Assembly: GCA_039796775.1 (NCBI GenBank)
Contig: JBDKJD010000001.1
Location: 88,399 to 152,398, forward strand
DNA: 64,000 nucleotides
Reading direction: 5' to 3'
Source of the DNA: Candidatus Parcubacteria bacterium
Lineage (GTDB): Bacteria > Patescibacteriota > Minisyncoccia > Phycocordibacterales > UBA5272
Of this stretch, positions 1-64,000 are shown in pieces. How positions within the stretch are numbered: position 1 is the first letter of the stretch; each line of letters starts with the position of its first letter. The position numbers and the translations under genes are program-made. A model generated the notes under the pieces. It did not search any database. It was given only the letters and a program-made list of their open reading frames with translations, and was not told where the DNA came from.

Positions 1-394
1 ACGATGTAGCTGATTCTACATCGTGAGGAATCTTCGCTTTAATTCCATTATCACTATCTAATGATGACCATGAGTAACTAAACCCTTCCTTTATCACCGT
101 GTGAGAAGAGATATCTCCTTGTGCGCCTGTGACAGTACTTTTAACTGCTATCATACCATCTCGAACATAGACAACCCCCGTAGTACTCGCCATAGCCATA
201 TCGAAATGAAAAGCACATTCATGTGATTCACCGCTTTTGAACGCTTCCTCTAGATTACTTGTGGTGATAGGTTCTTGTGTACCATTCGAAGAGATGCGAC
301 TATCCTCTTTCATAACTATCCCAACATAATGAAAACAAATTACAGCAATAACTATGAAGACAATAGAAACGATTACTTTCCCAAATAATGTCAT
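1..394 (-). CDS. hypothetical membrane-anchored protein (partial; ORF runs off window start)
   Basis: The reverse-strand ATG at 392-394 opens a frame with no stop down to position 1. Hydrophobic N-terminus (MTLFGKVIVSIVFIVIAVICF). Not in ORF track because it is incomplete. Confidence 0.4.
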   Translation of the reverse strand, partial: MTLFGKVIVSIVFIVIAVICFHYVGIVMKEDSRISSNGTQEPITTSNLEEAFKSGESHECAFHFDMAMASTTGVVYVRDGMIAVKSTVTGAQGDISSHTVIKEGFSYSWSSLDSDNGIKAKIPHDVESATS

Positions 395-450
395 ATGCCT
401 AAAGTGTAACACAATATCATTCTATTTTTGTATAGGGAGATATCTACCTT

Positions 451-1308
451 CTAGCGTTTATGTTTTTCTATAAAGATATCTTGATTGAAGCCGCCTACGC
501 CAACATATTCAACGGCTGTGCTTTGTCCTTTCTTGGAAAGTAACATTTCTTCATATAAAGAACAATGAATGCATCCTTTATCACCATTGATACATGTGAA
601 CTCTTTTTTGTCCCTTACTTCTTTTACTCTCTTAGCGACAGCATAGACAGCATCATATGCTTCTTCATAGCTTGGTAACGTTTTTTCTACTACCGTATCT
701 CCGTCCAAATACCAATAACTCGCTTTGCTTACTTTTCTTTTCTGAAGAGCATGACATAGGAGCAGATAAATCGGGAGCTGAAGCGAAGATTCTTTTTCTT
801 CATGTTTTCCAGTTTTAAAATCAATAATATGAAGCGTGTCATCAGACAGATATTCAATCCAATCCACAAGACCATTTAAAATAATATTATCTTCTTCTGA
901 GAGATAGAAGTTGCACGGCATCTCACCGCGGGGAAGTTTGATTCTTTTGTTCACCAAGAAGCGCGGATTCTTAATCACTGTCTCTATCATGTCTATTCCT
1001 CTCCCTCTTAATACTGCCTCCTGTTCTTCATCTACGAATCCTCCCTTTTTTCCTTTTACTTTATCCCACTCTTCATTAAACCAAGCACGCAGATCTCTAC
1101 TCATTCGCTCTTCTGAAGGGTAATCTCCGAGACCTTCAACAACATTATGTACAGCAATTCCAAGAGACATATATGGTGTAACAAGTGTCATCTTCCTCCC
1201 AGTATTCGGATCCTTGTATACATTGTGAAGATAGTATAATCTTGGACACTTGAGAAAGTCTCCCATTGAAGAATGTGATACCCATGTCGCTGTATATTTG
1301 TCTGGCAT
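451..1308 (-). CDS. PD-(D/E)XK nuclease with Cas4/AddB-type 4Fe-4S cysteine set (mini-AddB-like)
   Basis: IIDFKTGK nuclease motif. One N-terminal Cys (FLKCPRLYYL) plus a C-terminal C-x5-C-x2-C cluster (CINGDKGCIHC), as in RecB-family/AddB nuclease domains. Lies immediately downstream of the helicase-nuclease. Confidence 0.75.
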   Translation of the reverse strand: MPDKYTATWVSHSSMGDFLKCPRLYYLHNVYKDPNTGRKMTLVTPYMSLGIAVHNVVEGLGDYPSEERMSRDLRAWFNEEWDKVKGKKGGFVDEEQEAVLRGRGIDMIETVIKNPRFLVNKRIKLPRGEMPCNFYLSEEDNIILNGLVDWIEYLSDDTLHIIDFKTGKHEEKESSLQLPIYLLLCHALQKRKVSKASYWYLDGDTVVEKTLPSYEEAYDAVYAVAKRVKEVRDKKEFTCINGDKGCIHCSLYEEMLLSKKGQSTAVEYVGVGGFNQDIFIEKHKR

Positions 1309-1395
1309 TATAGGATAAGTATATAGTGATTAAGGGTGAGTGACTAGGTTATGATATCTAAAAGTATCAACCCCTAAATATATAAAGTGTTCGAC

Positions 1396-4300
1396 CTATA
1401 TTCTCCCCTTAATTAAATCATCTTCAAATTGCTTAATTCCCTCAATGCTCTTTTCATACTTAGTTACATCAGGAAAGTCGAGTGTAATTATTTTGTGATA
1501 GACAATAGACGTGAGCTTTCTCAAATTTTCTTCTTCTTTTGTTGTTGTATCAAAAGAAAGAGTGAGTGTTTGTATTTTTCCTTCTTCCTCCTCTTCTACG
1601 AACTCAAGTGCGCCACTCTCTACGGTATACCCTTCGTATGTTCTTGAATGCTCTATGAGTACCTTATAAAAAAGTAGCTGATGTTTATAATGGTGAAGTT
1701 TAATCTCATCATAATCTGTGAGTTTAGGTTCTTCAAAAGAAGAGAATCCTTTACCTGTTTTTAGATCAATCACAGAAAGTACTTTATCTTCTCTTTCAAT
1801 CATCTTGTCTATCTTCCCTGTCAGATGTGCACCGTCAATCACTACACCATCGTTAGCGAAGTTAGCTTCTACTATTGCTTTACCATCAAACGTAGAGCCT
1901 GAAAGTTCGTAATACCTCGCAAGCACCTTCTCACCTCTATCTTGTAACTTTTCTTCTTCATATGATAGCAGTCTCCCGTACGAAAGCTCTCTTCTAAACG
2001 CATCGAGTAAAAGTGAAAGCGGTGGTAGCTTCCGTGTCTTTGTAACACAGACCTGTGCTTCTTCAAGCGCTTTATGTATCGCCGAACCGTATACTCCGCT
2101 TGGTGTTTTAGATTGAGGGAACCTCAGTATATTCTGCTCTAAGAATGTGATTGGACCACCTTTAGTCACATCGAGAAAGTTATTAAGGTGCGTCGGTGAT
2201 AGCTTATACCCTTCTATTACTTTTTTGAGAAGCGCCTGCTCGTCTTGTGCAAAAGGCGGCGCATGATATGGAGAAAGACCAGCTGCGATATGAAGAGATG
2301 ACTCACTCACTTCTTGCATCTCACTCTTAGGAAGATTTTCATGCTGAAGATATCTAAGAAGTGCTTCGTGATGAGTGAGATAGAGCGTGTGACGAGCGCG
2401 CGTCAGAGCTACATAGAGTAACCGAATGAAATCATCTTCATTATCCCCTGCGCTTGCCAGAGGCAAATTACTAGGAAAACTAATCTTACTCCCCTTTCTT
2501 CCACCTGCCCAAACTGCATCATTAAGAGAGATGATGAAAACATACGCGAACTCTAATCCCTTAGCACCATGAGAGGTGAGCAGTTCTACAGAGTTTTCAT
2601 TATGAGCAAAAGGTGTTGTGTTGGTAAGCGGAATGTTATACGCAATATGCATATCGACAAAATCTCCAACGTCCTTAACCTGTATCATACTCCCATGACG
2701 CCACTCTCTTAACCCGCGCATAAAGACTCGCAGAGAAGAAAGAAAGTGAATATACTTACTCGGCGAATGTTTCAAGATTTCTTCTCCGAAATAATACGTC
2801 TTATAGGGTGATGTATATGACGTACTAAGAGTGAGTGTGCTATACGACAAAAAGTCTTCCTCTTCATCTTCGCTAGTAAGAGGCATATCCTTGCTACCGA
2901 TGAGAGTATCTAGAATAATTTCTAGAGGTGTAGTGAGTGACAAAACACCAAGCTCTGTCAAAAATAATGCAATATCCCTAACCTTGTCTTCTTCGGACTG
3001 CTGCATGGCTTCTAGCCATGATATATGCTCTCGCTTAGCCTGCTCTGCTATCTTCCACACAGTAATACGATCGATCCCCCAGAAACTAAACGAAAGTATT
3101 TCTGGTAATAAATCATCTCTCATGGAGGTGACACTTCCAACGTTCGCGAGGAATCTACAGAGAGTAATGAGTTCTCTTACATGCTGCTCATCGAACACAT
3201 TTTCCTTTCGTGTGTATGTATAAGGAATATGTTGATTATCTAAATAAGGGAGGAGCGTCGTAAGCCCCTTATGTTCACGACTAATTACCGCAATCTCTTT
3301 TGCGTCTATTCCAGAATCTAAAAGTTTTTTAATTTCTTTAGCAACATATGCGTACTCTTCCTCCTCTGTTTTAAATGAATAACTAAAAATAGCACCTTTA
3401 GGAAGCGTTGTGTTCTTTGCAACTAATGTCTTAGTTATTTCTTTATAGTGATTCTCGAGGCGATTCACACCTTGAGTAACTATGATACGAGAGAAGTCGA
3501 GCACCTCTTGTGTTGAACGATAGTTCTCCGTGAGCACTATCACCTCAACATCTTTGTACAGCTCTTTGAATGAATGAATGTTCGAAATCTCTGCTCCTTG
3601 AAATTTATAAATAGCCTGATCGTCGTCCCCTACCACGCAAACATTGGCTCTGCCTTCATGCACTTCATTGCTCGACAATGCTTTCACGAGTGATAGCTGT
3701 GCATTATTGGTGTCCTGAAATTCATCTACCATGATGTAGTGATACTGCTCTTCGAGCTCAGCGCGTAACGTCTCACTTTTAGACAATGCTTCAACCACCT
3801 GAATAATCATGTCTTCGTAATCAAAAAGTCCTTCTTCATAGAGTGCTTTCTGATACTTCTCATACACATCTGTGAGAGCATAGAGCTTAGGAAGTGAGAG
3901 ATATTCTTTTAGCACACGAGTACCATCTTCATCTTTGCCGGTGTAAGAACTCTTCCATTCAGACAGTGGAGTATTCTTCTCCTTTGCTTCGGCTTCAGCT
4001 ATAGCGGACTCAATACTAGAAGCGAGCACTCGTGAAAGATTAGTATTCACCTTTAGAAAAGCATCCTTCATAGTTTCAAATGCGGAAAGTGAATCCTTAC
4101 CAATACGTTCAGGAAGATACTCATCTAAAATCTTATGCAGAGCATCATAACTCTTCGCATTCTCATCTAGTATCTCCTTGAACCTGAGCGGAGTAAGTCC
4201 TCCCTTTTTAATATCTTTTATTCTTACCTGACACTCCTTGAGATATGCATATCCGCGCTCAGGGTGATACGCACCTAGTATGTGTTTATGTGGTAGTCGT

Positions 4301-4764
4301 TTAAAAATATCTTCCAATATCTCACTTTGGGTGAGGTCACTCGCTGGCTTAAACGTAATGTGATCAAAAAAGTATTCCGGATATCTCCCAATGATATCAG
4401 TACAGAATGAGTGAAAGGTATAAATCGCGACACGGAATGCGTCTGGCCCGATAAGAGACTCGAGACGCTCTCTCATATTACGCGCAGCTGTCTCGGTGAA
4501 AGTGAGACAAAGAATATTAGACGCCTTGGCATTACCATTTCGCAATATATTACCAACACGAAGCGATAAGAGTTCTGTCTTTCCGCTTCCTGGGCCTGCT
4601 ATCACCATAACTGGTCCATCTGTTGTGTCCACCGCTTTCTGTTGAGCTTTATTAAGAGCATTATAACGCTTCTTAAAATTCTCATTTAGGGGTAACACTT
4701 GATCTCTTAATTGTTTGTTCGAATTCATTATCTTACTAGTATACGACAAGTTGACATATGTCAT
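1396..4764 (-). CDS. UvrD/PcrA-type ATP-dependent helicase with C-terminal PD-(D/E)XK nuclease domain (AddA-like)
   Basis: Walker A AGPGSGKT; helicase motifs MVDEFQDTN, VGDDDQAIYKFQGA, TENYRS. C-terminal VIDLKTGK nuclease motif. 1122 aa. True start may be the internal Met (MNSNKQ, about 4728). Confidence 0.85.
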   Translation of the reverse strand: MTYVNLSYTSKIMNSNKQLRDQVLPLNENFKKRYNALNKAQQKAVDTTDGPVMVIAGPGSGKTELLSLRVGNILRNGNAKASNILCLTFTETAARNMRERLESLIGPDAFRVAIYTFHSFCTDIIGRYPEYFFDHITFKPASDLTQSEILEDIFKRLPHKHILGAYHPERGYAYLKECQVRIKDIKKGGLTPLRFKEILDENAKSYDALHKILDEYLPERIGKDSLSAFETMKDAFLKVNTNLSRVLASSIESAIAEAEAKEKNTPLSEWKSSYTGKDEDGTRVLKEYLSLPKLYALTDVYEKYQKALYEEGLFDYEDMIIQVVEALSKSETLRAELEEQYHYIMVDEFQDTNNAQLSLVKALSSNEVHEGRANVCVVGDDDQAIYKFQGAEISNIHSFKELYKDVEVIVLTENYRSTQEVLDFSRIIVTQGVNRLENHYKEITKTLVAKNTTLPKGAIFSYSFKTEEEEYAYVAKEIKKLLDSGIDAKEIAVISREHKGLTTLLPYLDNQHIPYTYTRKENVFDEQHVRELITLCRFLANVGSVTSMRDDLLPEILSFSFWGIDRITVWKIAEQAKREHISWLEAMQQSEEDKVRDIALFLTELGVLSLTTPLEIILDTLIGSKDMPLTSEDEEEDFLSYSTLTLSTSYTSPYKTYYFGEEILKHSPSKYIHFLSSLRVFMRGLREWRHGSMIQVKDVGDFVDMHIAYNIPLTNTTPFAHNENSVELLTSHGAKGLEFAYVFIISLNDAVWAGGRKGSKISFPSNLPLASAGDNEDDFIRLLYVALTRARHTLYLTHHEALLRYLQHENLPKSEMQEVSESSLHIAAGLSPYHAPPFAQDEQALLKKVIEGYKLSPTHLNNFLDVTKGGPITFLEQNILRFPQSKTPSGVYGSAIHKALEEAQVCVTKTRKLPPLSLLLDAFRRELSYGRLLSYEEEKLQDRGEKVLARYYELSGSTFDGKAIVEANFANDGVVIDGAHLTGKIDKMIEREDKVLSVIDLKTGKGFSSFEEPKLTDYDEIKLHHYKHQLLFYKVLIEHSRTYEGYTVESGALEFVEEEEEGKIQTLTLSFDTTTKEEENLRKLTSIVYHKIITLDFPDVTKYEKSIEGIKQFEDDLIKGRI

Positions 4765-4825
4765 ATGTTAATGTATAGTTTTGGCAGTTGAACATTCACA
4801 GAAACATTTATAGAAAGGAAACATC

Positions 4826-5272
4826 ATGTTTCAAAAACTAGATAACACATTGATCATGATAGCTCAATATGTCGTGAGACAACTCGAACTCTACACTGAA
4901 GTCAAGAGGGATAGACTGTTTACAAAACTCATCAAAGTGAGTAAATTTGCTGAGAGATTATCTATTTTCTTCTTTTTCGACAGCTTTATCACCAATGATA
5001 TTGAACTGATCCACACGGAGAAAAAAAATGACATAACGTTACCTAAAGAAATAATAACCAGAAGAAAGGAAAGAGGCGACAGACTAATTCAGTTCACGAT
5101 TTTTCTGCTGCTTTTCCTTGCAACAAGTTACGTCTGGATTCTAGGAACTCTCTGCTACGCGATATTGTTGATACTGGAATACCTCCTCTGTACAACATCG
5201 CTCCCACCAGGAGAGAAGGAGGCTAGGAAGAAAGCCAAGGAAACGAGGAGTCTCACTCCTCAAGTCACCTAA
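4826..5272 (+). CDS. hypothetical protein
   Basis: ORF only; hydrophobic C-terminal half; no recognisable motif. Confidence 0.3.
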   Translation: MFQKLDNTLIMIAQYVVRQLELYTEVKRDRLFTKLIKVSKFAERLSIFFFFDSFITNDIELIHTEKKNDITLPKEIITRRKERGDRLIQFTIFLLLFLATSYVWILGTLCYAILLILEYLLCTTSLPPGEKEARKKAKETRSLTPQVT

Positions 5273-5300
5273 ACGCGACGATCAACACTCCGACCACTAC

Positions 5301-5348
5301 AAGCGTTTGATTAAGTAACAATTACTTAATCAAACGCTTTTTCTTTTT
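5301..5348. terminator. bidirectional intrinsic terminator hairpin
   Basis: Perfect inverted repeat aagcgtttgattaagtaa/ttacttaatcaaacgctt followed by a T-tract. Sits between convergent genes. Confidence 0.6.
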
Positions 5349-5361
5349 ATATATACAATCT

Positions 5362-5964
5362 CTATCGTAATGCTTTGAGTCTTGTGATAGTCGATTCTAA
5401 ATGATCAACAAGTGCGGCATTGCTATTCTTCTCTTTGGCTATAGATACCACCTCTTCATGTAACCATATTCTATTATCAAGCGATGAATGAAATCGAGAG
5501 AGAAACATCTCCCCTTCTTTATGTATTCCTTCAATAAGACTTTCTGTATTATGAATCTTATCTGCGAGAGCGATAAGTATCGCATCATCATGGCCACTTC
5601 GCAGTTGGCTCAAATAACGTTCCTTTCTCGTAAGCCATGGTAATTGATCGATGAATTCCTTGTTGGGGTCAAGAGGTTCGGTAACTGTAGATACAAGCAA
5701 TGCAGACCTTTCTCCTATATCATCAATTAATCTAGCCATGTTATATCCTGGTATATCTTCTAATGAATCGTGGAAAAGTGCAGCGATCAAAACATCTTCA
5801 TCATCTGTTATCTGAGACACGAGAATCATAACAGCAACTAGATGTGTAACATACGGTGTCTTCATAGCGTCATTGCGATAATGATGGGCGTGAAGTATCG
5901 CCACTTGTTCTATCGCTTTATTCAAACGAGGAGTAAATTTCATATCACAATAGTAACACATCAC
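5362..5964 (-). CDS. HD-domain phosphohydrolase
   Basis: H..HD..ED pattern: ILHAHHYRN ... LFHDSLEDIP. Confidence 0.7.
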   Translation of the reverse strand: MMCYYCDMKFTPRLNKAIEQVAILHAHHYRNDAMKTPYVTHLVAVMILVSQITDDEDVLIAALFHDSLEDIPGYNMARLIDDIGERSALLVSTVTEPLDPNKEFIDQLPWLTRKERYLSQLRSGHDDAILIALADKIHNTESLIEGIHKEGEMFLSRFHSSLDNRIWLHEEVVSIAKEKNSNAALVDHLESTITRLKALR

Positions 5965-6114
5965 TTACGCAATGGGGGTATCTATAATCCTTACCCTTAT
6001 GGTACTTTTTGTAGACATTGACATTAATATAAATATGTTATATAATAATATAGTGGAATTTTTGTCTTAGTTCTTTTTCATCTTTCATCAATCTAACCTA
6101 ACAGGAGATACATC

Positions 6115-6636
6115 ATGTATACTGTGCGACAACTCTTTCTCGTCTGGATGAGTTTCTTCCAGATGGGATTCGTTGGGAGTCAAAGCTATCCACCCTCTGA
6201 TCATCCAAACATGGACATGGAGCGCAACACTCTTCCCTTTGTCATCAAAGTGGCGATAGGATTGGTGTTACTCTTTGGAGTGCTGCCATCTATTTGGGCC
6301 GTCCTTTCTGGAGGTGACATCTTTCAAGATGTCATGGAGTGGTATCTCGGGGAGACATTTGACCCTAATTTACACAACGCTTATGACGTTGGCGTAGCGC
6401 TCTACCGAGCATCACTCGGTGCCGCCATTGTGATATTGATAGGAATGCTACAGAAAGGTAAGTGGTTGCTTGTGCTCAGCAAGCAATACCTTATCTTGGC
6501 TGTCTTATCATTCGGTTGGACAATGATCGGAGGGATGATGCTCATCCAACAAATAACTGGGAGAAATCTCGGTTGGTATGACTTGATGTTCATCCCTGTA
6601 GTTGCTGTCGGCTATCTATTCCTTCCACGTAAGTGA
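6115..6636 (+). CDS. hypothetical integral membrane protein
   Basis: Several hydrophobic segments; no motif. Confidence 0.45.
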   Translation: MYTVRQLFLVWMSFFQMGFVGSQSYPPSDHPNMDMERNTLPFVIKVAIGLVLLFGVLPSIWAVLSGGDIFQDVMEWYLGETFDPNLHNAYDVGVALYRASLGAAIVILIGMLQKGKWLLVLSKQYLILAVLSFGWTMIGGMMLIQQITGRNLGWYDLMFIPVVAVGYLFLPRK

Positions 6637-6656
6637 AGTAAGGACTCCCATAGAGC

Positions 6657-6690
6657 AATCCCCGAAAGCGCAAGCTTTCGGGGATTTTTG
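6657..6690 (+). terminator. intrinsic terminator
   Basis: aatccccgaaagc-gcaa-gctttcggggatt hairpin followed by ttttg. Confidence 0.65.
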
Positions 6691-6943
6691 TTAAAAAACA
6701 GTTAGTTAACTCTATGTGATCAACTGATTATCATTAACTATTTATACTAATTACTAATTGTTGTAATTATTTTGCGACTACCTTCTTTGGTTTCTTTGCT
6801 TCTTTTCTATGTGTTTTTGTTTCTTTTGCCATATGTAAAAAGTATATAGACAGACACATAAGTATTCTAGTGGATAACTAAGCGTCTCTTTTATCATCTG
6901 TTGAATATCTAGCTTTTTTTGTATTAACAACTTATAATAGTAT

Positions 6944-7077
6944 GAGTGTTTGAGGTTCAACTGATTGAATAGGTTTGCCCCCCCTGTGGTTCAATCTGCT
7001 CAAACACTCGCAAGAAAAGCGAGAGTCTTGTGTATCTGGTTGCGGTCTAGTCCACAAGACTTACCGCAACTTTTTTT
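6944..7077 (+). ncRNA. candidate small structured RNA ending in an intrinsic terminator
   Basis: TATAAT box at 6934-6939. An 11-bp perfect stem (gagtgtttgag 6944-6954 / ctcaaacactc 6999-7009) encloses sub-hairpins. Terminal hairpin gttgcggt...accgcaac (7039-7070) plus T7. No ORF with a plausible RBS. Confidence 0.3.
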
Positions 7078-7454
7078 ATTTGCATAATTTTGACAACCTT
7101 CTCCCTGATTGTATAGCCTCATTTTCATTAGAGAAATAAACTCTATTAGAAACTTTTGTACGTGAAGCACCTTGGCACCAAGTGTAGGTATAGGTCTCCC
7201 CTCCTTTGCTCCCAAAGATAAGAGAAGGTGAGCTCTGTGAACTTTTTATTTCTTCTTGTTTATAGAGAAAGGTTATTGGTTTGTTCTCTTTGTTATTTCT
7301 ATTCTTGACAACAATAAGAAAAACAAGCAATAAAAGAAACAGCAACAAAAGTGTGACTATATCAAATAAAATAATGCGCCTATTGATATTTCTGACAATA
7401 TCTTGTATACTGAAATCTCTAATAAATACCATATTAATTATTTAAGTATACGCT

Positions 7455-7727
7455 ATGGCAACCCGTAAAGCCGCCGGATCGGCAAAAAACCTAACTGACT
7501 CAAAGCCTAAGTACCTCGGTACTAAGCTCTATGCTGGAGAAACCGCTTCAGCTGGTGCTATTATTGTTCGCCAAAGAGGGAACAAAATCTTAGCTGGTCA
7601 AAACGTTGGAACAGGAAAAGATCACACACTCTACGCATTAAAAGAAGGAAGAGTCAGATTCTCAGAAAAAAGAATGAAACATCTCGATGGCTCCAACAAA
7701 AGAAAGAAAGTAGCTAACGTTGAATAA
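7455..7727 (+). CDS. rpmA: 50S ribosomal protein L27
   Basis: Length 90 aa. Sequence MATRKAAGS...KLYAGE...VRQRGNK matches bL27. Confidence 0.95.
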   Translation: MATRKAAGSAKNLTDSKPKYLGTKLYAGETASAGAIIVRQRGNKILAGQNVGTGKDHTLYALKEGRVRFSEKRMKHLDGSNKRKKVANVE

Positions 7728-7731
7728 TAAT

Positions 7732-7770
7732 AAAAGCGTCCCGCAGGGACGCTTTTATTATTATTCTTTT
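7732..7770 (+). terminator. intrinsic terminator after rpmA
   Basis: aaaagcgtccc-gcag-ggacgctttt hairpin plus T-rich tract. Confidence 0.7.
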
Positions 7771-7808
7771 GTTTCTGTAAATATGACGGGTTTTATTTTG
7801 TCGTCTAT

Positions 7809-8249
7809 CTACTTAATCTCAATTTTTAAACTTTTTGTATCTTTACCTTCTGAAAGATTATACGAATGAATACCCATACTCTTAATTGGGGTTGATATTG
7901 TTATCTGCTTTGGGTCTATAGAGAGCGCAATCGCTTCAAAAATAGCGTCTGCAATATCCCCCTCTCTAATCGCTGCAAACAACTGACCTTTATTGTCATG
8001 CTTCTTCCCAGAAATTATGAGATGTTCTTTTTGTAACATATCAACAGCTCTCGCGAAGAGACTAGTAGCGATAGCTTTTTTGTGCTCTTTAGCATTTTCT
8101 TTCATATTCCATTTAGCGAGCTCACCTGGAGTCGCTAAGAGCGCATCGCCTTTTTTGATAAGCACATTAATACCGTAAGCATCTGACACATCTTTGACAT
8201 CACCGCGCTTGCCTAATTTTGATATATCTTTGAGAAGTATTACTTTCAT
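7809..8249 (-). CDS. rplI: 50S ribosomal protein L9
   Basis: MKVILLKDISKLGKRGDVKDVSDAYGINVLI matches the bL9 N-domain. 146 aa. Confidence 0.9.
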   Translation of the reverse strand: MKVILLKDISKLGKRGDVKDVSDAYGINVLIKKGDALLATPGELAKWNMKENAKEHKKAIATSLFARAVDMLQKEHLIISGKKHDNKGQLFAAIREGDIADAIFEAIALSIDPKQITISTPIKSMGIHSYNLSEGKDTKSLKIEIK

Positions 8250-8350
8250 AGTGGCTATTATACATGAGGAAATGAAATGTATAAAGAACGAAAAGCCGAA
8301 GGCTTTTCGTTCTTTATTACACTACGCACCAATTAATTAAGAGAGTGTAT

Positions 8351-9601
8351 CTATTTGGTAGTCTTCACTACTTCTATCGCTTTCTCTAATTGTATATCAC
8401 GAACAGATCCATCTTTAGCTTTGAGTGTAGTTGTTGCTACTACTTCTACAGTTGGAACAATACCATGTTCAGAGATATTAACTCCGTTTGGAGTGAACCA
8501 TTTAGCTACTGTCACTTTGATGGACGCACCTTCATCTAGATTGATAAGTTCTTGCACTGAACCCTTGCCGAATGTTTTGACCCCAACAACAGTGGCAACA
8601 CCATGATCCTTAAGTGCTCCAGCCACAATCTCAGAAGCTGATGCTGAACCTCCGTCTACCAATACCGCGACTTTTGTTTGAGCAGGAACACTTCGTATGC
8701 CGTAGCTTCTGTGATTGAGGACAGCTTCTTGCTTGCCTTGTTTCTCAGATACTACTACTTGTCCTTCTTTTAGGAAATGGCTCGAGATAGTGACTGCAGC
8801 TTCCAAGTATCCTCCTGGGTTGCTACGAAGATCGATCACGAGATGTTTGAGACCAGACTGAATGAATTCATTAATTGCTGTATCGAATAATTTAGGAGAT
8901 TCACTGGAAAAATTATAAAGGCGTATAATGAAAACCTTATCTTTTTTCTCTGTGTCGATGGTAGGTATTTTAATTTCTTTTCTTGTAATAGTGATATCTT
9001 TTGTTTCTTTTTCACCTTGTCTTGCAACAGTGATAGTGACTTCTGTATCTAACTCACCACGAATATATGAGACCGCTTCTTCTGAAGTGAGCCCCACCAT
9101 GTTCTTTTTATCTACGGCTGTTATCACATCTCCTGCTTTAATACCTGCTTTCATCGCTGGAGAATCCTTAAGAGGGGCTATTACTACAATATTGCCATCT
9201 TTCATACCCACTGTCATACCGACTCCACCGAATGATCCTCTCACGTTTTCTGCGAAGCTTTTGGCTTCCTGTGGTGGCATAAAGACTGTATACGGATCCT
9301 TGAAACTATCAACATATCCTTTAATAATTCCATACTCCAATTCTTTGGCTGTAGGGAGTGTGGACGAAGATTTCCAAAAAACGAATTTTTTGTCGAGATG
9401 CTGTCGAACTGATTGAAACAGTGCAGTATCATAAGAAACACTCTCCGCCTCTGCTTTACTAGCATTCCCAATTAAAAACCCTCCTATAAAAATAGCGAAA
9501 ATAAGGACGCCTATAAAAATACTCTTAATAATAAAGTTTTTTGAATGTAGTCCATTATGATGAACATGATTAGAATCGTGCATATAGTAAAAGTATAGCA
9601 A
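8351..9601 (-). CDS. ctpA: C-terminal processing peptidase (S41 family, PDZ domain)
   Basis: PDZ segment GVGMTVGMKDGNIVVIAPLKDSPAMKAGIKAGDVI. S41 core LVIDLRSNPGGYL. N-terminal TM segment. Confidence 0.85.
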   Translation of the reverse strand: MLYFYYMHDSNHVHHNGLHSKNFIIKSIFIGVLIFAIFIGGFLIGNASKAEAESVSYDTALFQSVRQHLDKKFVFWKSSSTLPTAKELEYGIIKGYVDSFKDPYTVFMPPQEAKSFAENVRGSFGGVGMTVGMKDGNIVVIAPLKDSPAMKAGIKAGDVITAVDKKNMVGLTSEEAVSYIRGELDTEVTITVARQGEKETKDITITRKEIKIPTIDTEKKDKVFIIRLYNFSSESPKLFDTAINEFIQSGLKHLVIDLRSNPGGYLEAAVTISSHFLKEGQVVVSEKQGKQEAVLNHRSYGIRSVPAQTKVAVLVDGGSASASEIVAGALKDHGVATVVGVKTFGKGSVQELINLDEGASIKVTVAKWFTPNGVNISEHGIVPTVEVVATTTLKAKDGSVRDIQLEKAIEVVKTTK

Positions 9602-9631
9602 GTCTTTGTGATAGAATAAAAGGATACAATT

Positions 9632-11077
9632 ATGTCTATAATTACTCTCTATACTACTAACTCAAGGAAAGAAGAGACCTTTACTCCTTTGAATAAAGAT
9701 TCTGTACATATCTACTCTTGTGGACCAACTGTGTATCATTATGCGCATATCGGTAATTTGCGTGCTTATGTATTCGCAGATGTCTTGCGAAGAATGTTTT
9801 CTAAAAGTGGCTACACCGTGAAGCATGTGATCAACATCACAGATGTTGGACATATGACAAGTGATGGGGATACAGGTGAAGACAAATTAGAAAAAGGCTC
9901 TCGAAGAGAAGGTAAGAGTGCTTTTGAGGTAGCTTTGTTCTATGAAGAAGCTTTTAAAAAAGATCTCGGACTTCTTAACATACCACTCAAAGAATATCTA
10001 TTCCCAAGAGCGACTGAATATATACAAGAACAAATCAATCTTATTGAGAAGTTAGAGTCAAAAGGCCACACGTACAGAATAGATGATGATGGTATTTATT
10101 TTGACACTTCAACATTCAAAGAATACAAAGATTTAGCACAATTAGATATAGAACATCTACGGTCTGGTGCTCGTGTAGAAGAGAACCCCCTCAAGAAAAA
10201 TAAAACCGACTTCGCATTATGGAAATTTTCTCCCAAAGGCTTTAGACGTCAAATGGAATGGGAATCCCCTTGGGGTGTTGGCTTTCCTGGTTGGCATATA
10301 GAATGTTCAGCGATGTCAAAAGCTCTTCTTGGGACCACATTTGATATTCATACAGGTGGTATAGACCATATTCCCGTGCATCATACTAACGAAATAGCTC
10401 AGAGCGTATGTGCGAATGATGCTCCTTATGTGAAGTATTGGATGCATGTTAATTTTCTCCATGACAAGACAGGTAAGATGTCAAAATCAAATGATGACTT
10501 CTTAACCCTTGATTCAATTATTCAAAAAGGATATGACCCGATGGTGTATCGTTATTTTGTATTAACCGCACATTACAGAAAAGAACTTTCTTTTAGCTAT
10601 GAAGCATTACAGGCAAGCAAGATGGCATACAACAAACTGTCTTCTTTTGTCATCAATAACAAAAAAAATGGATCGATTATCCCCTCTTCTTTGAATGCAT
10701 TCCTAGAAGCTCTACAGCATGATTTAAGAACCCCTGAAGCAATAGCTCAAATGTGGTCTCTCATGCAAAGCGACTACAAAAAAGAAGATATTAGCGCGAC
10801 ACTTAAGGAGATGGGGGACATGCTCGGTATTATATTTAAAGATAATGCTATAGATGAAAAAGCGCTCGAATCTTTTATTGCTAAATTAGTACAAGATTAC
10901 AAAAAAGCAAAAATAGCAAAAGATTATGCAACCTCAGACACAATACGAGAGCGTCTCAAAAAAGAAGGATACACTGTTCAAGATGAGAAAGACGGCGGTG
11001 TTAAATTTTTTGCAAATATGGAAGTGAACATGTCAGGGTCTTCCTCTTTAAAAACAGATATTGATACTGAACAATAA
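9632..11077 (+). CDS. cysS: cysteinyl-tRNA synthetase
   Basis: Class I HIGH-type (HIGN) and KMSKS motifs; CGPTVY; zinc-binding Cys and His residues. Confidence 0.95.
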   Translation: MSIITLYTTNSRKEETFTPLNKDSVHIYSCGPTVYHYAHIGNLRAYVFADVLRRMFSKSGYTVKHVINITDVGHMTSDGDTGEDKLEKGSRREGKSAFEVALFYEEAFKKDLGLLNIPLKEYLFPRATEYIQEQINLIEKLESKGHTYRIDDDGIYFDTSTFKEYKDLAQLDIEHLRSGARVEENPLKKNKTDFALWKFSPKGFRRQMEWESPWGVGFPGWHIECSAMSKALLGTTFDIHTGGIDHIPVHHTNEIAQSVCANDAPYVKYWMHVNFLHDKTGKMSKSNDDFLTLDSIIQKGYDPMVYRYFVLTAHYRKELSFSYEALQASKMAYNKLSSFVINNKKNGSIIPSSLNAFLEALQHDLRTPEAIAQMWSLMQSDYKKEDISATLKEMGDMLGIIFKDNAIDEKALESFIAKLVQDYKKAKIAKDYATSDTIRERLKKEGYTVQDEKDGGVKFFANMEVNMSGSSSLKTDIDTEQ

Positions 11078-11083
11078 TCGAAC

Positions 11084-11117
11084 ACTAGATGCGTCGCCGT
11101 AGGCGACGCATCTAGTG
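11084..11117 (+). terminator. hairpin after cysS
   Basis: Perfect 15-bp inverted repeat cactagatgcgtcgcc/ggcgacgcatctagtg. Weak U-tract. Confidence 0.5.
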
Positions 11118-11232
11118 CCAAGAGCTAAAAGCTCATAGCTGTCCGCTTATCCCCACTTTCCCCAGAAAAATAACAAAAGATAATTAATTATCATTTGCGT
11201 CAACTCCCCCTCATTGAGGTACACTCTATAGC

Positions 11233-12693
11233 ATGTTACCTCTTAATCAATTACAACCCTCAAGAAACAAAACGTCTCGCAAACGCTATCAAGACTATGA
11301 CAAAAAAATAGGCGAGACTGCTTTTGCTGGTACGCGTATCCCACCACAGGACTTAGATGCCGAGAAGGCGCTTCTTGGTTCTCTTCTCCTCTCCTCTGAT
11401 ACGCTTTTTGATATTTCAGATATTATTCACACTCAATCATTTTATGCAGCCAAGCATCAACTCATCTATGAATCAATTGAAGAGCTAGTTAATAATAAAG
11501 AACCTGTTGATATATTAACTGTCTCATCTTCTCTCAAGACCAAGAAACTCTTTGATCAAATTGGAGGTGCCCCATATCTCTCTGAATTACTCGGCTTAGT
11601 TGGATCAGCAGCAAATGCAAAGTATTATGCTCAAATCATTAGAAAAAAAGAGTTGCTCCGCAAGCTCATTGAAGGAAGTAACCACATTGCAGAAATATCA
11701 TACGAAGAAGAAGAGACGCTTGAAAGCATCTTAGAAGATGCCGAGAAAACAATTTATGAAATCACTACCAAAGGTGAGGCCTCAGGGCGGCTGATTGGAT
11801 TCAACGAAATGATTGACGAGACCTGGTCTCGCATTGAGAAACTCGCAGATCATACAGGCGGCATGCGTGGCACACCGAGCGGATTCAAAGAACTCGACAA
11901 TAAATTATCTGGATTCCAGCCATCTGACCTTATTATCTTAGCTGCTCGACCTTCTGTTGGTAAGACATCTCTCGCGCTAGACTTCGCACGCAACGCGGCT
12001 GTTAAGAGTAATATTCCTGTAGCAATCTTCTCACTTGAAATGAGTAAAGAACAGCTCGTAGACCGTATGCTTTCAGCGCAGTCCCAAGTCGACGGATGGA
12101 AACTCCGCACAGCCAAGCTTTCCCTAGATGAGGAATTCGAACGTCTTCAAGCTGGAATGCATGAGCTCATGAAGGCTCCTATTTATGTAGATGACACTGC
12201 GGCTAACTCTATTTTGAACATGAGAAGTACATTGCGACGACTCCAAACAGACAAGCCGATAGGTCTCGTGATAGTCGACTACTTGCAGCTTATGAGTACT
12301 GCTAAGAACTATGACAACATGGTTAATCAAGTAACCGAAATCTCTCGCTCATTAAAAGGTTTAGCGAAGGAATTCAATGTGCCTGTTATCGCACTGTCAC
12401 AGCTTTCTCGTGCGGTAGAGTCTCGTGGTGGACGCCCTCGTCTCTCTGACCTTCGTGACTCAGGATCAATCGAACAAGATGCGGACGTGGTGATGTTCAT
12501 CCATCGCGAAGACAAGTATGGTGAGAACACAGAAAAGAAAAATATTGTAGAGATACTCATAGAAAAGCATCGTAATGGACCAACAGGTGTTGTAGAACTT
12601 TACTTCGATGACAAGAAGACATCCTTCCTCTCTGTCGAAAAGTCAGAGTTCGGCGACTTCTCCATCCCTTCAGTTAAGATACCTGAGTTTTAA
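11233..12693 (+). CDS. dnaB: replicative DNA helicase DnaB
   Basis: N-terminal LDAEKALLGSLLL. Walker A ARPSVGKTSLALDFARN. RecA-like core. Confidence 0.95.
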   Translation: MLPLNQLQPSRNKTSRKRYQDYDKKIGETAFAGTRIPPQDLDAEKALLGSLLLSSDTLFDISDIIHTQSFYAAKHQLIYESIEELVNNKEPVDILTVSSSLKTKKLFDQIGGAPYLSELLGLVGSAANAKYYAQIIRKKELLRKLIEGSNHIAEISYEEEETLESILEDAEKTIYEITTKGEASGRLIGFNEMIDETWSRIEKLADHTGGMRGTPSGFKELDNKLSGFQPSDLIILAARPSVGKTSLALDFARNAAVKSNIPVAIFSLEMSKEQLVDRMLSAQSQVDGWKLRTAKLSLDEEFERLQAGMHELMKAPIYVDDTAANSILNMRSTLRRLQTDKPIGLVIVDYLQLMSTAKNYDNMVNQVTEISRSLKGLAKEFNVPVIALSQLSRAVESRGGRPRLSDLRDSGSIEQDADVVMFIHREDKYGENTEKKNIVEILIEKHRNGPTGVVELYFDDKKTSFLSVEKSEFGDFSIPSVKIPEF

Positions 12694-12735
12694 TATACAG
12701 CTACATTCGTTCAAAACAAAAGCCACTTAAAAAAA

Positions 12736-13422
12736 TTAAGTGGCTGTTGAAAGCATGTTGACTAGCGCAGCGTGACGAAGATTCTTTTTAAACAAAATAA
12801 TTGTACGAGTTTCTACACCACGAGAGATAGCTAAACTATACGAAACAGTTATTGGCACTTTATCTTCTGGGAAGCAACTTGCAACAATCTTTAATTTCTC
12901 TTTGATTTCTTCTTTAACACAAGCGAGAGCTTTACCCCTTCCTTTTCTATTAAAAGAAGAACCATTTGGCAAAGCAAAACTAAATGTATGCTGGGGAACA
13001 ATATCTTCAAAAACTTTTAATTCAATCCGTTGTTGTTCTCTTATCTTGGTAGATGGCAGTTTTTCTTCTTTAGGAGAGGTGGCGGCTAGCTCTTTCAGAA
13101 TAAACTGCTGCAGTTTATTTTTTGCTTCTTTTTTGTCTCTGTGAATTCTTTGTTTGATAAAGAAAGGCAACTTATGATTTGTCTCCAAAATCGTAACAAG
13201 ATTTTTAGAAACATTAGAAACTAAAGCAACTTTATAGTCTTTATCGTTAGGAGAATAAAACAAGAAAAATTTGATTTCTTCTATCTCACCAAGTAGCACA
13301 GCGGCATTGTTATTCAAAATATCCAGAATGTCTTCGTCTCTTGCTTTTGTTCTTTCTAGTAATCTTTGATGCCCGTGAATTGTTTGTTGTATCATAACAC
13401 ACCCCTTATATAAAAAGTTCAA
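12736..13422 (-). CDS. hypothetical protein
   Basis: ORF between dnaB and recR; no motif recognised. Start may be the internal Met (MIQQTIHG). Confidence 0.4.
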   Translation of the reverse strand: MNFLYKGCVMIQQTIHGHQRLLERTKARDEDILDILNNNAAVLLGEIEEIKFFLFYSPNDKDYKVALVSNVSKNLVTILETNHKLPFFIKQRIHRDKKEAKNKLQQFILKELAATSPKEEKLPSTKIREQQRIELKVFEDIVPQHTFSFALPNGSSFNRKGRGKALACVKEEIKEKLKIVASCFPEDKVPITVSYSLAISRGVETRTIILFKKNLRHAALVNMLSTAT

Positions 13423-13566
13423 CTATAGACCATTCTATATAAATAAAAGTTTTATGCAACGTAGTATTTCTTTATGAATTAAGAAGTGGTAGGGATTAAA
13501 ATATAAAATTAATTCATCCAAAGATTTCTGATATACTGACTACAAATAAGCAAAACTACAACGATA

Positions 13567-14190
13567 ATGAACGAAGCAGACAGACTAGCAGAACTTTTTA
13601 TGAGATTTCCTGGAATTGGCCCAAAGCAAGCTAAGCGTTTTGTATATTTCCTCCTTCGTGAAAATTCTCATTATAAAGATCAGTTGATCAAATCATTAGA
13701 AGAGCTCAAACATACAGGCAAGCAATGTACACGATGTTTTCGTTTTTATGGTGACAAATATAATACAAGTAATCTCTTGTGTGATATATGCTCCTCTTCT
13801 TCTAGAGACAAGTCTCTCCTTATGATAGTAGAGAAAGATATTGATATTGACGCCATTGAGAAGACAAATTCATACAATGGCCTCTATTGTATTCTCGGGG
13901 GATTAGTCCCTCCTCTTTCTGATAAGCCAACCGATCTCATTCGTATCCGAGAACTAACAGCGCTCATTCATACATCATTAACAGAAAACACCTTACAAGA
14001 AATCATCTTCGCTCTTCCAGTGACTGATTATGGAGATAACACTCAAGAATATATACAAAAAACAATAAGACAAATTGTAGGAATAGACAAAGTTAAACTA
14101 TCACATCTCGCCCGTGGGCTATCGAGCGGGCTTGAGATTGAATATGTAGACAAAGATACTTTCAAAAGCGCTCTTGAGAGGAGAAATTAG
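13567..14190 (+). CDS. recR: recombination protein RecR
   Basis: HhH motif RFPGIGPKQAKRFVYFLL. C4 zinc finger CTRCFRF...CDIC. Toprim segment. Confidence 0.9.
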   Translation: MNEADRLAELFMRFPGIGPKQAKRFVYFLLRENSHYKDQLIKSLEELKHTGKQCTRCFRFYGDKYNTSNLLCDICSSSSRDKSLLMIVEKDIDIDAIEKTNSYNGLYCILGGLVPPLSDKPTDLIRIRELTALIHTSLTENTLQEIIFALPVTDYGDNTQEYIQKTIRQIVGIDKVKLSHLARGLSSGLEIEYVDKDTFKSALERRN

Positions 14191-14230
14191 GGATAGTGTT
14201 TAGCTTTCAGACATTAGTTGTTAGTAATAT

Positions 14231-14262
14231 AAAAGCGCGACCACTTCGTGGTCGCGCTTTTA
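14231..14262. terminator. bidirectional terminator between recR and rplU
   Basis: aaaagcgcgacca-cttc-gtggtcgcgctttt perfect hairpin with A- and T-tracts on both sides. Confidence 0.7.
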
Positions 14263-14293
14263 TATTCTTCTTAAAACTTAAAACTGTTTACTA

Positions 14294-14611
14294 TTATTTA
14301 ACTGCTCCAATTTCGAGCTTCATGAATGGTTGTCGGTGACCGTTACGCTTGTGATAACGAGACTTTGCTCTATAGCGTACTATCATTATCTTATCACCTT
14401 TTCCGATTTCTTTAATAGTTGCTTTGACAGCTGCACCTTTAACAAAAGGAGCTCCTACCGTTGTAGATGTACCGTCATCTGTTAAGACAACATCCTTAAG
14501 TTCTACCGTATCCCCTACTTTATAATCTCCAGTAAGCTTCTCTACAGTAATAATATCTCCTTGAGATACCTTGTATTGCTTGCTGCCTGTTTGAACAATA
14601 GCTATTGACAT
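14294..14611 (-). CDS. rplU: 50S ribosomal protein L21
   Basis: MSIAIVQTGSKQYKVSQGDII matches bL21. ORF-track start at 14662 is probably too far upstream; the internal Met at 14611 was chosen. Confidence 0.9.
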   Translation of the reverse strand: MSIAIVQTGSKQYKVSQGDIITVEKLTGDYKVGDTVELKDVVLTDDGTSTTVGAPFVKGAAVKATIKEIGKGDKIMIVRYRAKSRYHKRNGHRQPFMKLEIGAVK

Positions 14612-14782
14612 AATAGAACAATTATACACTTTTCTCACAAAAAAGCAAAATAATTCTGACACCTTCTTATTTTATTGATGTTTTAGGGGTGTCTCTTGAA
14701 TGTACCTGGGATGATATATGCAAAGTAATGATTATATTGTAGTATAAAAATGTACAGTAACTATCTTATAAGGAGACGTACA

Positions 14783-15136
14783 ATGAAGTTCTTTGAATTA
14801 CCTCTTGTGCTCCATCTGCTCTCGCTTTCAATCTACGAAATCATCGTGTATTACGTTGTTATTGGACTAGTGAGCGCTTTGCTCTGTTTTATATTCGGAG
14901 TTATTACTCACAAGTATCGACTGTCTTCTCCGCTCTACAATCCATTTTTGAATTCATGGATGCTGATTATCATGATCTATGCATGGCCATTTGGAATACC
15001 AACATTAATCAAATGTGTATATGATGTGATACATGAACTGTTGCTTATATTTTTGGCTAGAAGAAGTAATAGACGTGCCTGGCAAAAGCTAGACATCAAG
15101 CACGAGGCAAGCAGCGAACCACCCCGCTTTATGTGA
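14783..15136 (+). CDS. hypothetical membrane protein
   Basis: AAGGAG RBS 8 nt upstream of the ATG at 14783. Several hydrophobic helices. Confidence 0.4.
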   Translation: MKFFELPLVLHLLSLSIYEIIVYYVVIGLVSALLCFIFGVITHKYRLSSPLYNPFLNSWMLIIMIYAWPFGIPTLIKCVYDVIHELLLIFLARRSNRRAWQKLDIKHEASSEPPRFM

Positions 15137-15161
15137 ATCATTTCCAAAAGGAGGAACTACT

Positions 15162-15269
15162 ATGACGCCCGTTACCTTGTTCCTCTTCTCGTTATGTGGA
15201 GTAGTTATTCTAATCACAAAAGCAAAAGAGGAAAAAGAAGGCTCGGAGGTGCTCTCTTCTCTCACATGA
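15162..15269 (+). CDS. possible small membrane peptide (35 aa)
   Basis: AGGAGG RBS 7 nt upstream of the ATG. One hydrophobic helix. Not in ORF track because it is under 60 aa. Confidence 0.3.
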   Translation: MTPVTLFLFSLCGVVILITKAKEEKEGSEVLSSLT

Positions 15270-15525
15270 GGACAGACTTTGAGACTAACCCAATCCCTGC
15301 GACTATCGGGTATATGTTTTGTTTTGTGTTTGGCTTCGTCGCTATCACATTTCGAATCATCTATAAAGCAATGTTATGCATCACAGCCAACACTATCAAG
15401 ATATATCGCTCTCTAAGGCGCTACATCAAAGATGTGACCTGATAGTACATCAACCTAAAAGCTCTGCTCATGATTATGAAGCAGAGCTTTTCTTATCTCA
15501 CGAGAGATAGTAACTGAGAATAATC

Positions 15526-16581
15526 TTACTCTTCTTCAAATGAGGGTTTATCCAAAAACGTAGGATCAATACCATTATCATTCCCAGTAATTCTGAGAAC
15601 ATCTTTGTCTACTTTCTTTAATTCTTTATAGGCAGCATTATAATGATTAACTGATGTACCAAGAGTAATACCAAGCTTCTTCATATATTCTTCATATGCC
15701 CCTAGATGACGGCCAAGCTCCTCAACTCTCTTTTCTATATGTTTAGCACTCTCTTCAATTTTGAACGCCTTGAATCCAAAGAGCACGGACTGAAGATAAG
15801 CATAGAATGTCGTAGGTGACACTATGATTACCTTCTTCTTGTTATATGCATACTCAATAAGATTCTGAGTATTCACAGCCCCTCGCGCTACTTGATTAAC
15901 AAGAAGATCATAATAGATACCCTCAGCTGGGATAAACATAAACGCGAATGGTAATGTTCCCTCTTCTGGACGTATATATTTAGAAGTCTCGTCAATTCTT
16001 TTCTGAATATCTTTTTTAAACTCTGTTTGATAATATGCGATGTCTTCTTCGTCATCTGCATTCATAAGACGTTGATAATTATCAAGCGAGTACTTAGCGT
16101 CGATCGGAATAATTCCCTCTTTTGTATGCACTACCGCATCCACGACTTCGCCATTTTTGAAGTAAAACTGCATTTCGTACTGACCAGGTGCGAGCATGTT
16201 AGAGAGAATCTGTTCAAGAGCCGCTTCTCCTAGATTGCCACGCTGCTTCTGGTGAGTGAGAACCTTTTGCAACCCCTGCAACTGCTCTGTCATAGAAAAT
16301 ACTTGTCTATTCCCCTCTTTAACCTCAGTCAACTCTCTAGTTATTTCTGTGATGAGTTTCGTTGATTCCGAATTCTGTCTATGAAGCACCTGATGAAGTT
16401 CAGATGATGAACGTTCAAGCTTCTGCTCCATTGTGTTACGCATTTTCTCTAACTGATCCTGGAGTATAAGAATACTCTTGTCTTGTACATCGTCTTTTTT
16501 GCTCCCAATTTTTATCAAGAGTGTAATAAGGAGAAGAGAAATAATTGTCCCAAAAATAATAATGATTGCTGTAGCTTCCAT
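15526..16581 (-). CDS. rmuC: DNA recombination protein RmuC
   Basis: N-terminal TM helix, long coiled-coil region, then RmuC-like core (IPIDAKYSLDNY ... VIIVSPTTFYAYLQSV). Confidence 0.75.
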   Translation of the reverse strand: MEATAIIIIFGTIISLLLITLLIKIGSKKDDVQDKSILILQDQLEKMRNTMEQKLERSSSELHQVLHRQNSESTKLITEITRELTEVKEGNRQVFSMTEQLQGLQKVLTHQKQRGNLGEAALEQILSNMLAPGQYEMQFYFKNGEVVDAVVHTKEGIIPIDAKYSLDNYQRLMNADDEEDIAYYQTEFKKDIQKRIDETSKYIRPEEGTLPFAFMFIPAEGIYYDLLVNQVARGAVNTQNLIEYAYNKKKVIIVSPTTFYAYLQSVLFGFKAFKIEESAKHIEKRVEELGRHLGAYEEYMKKLGITLGTSVNHYNAAYKELKKVDKDVLRITGNDNGIDPTFLDKPSFEEE

Positions 16582-16643
16582 ACGATAGATACAATAAGTC
16601 TAACACGACGTAATGATAGTATATATGGTATACTTATCTTATT

Positions 16644-17090
16644 ATGCAAGAAACAATTAAAGCACAACTAAAACCTGCCATGATTGCAAAAGACGCAGTC
16701 CGTGTAGGAACTATTCGTATGATTTTAGCAGCGTTTACTAATGAGCTTGTTACACAAGGTCATCCACCAACAGATCCCCTCTCAGACGAAGACTGTATGA
16801 AAGTGATTAAGCGACTAGCTAAGCAACGCAAAGATTCAATAGATCAATTCGTTTCTGGTGGTAGACCAGAATTAGCAGAAGACGAGAAAGCAGAACTCGC
16901 CGTCATTGAAGAATTCCTCCCAGAAGCGATGTCAGAGGCTGAAATTGAAGCAAAAGTAAAAGCAAAATTAGCCGAATCACCACTTGATCCAGCCAAGAAA
17001 GGTCAATTCGTTGGCCAAATGATGAAAGAACTTGGCAGTACCGCAGACGGAGCATTGGTGAAAAGCGTTATCGACAAACTTACAGCCTAA
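16644..17090 (+). CDS. GatB/YqeY domain protein
   Basis: MQETIKAQLKPAMIAKD..RVGTIRMILAAF pattern typical of the YqeY family. 148 aa. Confidence 0.75.
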   Translation: MQETIKAQLKPAMIAKDAVRVGTIRMILAAFTNELVTQGHPPTDPLSDEDCMKVIKRLAKQRKDSIDQFVSGGRPELAEDEKAELAVIEEFLPEAMSEAEIEAKVKAKLAESPLDPAKKGQFVGQMMKELGSTADGALVKSVIDKLTA

Positions 17091-17166
17091 AACACTTGAC
17101 TCTCAAGCCTAGACGCTACACACTATGAATGGACCTCAATTTCAACCACAGAAAGGAGAATCTATC

Positions 17167-17565
17167 ATGGTAACTAACGAAACCAAAGAAGTTCCTCTTT
17201 CGGAAGAAAAGAGGCTGCGTTTAGAAGCTGTTTTGCAAGAATTTTTAAAGATAAGACCAGAATTGAAAAACTCAACCGAGGTTAAGATCACAGAAAAAGA
17301 TTTCAATGCTCTTTATCGAGATGTTATAAAAACAAACTTACCTGGTAGAAAAAGAATATATCTTGAGGAATTAAGAAAGTTTGTTTCATTAAAAACCACC
17401 CCTGTGATAGCAATCATTTCCAAAGAAGAAAAGACTGGTGTACGTGTAGAGAATCGTGGTCAACATGTAAAAAAGGTGTCTCGACCTCCTCAACCTCGTC
17501 GTCATAATTATCTAATTACTTCATGCGGAAAAGACTTAGCAGCGAATCAAGGTAAAGACCTCTAA
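17167..17565 (+). CDS. hypothetical protein
   Basis: AAAGGAG RBS ahead of the ATG at 17167; charged, basic C-terminus. Confidence 0.4.
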   Translation: MVTNETKEVPLSEEKRLRLEAVLQEFLKIRPELKNSTEVKITEKDFNALYRDVIKTNLPGRKRIYLEELRKFVSLKTTPVIAIISKEEKTGVRVENRGQHVKKVSRPPQPRRHNYLITSCGKDLAANQGKDL

Positions 17566-17643
17566 GTAACTCATCCGTGTAGAAATATTCTACACGGATT
17601 TGTTTTATTAAGAGGTGTACAGCTTATTATAAGCAAGTCTATT

Positions 17644-18315
17644 CTATCTACACATCACAGGAACGGCGACGCTCACAGGGTTAGGAACTGAGCGAGCTTG
17701 TTGAAATGTAAGCGAACATGGAGTGTTAGTTGGAAGTACAATATTGATTCGCGCTTCAAATCGTGACCAGGATGATGATGTTACCCAAGATGCTGTAGAA
17801 GACGCAGTGACAACTCCGAGCATTCTCCCCTGTTTATCACTTACAATGATTGGGAACTTGCCATTCACAAACATCGTAGTGTGAGCTTCTCCATAAACCA
17901 TCATATTAGTATAGACAACACTACCACTATAGAGGGAGAGGTTGCGTAGATAATCAGGTTTATTTGGTTGAGCTACCATAGTGTTAACATTTGAAACTGA
18001 CTGATACGAACTATTCCATGGAATGTTAGCGTTCCGAGCGATAGTATCATCCCAAGAAGGTGGTGCTACATTCTGATATTCTTTGGGTGGATATTGAGCA
18101 TCTCTTTCTAGCCATGCTTTGTATAGTCGTGGTGAAGGAAGTAGTGGTTTCCTTTCTCCATTTTCATTTACTGAGCTAAATGCTATTAATTGCTTAACCT
18201 GAGAGAAACTAAGCATCGGGAAGAGTAGTCCAACGAGCCACCACACAAGAGCTGCGAACAGCACTACAATTGTTATTCTAGAAAGATATCCGATAATGTT
18301 TTTTAAAAAATCCAT
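17644..18315 (-). CDS. hypothetical membrane-anchored secreted protein
   Basis: N-terminal TM helix followed by a Ser/Thr/Trp-rich extracellular region. Confidence 0.45.
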   Translation of the reverse strand: MDFLKNIIGYLSRITIVVLFAALVWWLVGLLFPMLSFSQVKQLIAFSSVNENGERKPLLPSPRLYKAWLERDAQYPPKEYQNVAPPSWDDTIARNANIPWNSSYQSVSNVNTMVAQPNKPDYLRNLSLYSGSVVYTNMMVYGEAHTTMFVNGKFPIIVSDKQGRMLGVVTASSTASWVTSSSWSRFEARINIVLPTNTPCSLTFQQARSVPNPVSVAVPVMCR

Positions 18316-18326
18316 ATGATGTATCG

Positions 18327-18902
18327 TTAGCGTAACACTCTACTCCCATTACATGCACTTTCATTCCATAGTCCTCGATTCTGAGACTTGGCGAACTTCT
18401 GAGCATCTCTGAATTCTTTTTGAAAAAGATATGGCGTCAAATACGTATATTCATATGCATATCCTTCCATAATCATTTTACGGTTGATCATTTGTTCATC
18501 TTCTAAATATACATATGCGAGCAATCTATCATAGGCATCTCTGTACCCTTGAGACTCATCATATTCCAATCGAACCTTTTTGCCTTCTGCTATTTCTTCC
18601 ATTCTCGTGCTCGCTTCTTTACCAAAACATTCTACAGGTCTACGAGGATCTACGCTCTCTGGTGTATTGATTCCGAGCAATCTCACTGACTCATTCTTAC
18701 CTTCCATATTAATGATAATAGTATCACCATCAACAGCGCGCACAACATCGAAGAATGTTCCGACAGTGTTAGGGGTTTTCTCAGGAAGTGGAACCGATAT
18801 AATCCCCCTGCTCGATAGTTCAAAAAAAAGTCCAAATACTATTGTGAGAATAACTGGAATAGAAATAACTTTTGGTGGAGAAAACGAAGTATGTGCTGAC
18901 AT
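18327..18902 (-). CDS. thermonuclease (SNase-like), membrane-anchored
   Basis: VVRAVDGDTIIINMEGKNESVRLLGINTPE ... DAYDRLLAYVY matches the staphylococcal nuclease fold. N-terminal TM helix. Confidence 0.8.
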   Translation of the reverse strand: MSAHTSFSPPKVISIPVILTIVFGLFFELSSRGIISVPLPEKTPNTVGTFFDVVRAVDGDTIIINMEGKNESVRLLGINTPESVDPRRPVECFGKEASTRMEEIAEGKKVRLEYDESQGYRDAYDRLLAYVYLEDEQMINRKMIMEGYAYEYTYLTPYLFQKEFRDAQKFAKSQNRGLWNESACNGSRVLR

Positions 18903-18911
18903 ACAAAAAGT

Positions 18912-19451
18912 TTAACACACATTTGGTGTGTTGATTTTTTTGAGAAGTGTATGAATAGAAAATAAGAGAATGATAATACCAACATATCCAAACTCTTCAC
19001 CATTGTACGGAAGCACATTAGTCAAAAACGTGCCCCCAGCTATTCCAAACAATGTCGTTATGATAACTGTGCCACATGCAGCACACCCAACCCCCATGAG
19101 CGCCAAGAGAAGTCCTGTGCCCGAATAGAGTCCACTCTTCATAATCATCTCGCTGTGATTCTTGATATACACATAGAAAAGGCTGAGTACTACCCCAGTT
19201 AACAATGATGTAATGATTGATACAGCTAGTGATGAAGTGGTGAAGCTGTTATTGATATCAAACAGTGTAGACACCCCCATCCCCATCCTTTTCCAAAAAT
19301 TAATCTGATCAAATGACAATACCTGTAACGCAGAGTTTCCATTTTGAAGAAGAAGCACGAAGAGAAACACCACTCCCGCACTCATGAATGCTATACAGGT
19401 GTTCTTCATGCTAGAAAAAACGCGAATTGCTGTAGATAGAGATTGATTCAT
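18912..19451 (-). CDS. hypothetical integral membrane protein
   Basis: Four to five hydrophobic helices. Confidence 0.45.
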   Translation of the reverse strand: MNQSLSTAIRVFSSMKNTCIAFMSAGVVFLFVLLLQNGNSALQVLSFDQINFWKRMGMGVSTLFDINNSFTTSSLAVSIITSLLTGVVLSLFYVYIKNHSEMIMKSGLYSGTGLLLALMGVGCAACGTVIITTLFGIAGGTFLTNVLPYNGEEFGYVGIIILLFSIHTLLKKINTPNVC

Positions 19452-19487
19452 AATGCTAAGTGTATCATGAGTGTGGTGTCTATGTGG

Positions 19488-19548
19488 GGACGAAATACTA
19501 TCAATAAGCGGGACCCTTCGGGTCCCGCTTATTGATAGTATTTCGTCC
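19488..19548. repeat. 61-bp perfect palindrome (29-bp arms, 3-nt loop)
   Basis: Left arm gacgaaatactatcaataagcgggaccc, loop ttc, right arm gggtcccgcttattgatagtatttcgtc. No flanking U-tract. Confidence 0.8.
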
Positions 19549-19838
19549 TAAAACATCTCATCCCCCACCCTTCTTCTTTCTATGAGTGCATCTAGCTGTG
19601 CAATCTCATTCTCTATTGCTTCTTCCCAGGCTTCTTGACCATTGTTAATCGCATGAACTTTAGCTTTATAGTTGATATAGGTTGGATAAATAAGTTCTGG
19701 ATTCTCGAGAATTGCTCGAGTGAACTCTTCTTGATCCTCATCTTCAAGATGTTGCAGTCCAAGCTCAAAAGCTCTCAACTCTTCAAATGTGAGACTAGAG
19801 TTCTGTAATGCTTTTCTAAGAGATGGGATAATCGCCAT
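19548..19838 (-). CDS. hypothetical protein
   Basis: ORF only; acidic and helical. Confidence 0.4.
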   Translation of the reverse strand: MAIIPSLRKALQNSSLTFEELRAFELGLQHLEDEDQEEFTRAILENPELIYPTYINYKAKVHAINNGQEAWEEAIENEIAQLDALIERRRVGDEMF

Positions 19839-19957
19839 GTGATTATTATGCTATATAACCTTATTTTAAAAGGAAATTATTCTATATTTCTACTCTCGCA
19901 CATAGAAGATACTATGTCAATGTAGTTATACTCTTTCCTTGCAGGTTGCTGTTTATA

Positions 19958-20230
19958 TTATTTTTTATAAGAATCCACCACCTGTTGTAGAACAGCGGAA
20001 GAGCAGATAGCTTGGATAGTAATGAAATTTTCTGCTAAACGTGTTTCTTTATTTTGCTCTGTATCTGCTCCCACAGCCTTTTCTAGAGCGAGTCCATATG
20101 TTTTCTTGGCAAAAGATTCTAATGGGGAGATTTCTTTTTTCTGTAAGATATCCAAAAGAGGTTTCTCTGTAGATGGTTTCTTAGGTTGTTCTTGAGTTGG
20201 CTTAGGTGAACCGTTAAATGCGTACATCAT
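19958..20230 (-). CDS. hypothetical protein
   Basis: ORF only. Confidence 0.3.
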   Translation of the reverse strand: MMYAFNGSPKPTQEQPKKPSTEKPLLDILQKKEISPLESFAKKTYGLALEKAVGADTEQNKETRLAENFITIQAICSSAVLQQVVDSYKK

Positions 20231-20476
20231 ACAGAGATAATAATTAGTAAGTAATAGTAGCGAGTATACTCTTCCCTGTTTAACTTACGCAAGCGACTTT
20301 TGTGTGTTCTTGTCACTAACAAAAATAAGTGGAAAATAATTAATAATTATGATAGAATTTTTATCACTAAACAAATTAATAAAACATTTGTTATAGTAAA
20401 TTATAGTAAAAATACTAGTTTTTAGTCTCTGTATTTAACTAACAACTACTGACTAATAACTAACAACTGTATCTAT

Positions 20477-20547
20477 TGGGGTATCGTCTAATGGTAGGAC
20501 ATCAGGTTTTGGTCCTGAGTATCGTGGTTCGAGTCCATGTACCCCAG
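20477..20547 (+). tRNA. tRNA-Gln (anticodon UUG)
   Basis: Cloverleaf: acceptor TGGGGTA/TACCCCA. Anticodon stem TCAGG/CCTGA, loop TTTTGGT. T-arm GTGGTTCGAGTCCAT. Close to the E. coli tRNA-Gln pattern. CCA not encoded. Confidence 0.9.
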
Positions 20548-20722
20548 CAAACTTTTTAAATCAGGATTTTTGCTTGATTTAGCAATAACAGAATAGAGAG
20601 AAACGTATTGAGAACTAATGATTTTCTTATCTTTCACTGTAGCGTTCGTGAGTAACTTTTTTAACATATTACGTTTCTTCGCTATATAGCCGTTACGAAG
20701 AAGAGTTATTGACTACAAAAAT

Positions 20723-21770
20723 ATGTACACAGACTTTCTTAACCAGAGAGCTGTTAATCCCATAACAGGAGAATCATGGTTTATGCACAGGGATTTGCGT
20801 AAAGCCTTCATTTCTTTTTGTAATCTTTTACCATATCTTTTTACTTACACAAAATACAAAGACATGCCTGCAACTTCTAATTCGCTAGAGGGTCACTTTA
20901 ATCACATCAAGAGATACACGGCAGTGCATAACGGTCTTTCCCTTAAAAGGAAGCAGAAGCTGATTACTGCCATACTTTTGAATTCGTCTGTTACTTTAGA
21001 TGAAGAAAGGGGTGATTAGCAGATATTGGGAGCTATATGCCAAGAAATCATACCTCTTCCTTATCAGGGTAATGGACTCTGTATTATTGTCGACGGTATC
21101 TTTGTTGGAAGAGGTCATTGTATCTTGATTGCTATAGACAGTGACGGAATACCTATTACTTGGTATGAGTGCACACAAGAGAACACAACAACGTGGGTGA
21201 TACTCTTTGAACAAGTAAAGCATCAAGGGGGTAGACACACTCTCTTTGATAGTCTCAGATGGTCAAAAAGGCTTACTTAAAGCTATGGATACTACATTCC
21301 CTAATGTTCCACACCAACGATGCATGACACATGTTGTACGCTTGGCACAAGCTTGGCTTACGAGATTTCCAAAGACAGTCGCAGGAAGAGAGTTAAGAAC
21401 AATAGTTAGTTCACCATATTCTGTTACAACACAAAAAGGTAGAGATAACTGGAACATGATATTTAATCACTGGTGCAGTATTCATTATGATTTTTTAAAA
21501 GAGAAAAGTATTCCACTTGGAAATGGTAGACCTTGGTATACACACCGCAGACTACGAGCGGTAAGATCTCTTATTCTTGGAGCTCAACCAGAATTATTTA
21601 CATTTCTTTCTGTAGCAGATACACCCAAGACAACGAATGATGTTGAAGGTGGTTTAAATAGTCCAATGAAGGCACTTTTACGTCATCACAGAGGCATGTC
21701 ACCAAAGCACAGAGAAGTGCTTGTTTTTCGATTTTTACGAAGAAGACAAATACAGAAATACCAACACTAA
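20723..21770 (+). mobile_element. degenerate IS256/Mutator-like transposase, split over three frames (20723-21019, 21026-21280, 21246-21770)
   Basis: Middle fragment has the first DDE region (IIVDGIFVGRGHCILIAIDSDGIPITWYE). The last fragment has IVSDGQKGL..FPNVPHQRCMTHVVR and TTNDVEGGLNSPMKALLRHHRGMS (TNxxEsxNxxxK-like). The first fragment carries a second C-terminal-like copy (TSNSLEGHFNHIKR). Lies directly downstream of tRNA-Gln. Confidence 0.6.
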
Positions 21771-21851
21771 AAGTTAATTAACCCAAATAAGAAAAAGGCT
21801 AAAACTTTTATAGAAAATCTTATTAAAATTAAGTAGTTAGTAATTTTAAGT

Positions 21852-22124
21852 TTACTGAATCACCACTACTTTATTTATTATTTTTATCTCACTCTTAAAA
21901 CATCCCAACATATCCCTCTTCTCAAACACAGACCCTTTCTGTAAAATATACCGTGCATAATTTCGTATATCTACGTCATTCACTTTATAATCTTCCTCTT
22001 GTTTGCCCATAATATTTGAGTGGAAGATTTTGTGTCTTTCAATCTCTACTTCAAGTTTCTTCTTTAACCCTGATTTGTCTAAATCTATCTTATCGATTAT
22101 CTCTACTAATTGAGCAAGTAGCAC
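21852..22124 (-). CDS. hypothetical protein
   Basis: ORF only. Confidence 0.3.
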   Translation of the reverse strand: MLLAQLVEIIDKIDLDKSGLKKKLEVEIERHKIFHSNIMGKQEEDYKVNDVDIRNYARYILQKGSVFEKRDMLGCFKSEIKIINKVVVIQ

Positions 22125-22156
22125 CCTCTCCTCTGTATACCCTTCCTTACAATGAA

Positions 22157-22293
22157 GCTCCCCGGGTCAGAGACCTTCCCTCACTCATTCCATTCGTATC
22201 GGCGGGGTATCTAGGAAAGCTCTGCAAGGATTATTGAAAACCGAGGTTTTCAAACTTTCCTACAAAGTTCCCACGGGCTAATGCCCGGGGAGT
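22157..22293 (+). promoter_or_regulatory. candidate structured RNA leader upstream of flavoprotein gene
   Basis: ctccccggg (22158-22166) is the exact reverse complement of cccggggag (22285-22293). Nested stems ggaaag/ctttcc and gaaaacc/ggttttc lie inside. A competing local hairpin cgggc-taat-gcccg overlaps the 3' arm. Confidence 0.35.
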
Positions 22294-22377
22294 GTGAATC
22301 AAGACCTTATGTCACTCTACACTATCTTTCTGCGAGTAATTTGCAAATGTATGCGATACTATGATACGATATATTTA

Positions 22378-23490
22378 ATGCAAACTATTCGCAAGTATGA
22401 CGTTCTCATCATCGGAGCTGGTCCATCTGGTATCGGTACAGCTATTACCCTTATGGAATTCGGTGTCAAAAATATTCTCGTTGTAGACAAAGAATCAATC
22501 GGTGCGTCATTCCTCTTGTGGCCAAAAGAAACTCGGCTCATTACACCATCTTTTACTGGTCACCAATTCGGAGGATTAGATTTAAACGCTATCACCTATG
22601 CCACCTCTCCGGCATATACATTAAGCACAGAACATCCTTCAGGAAGAGAGTATCAGCGATACTTATTAGAGTGTGCAAAAGAATTCAAAGTCCCATTCAA
22701 AAAGGAAACCATACTCTCAATCAAAAAAGAATCTGAATATTTTGAATGTTCCACACAAGACGGGATGATACACGCAACTTATGTTGTTACTGCTATTGGA
22801 GAATTCAACTTCCCTAACACAGAACCTTTTGAGGGAGCAGAGCTCTGTCGACACACTGCAACTATTTCGTCATATGATGCTATTACTGGAGATGTTATCT
22901 ATATCATAGGGGGTTATGAAAGTGGCACAGACGCAGCTATACATCTATCCAAGAACAAAAAACATATCACCATATTCGACACTAATAACCCATGGGACAG
23001 AAGAGAGAGCGACCCTAGTGTCACACTGTCCCCTTTTACATTAGATAGATTACGAGAAGAGATGCGCGCAGGCTCTATCAATCTGAGTCCACAAGAGAAA
23101 GTGATACGTGTCACCTTAGACCAAGGCGTGTATACAATAGAAACAAATAGAGAATCATATACAACAATCACTCAACCGATACTCGCCTCTGGCTTCATCT
23201 CTGTGCCTCCGCTTATAAAAAATATATTTAATTCTCAGCATGGGATTCCTCTTATTTCTGATATCGATGAATCTACAATAGTTCCAAATGCTTTTCTCGT
23301 TGGACCAAAAGTATTTCATAGCAATGTCATCTTTTGTTTCATTTATAAATACAGACAACGTTTTGGTATCGTCGCTAATGCGATAGCGACAAGAATGGGT
23401 ATACAAACATCAGCCTCTGTAGAATTCTATCGCAACAAAACTATGTATCTCGATGACCTCTCTTGTTGTAATGACGCTTGCGTTTGTTGA
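22378..23490 (+). CDS. FAD/NAD(P)-binding oxidoreductase (pyridine nucleotide-disulfide / flavin monooxygenase-like)
   Basis: Rossmann motif KYDVLIIGAGPSGIGTAI at the chosen start. A second dinucleotide-binding region IYIIGGYESG. ORF-track start at 22294 is an upstream alternative codon. Confidence 0.7.
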   Translation: MQTIRKYDVLIIGAGPSGIGTAITLMEFGVKNILVVDKESIGASFLLWPKETRLITPSFTGHQFGGLDLNAITYATSPAYTLSTEHPSGREYQRYLLECAKEFKVPFKKETILSIKKESEYFECSTQDGMIHATYVVTAIGEFNFPNTEPFEGAELCRHTATISSYDAITGDVIYIIGGYESGTDAAIHLSKNKKHITIFDTNNPWDRRESDPSVTLSPFTLDRLREEMRAGSINLSPQEKVIRVTLDQGVYTIETNRESYTTITQPILASGFISVPPLIKNIFNSQHGIPLISDIDESTIVPNAFLVGPKVFHSNVIFCFIYKYRQRFGIVANAIATRMGIQTSASVEFYRNKTMYLDDLSCCNDACVC

Positions 23491-23545
23491 GATTAATCTT
23501 AACAATTCTCTTGTATGATATACCTAACACTATACACTAACTACT

Positions 23546-23812
23546 ATGAAACTATCTCTTTTCACCAATCACAAAACATTATCTATTCTCAACAGTATTA
23601 CTGGTATCGCGCTTATCACAGCTGGAGTATTTTATTTTTATAAAACAAAAACATTTGATATGTCACTCTCTTGGATTATATTTGGAGTAATGTATTTAGT
23701 GATGGAATCATATCCATGTGACTGTAGACAGCCTAAGCGTGTCGTGATCTTCGCTTGGATTGGTATGATACTTTCATTACTATTAGCGTTCTATTACATG
23801 GTGACATTATAG
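23546..23812 (+). CDS. hypothetical small membrane protein
   Basis: Two to three hydrophobic helices. Confidence 0.35.
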   Translation: MKLSLFTNHKTLSILNSITGIALITAGVFYFYKTKTFDMSLSWIIFGVMYLVMESYPCDCRQPKRVVIFAWIGMILSLLLAFYYMVTL

Positions 23813-23827
23813 TAGCTTGTTATAAAC

Positions 23828-23858
23828 AAAAAAACCACACGGGGAACCGCGTGGTTTT
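23828..23858 (+). terminator. intrinsic terminator
   Basis: aaaaaccacacgg-gga-accgcgtggtttt hairpin (one mismatch) plus T-tract. Confidence 0.6.
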
Positions 23859-23876
23859 GAAAGGTACAAAAAACAA

Positions 23877-24185
23877 TCACAAGATGCTGAAGATATCTCC
23901 ATTAACAGAGCAGAAGATAATCAACAACATGATGACATCAAGTACACCAGGTGCTTGTTTTTTAATTGCCCGTAAATGAACCACTCTAAGCCGTTTAATA
24001 TCATACGCTAGTGATTCATTGCCAGAGCGAACAGCTTCAGCTTTTTCATAGTTGATGAATACCAACATCATCACACGACAGGTGAACGAGATGAATGGTA
24101 AACATACACAAAGCAGAAAAAAGAAAATCACCAGAGAGAAAAAATAGGCGGCTCCAAAAAAGTTAATACTAATCCCAGCCCACAC
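23877..24185 (-). CDS. hypothetical small membrane protein
   Basis: Hydrophobic ORF. Confidence 0.3.
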   Translation of the reverse strand: MWAGISINFFGAAYFFSLVIFFFLLCVCLPFISFTCRVMMLVFINYEKAEAVRSGNESLAYDIKRLRVVHLRAIKKQAPGVLDVIMLLIIFCSVNGDIFSIL

Positions 24186-24238
24186 CTAATCCAATAAACA
24201 CCCTGCCTTGATATTCCTGATGTATACTTATTTTATAC

Positions 24239-24634
24239 ATGAACTCCTACACATCGTACGCTGAATTAATAAAACCAGAATGGGCACCACCGGCGTTTCT
24301 TTTTGGACCCGTGTGGGCGGTTCTCTACCTCATTATCGCTATCTCTTTTAGCTTTGTTTTTTATGAAGTCTATAAAGGGAAGCTCTCAAAGTCAATCGCT
24401 CTCCCCTTTCTCCTTAATATCATATTCAATATTGCTTTTACTCCGATACAATTCGAACTAAAAAATAATCTTTTAGCGCTCATTGATATTATTGCGGTCC
24501 TGATAACTCTCATCTGGGCGATGTATGCCATCTATCCCAAGTTCCGCTTTGTTGCTCTCGCCAATATCCCCTATCTTCTCTGGGTCTCTTTCGCTACTAT
24601 ACTTCAAGCCACTATCACATTCCTTAACTGGTAA
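24239..24634 (+). CDS. tspO: TspO/MBR family (tryptophan-rich sensory protein)
   Basis: LIKPEWAPPAFLFGPVWAVLYLIIAISF signature. Multi-TM. 131 aa. Confidence 0.7.
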   Translation: MNSYTSYAELIKPEWAPPAFLFGPVWAVLYLIIAISFSFVFYEVYKGKLSKSIALPFLLNIIFNIAFTPIQFELKNNLLALIDIIAVLITLIWAMYAIYPKFRFVALANIPYLLWVSFATILQATITFLNW

Positions 24635-24661
24635 TCAAAGCTCATTATTCACACGATCATT

Positions 24662-25498
24662 ATGATACATCGTCATCTACACAAAGCATTCAAACATACA
24701 TTCGTCCCTCATGAGGGTAATGATTACAGACCACATTTCATGCGTGAGCATGTGGTACTCTCTATGGTGATAGTGATTATCTTTTCTCTCATCGTGTCTG
24801 TCACCAGTTATATAGTATTGCGCAAAACTTCATATGGCACTTTGGTTATCCCCTCTGTCCTTGTAGATCTCACCAACAAAGAAAGACTAGATAATAATCT
24901 TCCGCCTTTTATCAAGCACCCTCTTCTTGAATATTCTTCTCAATTAAAAGGTGAGGAGATGGTCTCATACAATTACTTTGCTCATGAGTCTCCGGACGGG
25001 AGCGCTCCCTGGAAATTCTTTAAACGAGCACTCTATCCTTATAGTTACGCAGGAGAGAATCTCGCACTTAACTTCTTCACTTCTCCTCAAGTGCATACAG
25101 GGTGGATGAATTCCCCTCTTCATAGAAAGAATATTCTAGACCCTAACTTCAAAGAAATCGGGATCTCGGTACTCATAAAAGAAAATGTTGACAGAGAAGA
25201 CACATTATTTGTGGTGCAACATTTTGGAACTCAAAAAAATACCGCCTACAGCAACACTCTTGTGATGACCTATTATTCTAGCCTGCTACAGAGAATTATT
25301 TTCATGACACCTCTTTATATAGAATATCTGTATCTCTTCTTAATAACGCTTGTTATTATAGCGTTACTTGCTCTAACATTAATAGAAGTAGAGAAGAAAC
25401 ATACTCATCATCTTTTTTATGGAGTGTTAATGCTTGTTATTCTACTTTTGGCTATTATGATTAATGCTACACTTCTCTCATACACACCACATGCCTAA
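24662..25498 (+). CDS. CAP (SCP/PR-1-like) domain protein with membrane anchors
   Basis: YNYFAHESPDGS...YAGENLA...GWMNSPLHRKNILDPNFKEIG matches CAP-domain signatures. N- and C-terminal TM helices. Confidence 0.7.
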   Translation: MIHRHLHKAFKHTFVPHEGNDYRPHFMREHVVLSMVIVIIFSLIVSVTSYIVLRKTSYGTLVIPSVLVDLTNKERLDNNLPPFIKHPLLEYSSQLKGEEMVSYNYFAHESPDGSAPWKFFKRALYPYSYAGENLALNFFTSPQVHTGWMNSPLHRKNILDPNFKEIGISVLIKENVDREDTLFVVQHFGTQKNTAYSNTLVMTYYSSLLQRIIFMTPLYIEYLYLFLITLVIIALLALTLIEVEKKHTHHLFYGVLMLVILLLAIMINATLLSYTPHA

Positions 25499-25700
25499 AG
25501 AAAACAAAATGCTCACCTTTCTCATCATAGTAGCGATATCACTCGCTACACTCTTTGTGATAAGAAAAGATTCTATTATTGCCTCACACAAAGAAACAAA
25601 AACAGAAGATAAGGGGGAGGAGATCATTCGTTAATACTATGTATCAGTATGCACTTCTTTTGAGGTGATTGCTTGTTATACTGTATAGAGCGCCACTCTT

Positions 25701-26855
25701 ATGGAAAATAAAAAGAATCTCTTCATCTTTCTTTTTGTCTTTGTTATTATCGCTATTAGTATTTTCTTCATCGTAAGAAAAGAAGCTGTCTCTGTATCCA
25801 CGCTCCCTAACAATGTTCAGGTGTACACAACTTCAGACGGTACAAAAACGATAACTATCACTGAAGCCTTAAGTAGCGACTCCGTCAAAAAGAAAATACT
25901 TATCGACACACTTGGATTCGAGACCAATCCATCTTTTATTCACAACATAGATCAACTTAGCGTAGTTTATTTTGAAGATATTAATAATGATTCATTCGAA
26001 GAACTTATCATCGTTAATAAACAAAAAGAATCTCCTTTTGGAGCAGAAATAATAGCGTACACAACAGCATCCCCAAGCTCGCTTGTAGAAATTGCATCTG
26101 TTGAGGCCAAGACCGAAGACCCTCTTCTTGTACCACTGTTTGAGCGTTATGGAGGTGGGGATATATTCGTTATCGAGAACAAATCTCTCATGCGAGGATT
26201 CACAATACAAGAAGCTGAAGATGAATCGTCTGAACCATCTGAGCAGACAACGGATGTGATATCTGAAAATCAAATCTCAGATACTACCTCCTCTTCGACT
26301 ATTCAAAACGAAGACTCAAAAGTGATACAAAAAAGAAGACTACTTTATACCCTGAATTATGGTAATGGTGCGTATTATTTTGAACCAACACTCTTTATTG
26401 AGTCTAGTTCTTATACAACATCTCTCCCTGCGTCACTTTCTAATACATCATGGGGATGGATATCATTTAGCGATGGGAGGAGCTTGACAACTCCAGACAA
26501 GAGAGGCTCTCATATACTTTCATTTGATAATGACACCACACTCACTCTCACCACCCCTTGTGATAGTTATTCTATGTCGTATTTTATTAACGCTAATATA
26601 ATCAGAATAGGGACTGTGAGCGCCAAAGAAGTAGAACCTTTATCACAATCAGAAGAATCTGTAACCAATACAGCCAGTTCTACTCCATCTACCCCTCAAG
26701 CAGAAGACACGACTCGAAAAGAATCATGTGCGCAAGCCGATACCCCTCTCCTCTCCCGTTTATCACAAATGACTTCTTTTGTTCTACGAGATACACAATT
26801 ATCATTAAAAGGAGAAGCTGGTAAAGCTACACTACTCTTCGAAAAAGAACAATAA
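25701..26855 (+). CDS. hypothetical secreted Ser/Thr-rich protein
   Basis: N-terminal TM/signal anchor; low-complexity S/T-rich linkers. Confidence 0.5.
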   Translation: MENKKNLFIFLFVFVIIAISIFFIVRKEAVSVSTLPNNVQVYTTSDGTKTITITEALSSDSVKKKILIDTLGFETNPSFIHNIDQLSVVYFEDINNDSFEELIIVNKQKESPFGAEIIAYTTASPSSLVEIASVEAKTEDPLLVPLFERYGGGDIFVIENKSLMRGFTIQEAEDESSEPSEQTTDVISENQISDTTSSSTIQNEDSKVIQKRRLLYTLNYGNGAYYFEPTLFIESSSYTTSLPASLSNTSWGWISFSDGRSLTTPDKRGSHILSFDNDTTLTLTTPCDSYSMSYFINANIIRIGTVSAKEVEPLSQSEESVTNTASSTPSTPQAEDTTRKESCAQADTPLLSRLSQMTSFVLRDTQLSLKGEAGKATLLFEKEQ

Positions 26856-26875
26856 ATCTGTGATACACTTTTTGT

Positions 26876-28027
26876 GTGAACAAAAAAGTCTCTACAAGTA
26901 TTGTTTTATTATCGCTATTTCTTGGAGCTTTTGGTATATATACTAACAAAAAAGAAGAAGTTACTACATTTATCAACACTCACTTCATACCCTTTTCTTC
27001 TCAAGCATCACTTGCCACAGAAAAGCTACTCGAAGTAACCCCCCTTCAACAAAAAGACACTATTGCGTCTACCACGATACAAGAAGCGACCACAGAAGCA
27101 GTAACCGAAATCAAAAAAGAAGCTACCCCAATATCATTAGAAAAAAAGGATACTATAAAAGAATCCCATTTTATGCACGGATATGTTTCGGATACTGATG
27201 AATCCTATACTCCCACCATTCACCCCTGCAAAAGTACTATGAGTTATTCTATAGGATCACTTGATGCGAGATTCGGATTGAAGCCTAGTGACTTCAAAGA
27301 ATATATTGAGGATGCTATTTCAGTATGGGAAGATGCTTCATCCAAAAATCTTTTCTCGCACAAAGAAACAGGTGGCGACCTCACAATCAATCTCATCTAT
27401 GATGCACGACAAGAAAGAAGTGTAGATATTGGCTATCTCATCCTCGAGGTAGAAAACTCAAAGGATGCCGCAAATGCACTCAAAAAAGAATATTCCACCC
27501 TCCAAGAAGACTACACTGCGCGTGAGAAACTATTCCAAGACAAAGCTCTAGCATTCAAGGCCAAACTCGCCTCATATGAAGCTGATGTCAAAAAATATAA
27601 TGATCAAGGTGGTGCACAAGAAAGCGATTATAAGATCATGATGAATCGTCTCGAACTCTTGAACAAAGAAAGCGCCATTCTGGAAGAAGAACGCAAAGCA
27701 CTTCTAGAGAATGTAACACTTATTAACACGAAGATTAATAGATACAATGAATTCGTAGCATATATCAATGTCAAAATAAAAAGCATTCAGTCTATTAGCA
27801 GGAAGACATTTACTGAAGGAAGATTCACCCCTTACACCAATACCATTGATATTTTTCTTTACACAGACAAGGAGAAGCTGGAGCGTGTTCTTATTCATGA
27901 ACTCGGTCACGCTCTTGGTATAGGACATGTCGAAGATACTGATTCAATTATGTATTATTATAATTCAGGAAAGGGGTTATCGTTGAGTGAGCATGACAAA
28001 GAAGAATTGCGCGCTGTATGTCAATAA
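26876..28027 (+). CDS. metzincin-type zinc metalloprotease (matrixin/M10-like) with coiled-coil region
   Basis: HELGHALGIGH (HExxHxxGxxH) followed by a Met-turn SIMYY. N-terminal signal anchor. Confidence 0.7.
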   Translation: MNKKVSTSIVLLSLFLGAFGIYTNKKEEVTTFINTHFIPFSSQASLATEKLLEVTPLQQKDTIASTTIQEATTEAVTEIKKEATPISLEKKDTIKESHFMHGYVSDTDESYTPTIHPCKSTMSYSIGSLDARFGLKPSDFKEYIEDAISVWEDASSKNLFSHKETGGDLTINLIYDARQERSVDIGYLILEVENSKDAANALKKEYSTLQEDYTAREKLFQDKALAFKAKLASYEADVKKYNDQGGAQESDYKIMMNRLELLNKESAILEEERKALLENVTLINTKINRYNEFVAYINVKIKSIQSISRKTFTEGRFTPYTNTIDIFLYTDKEKLERVLIHELGHALGIGHVEDTDSIMYYYNSGKGLSLSEHDKEELRAVCQ

Positions 28028-28659
28028 CTATCAAAAGAGAATTAAAGAAAAGGTTATCAAAAGAAGAATACGCTCTCCTTCTTTCATTAGACTCTCCTCA
28101 AAAAATCCAAGACCATCTCGACAGATTGCCTTTTAATCATGAAGAGCATGGTGAAACCAATATGACTCTTCTTGATATATTCAAAGAAAAGAAAGCGCAT
28201 TGCTTTGAGGGGGCGCTCGTAGCATATGCCGCTCTTACTGTACATTCATATAAACCATTTTTGATAAGTCTGTATGTAACAGATGAGGATTATGATCATT
28301 GTATTACCGTCTTTAAAAAAGGAGAATACTATGGCGCACTGAGCAAAACTAATCATTCAGTTCTCACCTTCAGAGATCCTGCATACAGCACATTACGCGA
28401 GCTCGCTATGTCTTACTTTCATGAATATTTTTTGATAAATAATGGCAAAAAAACAATGCGCGCCTATTCTAAACCATTCTACCTTACACAATATACTCCA
28501 ACATGGATTGATGGAGAATCTGATCTCTTGTACATAGCATATGCGATAAAAGATCATGCTAGATATGTAGTACATCCTCATATTAGTCATATGACACTCA
28601 GGAATGCGACATCACTTGAACGACTAGGCGCCTCTACTCCACGGGATGGAATAGCGTAA
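28018..28659 (+). CDS. hypothetical protein (possible transglutaminase-like Cys-His-Asp fold)
   Basis: Cys in KKAHCFEGALVAYAAL, later DHCITVF. Weak; motif-level only. Confidence 0.35.
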   Translation: MSITIKRELKKRLSKEEYALLLSLDSPQKIQDHLDRLPFNHEEHGETNMTLLDIFKEKKAHCFEGALVAYAALTVHSYKPFLISLYVTDEDYDHCITVFKKGEYYGALSKTNHSVLTFRDPAYSTLRELAMSYFHEYFLINNGKKTMRAYSKPFYLTQYTPTWIDGESDLLYIAYAIKDHARYVVHPHISHMTLRNATSLERLGASTPRDGIA

Positions 28660-28674
28660 TTCTTTTTAACTACA

Positions 28675-29748
28675 TTAATCGATAATACGAGTGAGTAATT
28701 CCTTGTTTGAACCACGTTCAATATTGAATCTATATCTTCCAACGACACGGTTGTCACCAACCTTTACGGTAACTCTCCATGAACCTTCGAATATATTCTC
28801 CTTTTTGGAATAGGCTCTGAATCCTGACTTTCTCCCACCCGAGATAGTAAACGGGATAGATGTTACCGCTATCCATGATTGTTGTTGTCTATCATAATAT
28901 TCCCATACATGAGAGAGCGCCGCTTCCATATTCTGTGGAGCTCTTACAGAACTCATAAAAAATATATCTTCCTCCCCTTCAAACATTGTATGAGTAACTG
29001 GATAGATATACTTAAACCATGAACCATCTCTCTCCTCCTCTTTAACAAAAAATGTTCCGTCTGTTCTTTTTTCTACATAATGAAACACATCACTTTCTGT
29101 GAGAGACAGAGGGACCGCAGGAATCATGTTAAGAAAATAAAGCATGGCGATGAACATCGGTATGCCACATGCGAGCGAATACATCTTACCTGTTTCTTCT
29201 TCTGTGATTTCTGATAATTTTGAAATTGATGTTACAAAAAGAAGTGAAAAGAATATGCTCGCGACAATGCTCACATAAAATATTCCATCATTTTGTTCTA
29301 ATACAAAAAATGGCGCATTAAATACTATATAAAATACCGTAGCGACAAACAGCACCATAATATCTAACATGAATCGATAGGTATGAGTCTTGATTCCTTC
29401 ATTCGCTATCATACATAAAAGAAGAATCACAAAAAGCGGCCATGACACTGAGAGCGCTGCTGAACGTAATGCATATACGAAGATGAACGACAGCGCAGCC
29501 CCAGAGAAATAAGCGATACCAAATGACGCGAGAGAGAAGAGCTTTTGTTCAGCTTTGGATGCAGTATTCCTCGACACGAGCCATTCACGGAATGCTATCA
29601 AAATGGCTATGACTACTATGTACACGCCTCCGATATATTTAGTCAGTGGGTTATCAACATCAGGCAAGATAAGCATGTCAAACACGAATCCAAAAAGAAA
29701 GATAATCGTAGTGATATGGCTGCTTATTTTTGTATACAAAGCTTTCAT
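28675..29748 (-). CDS. hypothetical polytopic membrane protein with C-terminal soluble domain
   Basis: About 6 TM helices, then a ~130-aa hydrophilic domain. Confidence 0.5.
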   Translation of the reverse strand: MKALYTKISSHITTIIFLFGFVFDMLILPDVDNPLTKYIGGVYIVVIAILIAFREWLVSRNTASKAEQKLFSLASFGIAYFSGAALSFIFVYALRSAALSVSWPLFVILLLCMIANEGIKTHTYRFMLDIMVLFVATVFYIVFNAPFFVLEQNDGIFYVSIVASIFFSLLFVTSISKLSEITEEETGKMYSLACGIPMFIAMLYFLNMIPAVPLSLTESDVFHYVEKRTDGTFFVKEEERDGSWFKYIYPVTHTMFEGEEDIFFMSSVRAPQNMEAALSHVWEYYDRQQQSWIAVTSIPFTISGGRKSGFRAYSKKENIFEGSWRVTVKVGDNRVVGRYRFNIERGSNKELLTRIID

Positions 29749-29766
29749 TACGCTTTTTATGGTGGA

Positions 29767-30771
29767 TTAATCTCTCTTATCTATATGATCAAGAAGAATG
29801 GACTCAAACGCTATCTGACTTGTCATATCGCTCACAGTAAGAAGTGACTTCTTTTCTAATAGATAGAGAACGAGTGCGGAGTTGATAACGTTGGCATGAG
29901 TAACTCCTAATGTCATCAATTCTTCATCTCCTTTTTGAATAATACGAGCGAGTAATATCTGACGAAGTGTCTCCAAAAATGTGTCATACACCACATAAGT
30001 CTTCTGATATGTCTTACACAAACGATCAAGTGCTTCTATTACGCTCTTCTTGTCACCCAAAGCAAAAGCATTAATCAAAGAAATAATCGCATCATGTTCC
30101 GGATCACCCAAGTGTCTCGCAACATCATCAAGGAGAACTGTATCTTTTGTAAGAGCGAGCACTTGCTCCAAATACCCAAGAGCGTCACGGAATGACCCTT
30201 TGCCATGCTTGGCAATGAGTACAGCTTCGTCGTCTCCTAAGAGTTTGCCTTCTTGTTTGGCGATACTTTGTAATCTCGATTTGAGAATATCAATAGTTGG
30301 ATTCTGAAATGTAACTACCTGACAGCGAGAGATAATAGTGTGCGGGAGTTTATCCTTATCTGTTGTAGCTAGAATAAATACTATATATTCTGGCGGTTCT
30401 TCGAGTGTCTTTAGGAGTGCATTCGCAGCTTCTTTTGTGAGCATATGCACCTCGTCAATAATATAGACTTTATGATTACTTCGAAACGGTTGAGTACGTA
30501 TCGCTTCTTTTAATTCTCTGATTTCATCAATTCCACGATTACTCGCTGCATCTATCTCAATAATATCTTCTGGAGCACATCCTATCTCACGAGCAAAAAT
30601 TCTCGCAACTGATGTCTTCCCTGTTCCTCTCCCCCCACAGAAGAGATAGGCGTGTGCGAATGTTCCTTTCTTAACAACTGTCTTAAGAAGATTGATTGTA
30701 GCGTCTTGTCCTACAACATCATCGAATGATTCTGGACGATATTTTCTATAAAGCGCGAGGTGGGATGTCAT
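29767..30771 (-). CDS. dnaX: DNA polymerase III subunit gamma/tau (short form)
   Basis: YRKYRPESFDDVVGQDATINLLK, Walker A GGRGTGKTS, IIDEVHML. Internal Met at 30771 chosen as start. Confidence 0.9.
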   Translation of the reverse strand: MTSHLALYRKYRPESFDDVVGQDATINLLKTVVKKGTFAHAYLFCGGRGTGKTSVARIFAREIGCAPEDIIEIDAASNRGIDEIRELKEAIRTQPFRSNHKVYIIDEVHMLTKEAANALLKTLEEPPEYIVFILATTDKDKLPHTIISRCQVVTFQNPTIDILKSRLQSIAKQEGKLLGDDEAVLIAKHGKGSFRDALGYLEQVLALTKDTVLLDDVARHLGDPEHDAIISLINAFALGDKKSVIEALDRLCKTYQKTYVVYDTFLETLRQILLARIIQKGDEELMTLGVTHANVINSALVLYLLEKKSLLTVSDMTSQIAFESILLDHIDKRD

Positions 30772-30790
30772 AATGCTATAATTATACCAC

Positions 30791-31651
30791 ATGACTATCT
30801 CGCTCCTTACAGCCATCCTATTATTGTTAACTATTACCTTTCAGACAATTAACCGTTTAGTGACAAAATATGCCGTAACGAGAGTCGATCCTCTCAGCAT
30901 CTTCATCTTCGGTAATCTTATTACTGGAAGTCTGTTTGGGGTCCTCATCATCAACTCCGATATTTCTATACCCGAACTATCTTTTCAGTCTTTAGTGTTA
31001 TTATTTCTAGCAATCTTATGTTGGGCTATATTTGGATATATCTATAATTTAGCCTTAACTGAGACTTCGCTTTCTGTTTTTACTATTCTGACTCAATTAC
31101 AAATATTACTAGTAACAACTCTTGGTATAGTATTTTTGGGACACACAATAACCTCTGGTCTTGTGGTAGGAGTGATATGTATTATTACAGGATCAATTCT
31201 TGTTACCTATCAAAAAAATAGTTCTTATGAAATATCGAGACGAGGGTTACTGCTAACTCTCATTGTTGCTATATCTGGAGCATCGGCGATATTTTTAGAT
31301 AGTTTATTAGTAAAATATTTTAACCCTTTGCTGTATGGGTTCATCATTATCGTATTCTCTACACTTCCTTTCTTGTTGATATATAAAAATAAAGTGCATG
31401 ATTTTTCAAAAAAATCTTTAAAGATATATCTTCTTTGTGGGGTAAGTTTTTTCTTTGCTTACATGACCCCTCTATACCTTTATAGACAACCAGATTTACT
31501 CATCACGTACGCATATCCAATTCTTCGAGCAGGGGCAATACTTTCTGTGCTATTAAGCATTCTTATTTTCAAAGAACACACTAATTGGAAATACAAGATC
31601 ATAGCAATACTTCTCGCATCTTTTGGTGCTGTGTGTATTAAATTAATGTAA
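30791..31651 (+). CDS. EamA/DMT-family transporter
   Basis: Ten hydrophobic helices in two 5-TM halves. Confidence 0.65.
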   Translation: MTISLLTAILLLLTITFQTINRLVTKYAVTRVDPLSIFIFGNLITGSLFGVLIINSDISIPELSFQSLVLLFLAILCWAIFGYIYNLALTETSLSVFTILTQLQILLVTTLGIVFLGHTITSGLVVGVICIITGSILVTYQKNSSYEISRRGLLLTLIVAISGASAIFLDSLLVKYFNPLLYGFIIIVFSTLPFLLIYKNKVHDFSKKSLKIYLLCGVSFFFAYMTPLYLYRQPDLLITYAYPILRAGAILSVLLSILIFKEHTNWKYKIIAILLASFGAVCIKLM

Positions 31652-32713
31652 AAAATTTTGTATCTTCTCCTCTACCTCTTTTGCATTAGTGCATTCCATT
31701 AATTCCATACGCAGCTCTTTGGCTCCGTCGAACCCATTCACATACGCCTTGTAATGCTTCTTCATAATAGCGAAGCTTTTTATATCCCCTAACTTCTCTT
31801 CATACAACTTGGTGTGTTCTATACATATACGAAGTCTTTCTTCTACACTTTTACCCTTATTAAATTCTTCCTCATTAAAAAACCATGGGGCGCCAAATAT
31901 CCCTCTCCCAACCATAATACCGTCTGCCCCACTTGATACAGCCTTCGCTTTTCCTTCTGTTACAGACTTGATATCACCATTTCCTATAACAATAGTCCCG
32001 CCGTCTTGTACTTCACCTGTTATCTCTCTCACTAATTTCACTACATCATTCATGAGTTCCCAGTGAGCGTCAACTTTGCTCATCTCTTTTTTGGTACGCA
32101 AATGCACAGTGAGCACAGGGATATTACACTCGAGTATCTTAGGGAGCCATTCTTCAAATTCTATTTTGTTCCACCCTAGACGAGTCTTCACAGATACCGG
32201 GATATCCCCTGCCCCCTCCTGTGCCGCGCGAATAACTGCTTGAGCGGTGCGCCAATCCTTGATGTGAGCCGCACCCGCCCCTTGATCAACAATAGTTCCA
32301 GAAGGACACCCCATATTAACGTCTATTCCGTCGAATCCAAGCTCGCGACAGAATCTAGCTGCTTCTCTCATGTTATCTGGATCAGCAGTAAAAAGCTGTG
32401 CGACAATAGGACGCTCAATATCACTAAACTCCAAATCACGCTTGAGCACTTCACGTCCTGGACTACAAAGGCCGTTTGATGAGACGAATTCTGTCCACAT
32501 CACATCAGGCCCATAAGGCTTTGAATACTTGGCTATCATGGTACGGAATGCCACATCAGTCACATCAGCCATAGGAGCAACGGAGGTGATAATCTCGCCA
32601 CGAGCAATTTTGGTATCAATGAGATGCTGCCAAAAGCCCCTAATCGGAGATTGATGTATTCTTTTTATTCTTGGTTTAACGAAGCGTTGTAGTAGCTTGT
32701 ATATCATGGTCAT
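31643..32713 (-). CDS. dus: tRNA-dihydrouridine synthase
   Basis: TIM-barrel Dus signature PIVAQLF ... IDVNMGCP ... VSVKTRLGW. Confidence 0.85.
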   Translation of the reverse strand: MTMIYKLLQRFVKPRIKRIHQSPIRGFWQHLIDTKIARGEIITSVAPMADVTDVAFRTMIAKYSKPYGPDVMWTEFVSSNGLCSPGREVLKRDLEFSDIERPIVAQLFTADPDNMREAARFCRELGFDGIDVNMGCPSGTIVDQGAGAAHIKDWRTAQAVIRAAQEGAGDIPVSVKTRLGWNKIEFEEWLPKILECNIPVLTVHLRTKKEMSKVDAHWELMNDVVKLVREITGEVQDGGTIVIGNGDIKSVTEGKAKAVSSGADGIMVGRGIFGAPWFFNEEEFNKGKSVEERLRICIEHTKLYEEKLGDIKSFAIMKKHYKAYVNGFDGAKELRMELMECTNAKEVEEKIQNFLH

Positions 32714-33620
32714 CTATTCTAACAGAGGAAGAGTTTTTTTGAAATGAATCAACATGTTTATCACCGAAACGATAGAAGACTTTATTTCCAAAACGTATAT
32801 CTATATACTTAAGAGCTTCTTTTTTGTTAATCAATTCTTCCTTAAGAGGATTGGTATCTATGGCGCTTAAAAGGATAAGCCATGTCTTACTAAGGGAGTC
32901 TTCCTTCTCGATAATAACATAGCTAGAACCCCCCTCTTTGTAGAGAAGAATATCATTATCTTCATTTAAAATGATTCTCTCTACTTTGAATAGTGTTGTT
33001 TGTATATTCTCCACAAATATCGCTAATTCTTCTAAATACTCCTCTTCTAACGAATTGATAACGATTCTATCTGATCCTGATATTTTTTTGGTCGAAGTAG
33101 CAAATGATAATTCAAAAAAAGGAAGATTGCATTCTTTGATATCACAATCAAAGATGACTCCTTCTTTTGACATCACTGTGGATGTGCTCACACGAAACAG
33201 AGGTACGAATCTTTCAATCGAAATAACTATAGTGTTCCTATCTTTCAAAGCGACCGACACTGACTGAGTGTCTGCGATGAGGGTGTTCACACTTTTAACT
33301 ATCGCTTGATGATTATAGGTGAGGGATTTGTTATGAGGGAAAAGAAAAAAGCTGTTACCTTGTTCTGCTTGTCTGATAAGAGAGACGAGCGCTTCTTGTT
33401 TTGTGTCATCTATACCAACTACGGTATATGATGTAATCAAAAAATAAGAAGTAGTACGATACAAAAAGATACCATATGACACAAGCAAAGCACTAAGAAT
33501 CAGGATCATCACACGCAGCCATCCTCTGTTACTCTTTTTTCTCTGTGACATGAGGAGAGAAATATTATACGATAGGGACGCCGATTGTTGTCTTGCCTCC
33601 CATGTAAGGGATAAGTACAT
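32676..33620 (-). CDS. FtsQ/DivIB-like cell-division protein (TM + POTRA-like)
   Basis: Single TM after a basic N-terminus. YTVVGIDDTKQEALVSL...VKSVNTLIADTQSVSV...FVPLFRV resembles a POTRA domain. Confidence 0.5.
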   Translation of the reverse strand: MYLSLTWEARQQSASLSYNISLLMSQRKKSNRGWLRVMILILSALLVSYGIFLYRTTSYFLITSYTVVGIDDTKQEALVSLIRQAEQGNSFFLFPHNKSLTYNHQAIVKSVNTLIADTQSVSVALKDRNTIVISIERFVPLFRVSTSTVMSKEGVIFDCDIKECNLPFFELSFATSTKKISGSDRIVINSLEEEYLEELAIFVENIQTTLFKVERIILNEDNDILLYKEGGSSYVIIEKEDSLSKTWLILLSAIDTNPLKEELINKKEALKYIDIRFGNKVFYRFGDKHVDSFQKNSSSVRIDDHDIQATTTLR

Positions 33621-34836
33621 CTGGCACTCTCACTGTACCATCAGGTTGTTGATAATTCTCAATAATTGCAATCAATAGTCGAGGTGTCGCTGCAGCTGTA
33701 TTGTTAAGCGAATGCACATACTGCAACTTATTATTACTGTCTTTGTATCTAATATTTAATCGACGTGATTGAAAATCGTGGAAATAGCTCGCTGAATGTG
33801 TCTCACGATACTTCCCCTGTGACGGTATCCATGCTTCGATGTCATACTTTTTAACTTGCCCTAATCCTAAATCACCCCCACAAATAAGAAGTCTGTGATA
33901 TGGGATACCAAGCTCTTGCATCATCTCTTCTGAATGCTTGGTGATTGCTTCATGATGAGCGACAGATTCTTCGTGAGTAGCGGCACAAAGTACCACTTGT
34001 TCACATTTATAAAATTCATGAACCCTCACAAGTCCTTTGACATCCTTGCCATGGCTTCCAGCTTCTTTTCTAAAACATGGGCTCCATACAATATAACGCT
34101 TTGGTAATTCCTTCTCATCGAGCACTTCATCACTGTGATAAAACATAGTCGCGACTTCCCCTGTTCCTGCCATATAATCATTACCATCTTTGTAGAGATC
34201 ATCTTCCCCTTGTGGCAAATATCCAGAACCAAGTAATGCTTCTCGTCGCACCAAGGACGGCACAAGCATAGGCTCAAACCCTTTCTTTTGCCAACGATTC
34301 ATCACATATTGCCATACAGCCATCTCAAGAAGCGCAGCGTCTCCCTTTAAGAAATATCCTCTGAATCCAGATGTCTTAGTACCACGATCAAAGTCAACAA
34401 AGTTCTGCTTCTCCATGAGTGTTATATGATCCATGACAGGGAACGAGAAGGTTGGGATAGTCCCCCATGTTGCTATCTCAATATTCTCGCTATCGTCCTT
34501 CCCTTCTGGAACTGACATGTCTGGGATATTGGGAACTTGGAGCATGAGCATTCTCCATGATTTCATAATCTCTTCGAGTTCATCTTCTTTCTTTTTGAGA
34601 TTATCTTTTACTTGACGCATCCCATCAATCATTGTCTGTCGTTCGAGGGCGCTCGCTTTAGCGATCGCATCACTTGATAGATTCTGCTTTGCTCTTAGAT
34701 CTTCAACCTCTTTTAGGAGAGCGAGCCTAGTGTCATCTATAGCAACGAGTTCAGAAACCTTAAAAGACGAGTGCTTTTTCTTGGCAGCTAATTCAATAAG
34801 TTCTTTATTTTCTTTAATAAATTTAATGTCTAACAT
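33565..34836 (-). CDS. serS: seryl-tRNA synthetase
   Basis: N-terminal coiled-coil arm (MLDIKFIKEN). Class II motifs, including the motif-2 region GYRETHSASYFHDFQSRRLNIRY. Confidence 0.95.
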   Translation of the reverse strand: MLDIKFIKENKELIELAAKKKHSSFKVSELVAIDDTRLALLKEVEDLRAKQNLSSDAIAKASALERQTMIDGMRQVKDNLKKKEDELEEIMKSWRMLMLQVPNIPDMSVPEGKDDSENIEIATWGTIPTFSFPVMDHITLMEKQNFVDFDRGTKTSGFRGYFLKGDAALLEMAVWQYVMNRWQKKGFEPMLVPSLVRREALLGSGYLPQGEDDLYKDGNDYMAGTGEVATMFYHSDEVLDEKELPKRYIVWSPCFRKEAGSHGKDVKGLVRVHEFYKCEQVVLCAATHEESVAHHEAITKHSEEMMQELGIPYHRLLICGGDLGLGQVKKYDIEAWIPSQGKYRETHSASYFHDFQSRRLNIRYKDSNNKLQYVHSLNNTAAATPRLLIAIIENYQQPDGTVRVPDVLIPYMGGKTTIGVPIV

Positions 34837-34903
34837 GAGAATCATTCTATCATGTTTACAAGGATCTTTAAAAGCTGTAGATAAGCCTATATACTAATCT
34901 CAT

Positions 34904-35590
34904 ATGCGAGAAGAACATAGTGAGGATATGATCAATAATTTAAATGAAGTGCATCCGTCAATATCTCAACACGAAGAAACGTACTCATATAAGAGTCGAG
35001 GCATGCGAGACAAAATAGCTAAAGGCTTCGTGGCCGCCTTAGCTGAGTCAGCAGATTTTCTCTTTAGGGAACGTTACGGACATAGAGCGATAGTACTTGA
35101 AACTGTCGCCTCAGTTCCTGGAATGGTTGGAGGATTCTTCCAACACATGAAATCGTTACGAAGAATACAAGATGACAGAGGCTGGATACAGACACTGTTA
35201 GATGAGGCGGAGAATGAGAGAATGCACTTGCTTATTTATAGCGAAATAGCCAAACCTACTGCTTTTGAAAGATTCTTGATTATTGTTGTACAGTTCTTCT
35301 TCTCTCTTCTTTATTTTATTTTGTACGCATGCTCTCCAAAGACCGCTCATAGAGTTGTTGGATATTTTGAAGAACAAGCTATACACAGCTATGAAACATA
35401 TCTTCGATTGGTGCACGAAGGTGTTCACGAGAACATAGAAGCGACTACTCTTGCTAAGTCATATTGGAATCTACGAGAGGACGCTCGTCTTATCGATGTC
35501 ATAGAAGCCACAATTCGAGATGAGATGCTTCATAGAGATGTGAATCACAGATTCGCGAATGACAGAGAAGGTACTAAACTTTGGTGGTAA
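34904..35590 (+). CDS. aox: alternative oxidase (AOX, di-iron ubiquinol oxidase family)
   Basis: All four AOX iron-binding motifs are present: LETVASVPGMVGG, ENERMHL, EEQAIHSY, RDEMLHRDVNH. Near-collinear with trypanosomal/plant AOX cores. Confidence 0.85.
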   Translation: MREEHSEDMINNLNEVHPSISQHEETYSYKSRGMRDKIAKGFVAALAESADFLFRERYGHRAIVLETVASVPGMVGGFFQHMKSLRRIQDDRGWIQTLLDEAENERMHLLIYSEIAKPTAFERFLIIVVQFFFSLLYFILYACSPKTAHRVVGYFEEQAIHSYETYLRLVHEGVHENIEATTLAKSYWNLREDARLIDVIEATIRDEMLHRDVNHRFANDREGTKLWW

Positions 35591-35592
35591 AT

Positions 35593-35643
35593 ACGGGGAT
35601 ACTAAAAACGGACGCCGCAGGCGTCCGTTTTTAGTATCCCCGT
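35593..35643. terminator. 51-bp perfect palindrome / bidirectional terminator
   Basis: acggggatactaaaaacggacgcc-gcag-ggcgtccgtttttagtatccccgt. 23-bp arms with A/T tracts. Confidence 0.7.
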
Positions 35644-35711
35644 ATTACCTTACCCCCCCCCTATACCCACTCACACATTCATCTTCTCACATTGGTTTTT
35701 TGGTCACACTG

Positions 35712-36182
35712 TTACGACATCTTTTCTTCATCTTTTATCTTACATCTGTGAAGCAACTCACATTCAATATCTTCTAATTCTTTTTGAAGTGTATTAACAG
35801 CGACGAGCATTTTCTCGAGGTCTGTTTTTTCTGTTTCTACATCTTCTATTGTTTTTTCTATAATCTTTTTATCATGCTTGATTCCAGAGAGAATAATAGA
35901 GTCTCCAATAAAAACAGAAACGAATAATCCTGTCGATAGAAGCAATAAAGCCCCAAGAATAACTGACCCCCCTGGGGAGAACAGTCCTTGAAAGAAGGGT
36001 GTTGTCTTCTCAAGAGCGTCAGCTCCATGCCATACCCCTCTCCAAAATAGAACTATCCCTGTTCCTCCAACAAAACCATACACAAAAGGATGCCTCGCGA
36101 GTCTAGCGCGTATATGATCTTCCATTTTGTCAAAAAAGTAAACAATAGTATGCAATGTTTTCATGTAATCAAAGTATAACAA
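35712..36182 (-). CDS. hypothetical membrane protein with C-terminal coiled coil
   Basis: Two TM helices, then a charged helical tail. Confidence 0.4.
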   Translation of the reverse strand: MLYFDYMKTLHTIVYFFDKMEDHIRARLARHPFVYGFVGGTGIVLFWRGVWHGADALEKTTPFFQGLFSPGGSVILGALLLLSTGLFVSVFIGDSIILSGIKHDKKIIEKTIEDVETEKTDLEKMLVAVNTLQKELEDIECELLHRCKIKDEEKMS

Positions 36183-36217
36183 GAAACTAGAGAGACTTAT
36201 GTGGAGAGTACCTAATA

Positions 36218-38686
36218 TTACTTTTCATTCAACAATGTTTTGAGTGATGACTTTGCTAATGAATAAGCTAGGAGCGTAGCTATTACAAGAACACAAACAA
36301 GCACTGCTATAACAACAATAAATGGAGCAGTAGCAAATGAGAATAAAGTAAATGAGAATAATGTCACATTAAGAATATATGCGAGCATATGTGCAACCGC
36401 ATAACTAATGAAACCTGAGAGTAGCACCAAGAAAGAGCCTTCTATAACAAAAAGTAATGTGACTCTTCTACGACTCATACCAAACGCCCTCAAGATAAGC
36501 ACATCACTTCGTCTCTCATACATATTCTGAAATATCATAACAATGATAAGAAACAATCCGAGTGCAACACTAGGGATACTAAGCAATGTTACAACCTGCA
36601 CAACAGTCTCAACCGTCTCCGTAACAATCGCTATAAGTGAAGAAGTAACGATTGGGATAATGTTTGGAAAATTAGTAGCTATATATGATTCTATACTTCT
36701 TCTCTTTTCTACACTAACCTCAGCTGTACCAAAAAAGGTAGCTGGATACTTCTCAAGCACACTCTTTGGAAATACAAAATAAAAGAATGGTATCCCTGAT
36801 CTTGAATCTACTTCTCTTATACTCGTAACCGTTGCTCGTAGCTCTATTCCCTGAATAAATAAAACAATAGTACTTCCGAGTGTAGCTCCGCCTATTTCAC
36901 GAGCAAAATCTTTGTCCAAAGAAACAGGAATTACTGTCCCTCCTTTATTATCACCAAAAATACCTTCTGTTACTTTTTCTCCTTCAATGAGTGTGTCTCT
37001 ATAGGTGAGATTGAATTCTCGTCTAAGCTCTCTATTATCTTCTTTTAAAATATCCCTCTCATCAACAAAAAGCAGTCTCCCTCTTACGATTGGATATTCT
37101 TTAAACGTCTCTCCAACGAATGATTTTATTTCTTGTAACTGAGACTTAGTGATATCTATCAAATACAATGAAGGTGCTGTTGTTGCTATGTTCTGACGTA
37201 GATTCGTCTCTATATTCTTCTCAACTGCGAGTACCAAGAATACGAGCAAAAACGCAGTCATAATAGCCGAAGAGGATACGAGTGTTTCAGCTTTTCTCAA
37301 GTACAAAAAAGAGATGATACTTCTCAACAGAAACGACAGTCTCCCTCTGATGCTGTAGAGCATATACAATACCCCATACACAATCATCATAAACAAGAGA
37401 AATATGACACCACATACAATCACACCAAGTGAGGCAATCAAAAGATTATTCGACACACCATACAGCACAGCACTCACAAATAATGGTATCGGTACATAGA
37501 GTAATACTTTTCTAAGAGAAAGTGACTGCTTGAGTGAAACTGTATTGAGAAGCAATTCTTTTGGTTTAACTTGAGATACGAGTCTCAGAAAAGGAAGCGC
37601 CGAAAGCACAATAAATACTAATCCAAATAATCCTCCCAAGAGTACTACATACACCTCTCCTTCTTGGATAACATTGATCGTGTACAATTCTTGTACATAC
37701 AAAAGAGCGTATTTGCCACCATACACTCCTAACAGGGATCCACATAATCCTCCGAATACTCCAACAATGCCAAGCAAGAAAAGAAATGTATTTCTCACCA
37801 TATTCTCAGTTGCTCCATGTATTTTAAGAAGCGCTATAGTCTTGCGATACTTAGCAAGTAAATAACTTAAATTAGCTCCGATGTTAATCACGACCAAAAA
37901 AAGTGCCACCGCTAATAGTATCGCTATAAAATCTTCAAGCGAAGAAAATCCTTCCAAAAGAGAATTAGGTCCATCTGTCGCATCATCGAATCTAAGCTTA
38001 TTCTCAGTAGCGTAAGCTTTAAGATTAGCTCTATCACTCGCGGTGAACAGATTCTCATCACCCTTAAAAAGCATTCGATATCTCGTACGTGATTCACTTA
38101 ATGGTGCTGTAATGGTCGCAATATCATCCAAAAACACAATCACTTTTGGGGCGAAGCTGATGCCTGTTGCGATACTATCTGGTTCTTTGAGTATCTCACC
38201 CCTTATGATGAAATCTTTCCCTGCAAAACTCACCACATCTCCAACAGATACGCCTAATCGTTCCAAAAATAATCCTTCAGCATAAAGAGAGGAAGATTCG
38301 TATGAGAAATTAACATCATCTCGAAGCAATACTTTGCCATAGAGCGGATACTCATCTCCAACAGCTCGTATCTCAGCTTGAGATGTAGTGCCCGTCTTTG
38401 TGCTGAACACTCCTTGAAATGATCTACTATCAAGCGTAGTTATTCCTTTTTCTTTTAATGATATAAGAAGTGGAGTGTTCTTATTAATCGGATACGGGGA
38501 GCTAATCACTGCATCTCCTCCTACGAGCACTCTTCCTTCTTCTATCAAATACGTATTAACACTTTGTGTAAAAGAAAAAACAACTCCGAACAAAAATCCC
38601 CCTATAGTGATACTCACCCCAGCAAGCAGAAGAAGAGACGTAGTTCTTTTAAAGAGAAGTGCTGTGAGCGCAAGAAGTGGAATCAT
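36218..38686 (-). CDS. ABC transporter permease, FtsX-like (YbbP/LolE-type, duplicated 4-TM modules)
   Basis: 822 aa. Two FtsX-type TM bundles with large extracytoplasmic loops. Immediately downstream of the ABC ATPase. Confidence 0.8.
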   Translation of the reverse strand: MIPLLALTALLFKRTTSLLLLAGVSITIGGFLFGVVFSFTQSVNTYLIEEGRVLVGGDAVISSPYPINKNTPLLISLKEKGITTLDSRSFQGVFSTKTGTTSQAEIRAVGDEYPLYGKVLLRDDVNFSYESSSLYAEGLFLERLGVSVGDVVSFAGKDFIIRGEILKEPDSIATGISFAPKVIVFLDDIATITAPLSESRTRYRMLFKGDENLFTASDRANLKAYATENKLRFDDATDGPNSLLEGFSSLEDFIAILLAVALFLVVINIGANLSYLLAKYRKTIALLKIHGATENMVRNTFLFLLGIVGVFGGLCGSLLGVYGGKYALLYVQELYTINVIQEGEVYVVLLGGLFGLVFIVLSALPFLRLVSQVKPKELLLNTVSLKQSLSLRKVLLYVPIPLFVSAVLYGVSNNLLIASLGVIVCGVIFLLFMMIVYGVLYMLYSIRGRLSFLLRSIISFLYLRKAETLVSSSAIMTAFLLVFLVLAVEKNIETNLRQNIATTAPSLYLIDITKSQLQEIKSFVGETFKEYPIVRGRLLFVDERDILKEDNRELRREFNLTYRDTLIEGEKVTEGIFGDNKGGTVIPVSLDKDFAREIGGATLGSTIVLFIQGIELRATVTSIREVDSRSGIPFFYFVFPKSVLEKYPATFFGTAEVSVEKRRSIESYIATNFPNIIPIVTSSLIAIVTETVETVVQVVTLLSIPSVALGLFLIIVMIFQNMYERRSDVLILRAFGMSRRRVTLLFVIEGSFLVLLSGFISYAVAHMLAYILNVTLFSFTLFSFATAPFIVVIAVLVCVLVIATLLAYSLAKSSLKTLLNEK

Positions 38687-38690
38687 AGAA

Positions 38691-39389
38691 CTATGATATG
38701 TGACTACTAAGCTTCTTTTCTTTCTTTATGATATTCATATCACGAAGCTCATATTGAGTATCCATTCTCTCTGCGATACTGCTATCGTGGGTAATAATGA
38801 TAAGTGTTTTATTCTCTTCTTTAACAAGATCGAGGAACATATCGAGTACAGCTTGACCGTTTTTGCTATCTAGATTACCGGTTGGTTCATCTGCAAAAAT
38901 AATATCTGCACCTCCGATTAATGCGCGACCAATAGCGACACGCTGTTGTTCGCCACCAGAAAGTTCTTTAGGTAAATTATTAATTCTATGAGAGAGATTG
39001 AGCTTTTTGAGCATCTCTTTTCCTTTTGTATCTCCATGAGAATCTCCACGAAGCGTAAGCGGAAGGCTAACATTTTCAAGGGCGTTAAAAAATTGCACCA
39101 ATTCAAATGATTGAAATACTGTGCTTATTTTTTTATTACGAAATGTTGATAATGCTTCTTCTGTTAATGTTGCTATGTTTTGCCCTTCTACGAGTACTGT
39201 TCCACTATCTGGAGTATCAAGTCCTGACATGATAGAAAGCAGTGTCGATTTACCACTTCCAGACGGGCCCATAATAGCAACCGTCTCACCCTTTTCTACA
39301 CTAAAAGAAACATCTTTGAGAATATGAATTATCTCGTCTCCCTGAGTATAGCTTTTTGAAATAGTACGCACTTCTAAAATAGAGGTCAT
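38691..39389 (-). CDS. ABC transporter ATP-binding protein (YbbA/LolD-type)
   Basis: Walker [10 protein letters not shown]. Signature [15 protein letters not shown]. Walker B IIFADEPT. Start placed at MTSILEVRT; ORF-track start is 39443. Confidence 0.9.
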
Positions 39390-39428
39390 GTGGTTTGTAT
39401 GGTACCATATTGTAGAACTACTTTCACC

Positions 39429-40115
39429 ATGACCAATCGTCAACTCATACTATTTGTACTCGTCGGAATCTCGCTTATCATTTTGGGTATAGTATTTTTT
39501 TATTTTTCTCAAAACAATACAACTTCATCACCTCCTCAAACAAAAGAGCCTGCAAAACAATTCACCATCGCAGCGTTTGGTGACTCACTCACAGCAGGAT
39601 ACGGCGTAGACTTAAGCGAAAGTTATCCGTACATTCTAGAACAACGTCTCAAAGAAGAAGGTCTGTCTATGAAGGTGATCAATATGGGAGTCTCAGGGGA
39701 GACAACATCAGGCGGACTAGAGAGAGTTGCTTTTGTTATAGAGCAAAACCCAGATATTATACTTCTCGGATTGGGAGCCAACGATATGCTTAGATCGCTC
39801 CCCCCTTCTCTTGTAAAAACTAATCTGGACAGTATGATACGAGAACTTCTAGCGGTTAACAAAAAAATAGTTCTTCTTGGTATGAAATCAAGCATCACTA
39901 ACGGCGCTGCATATAGAAAAGAGTTTGATACTATCTATGAAGACTTAGCTAAGCAATACTCGCTCCCTCTTGTTCCTTTTATTCTTGAAGGAGTAGCATT
40001 ACGCCCTTCATTAAATACAAGCGATGGCATACATCCAAATAAAGCAGGCTATGAAAAGATGGTGGATGAGAACATACTCCCCATTCTTCTTCCGTATCTA
40101 AAAAAGAGCTTATAG
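39429..40115 (+). CDS. SGNH/GDSL hydrolase (TesA-like thioesterase/lysophospholipase)
   Basis: GDS block AAFGDSLTAGYG. GANDM block. DGIHPN block. N-terminal signal anchor. Start uncertain between 39390 and 39429. Confidence 0.8.
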   Translation: MTNRQLILFVLVGISLIILGIVFFYFSQNNTTSSPPQTKEPAKQFTIAAFGDSLTAGYGVDLSESYPYILEQRLKEEGLSMKVINMGVSGETTSGGLERVAFVIEQNPDIILLGLGANDMLRSLPPSLVKTNLDSMIRELLAVNKKIVLLGMKSSITNGAAYRKEFDTIYEDLAKQYSLPLVPFILEGVALRPSLNTSDGIHPNKAGYEKMVDENILPILLPYLKKSL

Positions 40116-40315
40116 TAAGACTGGGTAGCGGTACGAATAAGCTTATTGCTTCCCATGCCAAAAATTGATATAATTGTTTCTATTGTTTTATAGAGACCAT
40201 TAGCTCATATAATACGAGGCGAAAGCTGAGATTAAATAATGCCGACGGTTTCAAAACCAGCGCGATCTAAGGGTCGATGCAAGGATATAAGGTTTATAGG
40301 TTAAAAATACAATAA

Positions 40316-40388
40316 GGGCCCTTAGCTCATATGGTAGAGCGCCGGTTTTGCACTCCGGAGGTGAGCGGTTCGATTCCGCTAGGGTCCA
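40316..40388 (+). tRNA. tRNA-Ala (anticodon UGC)
   Basis: Acceptor GGGCCCT/AGGGTCC with the G3:U70 Ala identity pair. Anticodon loop TTTGCAC. T-arm AGCGGTTCGATTCCGCT. Resembles E. coli tRNA-Ala. One 31:39 U-U mismatch. Confidence 0.88.
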
Positions 40389-40399
40389 CTCGGGTTAAC

Positions 40400-40430
40400 A
40401 AAAGCATAATACATATTGTATTATGCTTTT
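40400..40430 (+). terminator. intrinsic terminator after tRNA-Ala
   Basis: aaaagcataataca-tat-tgtattatgctttt hairpin. Confidence 0.6.
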
Positions 40431-40450
40431 GTGTTAAACAACCTGAAGAG

Positions 40451-40639
40451 ATGCAAATGGCCAGTGAAGGCAAAATTGAAGACACTCGTGGCGAGACTTA
40501 CACAGACAAGACACGTGAATTCGTGATCAAGGCCTTGCTTGAAAAAAGTGACACCCAGAGCCTCGCACTTTTTGTAGGTCTCACTGAAATCGCAGATGCC
40601 ATTAGTGAAGGACTCGACAATCTCGCAGAAAACATCTGA
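40451..40639 (+). CDS. hypothetical small acidic protein (62 aa)
   Basis: Internal Met of ORF 40331-40639 (the rest overlaps the tRNA). GC higher than the local background. Confidence 0.3.
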   Translation: MQMASEGKIEDTRGETYTDKTREFVIKALLEKSDTQSLALFVGLTEIADAISEGLDNLAENI

Positions 40640-40695
40640 AAAACAGGAACTCATCCCAACCCGCCATCGTAACCAAAGAAAATCTGTGGTTCGTT

Positions 40696-40802
40696 AGGCG
40701 GGTTTTCTTATTCTATTTTTTCATACTCTCCTTTCAATACCCAAGAAAGATACTTCAATTCTTTTACAATTTGGTTCAGAAAAATGATGTCGAAGTCCAC
40801 AG
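40696..40802 (+). repeat. 107-bp direct repeat, copy A
   Basis: aggcgggttttcttattctattttttcatactctcctttcaa...ggttcagaaaaatgatgtcgaagtccacag. Six mismatches in 107 bp against copy B. Confidence 0.9.
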
Positions 40803-40805
40803 CTA

Positions 40806-40834
40806 TTGACAAACATAGTATATATTGTTATACT
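40806..40834 (+). promoter_or_regulatory. near-consensus sigma70 promoter with extended -10
   Basis: TTGACA (40806-40811), 17-nt spacer, TGtTATACT (40826-40834). Confidence 0.6.
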
Positions 40835-40907
40835 GTATTTGACGTTGCTATATTCATTCACTTGACATGCAGGTTTGCAACGTCGCCTGCGGGCCCAAGG
40901 AGTTCTT

Positions 40908-41315
40908 GTGGAACACATTCAAATCGGTACGAAAGATGCAGGGGCTGGCACAGCAGCAACGATCACCAAGCCGCTGGACAGCGAGCCCCGTGCGAAAACC
41001 TTCCTGGCCGAGTACCTGCGTTCGCGAAGTATACCGGTGAATATCTACAGCATGACCTTCTCGACAGAAAAACGTGAGTTCAAGCTCAACACCACATCGA
41101 AAGATGTCTTTCTTCAGCTCGGTGCCATGGATGAAGAAGGCCAGCGTGCGTTTGGGCTCATGGTCTACCATCGTGCAACCATGGATGGGCGCGCGCTCGT
41201 GACATTCCCGCATACTGACGGATGTAAGGGATATTTATGCATCGTAACTCGGGGAATGGGTAACGACCACGAGGAGCGTATCCACATTGACATCTCCATC
41301 GCATCTGACAAATAG
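40908..41315 (+). CDS. hypothetical protein encoded in a GC-rich foreign-looking cassette
   Basis: Markedly GC-richer than flanking DNA. AAGGAG (40896-40901) 6 nt upstream of GTG 40908. ORF-track alternative start TTG 40875. No family recognised. Confidence 0.5.
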   Translation: MEHIQIGTKDAGAGTAATITKPLDSEPRAKTFLAEYLRSRSIPVNIYSMTFSTEKREFKLNTTSKDVFLQLGAMDEEGQRAFGLMVYHRATMDGRALVTFPHTDGCKGYLCIVTRGMGNDHEERIHIDISIASDK

Positions 41316-41353
41316 CCCCCGCTTCATGCGCAACGGAAAATCCATCTGCGTGC

Positions 41354-41460
41354 AGGCGGGTTTTCTTATTCTATTTTTTCATACTCTCCTTTCAAAATCC
41401 AAGAAAGATAGTTCAATTCTTTAGCAACTTGGTTCAGAAAAATGATGTCGAAGTCCACAG
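41354..41460 (+). repeat. 107-bp direct repeat, copy B
   Basis: About 94% identical to copy A. Its last 8 nt, gtccacag, form the outer end of the following palindrome. Confidence 0.9.
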
Positions 41461-41510
41461 AAAAAGTAAAAGCAGTATCAAAAGATACTGCTTTTACTTT
41501 TTCTGTGGAC
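41453..41510. terminator. 58-bp perfect palindrome (27-bp arms) / strong terminator
   Basis: gtccacagaaaaagtaaaagcagtatc-aaaa-gatactgcttttactttttctgtggac. Confidence 0.7.
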
Positions 41511-41671
41511 CCGAAGGCTCCCGGACTTTTTACATTGTACTCAATGTGTTAAAGTCCGCAACCCCTTTAGGGAGTTCACTTTCATAGTTAGAGCAAAATT
41601 TAGAGAGTTTGCATAAAGACAAATAAAACATGTAGAATAACTATAGTTGTTATATTTTTACAGAAGGAGAA

Positions 41672-42119
41672 TTGCTTATGTTTAAGGATATAGGGCAAGG
41701 TATTCAAGACTGGGTGCTCTTTGTGAAAGACGGAGAGCGGAGGGCTCACATTAGTCTCTCCGAAGACACAGAGAGCTACACTGTTTTTGCACTCATCAGA
41801 AATGCAAAAAAACGTTTCAATCTTACAGGATCCAGTTGCGTTGCTTTATTTAGAAAGCCTACAAAGAAATGGCGCTGCAAAAATAGAAGGGCTTTCAAAA
41901 ACTGCTGAAGTTTCTCTTCTTATTTCAGGACTTTTCCCTGAGATGACTAAGAGGGCTCGCGTGAGCGCAGATTACTATCTAGATATCTGCCGTACATCTT
42001 TCTTTGATCTTTCTTCGTATTGCGAATATTCTCGAAGGTATGTAGAAGCAAGACAGTATCACACTTTAGCTCTCGAAGCAGAAAGGATAACAAAAGTATT
42101 ACGGTGCGCAAGACCGTAA
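41672..42119 (+). pseudogene. hypothetical gene apparently split by a frameshift (41672-41908 and 41787-42119)
   Basis: Two same-strand ORFs overlap by about 120 nt in different frames. Together they would encode roughly 165 aa. Confidence 0.3.
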
Positions 42120-42131
42120 TCACCCACGCTT

Positions 42132-42163
42132 AAAAACTTCACACTCCTTAGTGTGAAGTTTTT
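42132..42163 (+). terminator. intrinsic terminator
   Basis: aaaaacttcacact-cctt-agtgtgaagttttt perfect hairpin. Confidence 0.7.
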
Positions 42164-42243
42164 GTTTACTTTTCCTGACTTAAGAAAAAACGCTACAATA
42201 AAAACACCTACACAAAAAATCTTTTTTTGATACTATAGAAACA

Positions 42244-42903
42244 ATGAAAATAATCTCATTTAATATAGGTAACTTCATATGGGCACAACATCTACCAGGA
42301 AGAAAGCATTATGCGTTCCACAAAGATGATATCGATGCGGTATGCGCTCTCATTAAACAAGAAGACGCGCAGGTTGTTTTTTTGCAAGAGGTCGAAACTG
42401 CTGATATAGAGTTTATCAAAAGTCATTTTCCAGAATTCCCACACTTTCTCACCATACACATAAAAGAAGAAAAGGCGGCATCTCTTTTTATGAGTATGTA
42501 CCCGATCACAGATATCCCCCACTCAGAAAGCCATGATTATATAATAAATGGGATAACATTCTTCCCTATTCACCTCTACGCATTCTCACCGAAAGTTCGC
42601 AGAGAACAGGTACTGCGGCTTCTCCCTGACCTGCCGGGAGAGAAAGGCGTCATCTTGGGGGATACGAACTTCTGGATAGTCTATGGCAACTTTTTATCAC
42701 GAAGAGATAAAAGATCGTATAACAAAATAATAAAAGACCATGTTGATGTACTGAAGAAGCTGGGACCAACCTGCCGCATATTCTTATCGCTTGATAAGAT
42801 ATTTATTACCAAAGACCTTATATCTAAGGATGCGAAAATAACTAAACATACAATTGGACACATCGATCACTATATGATAAGTACTATAGTAGAGACTACA
42901 TAA
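42244..42903 (+). CDS. endonuclease/exonuclease/phosphatase (EEP) family protein
   Basis: MKIISFNIGN...VVFLQEVE N-terminal EEP motif. Conserved D/N/H positions toward the C-terminus. Confidence 0.7.
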   Translation: MKIISFNIGNFIWAQHLPGRKHYAFHKDDIDAVCALIKQEDAQVVFLQEVETADIEFIKSHFPEFPHFLTIHIKEEKAASLFMSMYPITDIPHSESHDYIINGITFFPIHLYAFSPKVRREQVLRLLPDLPGEKGVILGDTNFWIVYGNFLSRRDKRSYNKIIKDHVDVLKKLGPTCRIFLSLDKIFITKDLISKDAKITKHTIGHIDHYMISTIVETT

Positions 42904-42915
42904 TGCTAGTTTCAA

Positions 42916-43167
42916 ATGCCAACCACGGATTCATTATTTTATATAACAATGGATATATTACAATCACTACTCACTCTTATACACACTCTTCTCTCCCTGG
43001 TGTACGGAGCAATCCCCTCACCCGAAGTCGCAGGAAGTGTCTTAGAAAACATAGTAGCCACTACCACCAAAAAACTTCCAGAAGAGCTACAGACTGTTGT
43101 TGAGGTTGCTGAAACTGCGCAAGGAATTATTCAGAAGGTTCAACAATACGAAGCGTTGCTTCCATAA
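42916..43167 (+). CDS. hypothetical protein
   Basis: ORF only. Confidence 0.3.
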   Translation: MPTTDSLFYITMDILQSLLTLIHTLLSLVYGAIPSPEVAGSVLENIVATTTKKLPEELQTVVEVAETAQGIIQKVQQYEALLP

Positions 43168-43175
43168 ATGTATTC

Positions 43176-43754
43176 TTGCTATTCTATAGACATCTCATGA
43201 CATCAATCACCTTCTTTGCTATTTACAAACAACTCTTTACCATTCTTCATGTACTCTGTGTCATTATTGGTATGGGAGCAGCGCTTGTTACTGATATTTT
43301 ATTCTCGTTTTTTGCTTCTAACAAAACTCTGTCTTCATTTGAAATAAAAATCATCAGATTACTCTCTAAGGTGGTCACTCTTGCGCTTGTTGGTATTGTA
43401 CTTACTGGTATCACTATATTTCTCTCTGATCCATTACGATATATGGCGTCTGCAAAGTTTTTGACCAAGATGAGCATTGTACTTATACTCTGTATCAACG
43501 GTTACTTGCTCCACCGATTCATCTTCTCAAGACTCTCTGAAAAAGATTTTTTAATAAAAAGAAAAACTAGTAGCGTAAGGAAGATGTCTTTTGTTCTTGG
43601 TGCTGTATCACTTATCTCATGGGTAAGTGCTATGTCTTTAGGGGTGCTCGATAAAATCAATCTCTCTTACACAACAGCCTTTTCTCTCTACCTTGTAGTC
43701 CTTGTCTTTGGGGCCATGATTTCCCAAGTTATCGCCAAAAAACTGTATCCATAA
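43176..43754 (+). CDS. hypothetical integral membrane protein
   Basis: Five to six TM helices. Confidence 0.45.
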   Translation: MLFYRHLMTSITFFAIYKQLFTILHVLCVIIGMGAALVTDILFSFFASNKTLSSFEIKIIRLLSKVVTLALVGIVLTGITIFLSDPLRYMASAKFLTKMSIVLILCINGYLLHRFIFSRLSEKDFLIKRKTSSVRKMSFVLGAVSLISWVSAMSLGVLDKINLSYTTAFSLYLVVLVFGAMISQVIAKKLYP

Positions 43755-43820
43755 AATTATCACCTTTACCCCCATTTTTTACTTTCAAAATAAGAACTTA
43801 GTAACTATACTGAGAACATA

Positions 43821-45068
43821 ATGAGTTCTCCTAAACGCGTATTAATGATTGGTTGGGAATATCCTCCTCATCATAGCGGGGGTCTTGGTGTTGCATGCCA
43901 GGGTATGGCGCACGCTTTGGCTGATAGACAACATTATGTATGTTTTGCTCTTCCAAAAAAAATGCCTATTTCAGATACAAAAGTCACTCTCCTCTATCCA
44001 AATAAAAAAAGTGGGAAAGTGGGTGGAAAAGAAATTTCTATTCTTCGAGAATTATATAATCCATATATCGAACCCTCTCGTTATCACTCTTTTAGAGAAC
44101 AATCTAAAGATATACTCGATCCGATGTTTGTACCGGGCACATTAAAAGAATGTGTTGAACTTTATGGTGTTGAACTATCACGAGAACTACTTGAGAATCC
44201 GATAGACGTCGATATTATACATGCTCATGATTGGTTATGTTTCCCAGCAGCAGTTGCAGTCAAGAAGCTTCTACAAAAACCTTTTATCGCACACATACAC
44301 GCGACTGAATTCGATAGATCAGGAGGACAAGGTGCTAACCCTTATGTCTATCAACAAGAGAAGTTAGGGATGGAAGAATCTGCTCACATTATCACAGTGA
44401 GTGAGTTAGTAAAAAGAACGGTCATCAACAAATATGGCATCCCTCCTGAGAAGATAACAGTCATTCATAATGGCAATACAGATCTCGCGAGCAAGAATGA
44501 ATCTATCTTCGACAATCTCATCACCTTCAAAGAAAAAGGGTATTCTATTGTGCTCTATGCTGGACGCATCACATTACAAAAAGGTGTAGAGTACTTCGTA
44601 CATGCTGCCAAAAAAGCATTGGAAGTTAATCCAAAAATTATCTTCATCATAGCAGGTACAGGAGACATGGAGCGTTATATTATAGAATTAGTTAACAACC
44701 TTGGCATCTCTAGTAATTTTATGTTTACTGGATATTATACTCTCGATGATATGGCGTCTCTCCTTAAGCACGCATCCCTCTTTGTAATGCCTTCAGTATC
44801 AGAACCTTTTGGTATAGTCCCGCTCGAAGCGATAACCAAAGATGTCCCTGTTATCATCTCCAAGCAGTCCGGCGTGTCTGAGATATTACATCATGCGCTC
44901 AAGGTAGACTTTTGGGATACAGACAAAATAGCTAATCAAATACTCGCCGTCATTCATCATCCCCCTCTTCATAAAGTATTAAGAGAGGAAGGCAGAAGAC
45001 AAGTACAAGACATCACGTGGGATAAAGCGGCTAGCAAAATACATCATGTGTACAATTCTGTACTATAA
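43821..45068 (+). CDS. GT4-type glycosyltransferase (glycogen-synthase-like)
   Basis: N-terminal MIGWEYPPHHSGGLGVACQG. C-terminal EX7E region SVSEPFGIVPLEAI. Confidence 0.8.
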   Translation: MSSPKRVLMIGWEYPPHHSGGLGVACQGMAHALADRQHYVCFALPKKMPISDTKVTLLYPNKKSGKVGGKEISILRELYNPYIEPSRYHSFREQSKDILDPMFVPGTLKECVELYGVELSRELLENPIDVDIIHAHDWLCFPAAVAVKKLLQKPFIAHIHATEFDRSGGQGANPYVYQQEKLGMEESAHIITVSELVKRTVINKYGIPPEKITVIHNGNTDLASKNESIFDNLITFKEKGYSIVLYAGRITLQKGVEYFVHAAKKALEVNPKIIFIIAGTGDMERYIIELVNNLGISSNFMFTGYYTLDDMASLLKHASLFVMPSVSEPFGIVPLEAITKDVPVIISKQSGVSEILHHALKVDFWDTDKIANQILAVIHHPPLHKVLREEGRRQVQDITWDKAASKIHHVYNSVL

Positions 45069-45083
45069 CTACTATAATCATAT

Positions 45084-46280
45084 ATGCCATCTATAGCTCT
45101 TTATTTAAAAACACATCAACCTTATCGAATAAAAGATTATCGGGTATTCGACATAGGCAAAGATCATCATTATTTCAACGCGCCTCACGGGCACAGAACC
45201 AACAATGAAGATGTGCTCAAAAAAATCTGCGAAAAATCTTATCTACCAACTAACGCAGTTCTCTTAGAATTACTCGAGCGTTACCCTGATTTCAAATTAA
45301 ACATATCCCTTTCTGGCACACTCTTGGAACAATTAGAAGAACACTCCCCTGAGACTTTAAAAACATTTCAAGATCTCATCAAAACAGGGCGGGTAGAAAT
45401 ATTAGGTGAAACATATTATCACTCTCTTTCTTTTTATTATTCTTTGACTGAATTCGAGGCGCAAGTTGAGATGCACAAAAAAATAATTAAGAGGCTTTTT
45501 AATGTCACGCCAAAAGTATTCTCAAATACAGAGCTCGCATATAGAGACGACTTAGCCGCATGGGCAGAAAAAGCAAAATATAAAGGAATCATAGCCGAAG
45601 GATGGGATCCGGTACTTGGATGGAGATCTCCTAATTTTGTTTATGCTCCACCTAATACCAAGAAAATAAAATTACTCCTTAAGAACTATCGACTGTCGGA
45701 CGATATAGCATTTCGATTTAGCAATAAAGGGTGGAGTGGGTGGCCACTCACAACAGAAAAGTTCGCTTCTTGGGTCAATCAAACACATGGCAATGCAGAG
45801 ACAATTAATCTCTTCATGGACTATGAAACATTTGGAGAACATCAATGGGCAGATACTGGTATTTTTGATTTCTTAAAACATCTTCCACGTGAATTATATA
45901 AACACAAAGACAACAGCTTCCTGACAGTGAGTGAGACATGCGAACGATATGAAGCAAGAGACGTGGTCTCTATGCCCAACATTGTCACCTGGGCAGATAC
46001 AGAGCGAGACTTGTCAGCGTGGACCGGGAATACAATGCAACAATCTTCTTTGCATGAGCTTTATAGAATAGAAGAAAAGATACGCGACACCAAAGACAAG
46101 AAACTCATCGATGATTGGCGCAAGTTACAAACATCTGATCATGTGTATTACATGTGTACCAAATGGTTCTCAGACGGTGATGTGCACAAATATTTCTCTC
46201 CATATGAATCCCCATATGAAGCATATATAGCATTCACAAATGCTCTCACAGACCTTAAACTTAGAGCAGGTATACTCTAA
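45084..46280 (+). CDS. glycoside hydrolase family 57-like (alpha-glucan active)
   Basis: N-terminal LKTHQPYR (GH57 HQP block). Size and gene context fit. Family call is motif-level. Confidence 0.55.
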   Translation: MPSIALYLKTHQPYRIKDYRVFDIGKDHHYFNAPHGHRTNNEDVLKKICEKSYLPTNAVLLELLERYPDFKLNISLSGTLLEQLEEHSPETLKTFQDLIKTGRVEILGETYYHSLSFYYSLTEFEAQVEMHKKIIKRLFNVTPKVFSNTELAYRDDLAAWAEKAKYKGIIAEGWDPVLGWRSPNFVYAPPNTKKIKLLLKNYRLSDDIAFRFSNKGWSGWPLTTEKFASWVNQTHGNAETINLFMDYETFGEHQWADTGIFDFLKHLPRELYKHKDNSFLTVSETCERYEARDVVSMPNIVTWADTERDLSAWTGNTMQQSSLHELYRIEEKIRDTKDKKLIDDWRKLQTSDHVYYMCTKWFSDGDVHKYFSPYESPYEAYIAFTNALTDLKLRAGIL

Positions 46281-46286
46281 TCTCTT

Positions 46287-48242
46287 ATGTCTCGCCAAAT
46301 CACTTTATCTAATGGAAATATTCTCGTAGCTTTTGATGAGAAGGCTTCTCTTACTGACTTTTTTTATCCTTATGTAGGAGTAGAGAATCATGTTCGTGGA
46401 GACGCTCATAAGATAGGTATTATGTGCAATAATTCTTTTTCTTGGCTATCTGATAATGAGTGGACAGTATCGAGTACTTTACAAAAAGATACCTATATCG
46501 CAATTACTCATTGTTATAACGAGAAGCATTCTGTAGAACTTATCTTCAAAGACTGTGTCTATAATGAGAAGAATATTTTTATACGAGATATACAGGTTAT
46601 CAATCATAGCGACAAAGAAATCGCTTGCAAGCTATTCTTCCATCAAGTCTTTTCTATTTATGGAACACCTCAAGAAGATACTGCATATTATGATCCAAAC
46701 AAAAACGCAATCATTCACTATGAAGGAAGACGTATGTTCTTGGTCTATGCAGAATCGAGCGCCATACCGTTTAGTGATTACAGTATCGGACTCTATGGCA
46801 TAGAGGGCCGTGTAGGCACTTTTAAAGATGCAGAAGATGGAATATTATCCAAGAATCCAATAGAGCATGGGCATGTCGATTCAGTATGTGCAGTCGACAT
46901 GATTCTTCACAAAAAAGAAACTCGTACTGTCTTTTATTGGACCGTAGTCGGAGAAACAAAAAACGAAATCGAAGATTTGCACAACTACGTTCTCTATAAA
47001 AGACCGGAACCACTTATCGAAAGCACAGAAAAGTTTTGGAACGCTTGGCTTAATCGTCAGAATTATATTGCTTGCAAGGATGATGGTGAGTTGCTCGCGT
47101 TATTTAACAAAAGTCTATTCTATATACGCGGGAATATTGATAATCGAGGTGCAATATTAGCATCTCCTGACTCATCGCTTCTTCAACAAGGAAGAGATAC
47201 CTACAGTTATATGTGGCCACGAGATGGGGCACTCACTGTCATGGCGCTTCTTCTTGTTGGAGAATATAACATCTCGAAACATTTCTTTAAATTCTGCAAT
47301 GATGTCATTGAACGTGATGGATATCTCATGCATAAGTACAAAGCTGACAAATCTCTTGGTAGCTCATGGCATTCTTTTGTAAAAAACGGCGTTCCAATAC
47401 TACCGATTCAAGAAGACGAGACGGCTCTTGTAGTAATAGCGCTCTATCAATATTACGAGAAAACAAAAGACATAGACTTTATCGAAATGCATTATAACGA
47501 TGTGATACGCAAAATGGGGATTTTTATGTCAGAGTTCATCGATGAACAAACAGGTCTCCCTCTCCCATCATATGATTTATGGGAAGAGAAACACGGTATC
47601 TCAACCTTCACCGCATCTACTGTATATGGCGCACTCATCGCTGCTTCTAAGTTCGCTTCATTATTCCAAAAAGAACATGACGTGCAACTTTTTGGAGAAA
47701 AAGCAGCTACAATGAAAGAGGCTATTGTCAAACATCTTTATGATAAAGATTTGAAAATGTTTGTTAAGCTTATTAACAAACATGGTTCTGGATATACAAA
47801 AGATATGACATTAGACATGTCGAGTATTTATGGAATTTATACCTACGGAGTATTGCCTTATGATGATAGATTAGTACAAGAATCCATACGAACAATAGAG
47901 AGTAAGCTTGTGCTTCACGATGGAATAACTGGTGTACCTCGATATCAAAAAGACTATTATTTCATGAGAGCAGATGGAGTTTCTAATCCTTGGTTCATCA
48001 CTACATTGTGGCTTGCTCAGTATTATGCAGTCACCGCCAAAGATGAGAAAACATTATCCAAAGTGACTCAAACACTCAAATGGGTGAATCAACATGCGAG
48101 CAAGTCAGGAGTTTTGTCAGAACAACTTCATCCATATACTGGGGAACAATTATCAGCCACCCCTCTCACATGGAGCCACGCTGAATATGTAAGAACATTT
48201 ATCATGTACGAAGAAGCAAAAAAGCGTCTCTCTATCTGCTAA
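46287..48242 (+). CDS. GH15 glucoamylase/glucodextranase (archaeal-type with N-terminal beta domain)
   Basis: (alpha/alpha)6 barrel blocks LWEEKHGISTFTASTVYGAL and EQLHPYTGEQLSATPLTWSHAEY. Confidence 0.8.
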   Translation: MSRQITLSNGNILVAFDEKASLTDFFYPYVGVENHVRGDAHKIGIMCNNSFSWLSDNEWTVSSTLQKDTYIAITHCYNEKHSVELIFKDCVYNEKNIFIRDIQVINHSDKEIACKLFFHQVFSIYGTPQEDTAYYDPNKNAIIHYEGRRMFLVYAESSAIPFSDYSIGLYGIEGRVGTFKDAEDGILSKNPIEHGHVDSVCAVDMILHKKETRTVFYWTVVGETKNEIEDLHNYVLYKRPEPLIESTEKFWNAWLNRQNYIACKDDGELLALFNKSLFYIRGNIDNRGAILASPDSSLLQQGRDTYSYMWPRDGALTVMALLLVGEYNISKHFFKFCNDVIERDGYLMHKYKADKSLGSSWHSFVKNGVPILPIQEDETALVVIALYQYYEKTKDIDFIEMHYNDVIRKMGIFMSEFIDEQTGLPLPSYDLWEEKHGISTFTASTVYGALIAASKFASLFQKEHDVQLFGEKAATMKEAIVKHLYDKDLKMFVKLINKHGSGYTKDMTLDMSSIYGIYTYGVLPYDDRLVQESIRTIESKLVLHDGITGVPRYQKDYYFMRADGVSNPWFITTLWLAQYYAVTAKDEKTLSKVTQTLKWVNQHASKSGVLSEQLHPYTGEQLSATPLTWSHAEYVRTFIMYEEAKKRLSIC

Positions 48243-48250
48243 TATCTATT

Positions 48251-49216
48251 ATGAACATCGATCAATTATTACAACCCTTACGATCATTCAAAGATCAATT
48301 CTTGTATAACCCTACATTAGTTGGGACATTACCTAATACCTATGACGGTGTGATTGTATGCGGGATGGGAGGATCTCTTATCGCAGCTAGGATGACGAAT
48401 CTCCTTTTCCCGGAACTCCCTATTTCATTTCATAATTCATATGGAATACCTAAAAAGACAGAATATGAGAACCCACTCTTTATACTCTCTTCATTTTCTG
48501 GAAACACAGAAGAAATTATCGATACCTACACCCATCTCAAGAAACATTCTCTTCCTTGTGCCATTATCAGTTGTGGAGGGAAGCTGCTTGAATTAGCAAA
48601 GATTGATACTATCCCTTATATAGAACTACCAAAAGATACTCATCTGGAACCTCGCTTTTCTTTGGGGTATCAGATGATTTCTCTCTTATCTATACTTGAA
48701 CAACAATCACTTATCGAGAGATTAAGAGACAGTGTTTCCAAAATCAATACCCCAGAATGTGAGCAAATAGCCGAAACTTTAGTAGATACTTTCAAAGACA
48801 GCTTCCTTGTATTCTATTCAAGCGAGAAATTATCTCCCCTTTCGTATACAATCAAAGCAGCATTAAATGAAGGAGCCAAGATTCCTGCTTTTATCAATAT
48901 TCTTCCGGAGGCTAATCACAATGAATTACAGTCATTTATTATGAATGAATCGCAGTCATATAATGCTTTATTTGGTTTCTTCTTTTTGTCATCACCGTTT
49001 GACCATGAACGAATAACAAAGAGGGTTGATACAATGAAAGCCTTGTATGAAGAAAAGTCTTTCATATGTGAGACATTTATTGTTGATGAGACAAAGATCG
49101 AACAAGTACTCTCTATGCTCTATATCGGATACGCTTACGCAACACTCTTAGCACATAAGCGAAACGTTGATCCTTATCAAACGCCGTTTATTAAAGCATT
49201 CAAAGAATCACTTTAA
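48251..49216 (+). CDS. bifunctional phosphoglucose/phosphomannose isomerase (SIS domain, archaeal-type)
   Basis: GVIVCGMGGSLIAARM SIS motif. About 320 aa, typical of the PGI/PMI family. Confidence 0.7.
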   Translation: MNIDQLLQPLRSFKDQFLYNPTLVGTLPNTYDGVIVCGMGGSLIAARMTNLLFPELPISFHNSYGIPKKTEYENPLFILSSFSGNTEEIIDTYTHLKKHSLPCAIISCGGKLLELAKIDTIPYIELPKDTHLEPRFSLGYQMISLLSILEQQSLIERLRDSVSKINTPECEQIAETLVDTFKDSFLVFYSSEKLSPLSYTIKAALNEGAKIPAFINILPEANHNELQSFIMNESQSYNALFGFFFLSSPFDHERITKRVDTMKALYEEKSFICETFIVDETKIEQVLSMLYIGYAYATLLAHKRNVDPYQTPFIKAFKESL

Positions 49217-49231
49217 TAGTATACTTATTAT

Positions 49232-50032
49232 ATGTTCATACTCATTGATGTTGGGGGTACAAAAACAAGAATAGGTGTAGGAAGAAATGAAGATACCATT
49301 GCTCCACCTGTAGTATTCTCTACTCATAAACAATTTGACACATGGTTGGCGGAAGTACAGACCGTTATGAAAAATCTTTGTAACGACCCTTCTTTAAGAG
49401 GTGTCATCATAGGAATACCGGGCACCTTCACAAAAGATGGGGTGATTATCAAAACACCCAACCTCCCTCTCTGGCAAGGTGTTCCGATACGGCATCATCT
49501 AGAAAAATTATGCAGGTGTGAAATCCATCTCTATAATGACACAGCTCTTGTCGGATTAGGAGAAGCTGTATACGGCGCTGGCAAAGGTCACTCAATAGTC
49601 AGTTATCTCACTATATCAACTGGGGTAAATGGCGTACGCATAGTAGATGGTGCGATTGATAGAAATACTTTTGGATTCGAAATTGGACATTCAATTATTG
49701 ATATAGAACACGATAGAGATGTTGAGTCTCTCATAAGCGGCGGATCACTCGAAAGAGAGTTCGGCAAACCGTCGCATGAAGTACATGATGTAATGTTGTG
49801 GGAGAAGATAAGCAGACGCGCCGGAATATTTGGTGCCAATACCGCTATGTATTGGTCACCGTCTATGATTATCTATGGAGGACCGGTTATGAATGATCTT
49901 CATTTAGAAATAATAGAAAAGGAGGCGAAACGCCACCTCACCATGTTCACCGAGCAACCACTCTTTGTGAGAGGAACTCTTAAAGATTATGGTGGACTTT
50001 ATGGAGCACTCGCGATAAGCAGGAAGATGTAG
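49232..50032 (+). CDS. ROK-family glucokinase
   Basis: N-terminal ILIDVGGTKTRIGV. ROK central region. Confidence 0.8.
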   Translation: MFILIDVGGTKTRIGVGRNEDTIAPPVVFSTHKQFDTWLAEVQTVMKNLCNDPSLRGVIIGIPGTFTKDGVIIKTPNLPLWQGVPIRHHLEKLCRCEIHLYNDTALVGLGEAVYGAGKGHSIVSYLTISTGVNGVRIVDGAIDRNTFGFEIGHSIIDIEHDRDVESLISGGSLEREFGKPSHEVHDVMLWEKISRRAGIFGANTAMYWSPSMIIYGGPVMNDLHLEIIEKEAKRHLTMFTEQPLFVRGTLKDYGGLYGALAISRKM

Positions 50033-50104
50033 TAGTCTAAAAGCAGTTGCTCATTATAATGAGTAATTCGATCTTTTTAATCAACCCTTTAAAGGAGGGT
50101 TGCC

Positions 50105-50365
50105 GTGAAATCAACAGCAAAGACCAAAGAACTTAAGAAAACCGTAAAAACTCTTTCGAGGCAAATAACTTCACTTCAAAGTGTTTTATTTGAAATTCTT
50201 TTTAATATGGAATACTTCAAAGAAAAGAATGTTCGTATAAAAAATAAAAAAGAGTATTTAAGGAACTTGACTCAGAAAGCAAACATGTTGGAAGAAATAT
50301 TAGCAACAAGAGAATTAGAACTTATCATCTTCCGTCACAGACTATTTAGAAAAAGAAACTCCTAG
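50105..50365 (+). CDS. hypothetical coiled-coil protein
   Basis: ORF with alternative (GTG) start; weak. Confidence 0.25.
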   Translation: MKSTAKTKELKKTVKTLSRQITSLQSVLFEILFNMEYFKEKNVRIKNKKEYLRNLTQKANMLEEILATRELELIIFRHRLFRKRNS

Positions 50366-50501
50366 AAACAATCTGAACATGTCTGAAGCCGGTTGGGCTA
50401 CTCAGCAAAAATACGCTGATATTCATCAGCGTATTTTCTTTTACCTTTTTATTCTGTCACACTAAACACTATGCTCTATATTCTGTACCCTACCCCTCTA
50501 T

Positions 50502-52169
50502 CTACCCCCTATCCACATGACTCCACGCGAAGTCTTTATCTCCATGAACTTTCTTGCCAGGGTTCAAGATATTTTCTGGATCAAAAATCTTTTTTGTCTT
50601 TTCAAAGAGGGAGATAATCTCTGGTGAATACATTTTCGGAAGATATGATGTTCTCAAAAGGCCATCATTATGCTCTCCTGACATAGAACCTTGATACTTG
50701 AATATGAGCGTATACACTTCATCCATGAGTGCGTGCAATGTCTCAACTATCCCTTCTTTATGAATATCAACGAGCGGAATAATGTGAAAGTTAGCATCCC
50801 CCATGTGTCCAGCGACGGTATAGATAAGGTCTTTGTATTTTTCTTGACTAAAAATAACTTCAAGTTCAGGGAGGAATTGTGGGAGGTCTTGTGGATGTAC
50901 AACAATGTCATCAATAGTGGGCGCTGTTCTGTACCCTTGCATGCGAGAGCGGAGGAGTGCGAAGCTCTCTCTTCTGAATGTCCAGTATTTTTTGGCTTGG
51001 GATGCGCTTGTTGTTTTTTTGATTGGAAGATTAAACTGCTTCATATCTTCATACGCTTTGGTTACTTTTTCATCAACCTCTTCTTCTGTATCACCAGTGA
51101 ATTCTGCCATAAGAATAATCTTAGGGACACCACCAGTTAACACCATCATGAATTCTGGCAAGAATTGAAGACCTAGAGTGATCATGTTGCCTCCCATGCG
51201 AACGGCGATATCTTTGAAGAATTTCATTGCTATCTTGAAGGTGTGATCATCGTATGACTCGAGTGTCTCTGGCTTATGTTCAAGCATTTTGACAATAATT
51301 TCTCCAAGATGGACGGTGGACGGTACGAACATAACAAGCATTCTCGAATGAGTCTTCGGTGCTACACCATTAAATGTTATAGAACTAACCCCGGCGAGCG
51401 TCCCCTGACTTCCTGCTATGAGGCGCGCGAGATTAAATACTTCGGTCTCTTTGTCATACACATTCCATAAGTAATATCCTGAGGAGTTTTTAGAAACTGA
51501 CGGCTTGGCGCTCATAATGGTGTCATAGTTCTCTGTGATAAGCGTATACATTTCTCTATGAATTCTTCCTCCTTCACCTTTTTCTTGCATTTTTTGTATC
51601 ATCTCTTCTTTGGTAAATACGCGAAGAAGGTCTCTCTCTCCATTAGCATAGACAACATCTAATGACTCAATATACTCTTCTGTCTTACCATAGGTGAGAG
51701 TCTTCTCTCCTCCTGAATTATTAGATACTATACCACCAAGCGCTGCCAATTCTCGAGAAGCTGGATAGCTCGGCATAAGCCACCCTTCTTGAAGCGTTGC
51801 TTTCTCAAAATCACGATAATATACTCCAGGCTCGGCTGTTCCATGTTCCTTAGTCACTTCTCCTATATGATTCATATATCGTGTCGTATCTATAACAATT
51901 GATGTTGAGAGTGGACCTCCTGTCATACAGGTTCCAGCTGCACGGAATGCGACTGATACATCAAATCCTTCTTTCTTCTTTTGATTAACGAGTGTTAAGA
52001 GCGATGAAATATCATGCGCATCTTTTGGATACACAACAAGTTCTGGAACAACATGAAATATACTTGTATCTTTAGATACCTTTTCTCTATCTTCTAAGAG
52101 AAGAGACCCGTCACCTTTGAAAGATACTGAGAGCTCTTTTGCGAATTCTTCGTAATTAATAGTACTCAT
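50502..52169 (-). CDS. FAD-linked oxidase (GlcD / D-lactate dehydrogenase family)
   Basis: PCMH-type FAD-binding N-terminal domain. C-terminal FDPENILNPGK signature. Start placed at the internal Met (MSTINYEEF). Confidence 0.8.
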   Translation of the reverse strand: MSTINYEEFAKELSVSFKGDGSLLLEDREKVSKDTSIFHVVPELVVYPKDAHDISSLLTLVNQKKKEGFDVSVAFRAAGTCMTGGPLSTSIVIDTTRYMNHIGEVTKEHGTAEPGVYYRDFEKATLQEGWLMPSYPASRELAALGGIVSNNSGGEKTLTYGKTEEYIESLDVVYANGERDLLRVFTKEEMIQKMQEKGEGGRIHREMYTLITENYDTIMSAKPSVSKNSSGYYLWNVYDKETEVFNLARLIAGSQGTLAGVSSITFNGVAPKTHSRMLVMFVPSTVHLGEIIVKMLEHKPETLESYDDHTFKIAMKFFKDIAVRMGGNMITLGLQFLPEFMMVLTGGVPKIILMAEFTGDTEEEVDEKVTKAYEDMKQFNLPIKKTTSASQAKKYWTFRRESFALLRSRMQGYRTAPTIDDIVVHPQDLPQFLPELEVIFSQEKYKDLIYTVAGHMGDANFHIIPLVDIHKEGIVETLHALMDEVYTLIFKYQGSMSGEHNDGLLRTSYLPKMYSPEIISLFEKTKKIFDPENILNPGKKVHGDKDFAWSHVDRG

Positions 52170-52233
52170 ATATAACGAGTGTAGCAAAACAAATATGATA
52201 ATCAAATAACACTCTCAAGATAATGAAGGGTGA

Positions 52234-53958
52234 TTATTTGATGGCTTCTTCTAACTTTTTCTCTATTTCTTGTTCTATTACCTCTAATCGCTTCTTAAAC
52301 TTTTTCATAATAGCTTGCTCTTCTTTGGTTAACTCTCTTTTCTTTTCTGCTTTGACCAAAACATCATGGAACTCTTCTACATCTCTACGAAGCGCAGAAA
52401 CATTCATTTCTAAGGTATTCTCTACCTCACGAAGCTTACGCTTAACGTTCCTTCTAAAAAGATTAAATTGAACAAATGCATACCAAAGCGTAGCAATGAC
52501 TGCGAGTAGTGCTATAACAATGATAAGTATCACAGAAAGCCAATTCATCACAAAAATTCCAAATCGAAGAAGTAACATTCTCTCCACTTCTATTACTTTG
52601 ATATTAGTGAAATCACTCACCGCGCCTTTGCTATCAAACACTCTTACCTTCATCTCATACACCCCAGAAGGAATCTTGTCTTTCCACGTGAGACTAAATA
52701 CTCCGACTTCATCTGTAGTTACATCTCTTATTAAGGCTTCGCCGTTTTTGTTGGTGAGTGTTACTTCTACTCTAGAATTAGGATATGAGGCTCCGACTAC
52801 TTTTAATTGAGAATCAAATTCTACTTTTCTGGAATATTCAGTAATGAGAGGTGGATTAATAGCTTGAATAGTGTAATCAAGTGACGCTGTTGAACTGTTC
52901 CCCGCTTGATCAGTAACTGTAATGATAACAGTATGCTTGCCTGGACTTTGTCTTGGGAGTCTATAAATACCTGAATCTTCTTTGGTCATCTCTATGGCTT
53001 GACCTCCATCAATAGAAAGAGAAATAGTCTTGATGCCAGAGAGTGTGTCACTTGAATTAATCACTAAACTTGGAGTGATATTAGTAGTCACTGATCCATC
53101 TGGGAACGTTGCCTGATCAATGGTTGGCGCTTGTGTATCTATTTGAAATTTATACGTAGATACAGCTCCCCATCCGTCAGCATTTTTGAACTGTACCTTC
53201 ATATAAAAGATTCCATCTTCATCCACTGTGAATGATCTACTAGCTACAGGCGGAGTGTAGACCCTTGAAGGGTTGTCTGTTTCTTTGTCTGAATATACCG
53301 TTCTCACAGAAGTAACATTTGAAGAGATTTTCCATTCAAAACTTGCATCTCTTCTTGAATACCAGGCGGTGCTATCTGGATGAGTTGGAGAGGTTATAAC
53401 AGGAAGAGAAAGTTCTACTGGTTCCTTCTCAACAACATTACCCTCTTCTCCTATATAAACAAGCGCAGAACCTGTTGTTTTTAGTACATCTGTCGCATTC
53501 CCGTCATTTAACAATACAGCGCCTTCTTTAATAACAATACTAACATTCCCTGCTTCTTTAGCTTTGAATGTGACTGTTATAACTTTGCCGGTAGCCTTGC
53601 TGTACCCTGGATTAAGAGCAACACCTTCTAGCGAGATTGTGCCTTTTTCATTAGAAAAAGTGGGCTCCTCTGCCCAAAGACTCATAAAAGACCCTGTCTT
53701 AGAAATAGAGATAACTTCAAGAGCATCCTTTGGAAATGTCGCATCAAGCGATACGGCATTAATAGCTTCTGTATTATTGGTAACATTAAAATCTACTTTG
53801 AATGTTCTCCCAACTGACGTAGAAACAGACGAAGGAGATACTATTAAGTTAGCAGCACTTACATATAACTGACTAGAGATACAAACAAATAGAGCGACCG
53901 CTATAAGAAGACTATTTTTTATTGAGGGGGTGGCGATATGCATGTATGATAATAACAA
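52234..53958 (-). CDS. surface protein with N-terminal cohesin-like domain, Ig-like repeats, C-terminal TM and coiled-coil tail
   Basis: Cohesin-like beta-sandwich pattern (TFKVDFNVTNN..AINAVSLDATFPKDALEVISI...KGTISLEGVAL...KVITVTFKAKEAGNVSIVI). TM helix VMNWLSVILIIVIALLAVIATLW. Confidence 0.55.
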   Translation of the reverse strand: MLLSYMHIATPSIKNSLLIAVALFVCISSQLYVSAANLIVSPSSVSTSVGRTFKVDFNVTNNTEAINAVSLDATFPKDALEVISISKTGSFMSLWAEEPTFSNEKGTISLEGVALNPGYSKATGKVITVTFKAKEAGNVSIVIKEGAVLLNDGNATDVLKTTGSALVYIGEEGNVVEKEPVELSLPVITSPTHPDSTAWYSRRDASFEWKISSNVTSVRTVYSDKETDNPSRVYTPPVASRSFTVDEDGIFYMKVQFKNADGWGAVSTYKFQIDTQAPTIDQATFPDGSVTTNITPSLVINSSDTLSGIKTISLSIDGGQAIEMTKEDSGIYRLPRQSPGKHTVIITVTDQAGNSSTASLDYTIQAINPPLITEYSRKVEFDSQLKVVGASYPNSRVEVTLTNKNGEALIRDVTTDEVGVFSLTWKDKIPSGVYEMKVRVFDSKGAVSDFTNIKVIEVERMLLLRFGIFVMNWLSVILIIVIALLAVIATLWYAFVQFNLFRRNVKRKLREVENTLEMNVSALRRDVEEFHDVLVKAEKKRELTKEEQAIMKKFKKRLEVIEQEIEKKLEEAIK

Positions 53959-54874
53959 CAGAAGCTAACACAAGTAACACACTCACTATGATACTATTAA
54001 GTATACTGAATAGACGCTGTTTTGTATTTAAGTTTTCAACAGTAGATATAGTTTTGATAGTATAATCACCACTCATATATTCAATATAGAGATGTATATA
54101 GTCTCCTCTTTCTTTGCTGATGACATACGGTAATGATATTTCTTGCCACAAAGAAGAAGTAACATTTGGTTCCGTGCTTTCATTTGACTGAATTAATTTA
54201 ACGAAACGAATAGGACTATAGAGTTTAGTATCCGTGAGGGTGATATACGTTTTTTGACTCTCCAGAGAACTGTCATCCATCAAAAGCAGCTCGATAGAAT
54301 TAATGTCTTTTCTATTGAGCGATAAGGCTGGTACTGTATTTTGATTAGCTACATTTGTGATAGTGAACATATGCTCTTTGGTTCTAGACGTGAGCACTGT
54401 AGCCTTCTCATCAAATGCATGAACTTGAACATTATCAAACAATATAACACCTTTGCCATTACTTTTAGGAGTAAGGAGTATAGTGAATAACTTTCCTTTA
54501 GTGAACGGATTTCCTGACCCAACATATGTATGTGACCACCCACCGATAAAAATACCTTCGAAAGATATAGTACTTCGTTTATTCAACGTATCTTTTTGTA
54601 GAGTGGGCTGAGTGACCCACAAAGGAACAATAGAGTCATAAAGTGATATTGTATAAAGAGACAACATTTCTTCTGGGAAAGAAATACTCCCTGAGACCCC
54701 ACTTACCACACTCCCCTCACTGTCCATATACACAGTAACTGGTACCACCTGAACTCCGTTTATTATTGTCGGTGCATTCACTTCAAAAGACACAGCGTAT
54801 ACACCATGCCATGTGCTTATTACTATACCTATACTAAAGAGTAATTTTTTGTACATAGTTATCCGGTCCAACAA
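53912..54874 (-). CDS. surface protein with cohesin-like domain and C-terminal TM anchor
   Basis: VQVVPVTVYMDSEGSVVSGVSGSISFPEEMLSLYTI...GKLFTILLTPKSNGKGVILF matches the cohesin pattern. C-terminal TM. Confidence 0.55.
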   Translation of the reverse strand: MLDRITMYKKLLFSIGIVISTWHGVYAVSFEVNAPTIINGVQVVPVTVYMDSEGSVVSGVSGSISFPEEMLSLYTISLYDSIVPLWVTQPTLQKDTLNKRSTISFEGIFIGGWSHTYVGSGNPFTKGKLFTILLTPKSNGKGVILFDNVQVHAFDEKATVLTSRTKEHMFTITNVANQNTVPALSLNRKDINSIELLLMDDSSLESQKTYITLTDTKLYSPIRFVKLIQSNESTEPNVTSSLWQEISLPYVISKERGDYIHLYIEYMSGDYTIKTISTVENLNTKQRLFSILNSIIVSVLLVLASVVIIIHAYRHPLNKK

Positions 54875-55824
54875 TAAGCCAAGATACTTAAATCAGTCAA
54901 ATTAATAGCTCCATCATTACTTAGATCAACTTCTTTGGGAAAAGAATTTCTCTTATACCAAAATGCCATAATACTAAAATCAAAAATGTTAACCCTGTTA
55001 TCGTTATTCAAATCGCAGTGCTTTCTAAAACCAAATAAGAGAGAATTATTGGTTCTTGTTACATTTTTGTCCCCTATAATAAACCCAATTGGAGAAGAGA
55101 ATCCGGACGTCGCTTGTGTGATGATTGACTTAGCCTTAACAACATACTCTCCATATACGAGAATACTACTTGGTAATGAATATTTCCACATACCCTTATT
55201 GTCTGCTTTGGTTTTGATAATATATTCTTCGTCATCGCTATCTTTTTTGAAGAACATAACACGTATATCAGCATGCGGTGTCGCTTCTCCAAAAAAAAGA
55301 ATACTTTCTCCCATCTTCACCTCTATCTTGTCAGATGTAATAGTAGGAGGAATCAAAATACCTTCAACTAATGTCATCACCCCCTCTTGTATAAAGATAC
55401 TAAACGATAAGAGAACTGAGAATCTTCCCGACGTGTCTACCGCTTGAACACCAAAACTATATACACCCTGACTGAGTGTTGGTGATGATATTTCAAATGA
55501 GCCATCACCATTTGCTCTCACTTCGTTAACTACGAGACCGTTACGAAGAAGTCTTACTTTTGACTCACCGTATGCCACACCCCTAAAAAGAGCAACATTA
55601 ACGAACGAGCTCGTATTGATCGGACCTGGGTTAATCGGTGGAGTATCAGGATATACAAGTGGTGGGGTTGGTACTACGGCAGTAATAGTTACACCTTCAT
55701 AAAGAGGATTCTGCGCTTGACCAAAAACGGTAACAAAAGGGAACGTGTTAGAGAAAAGTACTGTTACAAGTGTAATCAGCCCGACTATTTTCCGGATGCT
55801 TTTTGAGCTTGTTTGATGATCCAT
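54859..55824 (-). CDS. secreted protein with C-terminal type-I dockerin domain
   Basis: Two about 22-residue Ca-binding dockerin repeats, DLNNDNRVNIFDFSIM and DLSNDGAINLTDLSIL, at the extreme C-terminus. N-terminal signal anchor and Ig-like middle. Confidence 0.7.
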   Translation of the reverse strand: MDHQTSSKSIRKIVGLITLVTVLFSNTFPFVTVFGQAQNPLYEGVTITAVVPTPPLVYPDTPPINPGPINTSSFVNVALFRGVAYGESKVRLLRNGLVVNEVRANGDGSFEISSPTLSQGVYSFGVQAVDTSGRFSVLLSFSIFIQEGVMTLVEGILIPPTITSDKIEVKMGESILFFGEATPHADIRVMFFKKDSDDEEYIIKTKADNKGMWKYSLPSSILVYGEYVVKAKSIITQATSGFSSPIGFIIGDKNVTRTNNSLLFGFRKHCDLNNDNRVNIFDFSIMAFWYKRNSFPKEVDLSNDGAINLTDLSILAYCWTG

Positions 55825-56753
55825 TGATTATATTTCTTAAGCGCTAGAGTGAGTGCAAGTATCACAACAAGCAAAGAAACAAGGACAACAACAAGAAGCT
55901 GCCAAGGGAACATGAAGTAGGTAATAGATGATTCTGACTTACCTTCATTACCAAAGGAAAGTGAAAGTGTCGCTGTATACATACCAAGAGCAAAGTTATT
56001 CATTTGATAGGTAACATGTTCAAAGAATGGTGCAGAGGCAGCTGGTGCTTCATATGATCCTAGACGAGCTTCGAACTTTCGTGTGCTTCCTGGTAATACA
56101 TTTCCCTCTGTTTTGTTGGCGTTGATTTTTGTAACTTCGAATCCAAGCGTATTAGTAATAACAATATCACCTAATGGCTTTACTCTGTCATTACCACTAT
56201 TAGTAAAACGGTATTCAAAATCAACTGGAAGTGAGCTAAGTGTCTTTGTGTCACCTTTTATGGTGAATGACGATACACCCCCCTCTTCTTTTACATCACC
56301 TGTAACCTTGAGTAAAATAAGCATCCCGACTTTAGCACCTACAGATACCTGACTGCTGTCAGCAGACGGAGGAACAGTTGAGAGGAATATCGCCGCGAAA
56401 TGTCCCCCTGACTGAGCATCTGCTGGGACACTGATTGTATACGGGAGCGAAACTCTTTCACCTGGTTTAATAGTCACCTTATCAGTAACAGTTACCCATG
56501 TAGGAAGACCTTCTGTTGCTTTTGTGAAATTAGGAGTACCTGATTCACCTTGAGAGTCAAAAGCTTCTACTGAAGTATAAAATGTTTGTTCAGTATCTTG
56601 ATCATTAATAATAAGGAAGGTTTTTGAAATAGCCTCTCCTTTGTCAGCGGTTAATTCTTCACGCGCAGGCGAAATAGTAAGAGCGTTCAGAACGAGTGCA
56701 GGTGCCAGAAACAGTGAGATAATGGCGAAGAATTTTTTGGTAAATGATTTCAT
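55785..56753 (-). CDS. DUF916/DUF3324-like cell-surface protein with C-terminal TM anchor (CscA-like)
   Basis: Signal peptide, two beta-rich domains, C-terminal FPWQLLVVVLVSLLVVILALTLALKK anchor. Matches the CscA-type anchor architecture of WxL/Csc loci. Confidence 0.5.
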   Translation of the reverse strand: MKSFTKKFFAIISLFLAPALVLNALTISPAREELTADKGEAISKTFLIINDQDTEQTFYTSVEAFDSQGESGTPNFTKATEGLPTWVTVTDKVTIKPGERVSLPYTISVPADAQSGGHFAAIFLSTVPPSADSSQVSVGAKVGMLILLKVTGDVKEEGGVSSFTIKGDTKTLSSLPVDFEYRFTNSGNDRVKPLGDIVITNTLGFEVTKINANKTEGNVLPGSTRKFEARLGSYEAPAASAPFFEHVTYQMNNFALGMYTATLSLSFGNEGKSESSITYFMFPWQLLVVVLVSLLVVILALTLALKKYNQWIIKQAQKASGK

Positions 56754-56785
56754 AAAATAAAGAATAATAATAATGAGATGATTGT

Positions 56786-57877
56786 TTAGAAGTTGGCAGT
56801 TGCTACATAAGTTAGGTTAGCAGCATATATACCGGCTTCTGTTATTCCAGCAACGTTAGCCAAATAACGCAGTGACAATGTAGAAGTGTTGGTTACACCA
56901 GACCCTGTAGCAAACAAAGACGGTGTCGATGAAGAAGCATCGAATCCGTATGATGTTGAGAATCTGTACGTATCGTCGACAGTTACCCCTGTTCCACCTG
57001 ATTCAGTCGCTCGTATCGCGAACTGCTCAGTACCAGGAGTTGAAGAAGCTGCAACAGCACCTATTGCTGTGATTGTATTAAGAGAGTTTTGTTGTGATGT
57101 GAGCGTGTCACCTCTTACTGTTATAGCGAAACCAAAAGGTGCATTAGTGGAGATGGCGAGTGTGTGTGCAATAGTTTCTGCTGAATCTCCTGCTGTGTTT
57201 GTAGAGGAAGCGAACTTGGCACCACCTGAAGAGAGGTTACCAAAATAAATTGTTGTAGTAGAAATAGTGAATGTAAGAGATTGTTGAACAGTACCAGTCA
57301 TAGATACAGTATCGTCTGGAACAATATATGTACTTATTGAACCAGTATCTCCGAATGTTCCTGCAATAGTGATTTCGTATGTTCCTGGAGTTCCTGGATT
57401 AGTGATTTGAGAAACACCTGTTGCTCCAAATGTCGCATTAGATCCGATTTGGATTTGAATACAACGATTCGCTGGAATCACAGCAGTACCTGATGTGAGA
57501 GTGATAGTCTGAGAAGACTGTGAAGTTCCCCATGTTAGAGCTGATGCCGCGCCGGCTTGTAATTGAGCATCACTGAAACCAGAACACGTAGCTGAGGTTG
57601 ATGTAGCTAAGTCAAGGTTGTTGACGTTAAATGTCCCCATTGTATACCCAGCTGGAAACGTAATAGTTATTGTCTGCCCTGCTGTTAATCCGGTTGGAGT
57701 AACGAACTGGATAGTGTGATCTGATAATGTACTTTGTTGTACTGATGACTGTGTATTAGAAAGACTAGTCAAAGAAGCAGCGAGTACTAACTCTACGTGA
57801 ACAAAAGAAGCTCCAATCGCAAGAAGAGCAATAGTAACTAATGTTGTTAATTTTTTAAATAATGTAGTAAGTAACAT
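56786..57877 (-). CDS. secreted surface protein, paralog 1 (shared C-terminal ...YVATANF domain)
   Basis: Signal peptide. About 65-70% identical to the neighbouring 367-aa gene. C-terminal 170 aa shared with the 1094-aa protein. Confidence 0.6.
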   Translation of the reverse strand: MLLTTLFKKLTTLVTIALLAIGASFVHVELVLAASLTSLSNTQSSVQQSTLSDHTIQFVTPTGLTAGQTITITFPAGYTMGTFNVNNLDLATSTSATCSGFSDAQLQAGAASALTWGTSQSSQTITLTSGTAVIPANRCIQIQIGSNATFGATGVSQITNPGTPGTYEITIAGTFGDTGSISTYIVPDDTVSMTGTVQQSLTFTISTTTIYFGNLSSGGAKFASSTNTAGDSAETIAHTLAISTNAPFGFAITVRGDTLTSQQNSLNTITAIGAVAASSTPGTEQFAIRATESGGTGVTVDDTYRFSTSYGFDASSSTPSLFATGSGVTNTSTLSLRYLANVAGITEAGIYAANLTYVATANF

Positions 57878-58096
57878 AATAATCTCTTAATTCAATAAAA
57901 TCGACACAACAATTAAAGATATGTCTTACCTCTAAGTGTATCACTCCTTTGAATGAAATAGACACATTTGAGTCAAAAAATGTGGAAAAACTTTACTTAA
58001 AAGCTTTAATTGACACTTAACAAAACAGGATAGAAAAACTATATACTTAAAAAATCGGTTAAAAATGGTAGATACTTCGAACAATTCTATTAATAC

Positions 58097-59200
58097 TTAA
58101 TAGTTAGCAGTAGCAACATAAATAAGGCTTGCCACATATGTTCCCGCTTCAGTTAAACCAGAAATATTGGCTACATAACGTAAGGAATAGGTTGTTGTGT
58201 TGGTTGCTCCAGATCCTGTAGCTAAGACCGAAGGGGTTGTGGATGAGGCATCGAATCCATATGATGTAGTGAATATATAGGTTGGATCAATCGTTGCCCC
58301 TGTACCACCAGAGACTGTTGCTCGTATACCGAACTGTTCAGAGCCGAGTGTGGAAGAAGCAGCAGTGACCCCCATAGCTGTAATCGTATTAGCAGCCAAC
58401 TGCTGAGAAGTGAGCGTATCCCCACGTATGGTTATCGTATATCCAGAGGGAGCATTTGTGGCTATCCCAAGCGTGTGTGCGATGGTTTCTGTTGAATCTC
58501 CTGCGGTGTTTGTGGAAGAGGCGAACTTGTCATCACCTGCGGACAAGTTACCAAAATAAATTGTTGTCGTAGAGATGGTGAATGTAAGAGACTGTTGAAC
58601 GGTAGCACTAATGAGGACTGTATCATCTGTAATGATATTTTGAGTAATTGTCCCATTATCAGCCCCCACTATAATGGTAATAGCGTATGATCCTGGGGTG
58701 GTTGGATTAGTGATCTGAGTGACTCCTGTTGCTCCAAATGTCGCATTAGATCCTATTTCTATTTGAACACAACGATTCGCTGGAATCACAGCAGTACCTG
58801 AGGTGATATATACAGTCCCTGTTGCTTGAGTTACACCCCATGTCAAAGCTGACGGTGCGCCGGACTGTAATTGAGCATCACCAAACCCTGAACAGGTAGC
58901 TGACGTTGATGTAGCTAAATCAAAGTTAGCAACAGCAAATGTCCCTGTTGCATAGTTTGAAGGGAAGGTAATACTAATAGCCTGGCCAGCGGATAATCCA
59001 GTTGGTGTCACAAATTGTATTGTGTGATTAGATAATGTGTTGACCTTAAGAGAGCTTTGAGTGTCTGACAGGCTCGAGAGAGCGGCTGCGTGAGCGAGTT
59101 CAACGTGAACAATAGAAGCTCCGAGTGCGATAGAGAAGATGGTGCAGAAAGCAAAGAATTTATGTAGCTTAGAAGTTGTTGTATTGAAGACACTTATCAT
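58097..59200 (-). CDS. secreted surface protein, paralog 2 (shared C-terminal ...YVATANY domain)
   Basis: Tandem duplicate of 56786-57877, with long identical DNA stretches. Confidence 0.6.
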   Translation of the reverse strand: MISVFNTTTSKLHKFFAFCTIFSIALGASIVHVELAHAAALSSLSDTQSSLKVNTLSNHTIQFVTPTGLSAGQAISITFPSNYATGTFAVANFDLATSTSATCSGFGDAQLQSGAPSALTWGVTQATGTVYITSGTAVIPANRCVQIEIGSNATFGATGVTQITNPTTPGSYAITIIVGADNGTITQNIITDDTVLISATVQQSLTFTISTTTIYFGNLSAGDDKFASSTNTAGDSTETIAHTLGIATNAPSGYTITIRGDTLTSQQLAANTITAMGVTAASSTLGSEQFGIRATVSGGTGATIDPTYIFTTSYGFDASSTTPSVLATGSGATNTTTYSLRYVANISGLTEAGTYVASLIYVATANY

Positions 59201-59264
59201 GAATAGTAACAGTATACTCTAAGCGTATCATTAAATAACAATACTTTTAAGTGGAAAGAGGTTA

Positions 59265-62200
59265 TTAGAAGTTAGCGGTTGCAATATACACAAGAGCAGC
59301 GGAGTACTCATTCGCCTCTGTTGTTGGAGTAATATTCACAAGATAACGGACAGAGAATGTGGTAGTAGCATTATCCCCAACCCCTGTCGCTACGGTGCTT
59401 GGAGTTGAAGATGACGCATCGAAAGCGAATCCAGAAAGCGCGTAAGGAGATGACACGACACCACTTCCTCCACTCGCTGTTAATCGCACTCCGAACTGTT
59501 CAGTACCTGGGGTGGATACTGTGTTAACACCTCCTATTTGAGTAATAGTTGTAGATCCTGCAGTTAATGTATCCCCTTGTAGGGTTACTGTGTACCCGTT
59601 GATGGCATTTGTATTAACAATGAGAGAGTGGGCTTCTACTTCAACATCACTCCCTAAAAGAGATGTAGACGAAGCATATCTCGCTTGAGCGGACAACGCT
59701 GTCCCAAAATAAACAGAAGAAGTGGACACAGAGAAAGAAAATACTTGCGGACTAGAAGATGAGTTACTCGCCTCTTGCCATTCTAAGAGCATGCGATACC
59801 TCACGTTAGCATCACCTTGAGTCTGTTCATTATAAAGCGCCAACCCTTCCCCTTCTTTAAGGATAAGCTCGTCACCGTAATATATATCTGAATCAAAAAC
59901 TCCCGACGGTTGGTTAACTAACCCTGGTGTGGCTATTCCTAATACTCTAGAAGAGGTGGATTGCAAAAACCCAATTGTCGGACCTGTTGTACGTATATCG
60001 GCGGTCGAAGTCGAAGATCCTGAATGCTTGCGCGGGACACTCGTAGTTGCAACAACTGTTCCACCAGTAGCACTTCCTATTTTTCGTATACTGACTGGTT
60101 GATACACAGGAGCAACTACAGTACCACTACGATTAGCTCTGATACCTAGTTTTTTGACTATATAATTTTTACCTGAACCTATTGGATTAAAAAAAGAAGT
60201 ATAAGCATACCCAAGTGTCGTTGACTGATTGATTGGACCACTCGTGTACAAATATTCACTCAGCGTGGAAGGAGCGGAGCTCTCTTCATCCCATTCGAAT
60301 AATATTTTTACTCTAAAGTCAGCATCCCCGGCTGCTGTATCATGATACAATCCAACACCTTCTCCGGGTCGTAAGATTATAGGCTCTTTGTTATCAAATG
60401 TAATTTCTTTATATGCAGTTTGTGCGGCTGCAGCAGACGATACAGCACCTTGAGTTTGTACAGCTAATAATTTTGAGTCGGTGGTGCCTGAATATGTAGC
60501 AGTGACTCCCGTACGTCGTAGTTCGACAACACTGTTAACTGTACCTGTATGCTTTTTGGGAATACTGGTAGAAGCTATTTGAGTTCCGGCAGATGCTGCA
60601 CTTATGCGCCTTAATTGCATCGGGATATACACTGCCGTGTTCACACTATCGATTCTCATTTGCATTCTTTTTATGATTGCAGTCTTGCCTGACCCAGAGG
60701 GATTAAAAAAGGTTGCATAATTATATGAAGTTGCTGTACTACCGTTAATATCGCCTATATCTATAAGATATTCTCCTTGTGAAGACGGAGCTGAGCCTTC
60801 TTCATCCCATTCAACAAAAGTCCTCACATAATTATCCACATCACCAAGAGCAGCATTATAAAGAGCTACCCCCTCTCCTGGCTGAAGGATAATTTTTTCA
60901 TTATTACCTAACACCATCTCCCTTTGACCTATTGTCTGTCCAACAGCCCCAGGGGAAGTGACAGTCATGAAGTTAGCATCCGTAGTCCCGCTATAGGTAG
61001 CAGTGATCGCTGATGCACATGCGGCCCCACACCATCTCACTTCCATAACACTATCAGCTGTCCCTGTATGTTTTTTTGGGAGGGCCCCTGCTGCGATAAG
61101 CGTTCCACCTGAAGCTGTCGTAATTCTCCTGTAACTATACGAGACATATACTCCTGTTGAGTCAGCATCTACTTGAATTCCTAACTTTTTTATCACTATA
61201 TTTTTGCCTGATCCTACAGGATTAAAAAAAGAATAATGGGTGGTGTTAGCAGCAGCGGCAGCTTCTATACGATTCGATGCCCAAATATATTCTCCTTGCG
61301 AAGCTGGGGTATTCACCGCATCGACTTCTTCCCATTCTATAATCATGCGCACAAGTTGATCTAAATCCCCTGCTGTTTCTGAAATGAGAGCAACTCCTTG
61401 TCCAGCTTGAAGAATTAGCTTCTCGTCATTTTGATGAAAATTAATTTCTTTCCACCCGGTTGCCTGTGCTGTTGTACCACAAGGTGTAACACTTCCGATA
61501 CGAGCATCCACCCCTCCTGCTGTTGTTGTTGAGACAGTTACCCCAGTGCGCCGGAATTCCATAAAAGAATCAGCTCCACCTGTATGCTTTTTGGGGATAC
61601 TTGAGGTTGCGATAAGTGTTCCTCCAGTGGCAGATGATATTCTCTGAAGAATAATATTATTAGTATAGACAGCTGCAGCGTCGCATGTCTCCGTACCAAA
61701 CCAAATACGTTTAACTATCGCGGTCTTACCAGATGCAGAAGGGTTAAAAAAACTATTATAGGTATACCCAGGTGTTGTAGTGATTTCTACTCTTGGGAAT
61801 GCGAACAAGAATTCATTTTGGGGCGTGGGGGCATTCACCGTCTCTTCCCATTCATATAACACTCTAATTGATGTACCGACAGTCCCAGCTGCTTCTTGAT
61901 ATACAGCAATACCTTCTCCTGGTTGAAGAATAATCTTTTCATCTTGATCTCCAAAAGTAATATTTCGAGAACTATAATAAGCGCCCACAGCTCCAGAAAG
62001 AGGCTGTCCAAGAATACGAGAATCAGCAGTTCCAGAAAAAGTAACCGTTGGCCCAGAATGACGTATCTCAGCTATGGAGTTGCTTGAGCTCGCATTTTTT
62101 TGTGGAAAGTCTGCAGCTAAAATTTGAGTGCCCAGTGAGGAGGCCGAGATTCTACGTGCAGAGAGGTTGACATAGTTAGACGCGGTAGATGTAGAGACAG

Positions 62201-62549
62201 TATCAGAGCGTATAGCGAGCCTTTTTATTGCTACCGTCTTCCCTGATCCTGCTGGGTTAAAAAAAGCTGAATATACATAATTAGCTGATACAGATCCATT
62301 CACCGGACCAACATCAAGCATATATTCTTTCTCGTTTGGGTTAATCGCGGCTGAAGCTTTTGAAGGGGAAGAGAAGATGGTATCCACTACATTCTTATTG
62401 AGAGAAGCCAAATATATTTTGTCTACAATTTTCCCGTGTTTGTTTTTTTGGCTTACGGTTTGGAATAAACTAACAATAGCTTCTGGATTAAATCCAGACA
62501 AAAAAAGTTGCACAATCAAAAGCGATGTAAGGATTCTTCTAATCAGCAT
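59265..62549 (-). CDS. giant secreted surface protein: 5 tandem about 165-aa repeats plus shared C-terminal ...YIATANF domain
   Basis: Signal peptide. Repeats each contain FFNPxxSGK(T/N)..IK(R/K), PKKH(T/S)G, ILQPGEG.ALY and EWEE blocks. C-terminus is homologous to the two upstream paralogs. Confidence 0.65.
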   Translation of the reverse strand: MLIRRILTSLLIVQLFLSGFNPEAIVSLFQTVSQKNKHGKIVDKIYLASLNKNVVDTIFSSPSKASAAINPNEKEYMLDVGPVNGSVSANYVYSAFFNPAGSGKTVAIKRLAIRSDTVSTSTASNYVNLSARRISASSLGTQILAADFPQKNASSSNSIAEIRHSGPTVTFSGTADSRILGQPLSGAVGAYYSSRNITFGDQDEKIILQPGEGIAVYQEAAGTVGTSIRVLYEWEETVNAPTPQNEFLFAFPRVEITTTPGYTYNSFFNPSASGKTAIVKRIWFGTETCDAAAVYTNNIILQRISSATGGTLIATSSIPKKHTGGADSFMEFRRTGVTVSTTTAGGVDARIGSVTPCGTTAQATGWKEINFHQNDEKLILQAGQGVALISETAGDLDQLVRMIIEWEEVDAVNTPASQGEYIWASNRIEAAAAANTTHYSFFNPVGSGKNIVIKKLGIQVDADSTGVYVSYSYRRITTASGGTLIAAGALPKKHTGTADSVMEVRWCGAACASAITATYSGTTDANFMTVTSPGAVGQTIGQREMVLGNNEKIILQPGEGVALYNAALGDVDNYVRTFVEWDEEGSAPSSQGEYLIDIGDINGSTATSYNYATFFNPSGSGKTAIIKRMQMRIDSVNTAVYIPMQLRRISAASAGTQIASTSIPKKHTGTVNSVVELRRTGVTATYSGTTDSKLLAVQTQGAVSSAAAAQTAYKEITFDNKEPIILRPGEGVGLYHDTAAGDADFRVKILFEWDEESSAPSTLSEYLYTSGPINQSTTLGYAYTSFFNPIGSGKNYIVKKLGIRANRSGTVVAPVYQPVSIRKIGSATGGTVVATTSVPRKHSGSSTSTADIRTTGPTIGFLQSTSSRVLGIATPGLVNQPSGVFDSDIYYGDELILKEGEGLALYNEQTQGDANVRYRMLLEWQEASNSSSSPQVFSFSVSTSSVYFGTALSAQARYASSTSLLGSDVEVEAHSLIVNTNAINGYTVTLQGDTLTAGSTTITQIGGVNTVSTPGTEQFGVRLTASGGSGVVSSPYALSGFAFDASSSTPSTVATGVGDNATTTFSVRYLVNITPTTEANEYSAALVYIATANF

Positions 62550-63543
62550 ATGATACGTATGAATATACTTGTTCGCTTATTTCTTTGAACAATGCTTGTA
62601 TCTCTGTTTTATCGAGCTCACCTTTTTTGTTTTGAGCTATCATTACCGTGAGGAGATATGGTCTCCCTTTAGCATAGACAATCCCTGAGTCAGCCATCAC
62701 CTTCTCATCTATTCTAACACCCGTCTTGTGTACAAAAGGTACATCTTTTGGAATACCAAGAGACAAGAATTCATCTGGCTCTCTCTTTAAGATAGAGAGG
62801 AACGATTCTGAATGATACTGATCTAAGAATGTCGCATTATAGAGAGATCTAAAAAATATAGAGTATCGCTTCGCGGTGATACGATTATCAACATTATCAA
62901 AATCTTTTTTGTTGCGCTTTAACCCTTCTATAACATCATCCATACCAAGGTGGACAAACACATCTTCCAATTCCCCTCCTTCAATATTACGCAATAATAC
63001 GAAATGTGCTGTATTGTCAGAATTAATAAGAGATTCTTCAATAAATCGCTTAATTGAATGTGTCGTCCCTGTATCTTCTTTATACATGAATCCGAATTCT
63101 GTATCTTTGTCCTGGTCGAGGATAACAAGCTCATTATCTAACTTCCATTTTTTGTCTTGAACCTTTTTCATTGCAGCCATCGCCACTGGAATTTTTATAA
63201 GACTAGCTGGCCAAATTTTAACGTCTTTATGTGTCGAAATATTCGCCCCAGTTGGGAAGTATTCAAAATAAATCGAAATCGTATAGTCGGTTCTCTTTTC
63301 ATAGTCTTGCAACTTTTCTTTCAACTCTTGGAAGTCGACGATTAAGTTACGCTTATCCAAAATAGCAAGTGAAGGATTAAGAAGAGATTGAGAATCACTC
63401 ACAGCACTTCGTTCAGAAAAAATAAAATAAACGACAACTGATAACAATATCAAAGAAATAGTAATCGACACAGTCGCTATCAACCGATACGGCACAGCTC
63501 TTGTGCGATTATGCTCTTTGTTAAAATTATAATAAGGTTTCAT
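62539..63543 (-). CDS. class-A beta-lactamase / penicillin-binding-like serine hydrolase, membrane-anchored
   Basis: SxxK (PASLIKIP), SDN (LINSDNT) and KTG (VHKTGV) in the correct order and spacing. N-terminal TM. Stop overlaps the start of the giant surface gene by 11 nt. Confidence 0.7.
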   Translation of the reverse strand: MKPYYNFNKEHNRTRAVPYRLIATVSITISLILLSVVVYFIFSERSAVSDSQSLLNPSLAILDKRNLIVDFQELKEKLQDYEKRTDYTISIYFEYFPTGANISTHKDVKIWPASLIKIPVAMAAMKKVQDKKWKLDNELVILDQDKDTEFGFMYKEDTGTTHSIKRFIEESLINSDNTAHFVLLRNIEGGELEDVFVHLGMDDVIEGLKRNKKDFDNVDNRITAKRYSIFFRSLYNATFLDQYHSESFLSILKREPDEFLSLGIPKDVPFVHKTGVRIDEKVMADSGIVYAKGRPYLLTVMIAQNKKGELDKTEIQALFKEISEQVYSYVSYAD

Positions 63544-63546
63544 ATA

Positions 63547-63981
63547 TTACTCTTCCTCTTTGAGAGATTCAGTAACTGGGAGACTAAGATTTCTGATTTC
63601 TTCTGTATCTAACACAGTGTCGAGTTCAAGTTTCTTTCTGAATAATTCTGAGAGACTGTTATTATCATCAGAAAACACTTCCCCTGTGTCATCTCTATAG
63701 AATACAAAATGATCTCCATTAATGATCACTTGATAACTGAGTCCGTCAACGGTGAACTTTGGCCGCTCTCCCAAACTACTATCGAATGCATTAATTGTAA
63801 CAGTGCTAAATGATTTTGAAATAATGTTATACACGAAAAGTGTTTGTTTGTCTTCGCTTACCCACATCACAAACGAATCTTTCATACCGATAGCCATATC
63901 CTTGGCAACAGATACTTTAGTAGAAGAGGCTGTGCCTTCTATTTTGTGTTTCGTGTTATTTTCCAAATCATAAATCCACAA
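63547..63981 (-). CDS. hypothetical protein (may extend beyond window end)
   Basis: ORF only; upstream frame still open at 64000. Confidence 0.35.
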   Translation of the reverse strand: MWIYDLENNTKHKIEGTASSTKVSVAKDMAIGMKDSFVMWVSEDKQTLFVYNIISKSFSTVTINAFDSSLGERPKFTVDGLSYQVIINGDHFVFYRDDTGEVFSDDNNSLSELFRKKLELDTVLDTEEIRNLSLPVTESLKEEE

Positions 63982-64000
63982 TTCTTCGACTCCATCTTTT

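Follow-up and report, generated by a model that had tools for sequence, protein, structure and literature searches.

PapH in chaperone-usher pili, and the basal pilin with the housekeeping sortase in Gram-positive pili, are terminator/anchor devices, and the anchoring scaffoldins of cellulosomes are held by SLH domains or sortase. For the Pam pilus, the published model requires a strand-donating, membrane-tethered terminator, and PamR of Ca. Mycosynbacter amalyticus has been proposed as this terminator/anchor (bioRxiv 10.64898/2026.03.03.709456). PamR consists of an N-terminal strand, two Ig/FnIII-like domains, and its own C-terminal membrane helix, and the pam operon of M. amalyticus encodes two chaperones that are anchored in the membrane, PamC and PamD, together with PamR; the preprint mentions neither cohesin nor dockerin (bioRxiv 10.64898/2026.03.03.709456). 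Cohesin–dockerin pairs outside cellulosomes are also on record (Peer et al., 2009, FEMS Microbiol Lett 291:1, as cited in PMC10066038).

In a 64-kb stretch of DNA from an ultra-small CPR/Parcubacteria bacterium, analysed at its full length and called the window below, three overlapping minus-strand ORFs, A, B, and C, close a pilus operon. We favor, with moderate confidence, reading these genes as a non-cellulosomal cohesin–dockerin surface anchor that closes a Pam-type pilus operon; no earlier description of this cohesin–dockerin cassette was found in the literature. Like PamR, A comes late in a Pam-type operon, after the pilin and chaperone-like genes, and its two Ig-like domains are preceded by an extra N-terminal β-strand for which insertion into the last pilin is proposed. 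Unlike PamR, it has a dockerin at its C-terminus and leaves the membrane helix to separate cohesin proteins. The two proteins share no meaningful sequence similarity; A scores 13.5 bits (E 0.024) against the PamR model NF058578, whose cut-off is 300, and only 2 of 37 family members match.

As in the known non-cellulosomal pairs, the cohesin and dockerin modules lie on proteins without cellulases, and the structural matches include non-cellulosomal cohesins of Clostridium perfringens (2vo8, 2jh2, and 2w1n, the last being a cohesin+FN3 construct and the best match of B) and of Archaeoglobus fulgidus (2xdh; E 8e-9, TM 0.78). The present set differs from those pairs in that its three genes form a fixed cassette, with one dockerin and two cohesins anchored by membrane helices, which is conserved over many CPR lineages and often last in a pilus operon, and in that the cohesins of B and C have diverged beyond the reach of Pfam PF00963. 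A surface-fixed single cohesin that receives a dockerin partner recalls OlpA and OlpC of C. thermocellum (3ul4, 4dh2) and ScaE of R. flavefaciens (2zf9), and the cohesins of OlpC and OlpA rank among the structures that C matches best. Unlike anchoring scaffoldins, B and C are anchored by a C-terminal membrane helix, C carries a cytoplasmic coiled coil, and the proposed cargo is neither an enzyme nor an enzyme scaffold. Like PapH and the basal pilin, A would be a dedicated last subunit that halts growth and fixes the fiber to the envelope, whereas its anchoring is proposed to be non-covalent and Ca2+-dependent, through cohesin and dockerin, with no outer-membrane usher and no covalent peptidoglycan link.

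The Pilus Operon Upstream of Gene A

The block is opened by a gene for a membrane-anchored serine hydrolase resembling class A β-lactamases or PBPs (62539..63543, minus strand; Pfam Beta-lactamase2, E 9e-35; N-terminal hydrophobic segment), which overlaps the next gene by 11 nt. Of the 40 related loci that extend 9 kb or more upstream, 19, pilin-less ones included, have an upstream homolog in the same orientation, and it is uncertain whether this gene is part of the system.

Three genes upstream of A score 62.8–69.6 bits against NCBIfam NF058581 (CPR_Pam_pilin_C), above its cut-off of 55 bits. The largest (59265..62549, minus strand; 69.6 bits) encodes a giant pilus protein of 1094 aa, with five internal repeats (FFNPxGSGK..., visible in the translation) followed by the Pam pilin C-terminal acceptor domain. 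It has no donor linker strand, its best score against a matrix of pilin linkers being 3.9 as compared with 31–32 in the shaft pilins, and it is the probable tip subunit of the pilus. The two shaft pilins, of 367 aa (58097..59200, minus strand; 69.2 bits) and 363 aa (56786..57877, minus strand; 62.8 bits), both carry the linker motif, as DDTVLISATV and DDTVSMTGTV, respectively. In the former, this strand lies between an N-terminal domain and the C-terminal acceptor domain. In 15 pilins drawn from 6 genomes, the consensus I(I/L)xDDTVxISATV directly precedes the C-terminal domain, and this conserved linker is a putative donor strand between pilin domains.

The gene directly upstream of A (55785..56753, minus strand) encodes a chaperone-like candidate of 322 aa with a signal peptide, a β-rich ectodomain, and a C-terminal membrane helix (aa 276–309, by hydropathy). 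The gene occupies this position in 33 of 60 related loci. Searches with the protein gave weak Ig-like matches but no homolog in Pfam, and no match among PDB sequences or in NCBIfam. From its position and architecture, it is a candidate for a membrane-anchored chaperone like PamC/PamD (bioRxiv 10.64898/2026.03.03.709456). The order of the pilus operon is kept in five further contigs, and the gene content identifies the neighboring locus as a CPR pilus operon of the Pam, donor-strand-exchange type. An earlier note on this DNA had called the adjacent locus Csc-like, after the WxL/DUF916 systems of Firmicutes. This label is ruled out; neither WxL nor DUF916/DUF3324 had a Pfam match at E ≤ 1 on the seven genes scanned in the block, while three genes pass the cut-off of the Pam pilin model.

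With the ORFs as mechanically called, neighboring genes share 40 nt (chaperone-like gene and A), 16 nt (A and B), and 47 nt (B and C). All three ORFs are indeed present on the minus strand where the earlier note placed them, but the probable true starts of B and C are ATG 54856 (314 aa) and ATG 53943 (569 aa), both matching the NCBI gene calls; with these starts, a 2-nt gap separates A from B, and the overlap of B with C shrinks to 32 nt.

Gene A Combines a Dockerin with a Donor-Like Strand

Gene A (54859..55824, minus strand) encodes, according to Pfam, profile search, and translation, a secreted dockerin adaptor of 321 aa, in which a signal peptide, a donor-like strand, a Pro-rich linker, two Ig-like domains, and a C-terminal dockerin follow one another. 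Hydropathy reveals no membrane helix beyond the signal peptide. The protein ends in ...CDLNNDNRVNIFDFSIMAFWYKRNSFPKEVDLSNDGAINLTDLSILAYCWTG, and Pfam Dockerin_1 (PF00404) matches aa 271–315 with 26.6 bits (E 6.8e-6), above the cut-off of 22.9 bits; 7 of 8 other family members score 26–42.6 bits, and P0324, with 17.5 bits, falls under the cut-off. A profile built from A and its orthologs also matches solved dockerins, namely 2y3n_B (E 7.6e-5), CelS 1daq/2mte (about 3e-3), and 2vn5_B. Type I dockerins are defined by a duplicated 12-residue Ca2+ loop with Asp/Asn ligands at positions 1, 3, 5, 9, and 12. The dockerin of A (aa 270–321; 54862..55017, minus strand) has the loops DLNNDNRVNIFD and DLSNDGAINLTD, with a helix after each of them, and is flanked by Cys270 and Cys318, whose co-occurrence is seen in the family. 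Among 63 species, loop 1 has Asp at position 1 in 62, Asn, Ser, or Asp at position 3 in 63, Asp at position 5 in 62, and Asp at position 12 in 63; the corresponding counts for loop 2 are 55, 63, 62, and 63, the window's own gene A having Ser at position 3 of this loop. The duplicated Ca-binding dockerin that had been read at the end of A is thus borne out by the Pfam model and by ligand positions kept in 55–63 of the 63 species.

The other end of the protein carries, just past the signal peptide, the strand YEGVTITAVV (aa 42–51; 55672..55701, minus strand), which is the best match within A to the matrix made from the 15 pilin linkers, and after it the Pro-rich linker PTPPLVYPDTPPINPGPI (55600–55671, minus strand). 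Its score is 7.2 as against 31–32 in true pilin linkers, and an HMM of the 13-residue pilin linker gave no significant E-values. Among 95 short members of the A family, the N-terminal position is the best linker match in 49, where 15.9 would be expected. Of the 33 loci with the chaperone-like gene, 25 have a linker-like N-terminal strand in A, versus 4 of the 27 loci without it (Fisher p 2.2e-6), although such p-values for the strand are overstated because the sequences counted are related. Examples such as DDVVSISATV and NDNISISAIV stand beside the pilin linker DDTV(S/L)ISATV and are followed by Pro/Gly-rich linkers. Where the chaperone-like gene is present, A is short, has no passenger domain, and has a strand resembling the pilin linker of the same genome; in loci without this gene, A is longer (median 443 aa) and bears FN3, Cys-rich, or other passenger domains.

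Genes B and C Encode Membrane-Anchored Proteins with Predicted Cohesin Domains

Gene B (53912..54874, minus strand; 320 aa as called) encodes the shorter of the two proteins, with an N-terminal signal peptide, a cohesin domain (aa 26–175; 54350–54799, minus strand) and a second β-sandwich (aa 190–278), both delineated in an AF2 model, and a membrane helix (aa 282–314; 53933–54031, minus strand) seen both by hydropathy and in this model. The model has a pLDDT of 89.7, and its top 12 Foldseek matches are cohesins (2w1n, E 2e-9; 2vo8, TM 0.73). Orthologs of B are just 24–33% identical and thus evolve fast. Gene C (52234..53958, minus strand; 574 aa as called) encodes the longer protein, with an N-terminal signal peptide, a cohesin domain (aa 35–172; 53443–53856, minus strand), a stalk of Ig-like domains (aa 186–460; 52579–53403, minus strand) with Pfam matches to Big_13 (E 2e-13) and Big_6-like Ig domains, a membrane helix (aa 467–495; 52474–52560, minus strand), and a cytoplasmic coiled-coil tail (aa 496–574; 52237–52473, minus strand). 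This Lys/Glu-rich tail of 79 aa keeps an unbroken heptad register with 68% hydrophobic residues at a/d and is the most conserved segment in an alignment of 27 sequences. C has at least 319 homologs, and the 120 listed are 55–67% identical, the self-match aside. The AF2 model of its aa 30–190 has a pLDDT of 88; cohesins make up 41 of its 42 top PDB matches in Foldseek, and 6kgf_C aligns with E 2.8e-10, TM 0.71/0.77, and rmsd 2.7 Å.

On these models, the N-terminal domains of B and C are predicted to have the cohesin fold, with one such domain per protein, and by profile comparison of the two families (95.6% probability) they are homologous to each other. Pfam PF00963 has no match to B or C at E ≤ 1, hits 2 of 57 members of the B family weakly (E 0.04), and has a precomputed match in 2 of the 120 listed members of the C family; likewise, the C-family profile found no cohesin among PDB sequences. 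The cohesin-like domains proposed by the earlier note are therefore not recovered by the Pfam scan but do match solved cohesins in structure comparison, and its description of the rest of both proteins, with terminal TM helices and, in C, Ig-like repeats and a cytoplasmic coiled-coil tail, was accurate.

Distribution and Linked Divergence of the Cassette

Of the 72 species-representative loci whose downstream sequence was long enough for assessment, 71 have two or more cohesin genes after the dockerin gene on the same strand, and the order dockerin–cohesin–cohesin is also present in genomes without pilins. The chaperone-like gene is absent beside the cassette in 27 of 60 assessable loci, so the cassette is independent of a pilus. 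The dockerin's divergence follows that of the cohesins, above all that of C; its distances correlate with those of cohesin C at r 0.82, of cohesin B at r 0.73, and of A's own Ig domains at r 0.43, and in partial Mantel tests the correlation is 0.62 for C when B is controlled for and 0.35 for B when C is controlled for (p 0.001 each), although such mirror-tree correlations may come from shared local evolutionary rates alone. A putative cognate dockerin for B and C is encoded in the same genome by gene A, next to them. The one-dockerin, two-cohesin composition and its co-inheritance agree with the surface tether that the earlier note had suggested, while its extension to partner-cell proteins is unsupported, and the likely cargo, the pilus itself, had been missed.

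Alternative Readings of the Cassette

The most serious alternative makes the cassette an all-purpose anchor for surface display that is not physically connected to the pilus, the docked A being a displayed adhesin or spacer and the pilus neighborhood reflecting co-regulation of envelope genes. The loci that lack a detectable chaperone-like gene, with their longer, passenger-bearing A proteins, speak for this, as does the low absolute score of the strand in the window's A. Against it, A in loci with the chaperone-like gene is an isolated strand on a Pro/Gly-rich tether that is unable to fold alone and resembles the linker of the same genome's pilin, the genes overlap all the way from the chaperone-like gene to C, and the pilus operon contains no other terminator or anchor; on balance, we consider a display-only role unlikely, if well worth keeping in mind. 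It is improbable that the cohesin-like domains of B and C, rather than receiving a dockerin, belong to membrane-anchored factors of a chaperone-, usher-, or PamR-like kind that act directly on pilins in assembly, with the dockerin as a Ca2+-stabilised end module or a binder of another ligand such as a host glycan. In favor of this reading, the pam operon of M. amalyticus has two membrane-anchored chaperones plus PamR and only one chaperone-like gene is seen here, and the two-domain model of B does match RbmA, the fold behind PamR's name (E ~1e-4). These RbmA matches, however, reach a TM of just ~0.2, whereas cohesins are the best structural matches for both B and C, with no PapD or FimC chaperone in the top 50; the NCBIfam PamR model has no match on B, B and C accompany the dockerin gene even in pilin-less genomes, and the divergence of dockerin and cohesins is correlated.

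A role in cell-to-cell adhesion, in which the dockerin of A or the cohesins of B and C bind partners on host or sister cells, is very improbable. The fast evolution of the B cohesin would suit a host-facing surface and CPR bacteria are typically episymbionts, but both partners lie side by side in one genome and diverge together, and no host-side partner is known. Least credible of all, to the point of being nearly negligible, is a polysaccharide-degrading enzyme scaffold akin to a minimal cellulosome, an idea that the module types themselves and the GH15 and GH57 genes near the cassette, on the other strand, might bring to mind. The window contains a single dockerin ORF, as does each fetched related locus except L085, where a second dockerin-matching ORF lies ~8 kb away; none in the window or in these loci is on a carbohydrate-active enzyme, in keeping with the earlier remark that no glycoside hydrolase is attached. 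Each cohesin protein has only one cohesin domain, A, B, and C have no Pfam match to a CBM, and the GH15/GH57/GT5/ROK/PGI genes form a separate conserved block on the strand opposite to A/B/C, which presumably serves glycogen metabolism, judging from its families.

A Proposed Anchor in Two Pieces

In the anchor that we favor, Sec would export A, B, and C. B and C would be kept in the membrane by their C-terminal helices, with the cohesin domain at the membrane-distal N-terminus, on a one-domain stalk in B and on a three-to-four-domain Ig-like stalk in C. A would be freed from the membrane, and its C-terminal dockerin would bind one or both cohesins in a Ca2+-dependent manner, C being the better candidate partner. 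Such a cohesin–dockerin tether is predicted with good confidence. In this operon, the mature N-terminus of A would present a pilin-type donor strand on a Pro-rich tether, and this strand may slot into the C-terminal domain left open in the last shaft pilin. The insertion would end polymerisation and fasten the fiber to the membrane, the series running from the giant tip protein through the shaft pilins and A to the cohesin, so that A together with B/C would perform, as a two-piece device, the task proposed for PamR as a single protein. We give this pilus-anchoring role about an even chance. Through its cytoplasmic coiled coil, C might connect the base of the pilus with the inside of the cell.

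In pilus-less relatives, the same anchor would carry A proteins with their own N-terminal passenger domains, and the passenger-bearing A proteins of these genomes point to the cassette as a general display device. The full picture, in which a donor-strand-exchange pilus is held at the membrane, non-covalently and in a Ca2+-dependent manner, by the cohesin–dockerin pair as a split PamR, and in which the cassette serves Parcubacteria/Paceibacteria generally as their device for surface display, is put forward tentatively, at somewhat less than an even chance. If true, it would constitute a third way to fix pili to the cell envelope, besides ushers and sortases.

Dockerin and Cohesin Modules

In the ORF list, the secreted dockerin protein A (54859-55824), the short membrane-anchored cohesin protein B (53912-54874) and the long membrane-anchored cohesin protein C (52234-53958) are encoded on the minus strand by ORFs that overlap or almost abut. 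With the start codons of that list, the overlaps amount to 40 nt between the upstream 322-aa gene and A, 16 nt between A and B, and 47 nt between B and C. ATG starts at 54856 (B) and 53943 (C) are indicated by NCBI gene calls for identical proteins (314 and 569 aa) and by the DNA itself; with these, B starts 2 nt past the A stop and C overlaps B by 32 nt. Under either choice of start codons, translation of the genes is coupled. The sequence comes from a Candidatus Parcubacteria MAG. An FAD-linked oxidase gene (50502-52205) directly follows C, and a block of ROK kinase, PGI-like, GH15, GH57 and GT5 genes, which looks like glycogen metabolism, lies on the opposite strand (region 43821-52205). 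The oxidase gene and this block are syntenic with the pilus/cohesin block in the related loci L001 and L003-L006, relatives that are just ~55-65% identical.

The C-terminus of A is CDLNNDNRVNIFDFSIMAFWYKRNSFPKEVDLSNDGAINLTDLSILAYCWTG, and the claim of the earlier note that it forms a duplicated dockerin Ca-binding segment is borne out by Pfam Dockerin_1 (26.6 bits against a curated cut-off of 22.9) and by solved dockerins. A profile of A and five syntenic orthologues matches 2y3n_B (E 7.6e-5), CelS (1daq/2mte, ~3e-3) and 2vn5_B, and both Ca2+ loops of A are covered in these alignments. The Ca2+ ligand positions, whose conservation the note had proposed to check, are near-invariant among 63 dockerins, each from another species: in loop 1, D1 is kept in 62, N/S/D3 in 63, D5 in 62 and D12 in 63 of the 63; in loop 2, D1 is kept in 55, N/S/D3 in 63, D5 in 62 and D12 in 63. 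Symmetry between the dockerin halves is strong (DFSIMAFWY vs DLSILAYCW), and the dockerin is the best-conserved region of A across orthologues. C270 and C318 flank it (C-DLNND...AY-C-WTG; 54862-55017, minus strand) and co-occur within the close clade; both are replaced in many other A-family members (the last by Y, H, N or F), and a few members outside the clade keep a lone or shifted cysteine. Possibly, the pair forms a disulfide clasp joining the two dockerin ends. In the A-family protein P0368 and in locus L084 (2912-4366), a pilin-type N-terminal domain is fused straight onto the module of two Ig domains plus dockerin; P0368 also carries additional dockerin-like repeats.

The cohesin-like domains that had been proposed for B and C went undetected by HMMs and were recovered by structure comparison. 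The Pfam cohesin model gave no match to either protein at E <= 1, nor did an NCBIfam scan find a cohesin in them; the Pfam model matched 2 of 57 B-family members (E 0.04), and a C-family profile searched against PDB chains returned Ig-like adhesin repeats and no cohesin. For C aa 30-190, a 21-sequence alignment yielded an AF2 model (pLDDT 88, pTM 0.81) that matches CaCohA2 (6kgf_C) with E 2.8e-10, TM 0.71/0.77 and rmsd 2.7 A, and 41 of its 42 best PDB matches are cohesins (types I to III), including 2xdh, a non-cellulosomal cohesin of Archaeoglobus fulgidus. For the full-length AF2 model of B (57 sequences, pLDDT 89.7), the best 12 PDB matches are all cohesins; the best, 2w1n (E 2e-9), is a cohesin+FN3 construct that mirrors the two-domain ectodomain of B. 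The N-terminal domains of B and C are homologous by profile comparison (probability 95.6%, E 1.2e-8). On fold alone, the models thus assign both proteins to the cohesins, and the identification of the dockerin and cohesin modules is solid.

The topology described in the earlier note also agrees with our analysis. Both B and C carry a signal peptide. In B, a helix spans aa 282-314; C has Big_13/Big_6-type Ig-like domains, a membrane helix (aa 467-495) and a cytoplasmic coiled-coil tail of 79 aa with an unbroken heptad register (aa 496-574; 52237-52473, minus strand; ...EEFHDVLVKAEKKRELTKEEQAIMKKFKKRLEVIEQEIEKKLE). This tail, for which no family match was found, is the best-conserved segment of C in a 27-sequence homologue alignment, exceeding the cohesin domain; it may, speculatively, reflect a conserved intracellular partner or oligomer.

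Pairing of the dockerin and cohesins was assessed from pairwise distances over 63 complete A/B/C triplets. Dockerin distances correlate with those of the C cohesin (r 0.82) and the B cohesin (r 0.73), and with those of A's own Ig domains at r 0.43. In partial Mantel tests, the dockerin correlates with C given B at 0.62 (p 0.001), with B given C at 0.35 (p 0.001) and with A's Ig domains given C at 0.10 (p 0.057). Such correlated divergence, a correlation and no proof of contact, is in line with co-evolution of dockerin and cohesin and speaks for C as the main dockerin partner; a near-invariant dockerin would also pair more naturally with the conserved cohesin of C than with the variable one of B.

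Pam-Type Pilus Operon Upstream of the Trio

The description of Pam pili dates from 2026 and concerns Ca. Mycosynbacter amalyticus, one Saccharimonadia species; in their pilins, a single linker strand joins an N-terminal domain to an open C-terminal Ig-like domain, which is filled by the linker of a neighbouring pilin, each linker entering the C-terminal domain of the next (bioRxiv 10.64898/2026.03.03.709456). The chaperones PamC and PamD bear C-terminal membrane helices, and the terminator PamR is predicted by AlphaFold modelling to fill the last pilin with an N-terminal strand and to anchor the fibre via its own membrane helix; cohesins and dockerins are not mentioned in the preprint (bioRxiv 10.64898/2026.03.03.709456).

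The locus next to the trio had been called Csc-like in the earlier note. This reading is rejected here: Pfam gave no WxL or DUF916 match in the neighbouring genes, and NCBIfam Pam pilin models fit instead. NF058581 ('Pam pilus system pilin subunit' C-terminal domain) is matched at 62.8-69.6 bits (cut-off 55) by three minus-strand genes, namely a giant pilus protein of 1094 aa (59265-62549) and two shaft pilins of ~365 aa (58097-59200 and 56786-57877). Both shaft pilins carry a conserved linker, (I/V)xDDTVxxxxTV, right before the C-terminal domain. The 1094-aa protein has five internal repeats and an acceptor domain, and on a position matrix built from 15 pilin linkers its best score is 3.9 vs 31-32 for the shaft pilins. 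Because it has an acceptor domain and no linker, it fits a tip subunit of the pilus. Its repeats are ~170 aa each and share the motif Y..(S/T/A)FFNPxGSGK...(I/V)K(R/K); weak AAA_22 and HypB matches coincide with this P-loop-like motif, so they are probably spurious. In L005 and L006, two ~450-aa genes stand in place of the 1094-aa gene.

Between the pilins and A lies the 322-aa gene (55785-56753, minus strand), whose product combines a signal peptide with a C-terminal membrane helix, as in PamC/D. No sequence homologue of it was found in Pfam, NCBIfam and PDB searches, and by analogy we infer that it is a chaperone. At the upstream end lies a gene for a membrane-anchored, class A beta-lactamase-like/PBP-like protein (62539-63543, minus strand; Pfam Beta-lactamase2, E 9e-35), and this gene shares 11 nt with the start of the giant pilus gene. 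Of 40 related loci having at least 9 kb of upstream sequence, 19 have a homologue upstream on the same strand, among them the pilin-less loci L036, L040 and L073, where the order is beta-lactamase-like gene, 137-aa membrane protein, long A, B and C. Cell-wall remodelling on behalf of the surface structure is a possible role of the protein.

Conservation among CPR Genomes

The three families of the trio evolve at different rates. C has at least 319 homologues; among 120 matches listed, identity is 55-67% (self-match excepted) over nearly the full length. B orthologues, which are 24-33% identical, evolve much faster than A and C; a single-sequence search with B returned B itself only, and its family could be gathered only through a profile of syntenic orthologues. 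Over the same genome set, identity is ~28-30% for B, ~41-49% for A and ~55-67% for C. The A family is very large: at E <= 1e-3 it counts 2158 cluster representatives, of which 288 remain at E <= 1e-30. Where A matches in a single stretch, the alignment almost always reaches the last residue of A and the end of the matched protein, and the same dockerin terminates 34 of 34 retrieved family members.

Five further contigs preserve the order of the operon: beta-lactamase-like gene, giant protein or large upstream genes, 2-3 pilins, chaperone-like gene, A, B, C and FAD oxidase. Relatives of A occur on at least 415 species-representative contigs, 80 of which were fetched and annotated with HMMs built from our own alignments. 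The titles of these loci name Paceibacterota/Parcubacteria, Magasanikbacteria, Azambacteria, Kaiserbacteria, Jorgensenbacteria, Portnoybacteria, Staskawiczbacteria, Harrisonbacteria and Torokbacteria. Several TPA MAGs bearing the CPR-type cassette (loci L028, L036, L044, L055, L072-L074, L079 and L083-L085, along with many 'Saccharibacteria' titles) are labelled 'uncultured Gammaproteobacteria' or 'Candidatus Saccharibacteria'; by gene content, such labels look unreliable.

At least two same-strand cohesin genes, the first B-like (~300-330 aa) and the second C-like, follow the dockerin gene in 71 of 72 loci with enough downstream sequence, L084 being the sole assessable locus lacking them. Where enough upstream sequence is available, the chaperone-like gene lies directly upstream of A in 33 of 60 loci and Pam-type pilins are present in 27 of 60. 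The median length of A is 327 aa with the chaperone-like gene vs 443 aa without it; long forms bear FN3, Cys-rich or other passenger domains ahead of a constant module of a Gly/Pro-rich linker, two Ig domains and the dockerin. In a Magasanikbacteria contig (MFQZ01000010.1, L053, 6298-9651), a different, smaller fimbrial set lies upstream of A-B-C: a 711-aa protein with a weak TafC fimbrial match (E 3e-7), a 168-aa single-domain pilin-like protein (N-terminal strand GTVTATVTV, C-terminal ...NVDLTVQAVAN) and a 196-aa protein with a signal peptide and membrane helix.

Putative Anchoring of the Pilus by the Trio

After its signal peptide, A carries an isolated beta-strand motif, YEGVTITAVV, followed by PTPPLVYPDTPPINPGPI; isolated and flexibly tethered, such a strand cannot by itself make up a domain. 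With an HMM of the 13-residue pilin linker, no match reached a significant E-value, and the HMM was superseded by a test of where in A the best match to the linker matrix is located. The best match falls in the post-signal-peptide region in 49 of 95 short A-family members, 15.9 being expected (binomial p 8e-15), and in 25 of 33 A proteins with the chaperone-like gene vs 4 of 27 without it (Fisher p 2.2e-6), both p-values being inflated since the sequences are related. By this measure, the strand motif depends on genomic context. Some A strands are near-identical to pilin strands (DDVVSISATV in L048, NDNISISAIV in L058), and the strand tracks pilin variants of its lineage (L004/L024: ...LNVNAIV in A, ...VQVNAIV in pilins). 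The strand of A in the window scores just 7.2 on the matrix.

A pilus-anchor mechanism is a well-motivated inference. All proteins of the system are exported by Sec, and donor-strand exchange would extend the pilus from the giant tip protein to the two shaft pilins, assisted by the membrane-anchored chaperone-like protein. The last pilin would then receive the N-terminal strand of A, which, because it has no acceptor domain, would stop growth. The dockerin of A would bind the cohesin of C and/or B, both fixed in the membrane, that of B being held near the membrane on one stalk domain and that of C further out on 3-4 Ig-like domains. The cytoplasmic coiled coil of C could, speculatively, provide intracellular contact or oligomerisation. 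Within this scheme, the data establish folds, topology, motifs, co-inheritance, correlated divergence and the strand's dependence on context, and both binding events are putative.

That the trio is instead a display anchor unrelated to the pilus is suggested by cassettes found without pilins; we regard this reading as rather unlikely. It is still less probable that B and C are pilin-handling assembly factors: B matches RbmA weakly (E ~1e-4, TM ~0.2), but the best matches of both proteins are cohesins, not PapD-like chaperones, and both follow the dockerin gene even in pilin-less loci. Adhesion to other cells has no specific support.

A minimal cellulosome is excluded for practical purposes. 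The window and each of the first six related loci contain only one dockerin ORF, and a second dockerin-matching ORF occurs in 1 of 80 later loci (L085); none of the dockerins in the window or the fetched loci is enzyme-borne, consistent with the remark in the earlier note that no glycoside hydrolase is attached. Each cohesin protein has a single cohesin, no multi-cohesin scaffoldin was found, and A, B and C gave no CBM matches.

Relation to Known Systems

The A/B/C modules fall into an established class, that of non-cellulosomal cohesin-dockerin pairs. Functionally, they resemble scaffoldins that anchor at the cell surface, such as OlpA, OlpC and ScaE, but with a membrane helix serving as the anchor. 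A takes the same operon place as PamR and has the same layout of a strand plus two Ig-like domains; however, PamR has its own membrane helix, whereas A has none, and no sequence similarity between them was detected. Neither A nor B is a PamR homologue at the sequence level. A CPR 'dockerin' protein noted as essential, SEML1_0315 of Southlakia, was rejected as the same system, as it is a stand-alone protein of 927 aa in a different context and has no cohesin neighbours (PMC10633639). No account of a CPR cohesin-dockerin cassette, or of pilus anchoring by cohesin-dockerin pairs, came up in the literature searched.

A large share of bacterial diversity belongs to the CPR bacteria, which live attached to other microbes, and knowledge of how they build and hold their surface structures is sparse. 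Parcubacteria-type genomes have Pam-like operons that end in the cohesin-dockerin trio, with no PamR homologue detected. If the proposed anchoring is true, a function would be assigned to three widespread families of 'hypothetical' proteins, and a natural small membrane-anchored cohesin-dockerin pair could serve surface display. Cohesin-dockerin biology would then reach past enzyme complexes to the anchoring of an organelle.

Follow-up and report, generated by a model that had tools for sequence, protein, structure and literature searches.

On its minus strand, the window (the whole 64,000-nucleotide stretch of DNA analyzed here) carries a gene array in which we located the five open reading frames originally predicted, at 62539-63543, 59265-62549, 58097-59200, 56786-57877, and 55785-56753, encoding proteins of 334, 1094, 367, 363, and 322 aa, respectively. 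The unit had been thought to stop at 55785, but it continues to 52234 with three further genes that overlap or directly adjoin the array and whose synteny with it is kept in relatives. Across a sample of 80 related metagenome loci, the gene order was almost invariant. Downstream genes were classifiable in 59 of these 80 loci, with a dockerin gene immediately downstream of the gene for a chaperone-like protein in 58 and cohesin-type genes downstream of that same gene in 52. Neither the cassette of the window nor that of the 80 related loci showed an usher-like gene, and none of the ten proteins of the locus contains an LPxTG-like motif. Identical or near-identical proteins occur in metagenome-assembled genomes labelled Candidatus Parcubacteria or Pacebacteria.

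The 1094-, 367-, and 363-aa secreted proteins share a C-terminal domain (CTD) of 165 to 170 aa that always lies at the extreme C terminus, at 46 to 51% identity. Residues 930 to 1094 of the 1094-aa protein are 46% identical to the 367-aa protein (E = 5e-39) and 51% identical to the 363-aa protein (E = 4e-40). The predicted terminal motif L-x-Y-[VI]-A-T-A-N-[FY] is present as LIYVATANY, LTYVATANF, and LVYIATANF at the three C termini and, also as predicted, LPxTG is missing from the locus proteins and a C-terminal transmembrane (TM) segment from these three. All three CTDs exceeded the curated cutoff (55 bits) of the NCBIfam model NF058581, CPR_Pam_pilin_C ("Pam pilus system pilin subunit"), with 69.6, 69.2, and 62.8 bits for the 1094-, 367-, and 363-aa proteins, respectively; the orthologous third protein of L001 reached 57.7 bits. 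Altogether, 671 representative clusters contain the CTD, in proteins of 92 to 2748 aa whose last residue it nearly always reaches.

The proposal that this domain is a divergent WxL domain was not borne out. No locus protein matched Pfam WxL (PF13731) at E ≤ 1, and there are no WxL motifs. In hhalign comparisons the CTD gave E values of 0.016 to 0.36 against 68 verified small WxL proteins and of 0.11 to 0.13 against large WxL proteins, inside the range of the negative controls (0.005 to 0.4), with large versus small WxL as positive control giving 1.5e-15. We thus rejected the WxL assignment of the CTD; the original prediction had itself named a match to another known family as grounds for giving it up, and CPR_Pam_pilin_C is such a family.

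The 1094-aa protein (59265..62549, minus strand) was correctly described as a giant repeat protein. Its signal peptide is followed by five orphan repeats of ∼172 aa (59775-62360) and the Pam-type CTD (59268-59762). The repeats are 31 to 46% identical to one another and carry the sequence FFNPxGSGK at residues 96, 267, 441, 614, and 786; searches of the ∼172-aa repeat against Pfam and the PDB returned no match. L075 and L076 encode orthologues with five repeats, at 64 to 72% identity. None of the genes in the window encodes the CTD alone, but L074 encodes a 189-aa CTD-only protein at the first-gene position.

The two shorter proteins, paralog 1 (58097..59200, minus strand) and paralog 2 (56786..57877, minus strand), are indeed secreted paralogs, 70% identical over their full length, and we regard them as putative shaft pilins. 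Paralog 1 contains a signal peptide, an N-terminal β-sandwich, a candidate donor linker, DDTVLISATVQQ (58592-58627), and the Pam CTD (58100-58609). The corresponding candidate linker of paralog 2 is DDTVSMTGTVQQ (57281-57316), with the CTD at 56789-57298. An AF2 model of paralog 1 (pLDDT 85; all AF2 predictions here are of monomers) placed β domains at residues 42 to 190 and 205 to 365, with residues 194 to 198 of the linker at pLDDT below 50, and thus predicts the two-domain architecture with a linker that characterizes Pam pilins.

The distribution of this linker divides the family by gene position. The 7-mer [VIL]x[VILMA][STN][AG]x[VI] occurs just upstream of the CTD in 61 of 66 CTD proteins not encoded by the first gene and in none of 39 that are. 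A narrower pattern, [VIL]x[VILM][ST][AG]xV, whose background frequency is 0.24 per 1000 aa of window open reading frames, was present at a fixed site in 118 of 120 pilin homologues and in 55 of 120 homologues of the chaperone-like protein; it also lies at residues 40 to 59, the mature N terminus, in 103 of 120 homologues of the dockerin protein. The donor-linker motif is absent upstream of the CTD of the 1094-aa protein, which is a member of this first-gene class. This split fits a filament whose tip subunit, shaft pilins, and terminator would be joined by donor-strand exchange.

The 322-aa protein (55785..56753, minus strand) has a signal peptide, a first Ig-like domain (56379-56684), a disordered loop followed by a conserved strand, KVGMLILLKVTGDV (56292-56381), a second Ig-like domain (55911-56330), and a TM helix (55827-55904). 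It had been proposed as an anchor of the DUF916/DUF3324 type, of which the signal peptide, the C-terminal TM helix, and a profile resemblance to the enterococcal WxL-interacting protein (WxLIP) were upheld and the Pfam match was not: it matched no family in NCBIfam or Pfam, and no locus protein matched WxLIP_PGBD/DUF916 (PF06030) or WxLIP_HBD/DUF3324 (PF11797) at E ≤ 1. Profile-profile comparison of the protein, with signal peptide and TM segment removed, against 55 Firmicute WxLIPs gave E = 1.2e-4, or 2e-5 with a more diverse alignment, and its domain 1 against DUF916 gave E = 4e-6, compared with ∼0.05 for reversed controls. At the profile level, the 322-aa protein therefore resembles WxLIP, in a weak, above-control similarity that is strongest between domain 1 and DUF916. 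Its predicted model, which has a TM helix besides the two Ig domains, matched WxLIP and the chaperone-usher chaperones CsuC, CfaA, FimC, and Caf1M, with WxLIP as the best two-domain match; the PDB matches included no coordinates of PamA or PamB. The operon thus encodes a putative TM-anchored PapD/FimC-like chaperone of the kind found in Pam systems.

Adjoining the chaperone-like gene is that of a 321-aa protein (54859..55824, minus strand). Its signal peptide is followed by the conserved strand EGVTITAVVP (55669-55698), a spacer rich in Pro, two Ig-like domains, and, at 54868-55014, a type I dockerin, which matched Pfam Dockerin_1 (PF00404) at 26.6 bits (cutoff, 22.9; orthologues, 25.6 and 25.9). 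The protein has no TM helix. The next gene (53912..54874, minus strand), syntenic in relatives, encodes a 320-aa protein that begins with a signal peptide followed by a cohesin-type domain and has a TM segment (53924-54019) at its C-terminal end. The product of the gene after that (52234..53958, minus strand), 574 aa long, likewise has a signal peptide and a cohesin-type domain at its N terminus, together with Big_13 Ig domains (E = 2e-13), a TM segment (52456-52581), and a charged tail on the cytoplasmic side. Neither protein matched Pfam Cohesin directly; the cohesin assignment is transitive, via the L073 orthologue (L073:20186-20980), which passes Pfam Cohesin (PF00963) with 34.1 bits (cutoff, 24.1). 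With this orthologue, the 574-aa protein shares 37% identity (E = 2e-24) and the 320-aa protein 30% (E = 3e-8); the 320-aa protein is also 30% identical to the N-terminal domain of the 574-aa protein. We propose the 321-aa protein as a terminator or base and the two cohesin-type proteins as membrane docks.

Taken together, the genes suggest that the locus is probably an operon for a pilus of the Pam type in a CPR/Patescibacteria bacterium. Pam pili, a system described very recently in Candidatus Mycosynbacter amalyticus, are thin filaments on the surface of ultra-small CPR bacteria that are assembled by donor-strand exchange without an usher, and members of the Pam pilin family have been visualized as filaments by cryo-EM (bioRxiv 10.64898/2026.03.03.709456). 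Their components are the pilins PamA and PamB, the TM-anchored chaperones PamC and PamD, the tip PamT, and the terminator PamR (10.64898/2026.03.03.709456; NCBIfam NF058578/79/81). The locus shares with this system a CTD that passes the curated pilin model, two-domain pilins with an interdomain linker, a TM-anchored two-Ig chaperone-like protein, the lack of an usher or sortase, and a CPR host, as well as the logic of a presumed acceptor-only tip subunit and a terminator that has an N-terminal strand and no acceptor domain. We thus take it for a new variant of the known Pam pilus, with a proposed tip protein of unusual size and, at the base, an apparent dockerin-cohesin pair.

By analogy with the published PamA and PamB structures, and given the family membership of the CTD, each subunit CTD would be an incomplete Ig-like fold with an open groove. 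All subunits, for which signal peptides are present in the sequence, would be exported by Sec, and the 322-aa two-Ig protein, to judge from its fold, would lend a strand to the CTD groove and so cap it at the membrane, like PapD-like chaperones and WxLIP. The pilin linker strand (DDTVxxSATV) between the two domains would then fill the groove of the preceding subunit and thereby build the shaft. Since the 1094-aa protein has an acceptor domain and lacks a donor linker, only the distal tip would be open to it, where it may serve as an adhesin. At the other end, the dockerin protein, with its look-alike N-terminal strand and no acceptor domain, would stop polymerization. Through their cohesin-type modules, the two TM proteins would bind the dockerin of this protein, and the filament would thereby be anchored in the membrane, a role that the TM helix plays in PamR.

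Several features differ from the reference Pam pilus. PamT is single-domain, whereas the proposed tip gene here encodes 1094 aa with five orphan repeats; the best scores against the PamT equivalog model NF058579 (cutoff, 240) were 27.6 and 32.9 bits. The first-gene proteins without a linker, and the CTD-only protein of L074 in that position, would be functional analogues of PamT. The PamR equivalog model NF058578 (cutoff, 300) gave 13.5 bits (E = 0.024), with the N terminus of the dockerin protein only. Since both scores are far below cutoff, the tip and terminator roles are assigned by architecture rather than orthology. The presumed terminator bears a dockerin, with the genes for two cohesin-type TM proteins after its own, whereas PamR has a TM helix. 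The locus has a single chaperone gene where the reference system has PamC and PamD, a difference that counts against the Pam assignment. The neighborhood here is a glycogen-type sugar cluster rather than ATP synthase, and the source labels are Parcubacteria and Pacebacteria, while the preprint stresses Saccharimonadia and Microgenomatia (10.64898/2026.03.03.709456).

Compared with chaperone-usher pili (PapD/FimC, archaic Csu, and CFA/I), the system has no outer membrane and no usher, its chaperone is membrane anchored, and the putative donor strand is internal to two-domain pilins rather than N-terminal; Pfam PapD_N and PapD_C gave no match. The base resembles cellulosome-type anchoring in that a type I dockerin sits on the protein after the chaperone and cohesin-type modules on neighboring membrane-anchored partners. 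Unlike in cellulosomes, no enzymes are attached and the context is the proposed pilus base of a CPR bacterium, with the cohesins of the window proteins assigned by homology.

The main alternative, close to the Csc/WxL-like locus originally proposed, is surface display of the WxL/Csc type, in which the TM protein would be a permanent WxLIP-like anchor and the CTD proteins would be held noncovalently at the wall or membrane without forming a filament. The gene logic speaks for it: WxL clusters likewise combine small and large proteins that share a CTD with one TM two-Ig protein (PMC10599100). So does the TM protein itself, with its profile-profile signal (E = 2e-5) and with WxLIP (DUF916, DUF3324, and a TM helix; PDB 9i1y and 9i25) as its closest solved structure. 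AF2 work on WxLIP predicted that a disordered loop becomes a strand completing the WxL sandwich, and the disordered loop of the 322-aa protein lies at the colinear position. Both systems are also usher-less and monoderm. The gene logic and the WxLIP resemblance of the original proposal thus held, but family membership did not, as no WxL, DUF916, or DUF3324 Pfam match was obtained and the similarity of the CTD to WxL could not be told statistically from noise. The CTD instead belongs to a pilin family whose filaments have been seen by cryo-EM, while WxL proteins are described as peptidoglycan-bound display rather than as filaments. Moreover, both the 61/66 versus 0/39 linker split and the occurrence of the same strand at the N terminus of the CTD-less downstream protein are hard to explain without strand donation from subunit to subunit. 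The locus lacks an LPxTG (CscD-like) partner, which is frequent, albeit not obligatory, in WxL clusters, and has a putative dockerin-cohesin module that is missing from such clusters in the descriptions consulted. We therefore consider pure surface display unlikely.

Another alternative is a set of secreted proteins, adhesins or S-layer-like, that are unrelated except for a shared C-terminal sorting or anchoring tag with an aromatic end, like an outer membrane β-signal. It would account for the nearly always extreme C-terminal position of the CTD with its final F or Y and for the very diverse N-terminal passengers (proteins of 92 to 2748 aa), but is highly improbable, since the common region is a folded β domain of 165 to 170 aa rather than a short tag, is a curated pilin domain, and is strictly syntenic with a chaperone-fold protein, no Bam or usher-like gene was detected in the window, and CPR bacteria are monoderm.

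Returning to the Pam-type pilus, its similarities to WxL/Csc raise the possibility, which we put forward tentatively and regard as somewhat doubtful, that CPR Pam pili and Firmicute WxL/Csc are two branches of one ancient usher-less monoderm system. In both, a membrane-anchored two-Ig chaperone (PamC/D or WxLIP) would complete the incomplete CTD of small and large surface proteins by strand donation, and the base of the present locus would have exchanged a TM helix for a dockerin-cohesin joint. If such a common origin is true, WxL proteins, too, may be strand-exchanged, possibly polymerizing subunits instead of simple peptidoglycan binders.

The first complete gene of the array (62539..63543, minus strand) encodes, in agreement with the original prediction, a membrane-anchored serine hydrolase of the penicillin-binding protein/class A β-lactamase fold (Pfam Beta-lactamase2, E = 9e-35) with an N-terminal TM segment. 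The last 11 nucleotides of this gene overlap the start of the 1094-aa gene. The SxxK/SDN/KTG motifs are intact (SLIK114, SDN175, and KTG273), and the ExxLN motif is absent. The hydrolase is conserved alongside the five-repeat protein in L075, L076, L077, and L084. It was not found by BLASTP in L001 and L003, and in L073 and L074 the genes called upstream of the CTD genes included none for a Beta-lactamase2 protein. It is thus a lineage-specific accessory gene outside the core cassette, which also distinguishes the locus from the reference Pam pilus by its translational coupling to the proposed tip gene; more speculatively, it might serve local wall remodelling. The β-lactamase-like and five-repeat genes are accompanied by a further gene (63547..64000, minus strand), of which the window edge leaves only the 3' end. 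Its product is 47% identical to the C termini of larger proteins, of 788 and 856 aa, encoded upstream of the β-lactamase-like gene in L075 and L076.

All five minus-strand open reading frames of the original prediction (62539-63543, 59265-62549, 58097-59200, 56786-57877 and 55785-56753) were found at exactly the coordinates that it had given, and the C-terminal domain (CTD) that it assigned to the three secreted proteins of 1094, 367 and 363 aa could be delimited as a region of 165 to 170 aa with 46 to 51% identity (E about 1e-39). The 367-aa and 363-aa proteins are 70% identical throughout. The three CTDs match NCBIfam NF058581 (CPR_Pam_pilin_C, "Pam pilus system pilin subunit") with 62.8 to 69.6 bits, at a curated cutoff of 55 bits. 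A profile built from these three domains detected 671 representative clusters at E ≤ 1e-3, in which the match nearly always extended to the last residue of carrier proteins ranging from 92 to 2748 aa.

Pam pili were reported in 2026 from one cultured CPR species, Ca. Mycosynbacter amalyticus (10.64898/2026.03.03.709456). Cryo-EM of its filaments revealed two-domain pilins, PamA and PamB, whose C-terminal domain is a truncated Ig-like fold that the interdomain strand of a neighboring subunit completes; the operon also encodes PamC and PamD, which are TM-anchored PapD-like chaperones, as well as PamT, a single-domain linker-less tip pilin, and PamR, an RbmA-like TM-anchored terminator (10.64898/2026.03.03.709456). 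The pilin domain, the pilin architecture and the TM-anchored chaperone fold are all present in the locus under study, which we assign to the Pam pilus kind. None of the window proteins reached the cutoffs of the PamT or PamR equivalogs.

The array had originally been read as resembling WxL/Csc loci, with a Tyr-containing C-terminal motif in place of the WxL signature. A relationship of the CTD to the WxL domain was not supported: none of the nine proteins scanned matched WxL, DUF916, DUF3324, PapD or Cohesin in Pfam at E ≤ 1, and hhalign comparisons using three CTD alignments of increasing diversity gave E-values of 0.36, 0.016 and 0.022 for small WxL and of 0.11 to 0.13 for large WxL, all within the range of the negative controls (reversed and unrelated beta-family alignments, E = 0.005 to 0.4). 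Large against small WxL, the positive control, gave E = 1.5e-15. Although the CTD/WxL alignments were colinear and placed Tyr motifs opposite Trp motifs, their E-values lay within control noise, and since the comparison never rose above that noise, the motif correspondences (FG strand; GYxI/GWxL; LTYV/LTWTL) were dropped as evidence. PDB sequence searches with one small and one large WxL query matched no chain, and those with single proteins and with pilin and chaperone family profiles yielded nothing meaningful. The supposed anchor is indeed structurally closest to WxLIP, the DUF916/DUF3324 protein of WxL loci, but judged by any defining sequence feature the locus is not a WxL/Csc cluster. 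A sortase pilus could be ruled out because LPxTG, predicted to be absent, was found in none of the proteins checked, and what the secreted proteins share, being an entire folded domain, argued against an outer-membrane beta-signal.

The 322-aa protein (55785-56753), referred to here as chaperone-like, has both the signal peptide and the C-terminal TM helix attributed to it. In its AF2 model (pLDDT 82), two domains with an Ig-like beta-sandwich fold are accompanied by a disordered loop (residues 126 to 141) and a long C-terminal TM helix. Foldseek matched this model to 9i1y (E = 3e-11), whose sequence marks it as a genuine DUF916/DUF3324 protein, to 9i25 ("WxLIP bound to long WxL"; 7.5e-11) and to the chaperones CsuC, CfaA, Caf1M and DraB (1e-10 to 1e-8). 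An RbmA-like identity was rejected, since RbmA could be superposed on a single domain (104 residues, TM 0.25 to 0.33), as opposed to two for WxLIP and the chaperones. For comparison at the sequence level, 68 Firmicute WxL loci were recovered by a back-translated NQIDKxxxYFDLK pattern, and their WxL and WxLIP genes were verified by Pfam. With signal peptide and TM helix removed, the chaperone-like family aligned to 55 WxLIPs by hhalign with E = 1.2e-4, and with E = 2.1e-5 when a more diverse 62-sequence alignment was used; by domain, the values were 4.3e-6 for domain 1 against DUF916 and 0.015 for domain 2 against DUF3324, with reversed and unrelated beta-family alignments again at 0.005 to 0.4. 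The proposed DUF916/DUF3324 anchor was near the mark in structure and in this profile comparison; neither Pfam family was matched at E ≤ 1. The alignments lend modest but genuine support to a remote homology between the chaperone-like protein and WxLIP, best for domain 1 and short of family membership. The Kurthia WxLIP (L005:4244-5293) and the chaperone-like protein also share the same weak secondary Pfam matches (fn3_5, FixG_C) in an equivalent part of domain 1.

While its open reading frames stand, the unit is not confined to 55785-63543 as first delimited, and also takes in the genes at 54859-55824, 53912-54874 and 52234-53958. Relatives retrieved via the chaperone-like protein showed a near-fixed gene order, in which a variable CTD protein is followed by one to three pilin-size CTD proteins, the chaperone-like protein, a dockerin protein and one to three TM proteins whose N-terminal module is of the cohesin type. 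This cassette was found in 80 metagenome loci; of the 59 in which the downstream genes could be classified, 58 had the dockerin gene immediately after the chaperone gene and 52 had cohesin-type genes downstream. In the window, the minus-strand gene at 54859-55824 encodes the dockerin protein (Dockerin_1, 26.6 bits versus a cutoff of 22.9). The cohesin-type modules of the TM proteins of 320 aa (53912-54874, minus strand) and 574 aa (52234-53958, minus strand) were assigned transitively, the former by synteny and homology and the latter by 37% identity (E = 2e-24) to a protein of a related locus (L073:20186-20980) that itself passes Pfam Cohesin (34.1 bits versus 24.1). Neither window protein matched Pfam Cohesin at E ≤ 1 or a cohesin among PDB sequences. 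In CPR metagenome loci, the cassette has dockerin and cohesin-type TM genes as fixed members (52234-55824, minus strand; L073:18384-20980), and the 574-aa protein has a charged, coiled-coil-like cytoplasmic tail beyond its TM segment.

Shaft-size pilins carry a conserved interdomain segment (DDTVLISATVQQ, DDTVSMTGTVQQ; DDTVAVTATV in relatives). In the AF2 model of the pilin monomer this linker has a pLDDT below 50, as would be expected of a strand pairing with another subunit. The linker 7-mer, which has a background of 0.24 occurrences per 1000 aa, was present at its site in 118 of 120 pilin homologues. In loci containing two or more CTD genes, it occurred in none of 39 complete first-gene proteins (247 to 1099 aa) and in 61 of 66 later ones, and among 148 diverse CTD proteins it was carried by 29 of the 45 with 321 to 400 aa and by 2 of the 49 exceeding 700 aa. 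The 1094-aa protein has no linker 7-mer and a Ser-rich spacer ahead of its CTD, and its gene occupies the same position as that of a 189-aa CTD-only protein in the related locus L074. A look-alike strand, EGVTITAVVP, comes directly after the signal peptide of the dockerin protein and is followed by a Pro-rich spacer (motif in 103/120 homologues), and a similar strand, KVGMLILLKVTGDV, follows the disordered loop of the chaperone-like protein (motif in 55/120 homologues). We propose an assembly code readable from sequence, whereby a linker-less first gene would specify the tip, linker-containing genes the shaft, and the strand-only next gene the terminator.

In the assembly mechanism that we propose, the chaperone-like protein would cap the groove of freshly exported subunits at the membrane. 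The linker-less first-gene product would nucleate the filament and end up as its tip, here displaying five orphan repeats, and pilins would then join via linker-into-groove exchange. Growth would stop once the last groove has taken up the N-terminal strand of the dockerin protein, since this protein has no acceptor domain, and binding of the dockerin to the cohesin-type modules of both TM proteins would anchor the filament. This would be the published Pam model with two swaps, a giant passenger-bearing tip for PamT and a dockerin-cohesin joint for the PamR TM helix; neither swap comes up in the preprint, and nor does WxL (10.64898/2026.03.03.709456). The completion of a sandwich by a strand is also the principle described for WxLIP, where AF2 work indicated that a disordered loop turns into a strand that completes the WxL sandwich (PMC10599100). 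In the Pam and WxL literature examined for comparison, we found no mention of a dockerin-cohesin joint at the pilus base.

A large part of bacterial diversity belongs to the CPR/Patescibacteria, which live attached to the cells of a host, and to our knowledge their means of host attachment are mostly unknown. With its CTD in 671 representative clusters and its cassette in 80 metagenome loci, the Pam-type system is widespread, and the highly variable passengers at the proposed tip position, in proteins of up to 2748 aa, are natural candidates for host-recognition adhesins. WxL proteins of Firmicutes have been linked to virulence, and their surface system is poorly understood. Through its structural resemblance to enterococcal and lactobacillal WxLIP, the chaperone-like protein offers a testable bridge from a CPR filament to this system.

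The 1094-aa protein (59265-62549, minus strand) consists of a signal peptide, five repeats of ∼172 aa (59775-62360, minus strand) and the CTD. The repeats are pairwise 31 to 46% identical, and each contains the invariant, P-loop-like motif FFNPxGSGK[TN]; the count of five is kept in two other MAGs. No relative of the repeat was found in Pfam or PDB, and an AAA_22 match was dismissed as below threshold and arising from the GSGKT motif. The gene ahead of it (62539-63543, minus strand) encodes, as predicted, a membrane-anchored penicillin-binding/class-A beta-lactamase-fold protein (Beta-lactamase2, E = 9e-35) with SxxK, SDN and KTG intact (SLIK114, SDN175, KTG273) and no ExxLN omega-loop motif. 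It overlaps the five-repeat gene by 11 nt, as in L075 (20 nt in L076). The two genes co-occur in the closest relatives (L075, L076, L077 and L084) and have other genes in their place in more distant ones, the beta-lactamase-fold gene being confined to the sub-lineage with the five-repeat protein. A truncated open reading frame at the window edge (63547-64000, minus strand) corresponds to the C terminus of 788- to 856-aa proteins with no Pfam match, which in L075 and L076 are encoded ahead of the beta-lactamase-like gene. The pilin paralogs are separated by a 219-nt noncoding gap (57878-58096), other array junctions being overlaps or gaps of at most 65 nt; a promoter and terminator consensus scan gave nothing convincing, with counts not above those of shuffles.

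Whereas the Pam reference neighborhood is ATP synthase, the window cassette adjoins a sugar/glycogen-type cluster (43821-52205; GT4/GT5-like, GH57, GH15, PGI-type SIS, ROK kinase and FAD-linked oxidase), in the same order in L001, L003, L075 and L076. Unrelated to the pilus, a 383-aa matrixin-type (Peptidase_M10) protein and a 384-aa protein that matches nothing in Pfam are encoded side by side (25701-28027, plus strand).

Follow-up and report, generated by a model that had tools for sequence, protein, structure and literature searches.

The window analysed here, a 64-kb stretch of DNA (64,000 nucleotides) from a metagenome-assembled genome of a Candidatus Parcubacteria bacterium (GCA_039796775.1, contig JBDKJD010000001.1), carries an operon with two tandem pilin genes; the genes, tracts and motifs located by coordinates below lie on the minus strand. 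Pilin gene B (58097-59200) is a full-length ORF of 367 aa and the first pilin of the operon, and pilin gene A (56786-57877), a full-length ORF of 363 aa with the same architecture, is the second. The two products share 70.2 % of their residues (254/362) and the genes 70.5 % of their nucleotides (766/1086). A and B scored 62.8 and 69.2 bits, respectively, against the NCBIfam model NF058581 (CPR_Pam_pilin_C; curated cutoff, 55 bits), which covers the C-terminal domain and was the only curated family model matched. Sequence comparison establishes both this family assignment and the synteny of the operon, which is shared with 14 related loci (those extending past the pilin-chaperone core). The initial annotation, which described A and B as surface proteins, was right in substance: they are probable pilus subunits. 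Their family comprises 945 representative clusters (E ≤ 1e-10), and 685 close homologues were recovered; the exact window protein was found on one contig only.

In its predicted layout, B begins with a signal peptide, followed by a beta-sandwich domain in the N-terminal part and, after a linker strand, by the Pam-type domain at the C-terminus. Sec signal peptides were read by eye in both proteins (a basic n-region and a hydrophobic stretch, followed by VLA|AS in A and AHA|AA in B), and for B this reading coincides with a helix predicted at residues 11-38 of the AF2 model (pLDDT 87). The model continues with about 11 strands between residues 42 and 190, an isolated strand at 205-209 and nine strands at 242-365; at the level of predicted secondary structure, the isolated strand thus sits between two strand-rich domains, in agreement with the two-domain, linker-strand layout of Pam pilins (bioRxiv 10.64898/2026.03.03.709456). 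The candidate donor/linker strand, QSLTFTISTTTIYFG, is almost invariant across 35 copies. No Pfam family was found for A, B or 43 homologues, and PDB sequence and profile searches returned nothing for the pilins or for the chaperone-like protein described below. Foldseek comparison of the pilin model with a PDB copy that holds no Pam structure returned only the generic two-Ig adhesins ClfA, SdrG and FnBPA (TM ~0.2), which were uninformative as to family and were set aside.

In all 14 loci that reach that far, the pilins are directly preceded by a gene whose product in the window (59265-62549) has 1094 aa and consists of five repeats of ~172 aa (motif FFNPxGSGK), recovered by motif search and alignment after self-BLAST had missed them, followed by a Pam-type C-terminal domain (residues 973-1094; NF058581, 69.6 bits against the cutoff of 55). 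A pilin HMM matched residues 939-1103 of the stop-to-stop frame, corresponding to ~930-1094 of the ORF. We consider this protein a probable candidate for a tip or adhesin subunit. The pilins are directly followed, in each locus that extends to this position, including the distant L010-L012, by a gene for a putative membrane-anchored protein (322 aa in the window; 55785-56753). Its AF2 model (pLDDT 82) predicts two Ig-like domains and a C-terminal helix (284-319). Foldseek returned the WxLIP structure 9i1y as the best match (E = 5e-11), followed by RbmA and the chaperone-usher chaperones CsuC, CfaA and DraB; the matches to WxLIP and to these three chaperones span E values of 5e-11 to 4e-7, and those to WxLIP 9i1y/9i25 have TM values of 0.41-0.50, a likeness at the level of the fold only. 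Weak matches to PF06030 were seen in 24 of 41 homologues (best E = 0.0033); the window protein was unmatched at E ≤ 1. NCBIfam returned no match for this protein, including any PamC/D model, and it is from its predicted structure that it appears analogous to PamC/D, as the membrane-anchored chaperone-like neighbour expected of a Pam operon. Genes further downstream encode dockerin and Big_13 domains.

Each pilin gene is preceded by the same promoter-like motif: TTTCCAC-N-TGATACACTTAGAG at 57933-57988 in the 219-nt spacer between B and A, and TTTCCAC-N21-TGATACGCTTAGAG at 59220-59257 upstream of B. An element TGnTACACTTA is kept in the B-A spacer of L013, L001, L002, L003 and L014 (with one mismatch in L014). 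These motifs may act as promoters, and transcription may start downstream of the TGATACRCTTAGAG motif. Scans of the pilin spacers for terminators and sigma-70 promoters found nothing above shuffled expectation, and tRNA and Rfam scans of the window revealed two tRNAs only.

A-type and B-type orthologues occur in related genomes, dating the duplication, on sequence evidence, as old. B is 75-83 % identical to its orthologues in L013, L001, L002, L003 and L014, while A is 66-81 % identical to its positional orthologues (73-81 % in L013, L001, L002 and L003); A and B themselves share 70 %. In a whole-gene NJ tree, the A types grouped together with 93 % bootstrap support.

The initial annotation had reported long identical DNA runs shared by A and B. 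These exist, with the copies in B lying 7 nt higher than reported: the 33-nt run at 57461-57493 recurs at 58769-58801 (not at 58762-58794), and the reported 26-nt string is contained in a 29-nt run at 57417-57445 that recurs at 58725-58753. We found a third exact run, of 21 nt (57236-57256 = 58547-58567). The reported identity of about 85 % between 57197-57297 and 58508-58608 (101 nt) was reproduced (85/101, 84 %). Pairwise alignment returned A-B identities of 0.47 to 0.90 in 60-nt windows, bearing out the description of a mosaic of conserved and diverged segments in place of uniform divergence. The related description of variable N-domains holds in part: the most divergent segment (B residues 169-198) is in the N-domain, but so is the most conserved tract (B 129-168).

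Two tracts stand out as probable sites of conversion. Tract 1 (57389-57508 in A, 58697-58816 in B; 102/120 nt identical) holds the 33-nt and 29-nt runs and encodes B residues 129-168 of the N-domain core, including Cys144. Tract 2 (57155-57295 in A, 58466-58606 in B; 118/141 nt identical) encodes B residues 199-245, covering the probable donor/linker strand and the start of the C-terminal domain. A possible third tract (57557-57616 in A, 58865-58924 in B; 51/60 nt identical) encodes B residues 93-112. The limits of these tracts, other than those of the initial annotation, were chosen post hoc with the data in view. Over tract 1, A-B pS is 0.27, compared with ~0.7 between orthologues, and in tract 2 it is 0.43; elsewhere in the A-B comparison, as between orthologues, it is saturated at ~0.7. 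DNA identity over tract 1 is 0.87-0.93 in this genome as opposed to 0.58-0.65 for the L001 paralogues. In the tracts of the initial annotation, A and B use the same synonymous codon at 21/23 (B 134-158) and 19/29 positions, compared with 78/185 (42 %) elsewhere (Fisher p = 7e-6), while orthologue comparisons over the same tracts returned baseline same-codon fractions of 0.34-0.53.

The phylogenetic signal is likewise split along the gene. NJ analysis of the tracts of the initial annotation joined A and B with 99 % bootstrap support, a grouping that received 0 % outside them, where A instead grouped with its orthologues (95 %). Taken separately, tracts 1 and 2 returned A+B support of 88 and 85 %, respectively, while support was weaker (61 %) over B 93-128, the partition containing the possible third tract. 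We also compared quartets of paralogues and orthologues, counting sites at which paralogues are alike within a genome (C), sites at which orthology is kept (O) and a homoplasy control (X). Between the window and L001, these totalled O78/C54/X21 (C vs X, p = 2e-4), with O2/C16/X1 in tract 2, and the C sites were clustered in blocks (permutation p = 0.005). Control quartets among L013, L001 and L002 had no C excess (C/X 13/28, 19/20 and 20/22). An analysis of A/B-diagnostic sites was set aside, as the lineage of the window is an outgroup to L013, L001 and L002, and a B state in A can therefore be ancestral; the C-vs-X test is free of this flaw. The 3′ end of the 1094-aa gene was ruled out as a conversion donor, BLASTn against A and B having found no high-identity tract. 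The data reveal lineage-specific synonymous homogenisation between A and B, together with a tract-specific conflict between trees. The gene conversion proposed in the initial annotation is thus supported by the homogenisation of synonymous sites in this genome only, by the tree conflict (99 vs 95 %) and by the quartet ratio of 54:21.

Similar events appear to have occurred elsewhere in the family. The L001 pair has been homogenised independently in the tract 2 region (pS 0.37, bootstrap 81 %), a perfect 125-nt tract is shared by copies in L008 and a 77-nt run by copies in L007. In L006, copies 1 and 3 are identical over a perfect 785-nt run and then drop to 62-77 %, as expected of a chimeric copy; all of the sequences are metagenome assemblies, and very long identities such as this one could be assembly artefacts. 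A Sawyer-type longest-fragment test returned p ≤ 0.021 in 6/7 within-genome pairs.

Between the two tracts is a segment that remains unconverted, encoding PGTYEITIAGTFGDTGSISTYIVPDDTVSMT in A (57296-57388) and PGSYAITIIVGADNGTITQNIITDDTVLIS in B (58607-58696; residues 169-198, just before the linker). Quartets over this segment gave O18/C0-3/X2, and its pN is 0.36-0.46 between paralogues compared with 0.03-0.10 in most orthologue pairs (0.18 in one). Across nearly all related loci the same two motif types are seen, '...SATV' and '...MTGTV'. Specific to each type but conserved from orthologue to orthologue, the segment is under purifying selection; dN/dS is below 0.5 wherever measurable and never exceeds 0.17 in orthologue comparisons.

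These observations bear on the suggestion in the initial annotation that the pair is a substrate for antigenic variation. On this reading, recombination between paralogues would shuffle exposed variable segments into new pilins, altering antigenicity or host range in the manner of Neisseria pilE/pilS. CPR episymbionts are plausibly under selection at host-contact surfaces, gene conversion between A and B is real, relatives vary in pilin number (from 1 to 3), and the L006 chimera, in which copy 3 equals copy 1 before diverging, would fit such shuffling. However, A and B are each complete from the start codon and signal peptide onwards, and each has its own promoter-like motif, meaning that neither is a silent cassette, and HMM and BLASTn searches detected no silent, truncated or further pilin copies in the 64 kb of the window. 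Scans for inverted repeats revealed only short imperfect pairs and nothing like an invertible switch. Conversion has affected the conserved segments and so homogenises the pair rather than diversifying it. The divergent segment 169-198 is strictly orthologous (O18/C0/X2 against L013; orthologue pN 0.07), and no measurable dN/dS value reaches 0.5. We saw no sign of surface variation generated by A/B conversion; the claim is not supported, and we regard this explanation as improbable.

A plain old duplication under uneven purifying selection, with the identical runs produced by constrained residues and codon bias and with no transfer of DNA, is very improbable. It can draw on the position of the runs, which sit on family-invariant residues (P140, R143, C144, Q146, G150, N152 and F207-G217), and on an overall A-B synonymous identity (0.50) that exceeds the codon-usage expectation (0.39) only modestly. 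Nevertheless, the identical runs exceed chance. Shuffling of codon columns returned P = 0.002 for a longest run of at least 33 nt and P = 1e-4 for a second run of at least 29 nt; under a stricter null, in which the protein alignment was fixed and codon pairs could change places solely between positions sharing an amino-acid pair, the corresponding values were 0.005 and 5e-5. The tracts are not conserved at the nucleotide level in orthologues or in the paralogue pairs of other genomes. The tree conflict (A+B 99 % within the tracts, 0 % outside) argues in the same direction, as do double-nucleotide synonymous switches common to A and B, found at Leu56 and at Ser98, which is TCN in both window paralogues and AGY in both L013 and both L001 paralogues. 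Taken together, this evidence largely refutes duplication without DNA transfer.

A third alternative involves no recombination: lineage-specific selection on the nucleotides or mRNA (candidate constraints being a translational pause site, an RNA structure or a regulatory element shared within the coding region), or else a change in base composition that affected the two copies in parallel. We consider it extremely improbable. GC3 is lower in the window genes (0.25-0.33) than in relatives such as L001 (0.34-0.37), and at 14-22 concerted sites the window has AT where the relative has GC, so that some of these sites could stem from parallel AT drift, but 31-32 of the 45-54 concerted sites are not in the AT direction, the sites occur in blocks instead of being spread along the gene, and the tracts differ by genome, some of them perfect over 77-785 nt, which neither drift nor selection can yield.

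We therefore favour, as the likely explanation, that A and B are two differentiated shaft subunits of a Pam-type pilus that arose by an old duplication and have since undergone short-tract gene conversion homogenising their shared segments. Under this model, A and B would be Sec-exported, two-domain Ig-like pilins, representing shaft subunit types A and B. By analogy with PamA/PamB of Candidatus Mycosynbacter amalyticus, polymerisation would proceed by donation of the linker strand into the open C-terminal domain of a neighbouring subunit; this analogy and the predicted secondary structure point to residues 200-215 as the probable donor strand. It seems plausible that A and B co-assemble into a single filament, with the 1094-aa tip/adhesin candidate and the 322-aa membrane-anchored chaperone-like protein as likely partners from the operon. 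Following the duplication, non-reciprocal homologous recombination would have transferred segments of tens to ~150 nt from one tandem gene to the other, in this genome affecting the N-domain core (B 129-168 and perhaps 93-112) as well as residues 199-245, which take in the linker strand and the first part of the C-terminal domain. Structural and assembly segments common to the two types would thereby be homogenised, while residues 169-198 and most of the remainder would stay type-specific under purifying selection. Conversion may be tolerated, or favoured, at positions where A and B alike have to match common partners.

CPR bacteria make up a large and mostly uncultured share of bacterial diversity, and their attachment to hosts is poorly understood. 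The locus appears to represent a related Pam operon in another CPR group, with a different set of accessory genes, in which two pilin types have been held apart over long evolutionary time while their shared core, including the probable donor strand, has been repeatedly homogenised by gene conversion. The model predicts co-assembly of types A and B, with type identity set by the segment immediately preceding the linker strand. A caution is that trees of the pilin family built from whole genes are unsafe. A further reading, which we offer tentatively and consider rather unlikely, is that selection confines conversion to the assembly interface and so keeps two or three pilin types co-polymerisable in a single filament, while changes in copy number and occasional large chimeras such as that of L006 recombine type-specific surfaces, making the locus a slow generator of diversity for host contact in CPR episymbionts. 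The interface in this reading would consist of the donor/linker strand, its acceptor region and the N-domain core.

Among known systems, the closest comparison is with the Pam pilus, described only in 2026 from one cultured species, Candidatus Mycosynbacter amalyticus, with the pilins PamA and PamB (Troman et al., bioRxiv 10.64898/2026.03.03.709456; NCBIfam NF058578-NF058581). Common to both are a C-terminal pilin domain, above the curated cutoff in A, B and the 1094-aa protein, an operon with more than one pilin gene, a chaperone-like protein with two predicted Ig domains and a C-terminal membrane helix, and confinement to CPR bacteria. The operon differs in having no sequence-level equivalogs of the tip pilin PamT (NF058579; scores of 27.6 and 32.9 bits, cutoff 240), the RbmA-like anchor PamR (NF058578, 13.5 against 300) or PamC/D, and in carrying the five-repeat 1094-aa gene with a Pam C-terminal domain upstream and genes with dockerin and Big_13 domains downstream. 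Moreover, A and B are close paralogues (70 %), whereas PamA and PamB have low identity and different sizes, and the source genome is labelled Parcubacteria, whereas Pam pilins were reported mainly in Saccharimonadia and Microgenomatia (bioRxiv 10.64898/2026.03.03.709456). Pilin paralogues and gene conversion are not discussed in that report.

The operon is also reminiscent of the chaperone-usher pili (Pap/Fim, Csu and CFA/I) in its Ig-like subunits, the two-domain chaperone fold, the several related subunit genes per operon and a candidate tip subunit with an extra N-terminal binding region. In contrast to these Gram-negative systems, there is no outer membrane and no usher (no usher family was found among the operon proteins scanned), the chaperone-like protein appears to be membrane-anchored, and sequence similarity to chaperone-usher pili was not detectable. 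The donated strand differs in position, being the inter-domain linker in Pam pili and an N-terminal extension in chaperone-usher pili (bioRxiv 10.64898/2026.03.03.709456).

A third comparison is with the WxL clusters of Firmicutes, which encode small WxL, large WxL and WxLIP proteins, the last with the architecture DUF916-DUF3324-TM (Hassan et al. 2023, PMC10599100; PDB 9i1y, 9i25). Besides WxLIP being the best structural match of the 322-aa neighbour, both systems combine small proteins sharing a domain with one large protein that has N-terminal binding domains and the shared C-terminal domain, and in each a membrane-anchored partner with two Ig domains is predicted to contribute a strand to that domain by insertion. 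They differ in that WxL proteins are described as peptidoglycan-bound rather than as filaments, and the Pfam WxL domain was absent from A, B, the 1094-aa protein and 43 family members (E ≤ 1). The WxLIP likeness of the 322-aa protein nonetheless points to a possible evolutionary tie, and it is conceivable, though rather unlikely, that the CPR Pam and Firmicute WxL clusters descend from a single ancient family of surface assemblies built by strand complementation in bacteria that have no outer membrane.

As regards recombination, the non-reciprocal transfer of short tracts between pilin paralogues resembles Neisseria pilE/pilS. It differs in that silent cassettes are absent here, conserved and not hypervariable segments are transferred, nothing points to high-frequency switching, and the pilin classes are unrelated (type IV as opposed to Ig-like donor-strand pilins). 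Concerted evolution of tandem paralogues occurs in bacteria, for example in tuf genes and rRNA operons. As in concerted evolution, paralogues within this genome are, over defined tracts, more alike than orthologues, and their synonymous sites are homogenised; unlike in tuf genes and rRNA operons, homogenisation here is partial and mosaic and lies beside stable type-specific segments.

Genes A (56786–57877, minus strand) and B (58097–59200, minus strand) are complete ORFs of 363 and 367 aa, arranged head-to-tail on the same strand and separated by an AT-rich spacer of 219 nt. Pairwise alignment gave 70.2 % identity at the protein level and 70.5 % at the DNA level, and the exact proteins are annotated in the database as 'hypothetical protein RI935_152/153, Candidatus Parcubacteria bacterium'. 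The initial annotation had listed exact nucleotide runs shared by the two genes; the runs are present in the sequence, although the positions assigned to the copies in B were 7 nt too low. A 33-nt run links 57461–57493 in A to 58769–58801 in B, a 29-nt run containing the 26-mer originally listed links 57417–57445 to 58725–58753 and a third run, of 21 nt, links 57236–57256 to 58547–58567; identity across the 101-nt tract (84 %) matched the earlier figure. When the protein alignment was held fixed and shuffling of codon pairs was restricted to positions sharing an amino-acid pair, the probability of a longest run of at least 33 nt was 0.005 and that of a second run of at least 29 nt was 5e-5. 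Neither chance nor protein conservation alone accounts for these runs.

Synonymous divergence (pS) is saturated (~0.7–0.8) in comparisons of orthologues and, along most of the gene, in comparisons of paralogues, whereas for A versus B in this genome it is 0.27 at residues 129–168 (numbered on B; the N-domain core) and 0.43 at residues 199–245 (the linker strand and the start of the C-terminal domain). The high-identity tracts listed in the initial annotation served as a hypothesis fixed before the analysis: at identical amino acids, A and B use the same codon at 21/23 and 19/29 positions in these tracts versus 78/185 elsewhere (Fisher p = 7e-6). The same-codon fraction is 0.34–0.53 in these tracts between orthologues, and 0.30–0.57 for the first of them in the paralogue pairs of other genomes; the homogenisation is therefore lineage-specific rather than a universal nucleotide constraint.

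We also compared A and B with the positional orthologues of each relative in quartets, classing informative sites as supporting orthology (O), likeness of the paralogues within each genome (C) or a third pattern serving as a homoplasy control (X). The quartet with locus L001 returned O78/C54/X21 (C versus X, p = 2e-4), with corresponding p values of 0.003 against L013 and 0.011 against L2; in control quartets among L013, L001 and L002, C sites were not in excess of X sites. The C sites are clustered (permutation p = 0.005) at residues 93–112, 129–168 and 199–245; counts were O2/C16/X1 at 199–245 and O18/C3/X2 at 169–198, the type-specific segment just before the linker strand. They include two-nucleotide synonymous switches common to both paralogues, at Ser98 (TCN here, AGY in the relative) and Leu56. 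The lower GC3 of the genes in the window could lie behind some C sites; however, the majority do not run in the direction of lower GC3. Neighbour-joining (NJ) trees of the preselected tracts (177 sites) grouped A with B at 99 % bootstrap, whereas outside the tracts this grouping received 0 % and an A-type clade 95 %. Taken together, the homogenisation of synonymous sites within limited tracts and the tree conflict it gives rise to indicate gene conversion between A and B, as had been proposed from the sequence alone.

The same process is apparent in relatives, where a Sawyer-type longest-fragment test placed 6/7 within-genome pairs at p ≤ 0.021 (ranked among 91 pairs). Of the individual recent conversion events, the clearest is a perfect 125-nt identity (B residues 98–140) between L008:10001–11098 and L008:11215–12303, paralogues that are otherwise ~70 % identical. 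The L001 pair is homogenised at residues 199–245 (pS 0.37, bootstrap 81 %), and copies 1 and 2 of L007 have 77 identical nt in common. In the three-copy locus L006, copies 1 (7475–8557) and 3 (9984–11069) are identical over their first 785 nt and 62–77 % identical thereafter, reflecting mis-assembly of the metagenome-assembled genome (MAG) or else a large conversion or duplication of very recent date. The MAG labels of close relatives (Saccharibacteria, Parcubacteria, Paceibacterota, Pacebacteria and one Polynucleobacter) are unreliable.

The first pilins of L013, L001, L002 and L003 are 79–83 % identical to B and the second pilins 73–81 % identical to A, compared with 70 % between A and B; in L014, identity to the positional orthologues is 75 % for B and 66 % for A. 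As the whole-gene NJ tree also groups the A types (bootstrap 93 %), the duplication is older than the split of these lineages. In nearly all loci, three-copy ones included, the two types are distinguished by a short motif immediately preceding the linker strand ('...TQNIITDDTVxxSATV' in the first copy, '...DDTVxMTGTV' in the last).

Upstream of both A and B lies the same promoter-like motif, TTTCCAC-N-TGATACRCTTAGAG; its −10-like part is kept in the spacers of five relatives, with one mismatch in L014. The 64-kb window contains three copies of the sequence TGATACRCTTA where 0.3 would be expected: one upstream of each pilin gene (57933–57988 and 59220–59257, minus strand), with TTTCCAC further upstream in both cases, and one at 19457–19467 (minus strand), ending 5 nt before the start of an unannotated 179-aa ORF (18912–19451). 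It may be a promoter or regulator site common to highly expressed surface genes. The 179-aa ORF adjoins a staphylococcal-nuclease-like gene.

Antigenic variation, the other reading offered in the initial annotation, is not supported: both genes are complete and carry the promoter-like motif, no further pilin copy or cassette was found in the 64-kb window, an inverted-repeat scan found nothing suggestive of a switch, and it is the conserved segments that have been converted. Residues 169–198, where the paralogues diverge most (pN 0.36–0.46), are conserved among orthologues (pN 0.03–0.10 in most pairs, 0.18 in one), and dN/dS is well below 1 wherever measurable, many cells being undefined because synonymous sites are saturated. 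Such a pattern fits a pair of stably differentiated subunits rather than a variable antigen.

A Pfam search returned no model matching A or B. However, A (62.8 bits), B (69.2) and the C-terminus of the 1094-aa ORF upstream (69.6) all exceed the curated cutoff of 55 bits for NF058581 (NCBIfam release 20, 'CPR_Pam_pilin_C, Pam pilus system pilin subunit'), and their C-terminal domains belong to the Pam family. The Pam pilus was described in 2026 by cryo-EM of Ca. Mycosynbacter amalyticus filaments, in which subunits polymerise by donating a linker strand to the neighbouring subunit and stretches of the pilins PamA and PamB occur within one filament; PamC and PamD are membrane-anchored PapD-like chaperones, PamT the tip pilin and PamR the anchor (bioRxiv 10.64898/2026.03.03.709456). 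The AlphaFold2 model of B (pLDDT 87) predicts a signal helix (11–38), strand-rich domains (42–190 and 242–365) and an isolated strand (205–209), the layout expected of a Pam pilin, and Cys103 and Cys144 do not vary across 43 homologues. A fold search against the PDB gave generic two-Ig adhesins only, because the copy searched contained no Pam structure. A profile search returned 945 representative clusters at E ≤ 1e-10, comprising full-length pilins, short proteins consisting only of the C-terminal domain and long proteins with the domain at their C-terminus. By analogy, A and B would be shaft subunits that co-assemble and polymerise by donor-strand exchange, with QSLTFTISTTTIYFG as the putative donated strand; the segment before the linker may set type identity or assembly order, and conversion would persist where the two types need to fit common partners.

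All 14 related loci that reach past the pilin–chaperone core have the same gene order: a beta-lactamase-family protein, a ~1090-aa protein, two or three pilins, a 322-aa protein, a dockerin-bearing protein, a ~320-aa protein, a Big_13 protein and an FAD oxidase. Pilin copy number ranges from 1 to 3 across relatives. The 1094-aa ORF (59265–62549, minus strand), kept upstream of the pilins in all loci extending that far, encodes five ~172-aa repeats (34–49 % identical; motif FFNPxGSGK...EW[ED]E; no Pfam family) followed by the Pam C-terminal domain, a layout expected of a tip adhesin, for which it is a candidate. The beta-lactamase-family gene (62539–63543, minus strand; PF13354, E = 9e-35) runs 11 nt into the start of the 1094-aa gene and holds this position in 13/13 loci extending that far, an unexpected partner of a pilus operon. 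Three further conserved operon genes lie at 52234–55824 (minus strand); several of the ORFs there have overlaps of 15–47 nt, suggestive of translational coupling. One product (321 aa) combines a type I dockerin with Big_13 and matches PamR weakly (E = 0.024); another (320 aa) matches no family and has a signal anchor as well as a membrane helix at its C-terminus; the third (574 aa) has Big_13/Big_6 domains, a membrane helix near the C-terminus and a charged coiled tail.

Structure prediction gives the 322-aa protein (55785–56753, minus strand; model pLDDT 82) two Ig-like domains and, at the C-terminus, a membrane helix. Its best PDB fold matches are WxLIP of Enterococcus faecium (DUF916-DUF3324; 9i1y, 9i25; E = 5e-11), followed by RbmA and the chaperone-usher chaperones CsuC, CfaA and DraB, and 24/41 homologues show a weak Pfam WxLIP_PGBD match.

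The locus adds to a kind of pilus described only recently and evolves by a familiar process; its main interest lies in the variant Pam-type operon, the WxLIP-like chaperone and the concentration of conversion near the probable assembly interface. In an NCBIfam search, the locus proteins scored far below the cutoffs of the equivalog models for PamT and PamR, so that the system is of Pam type but differs from the published operon in its accessory genes. The make-up of the whole cluster resembles that of WxL clusters of Firmicutes, in which a membrane-anchored two-Ig partner accompanies small proteins and one large protein that has the C-terminal domain in common with them. The Pam preprint makes no mention of WxL (bioRxiv 10.64898/2026.03.03.709456); the resemblance raises the possibility that Pam-type and WxL systems share a common ancestry.
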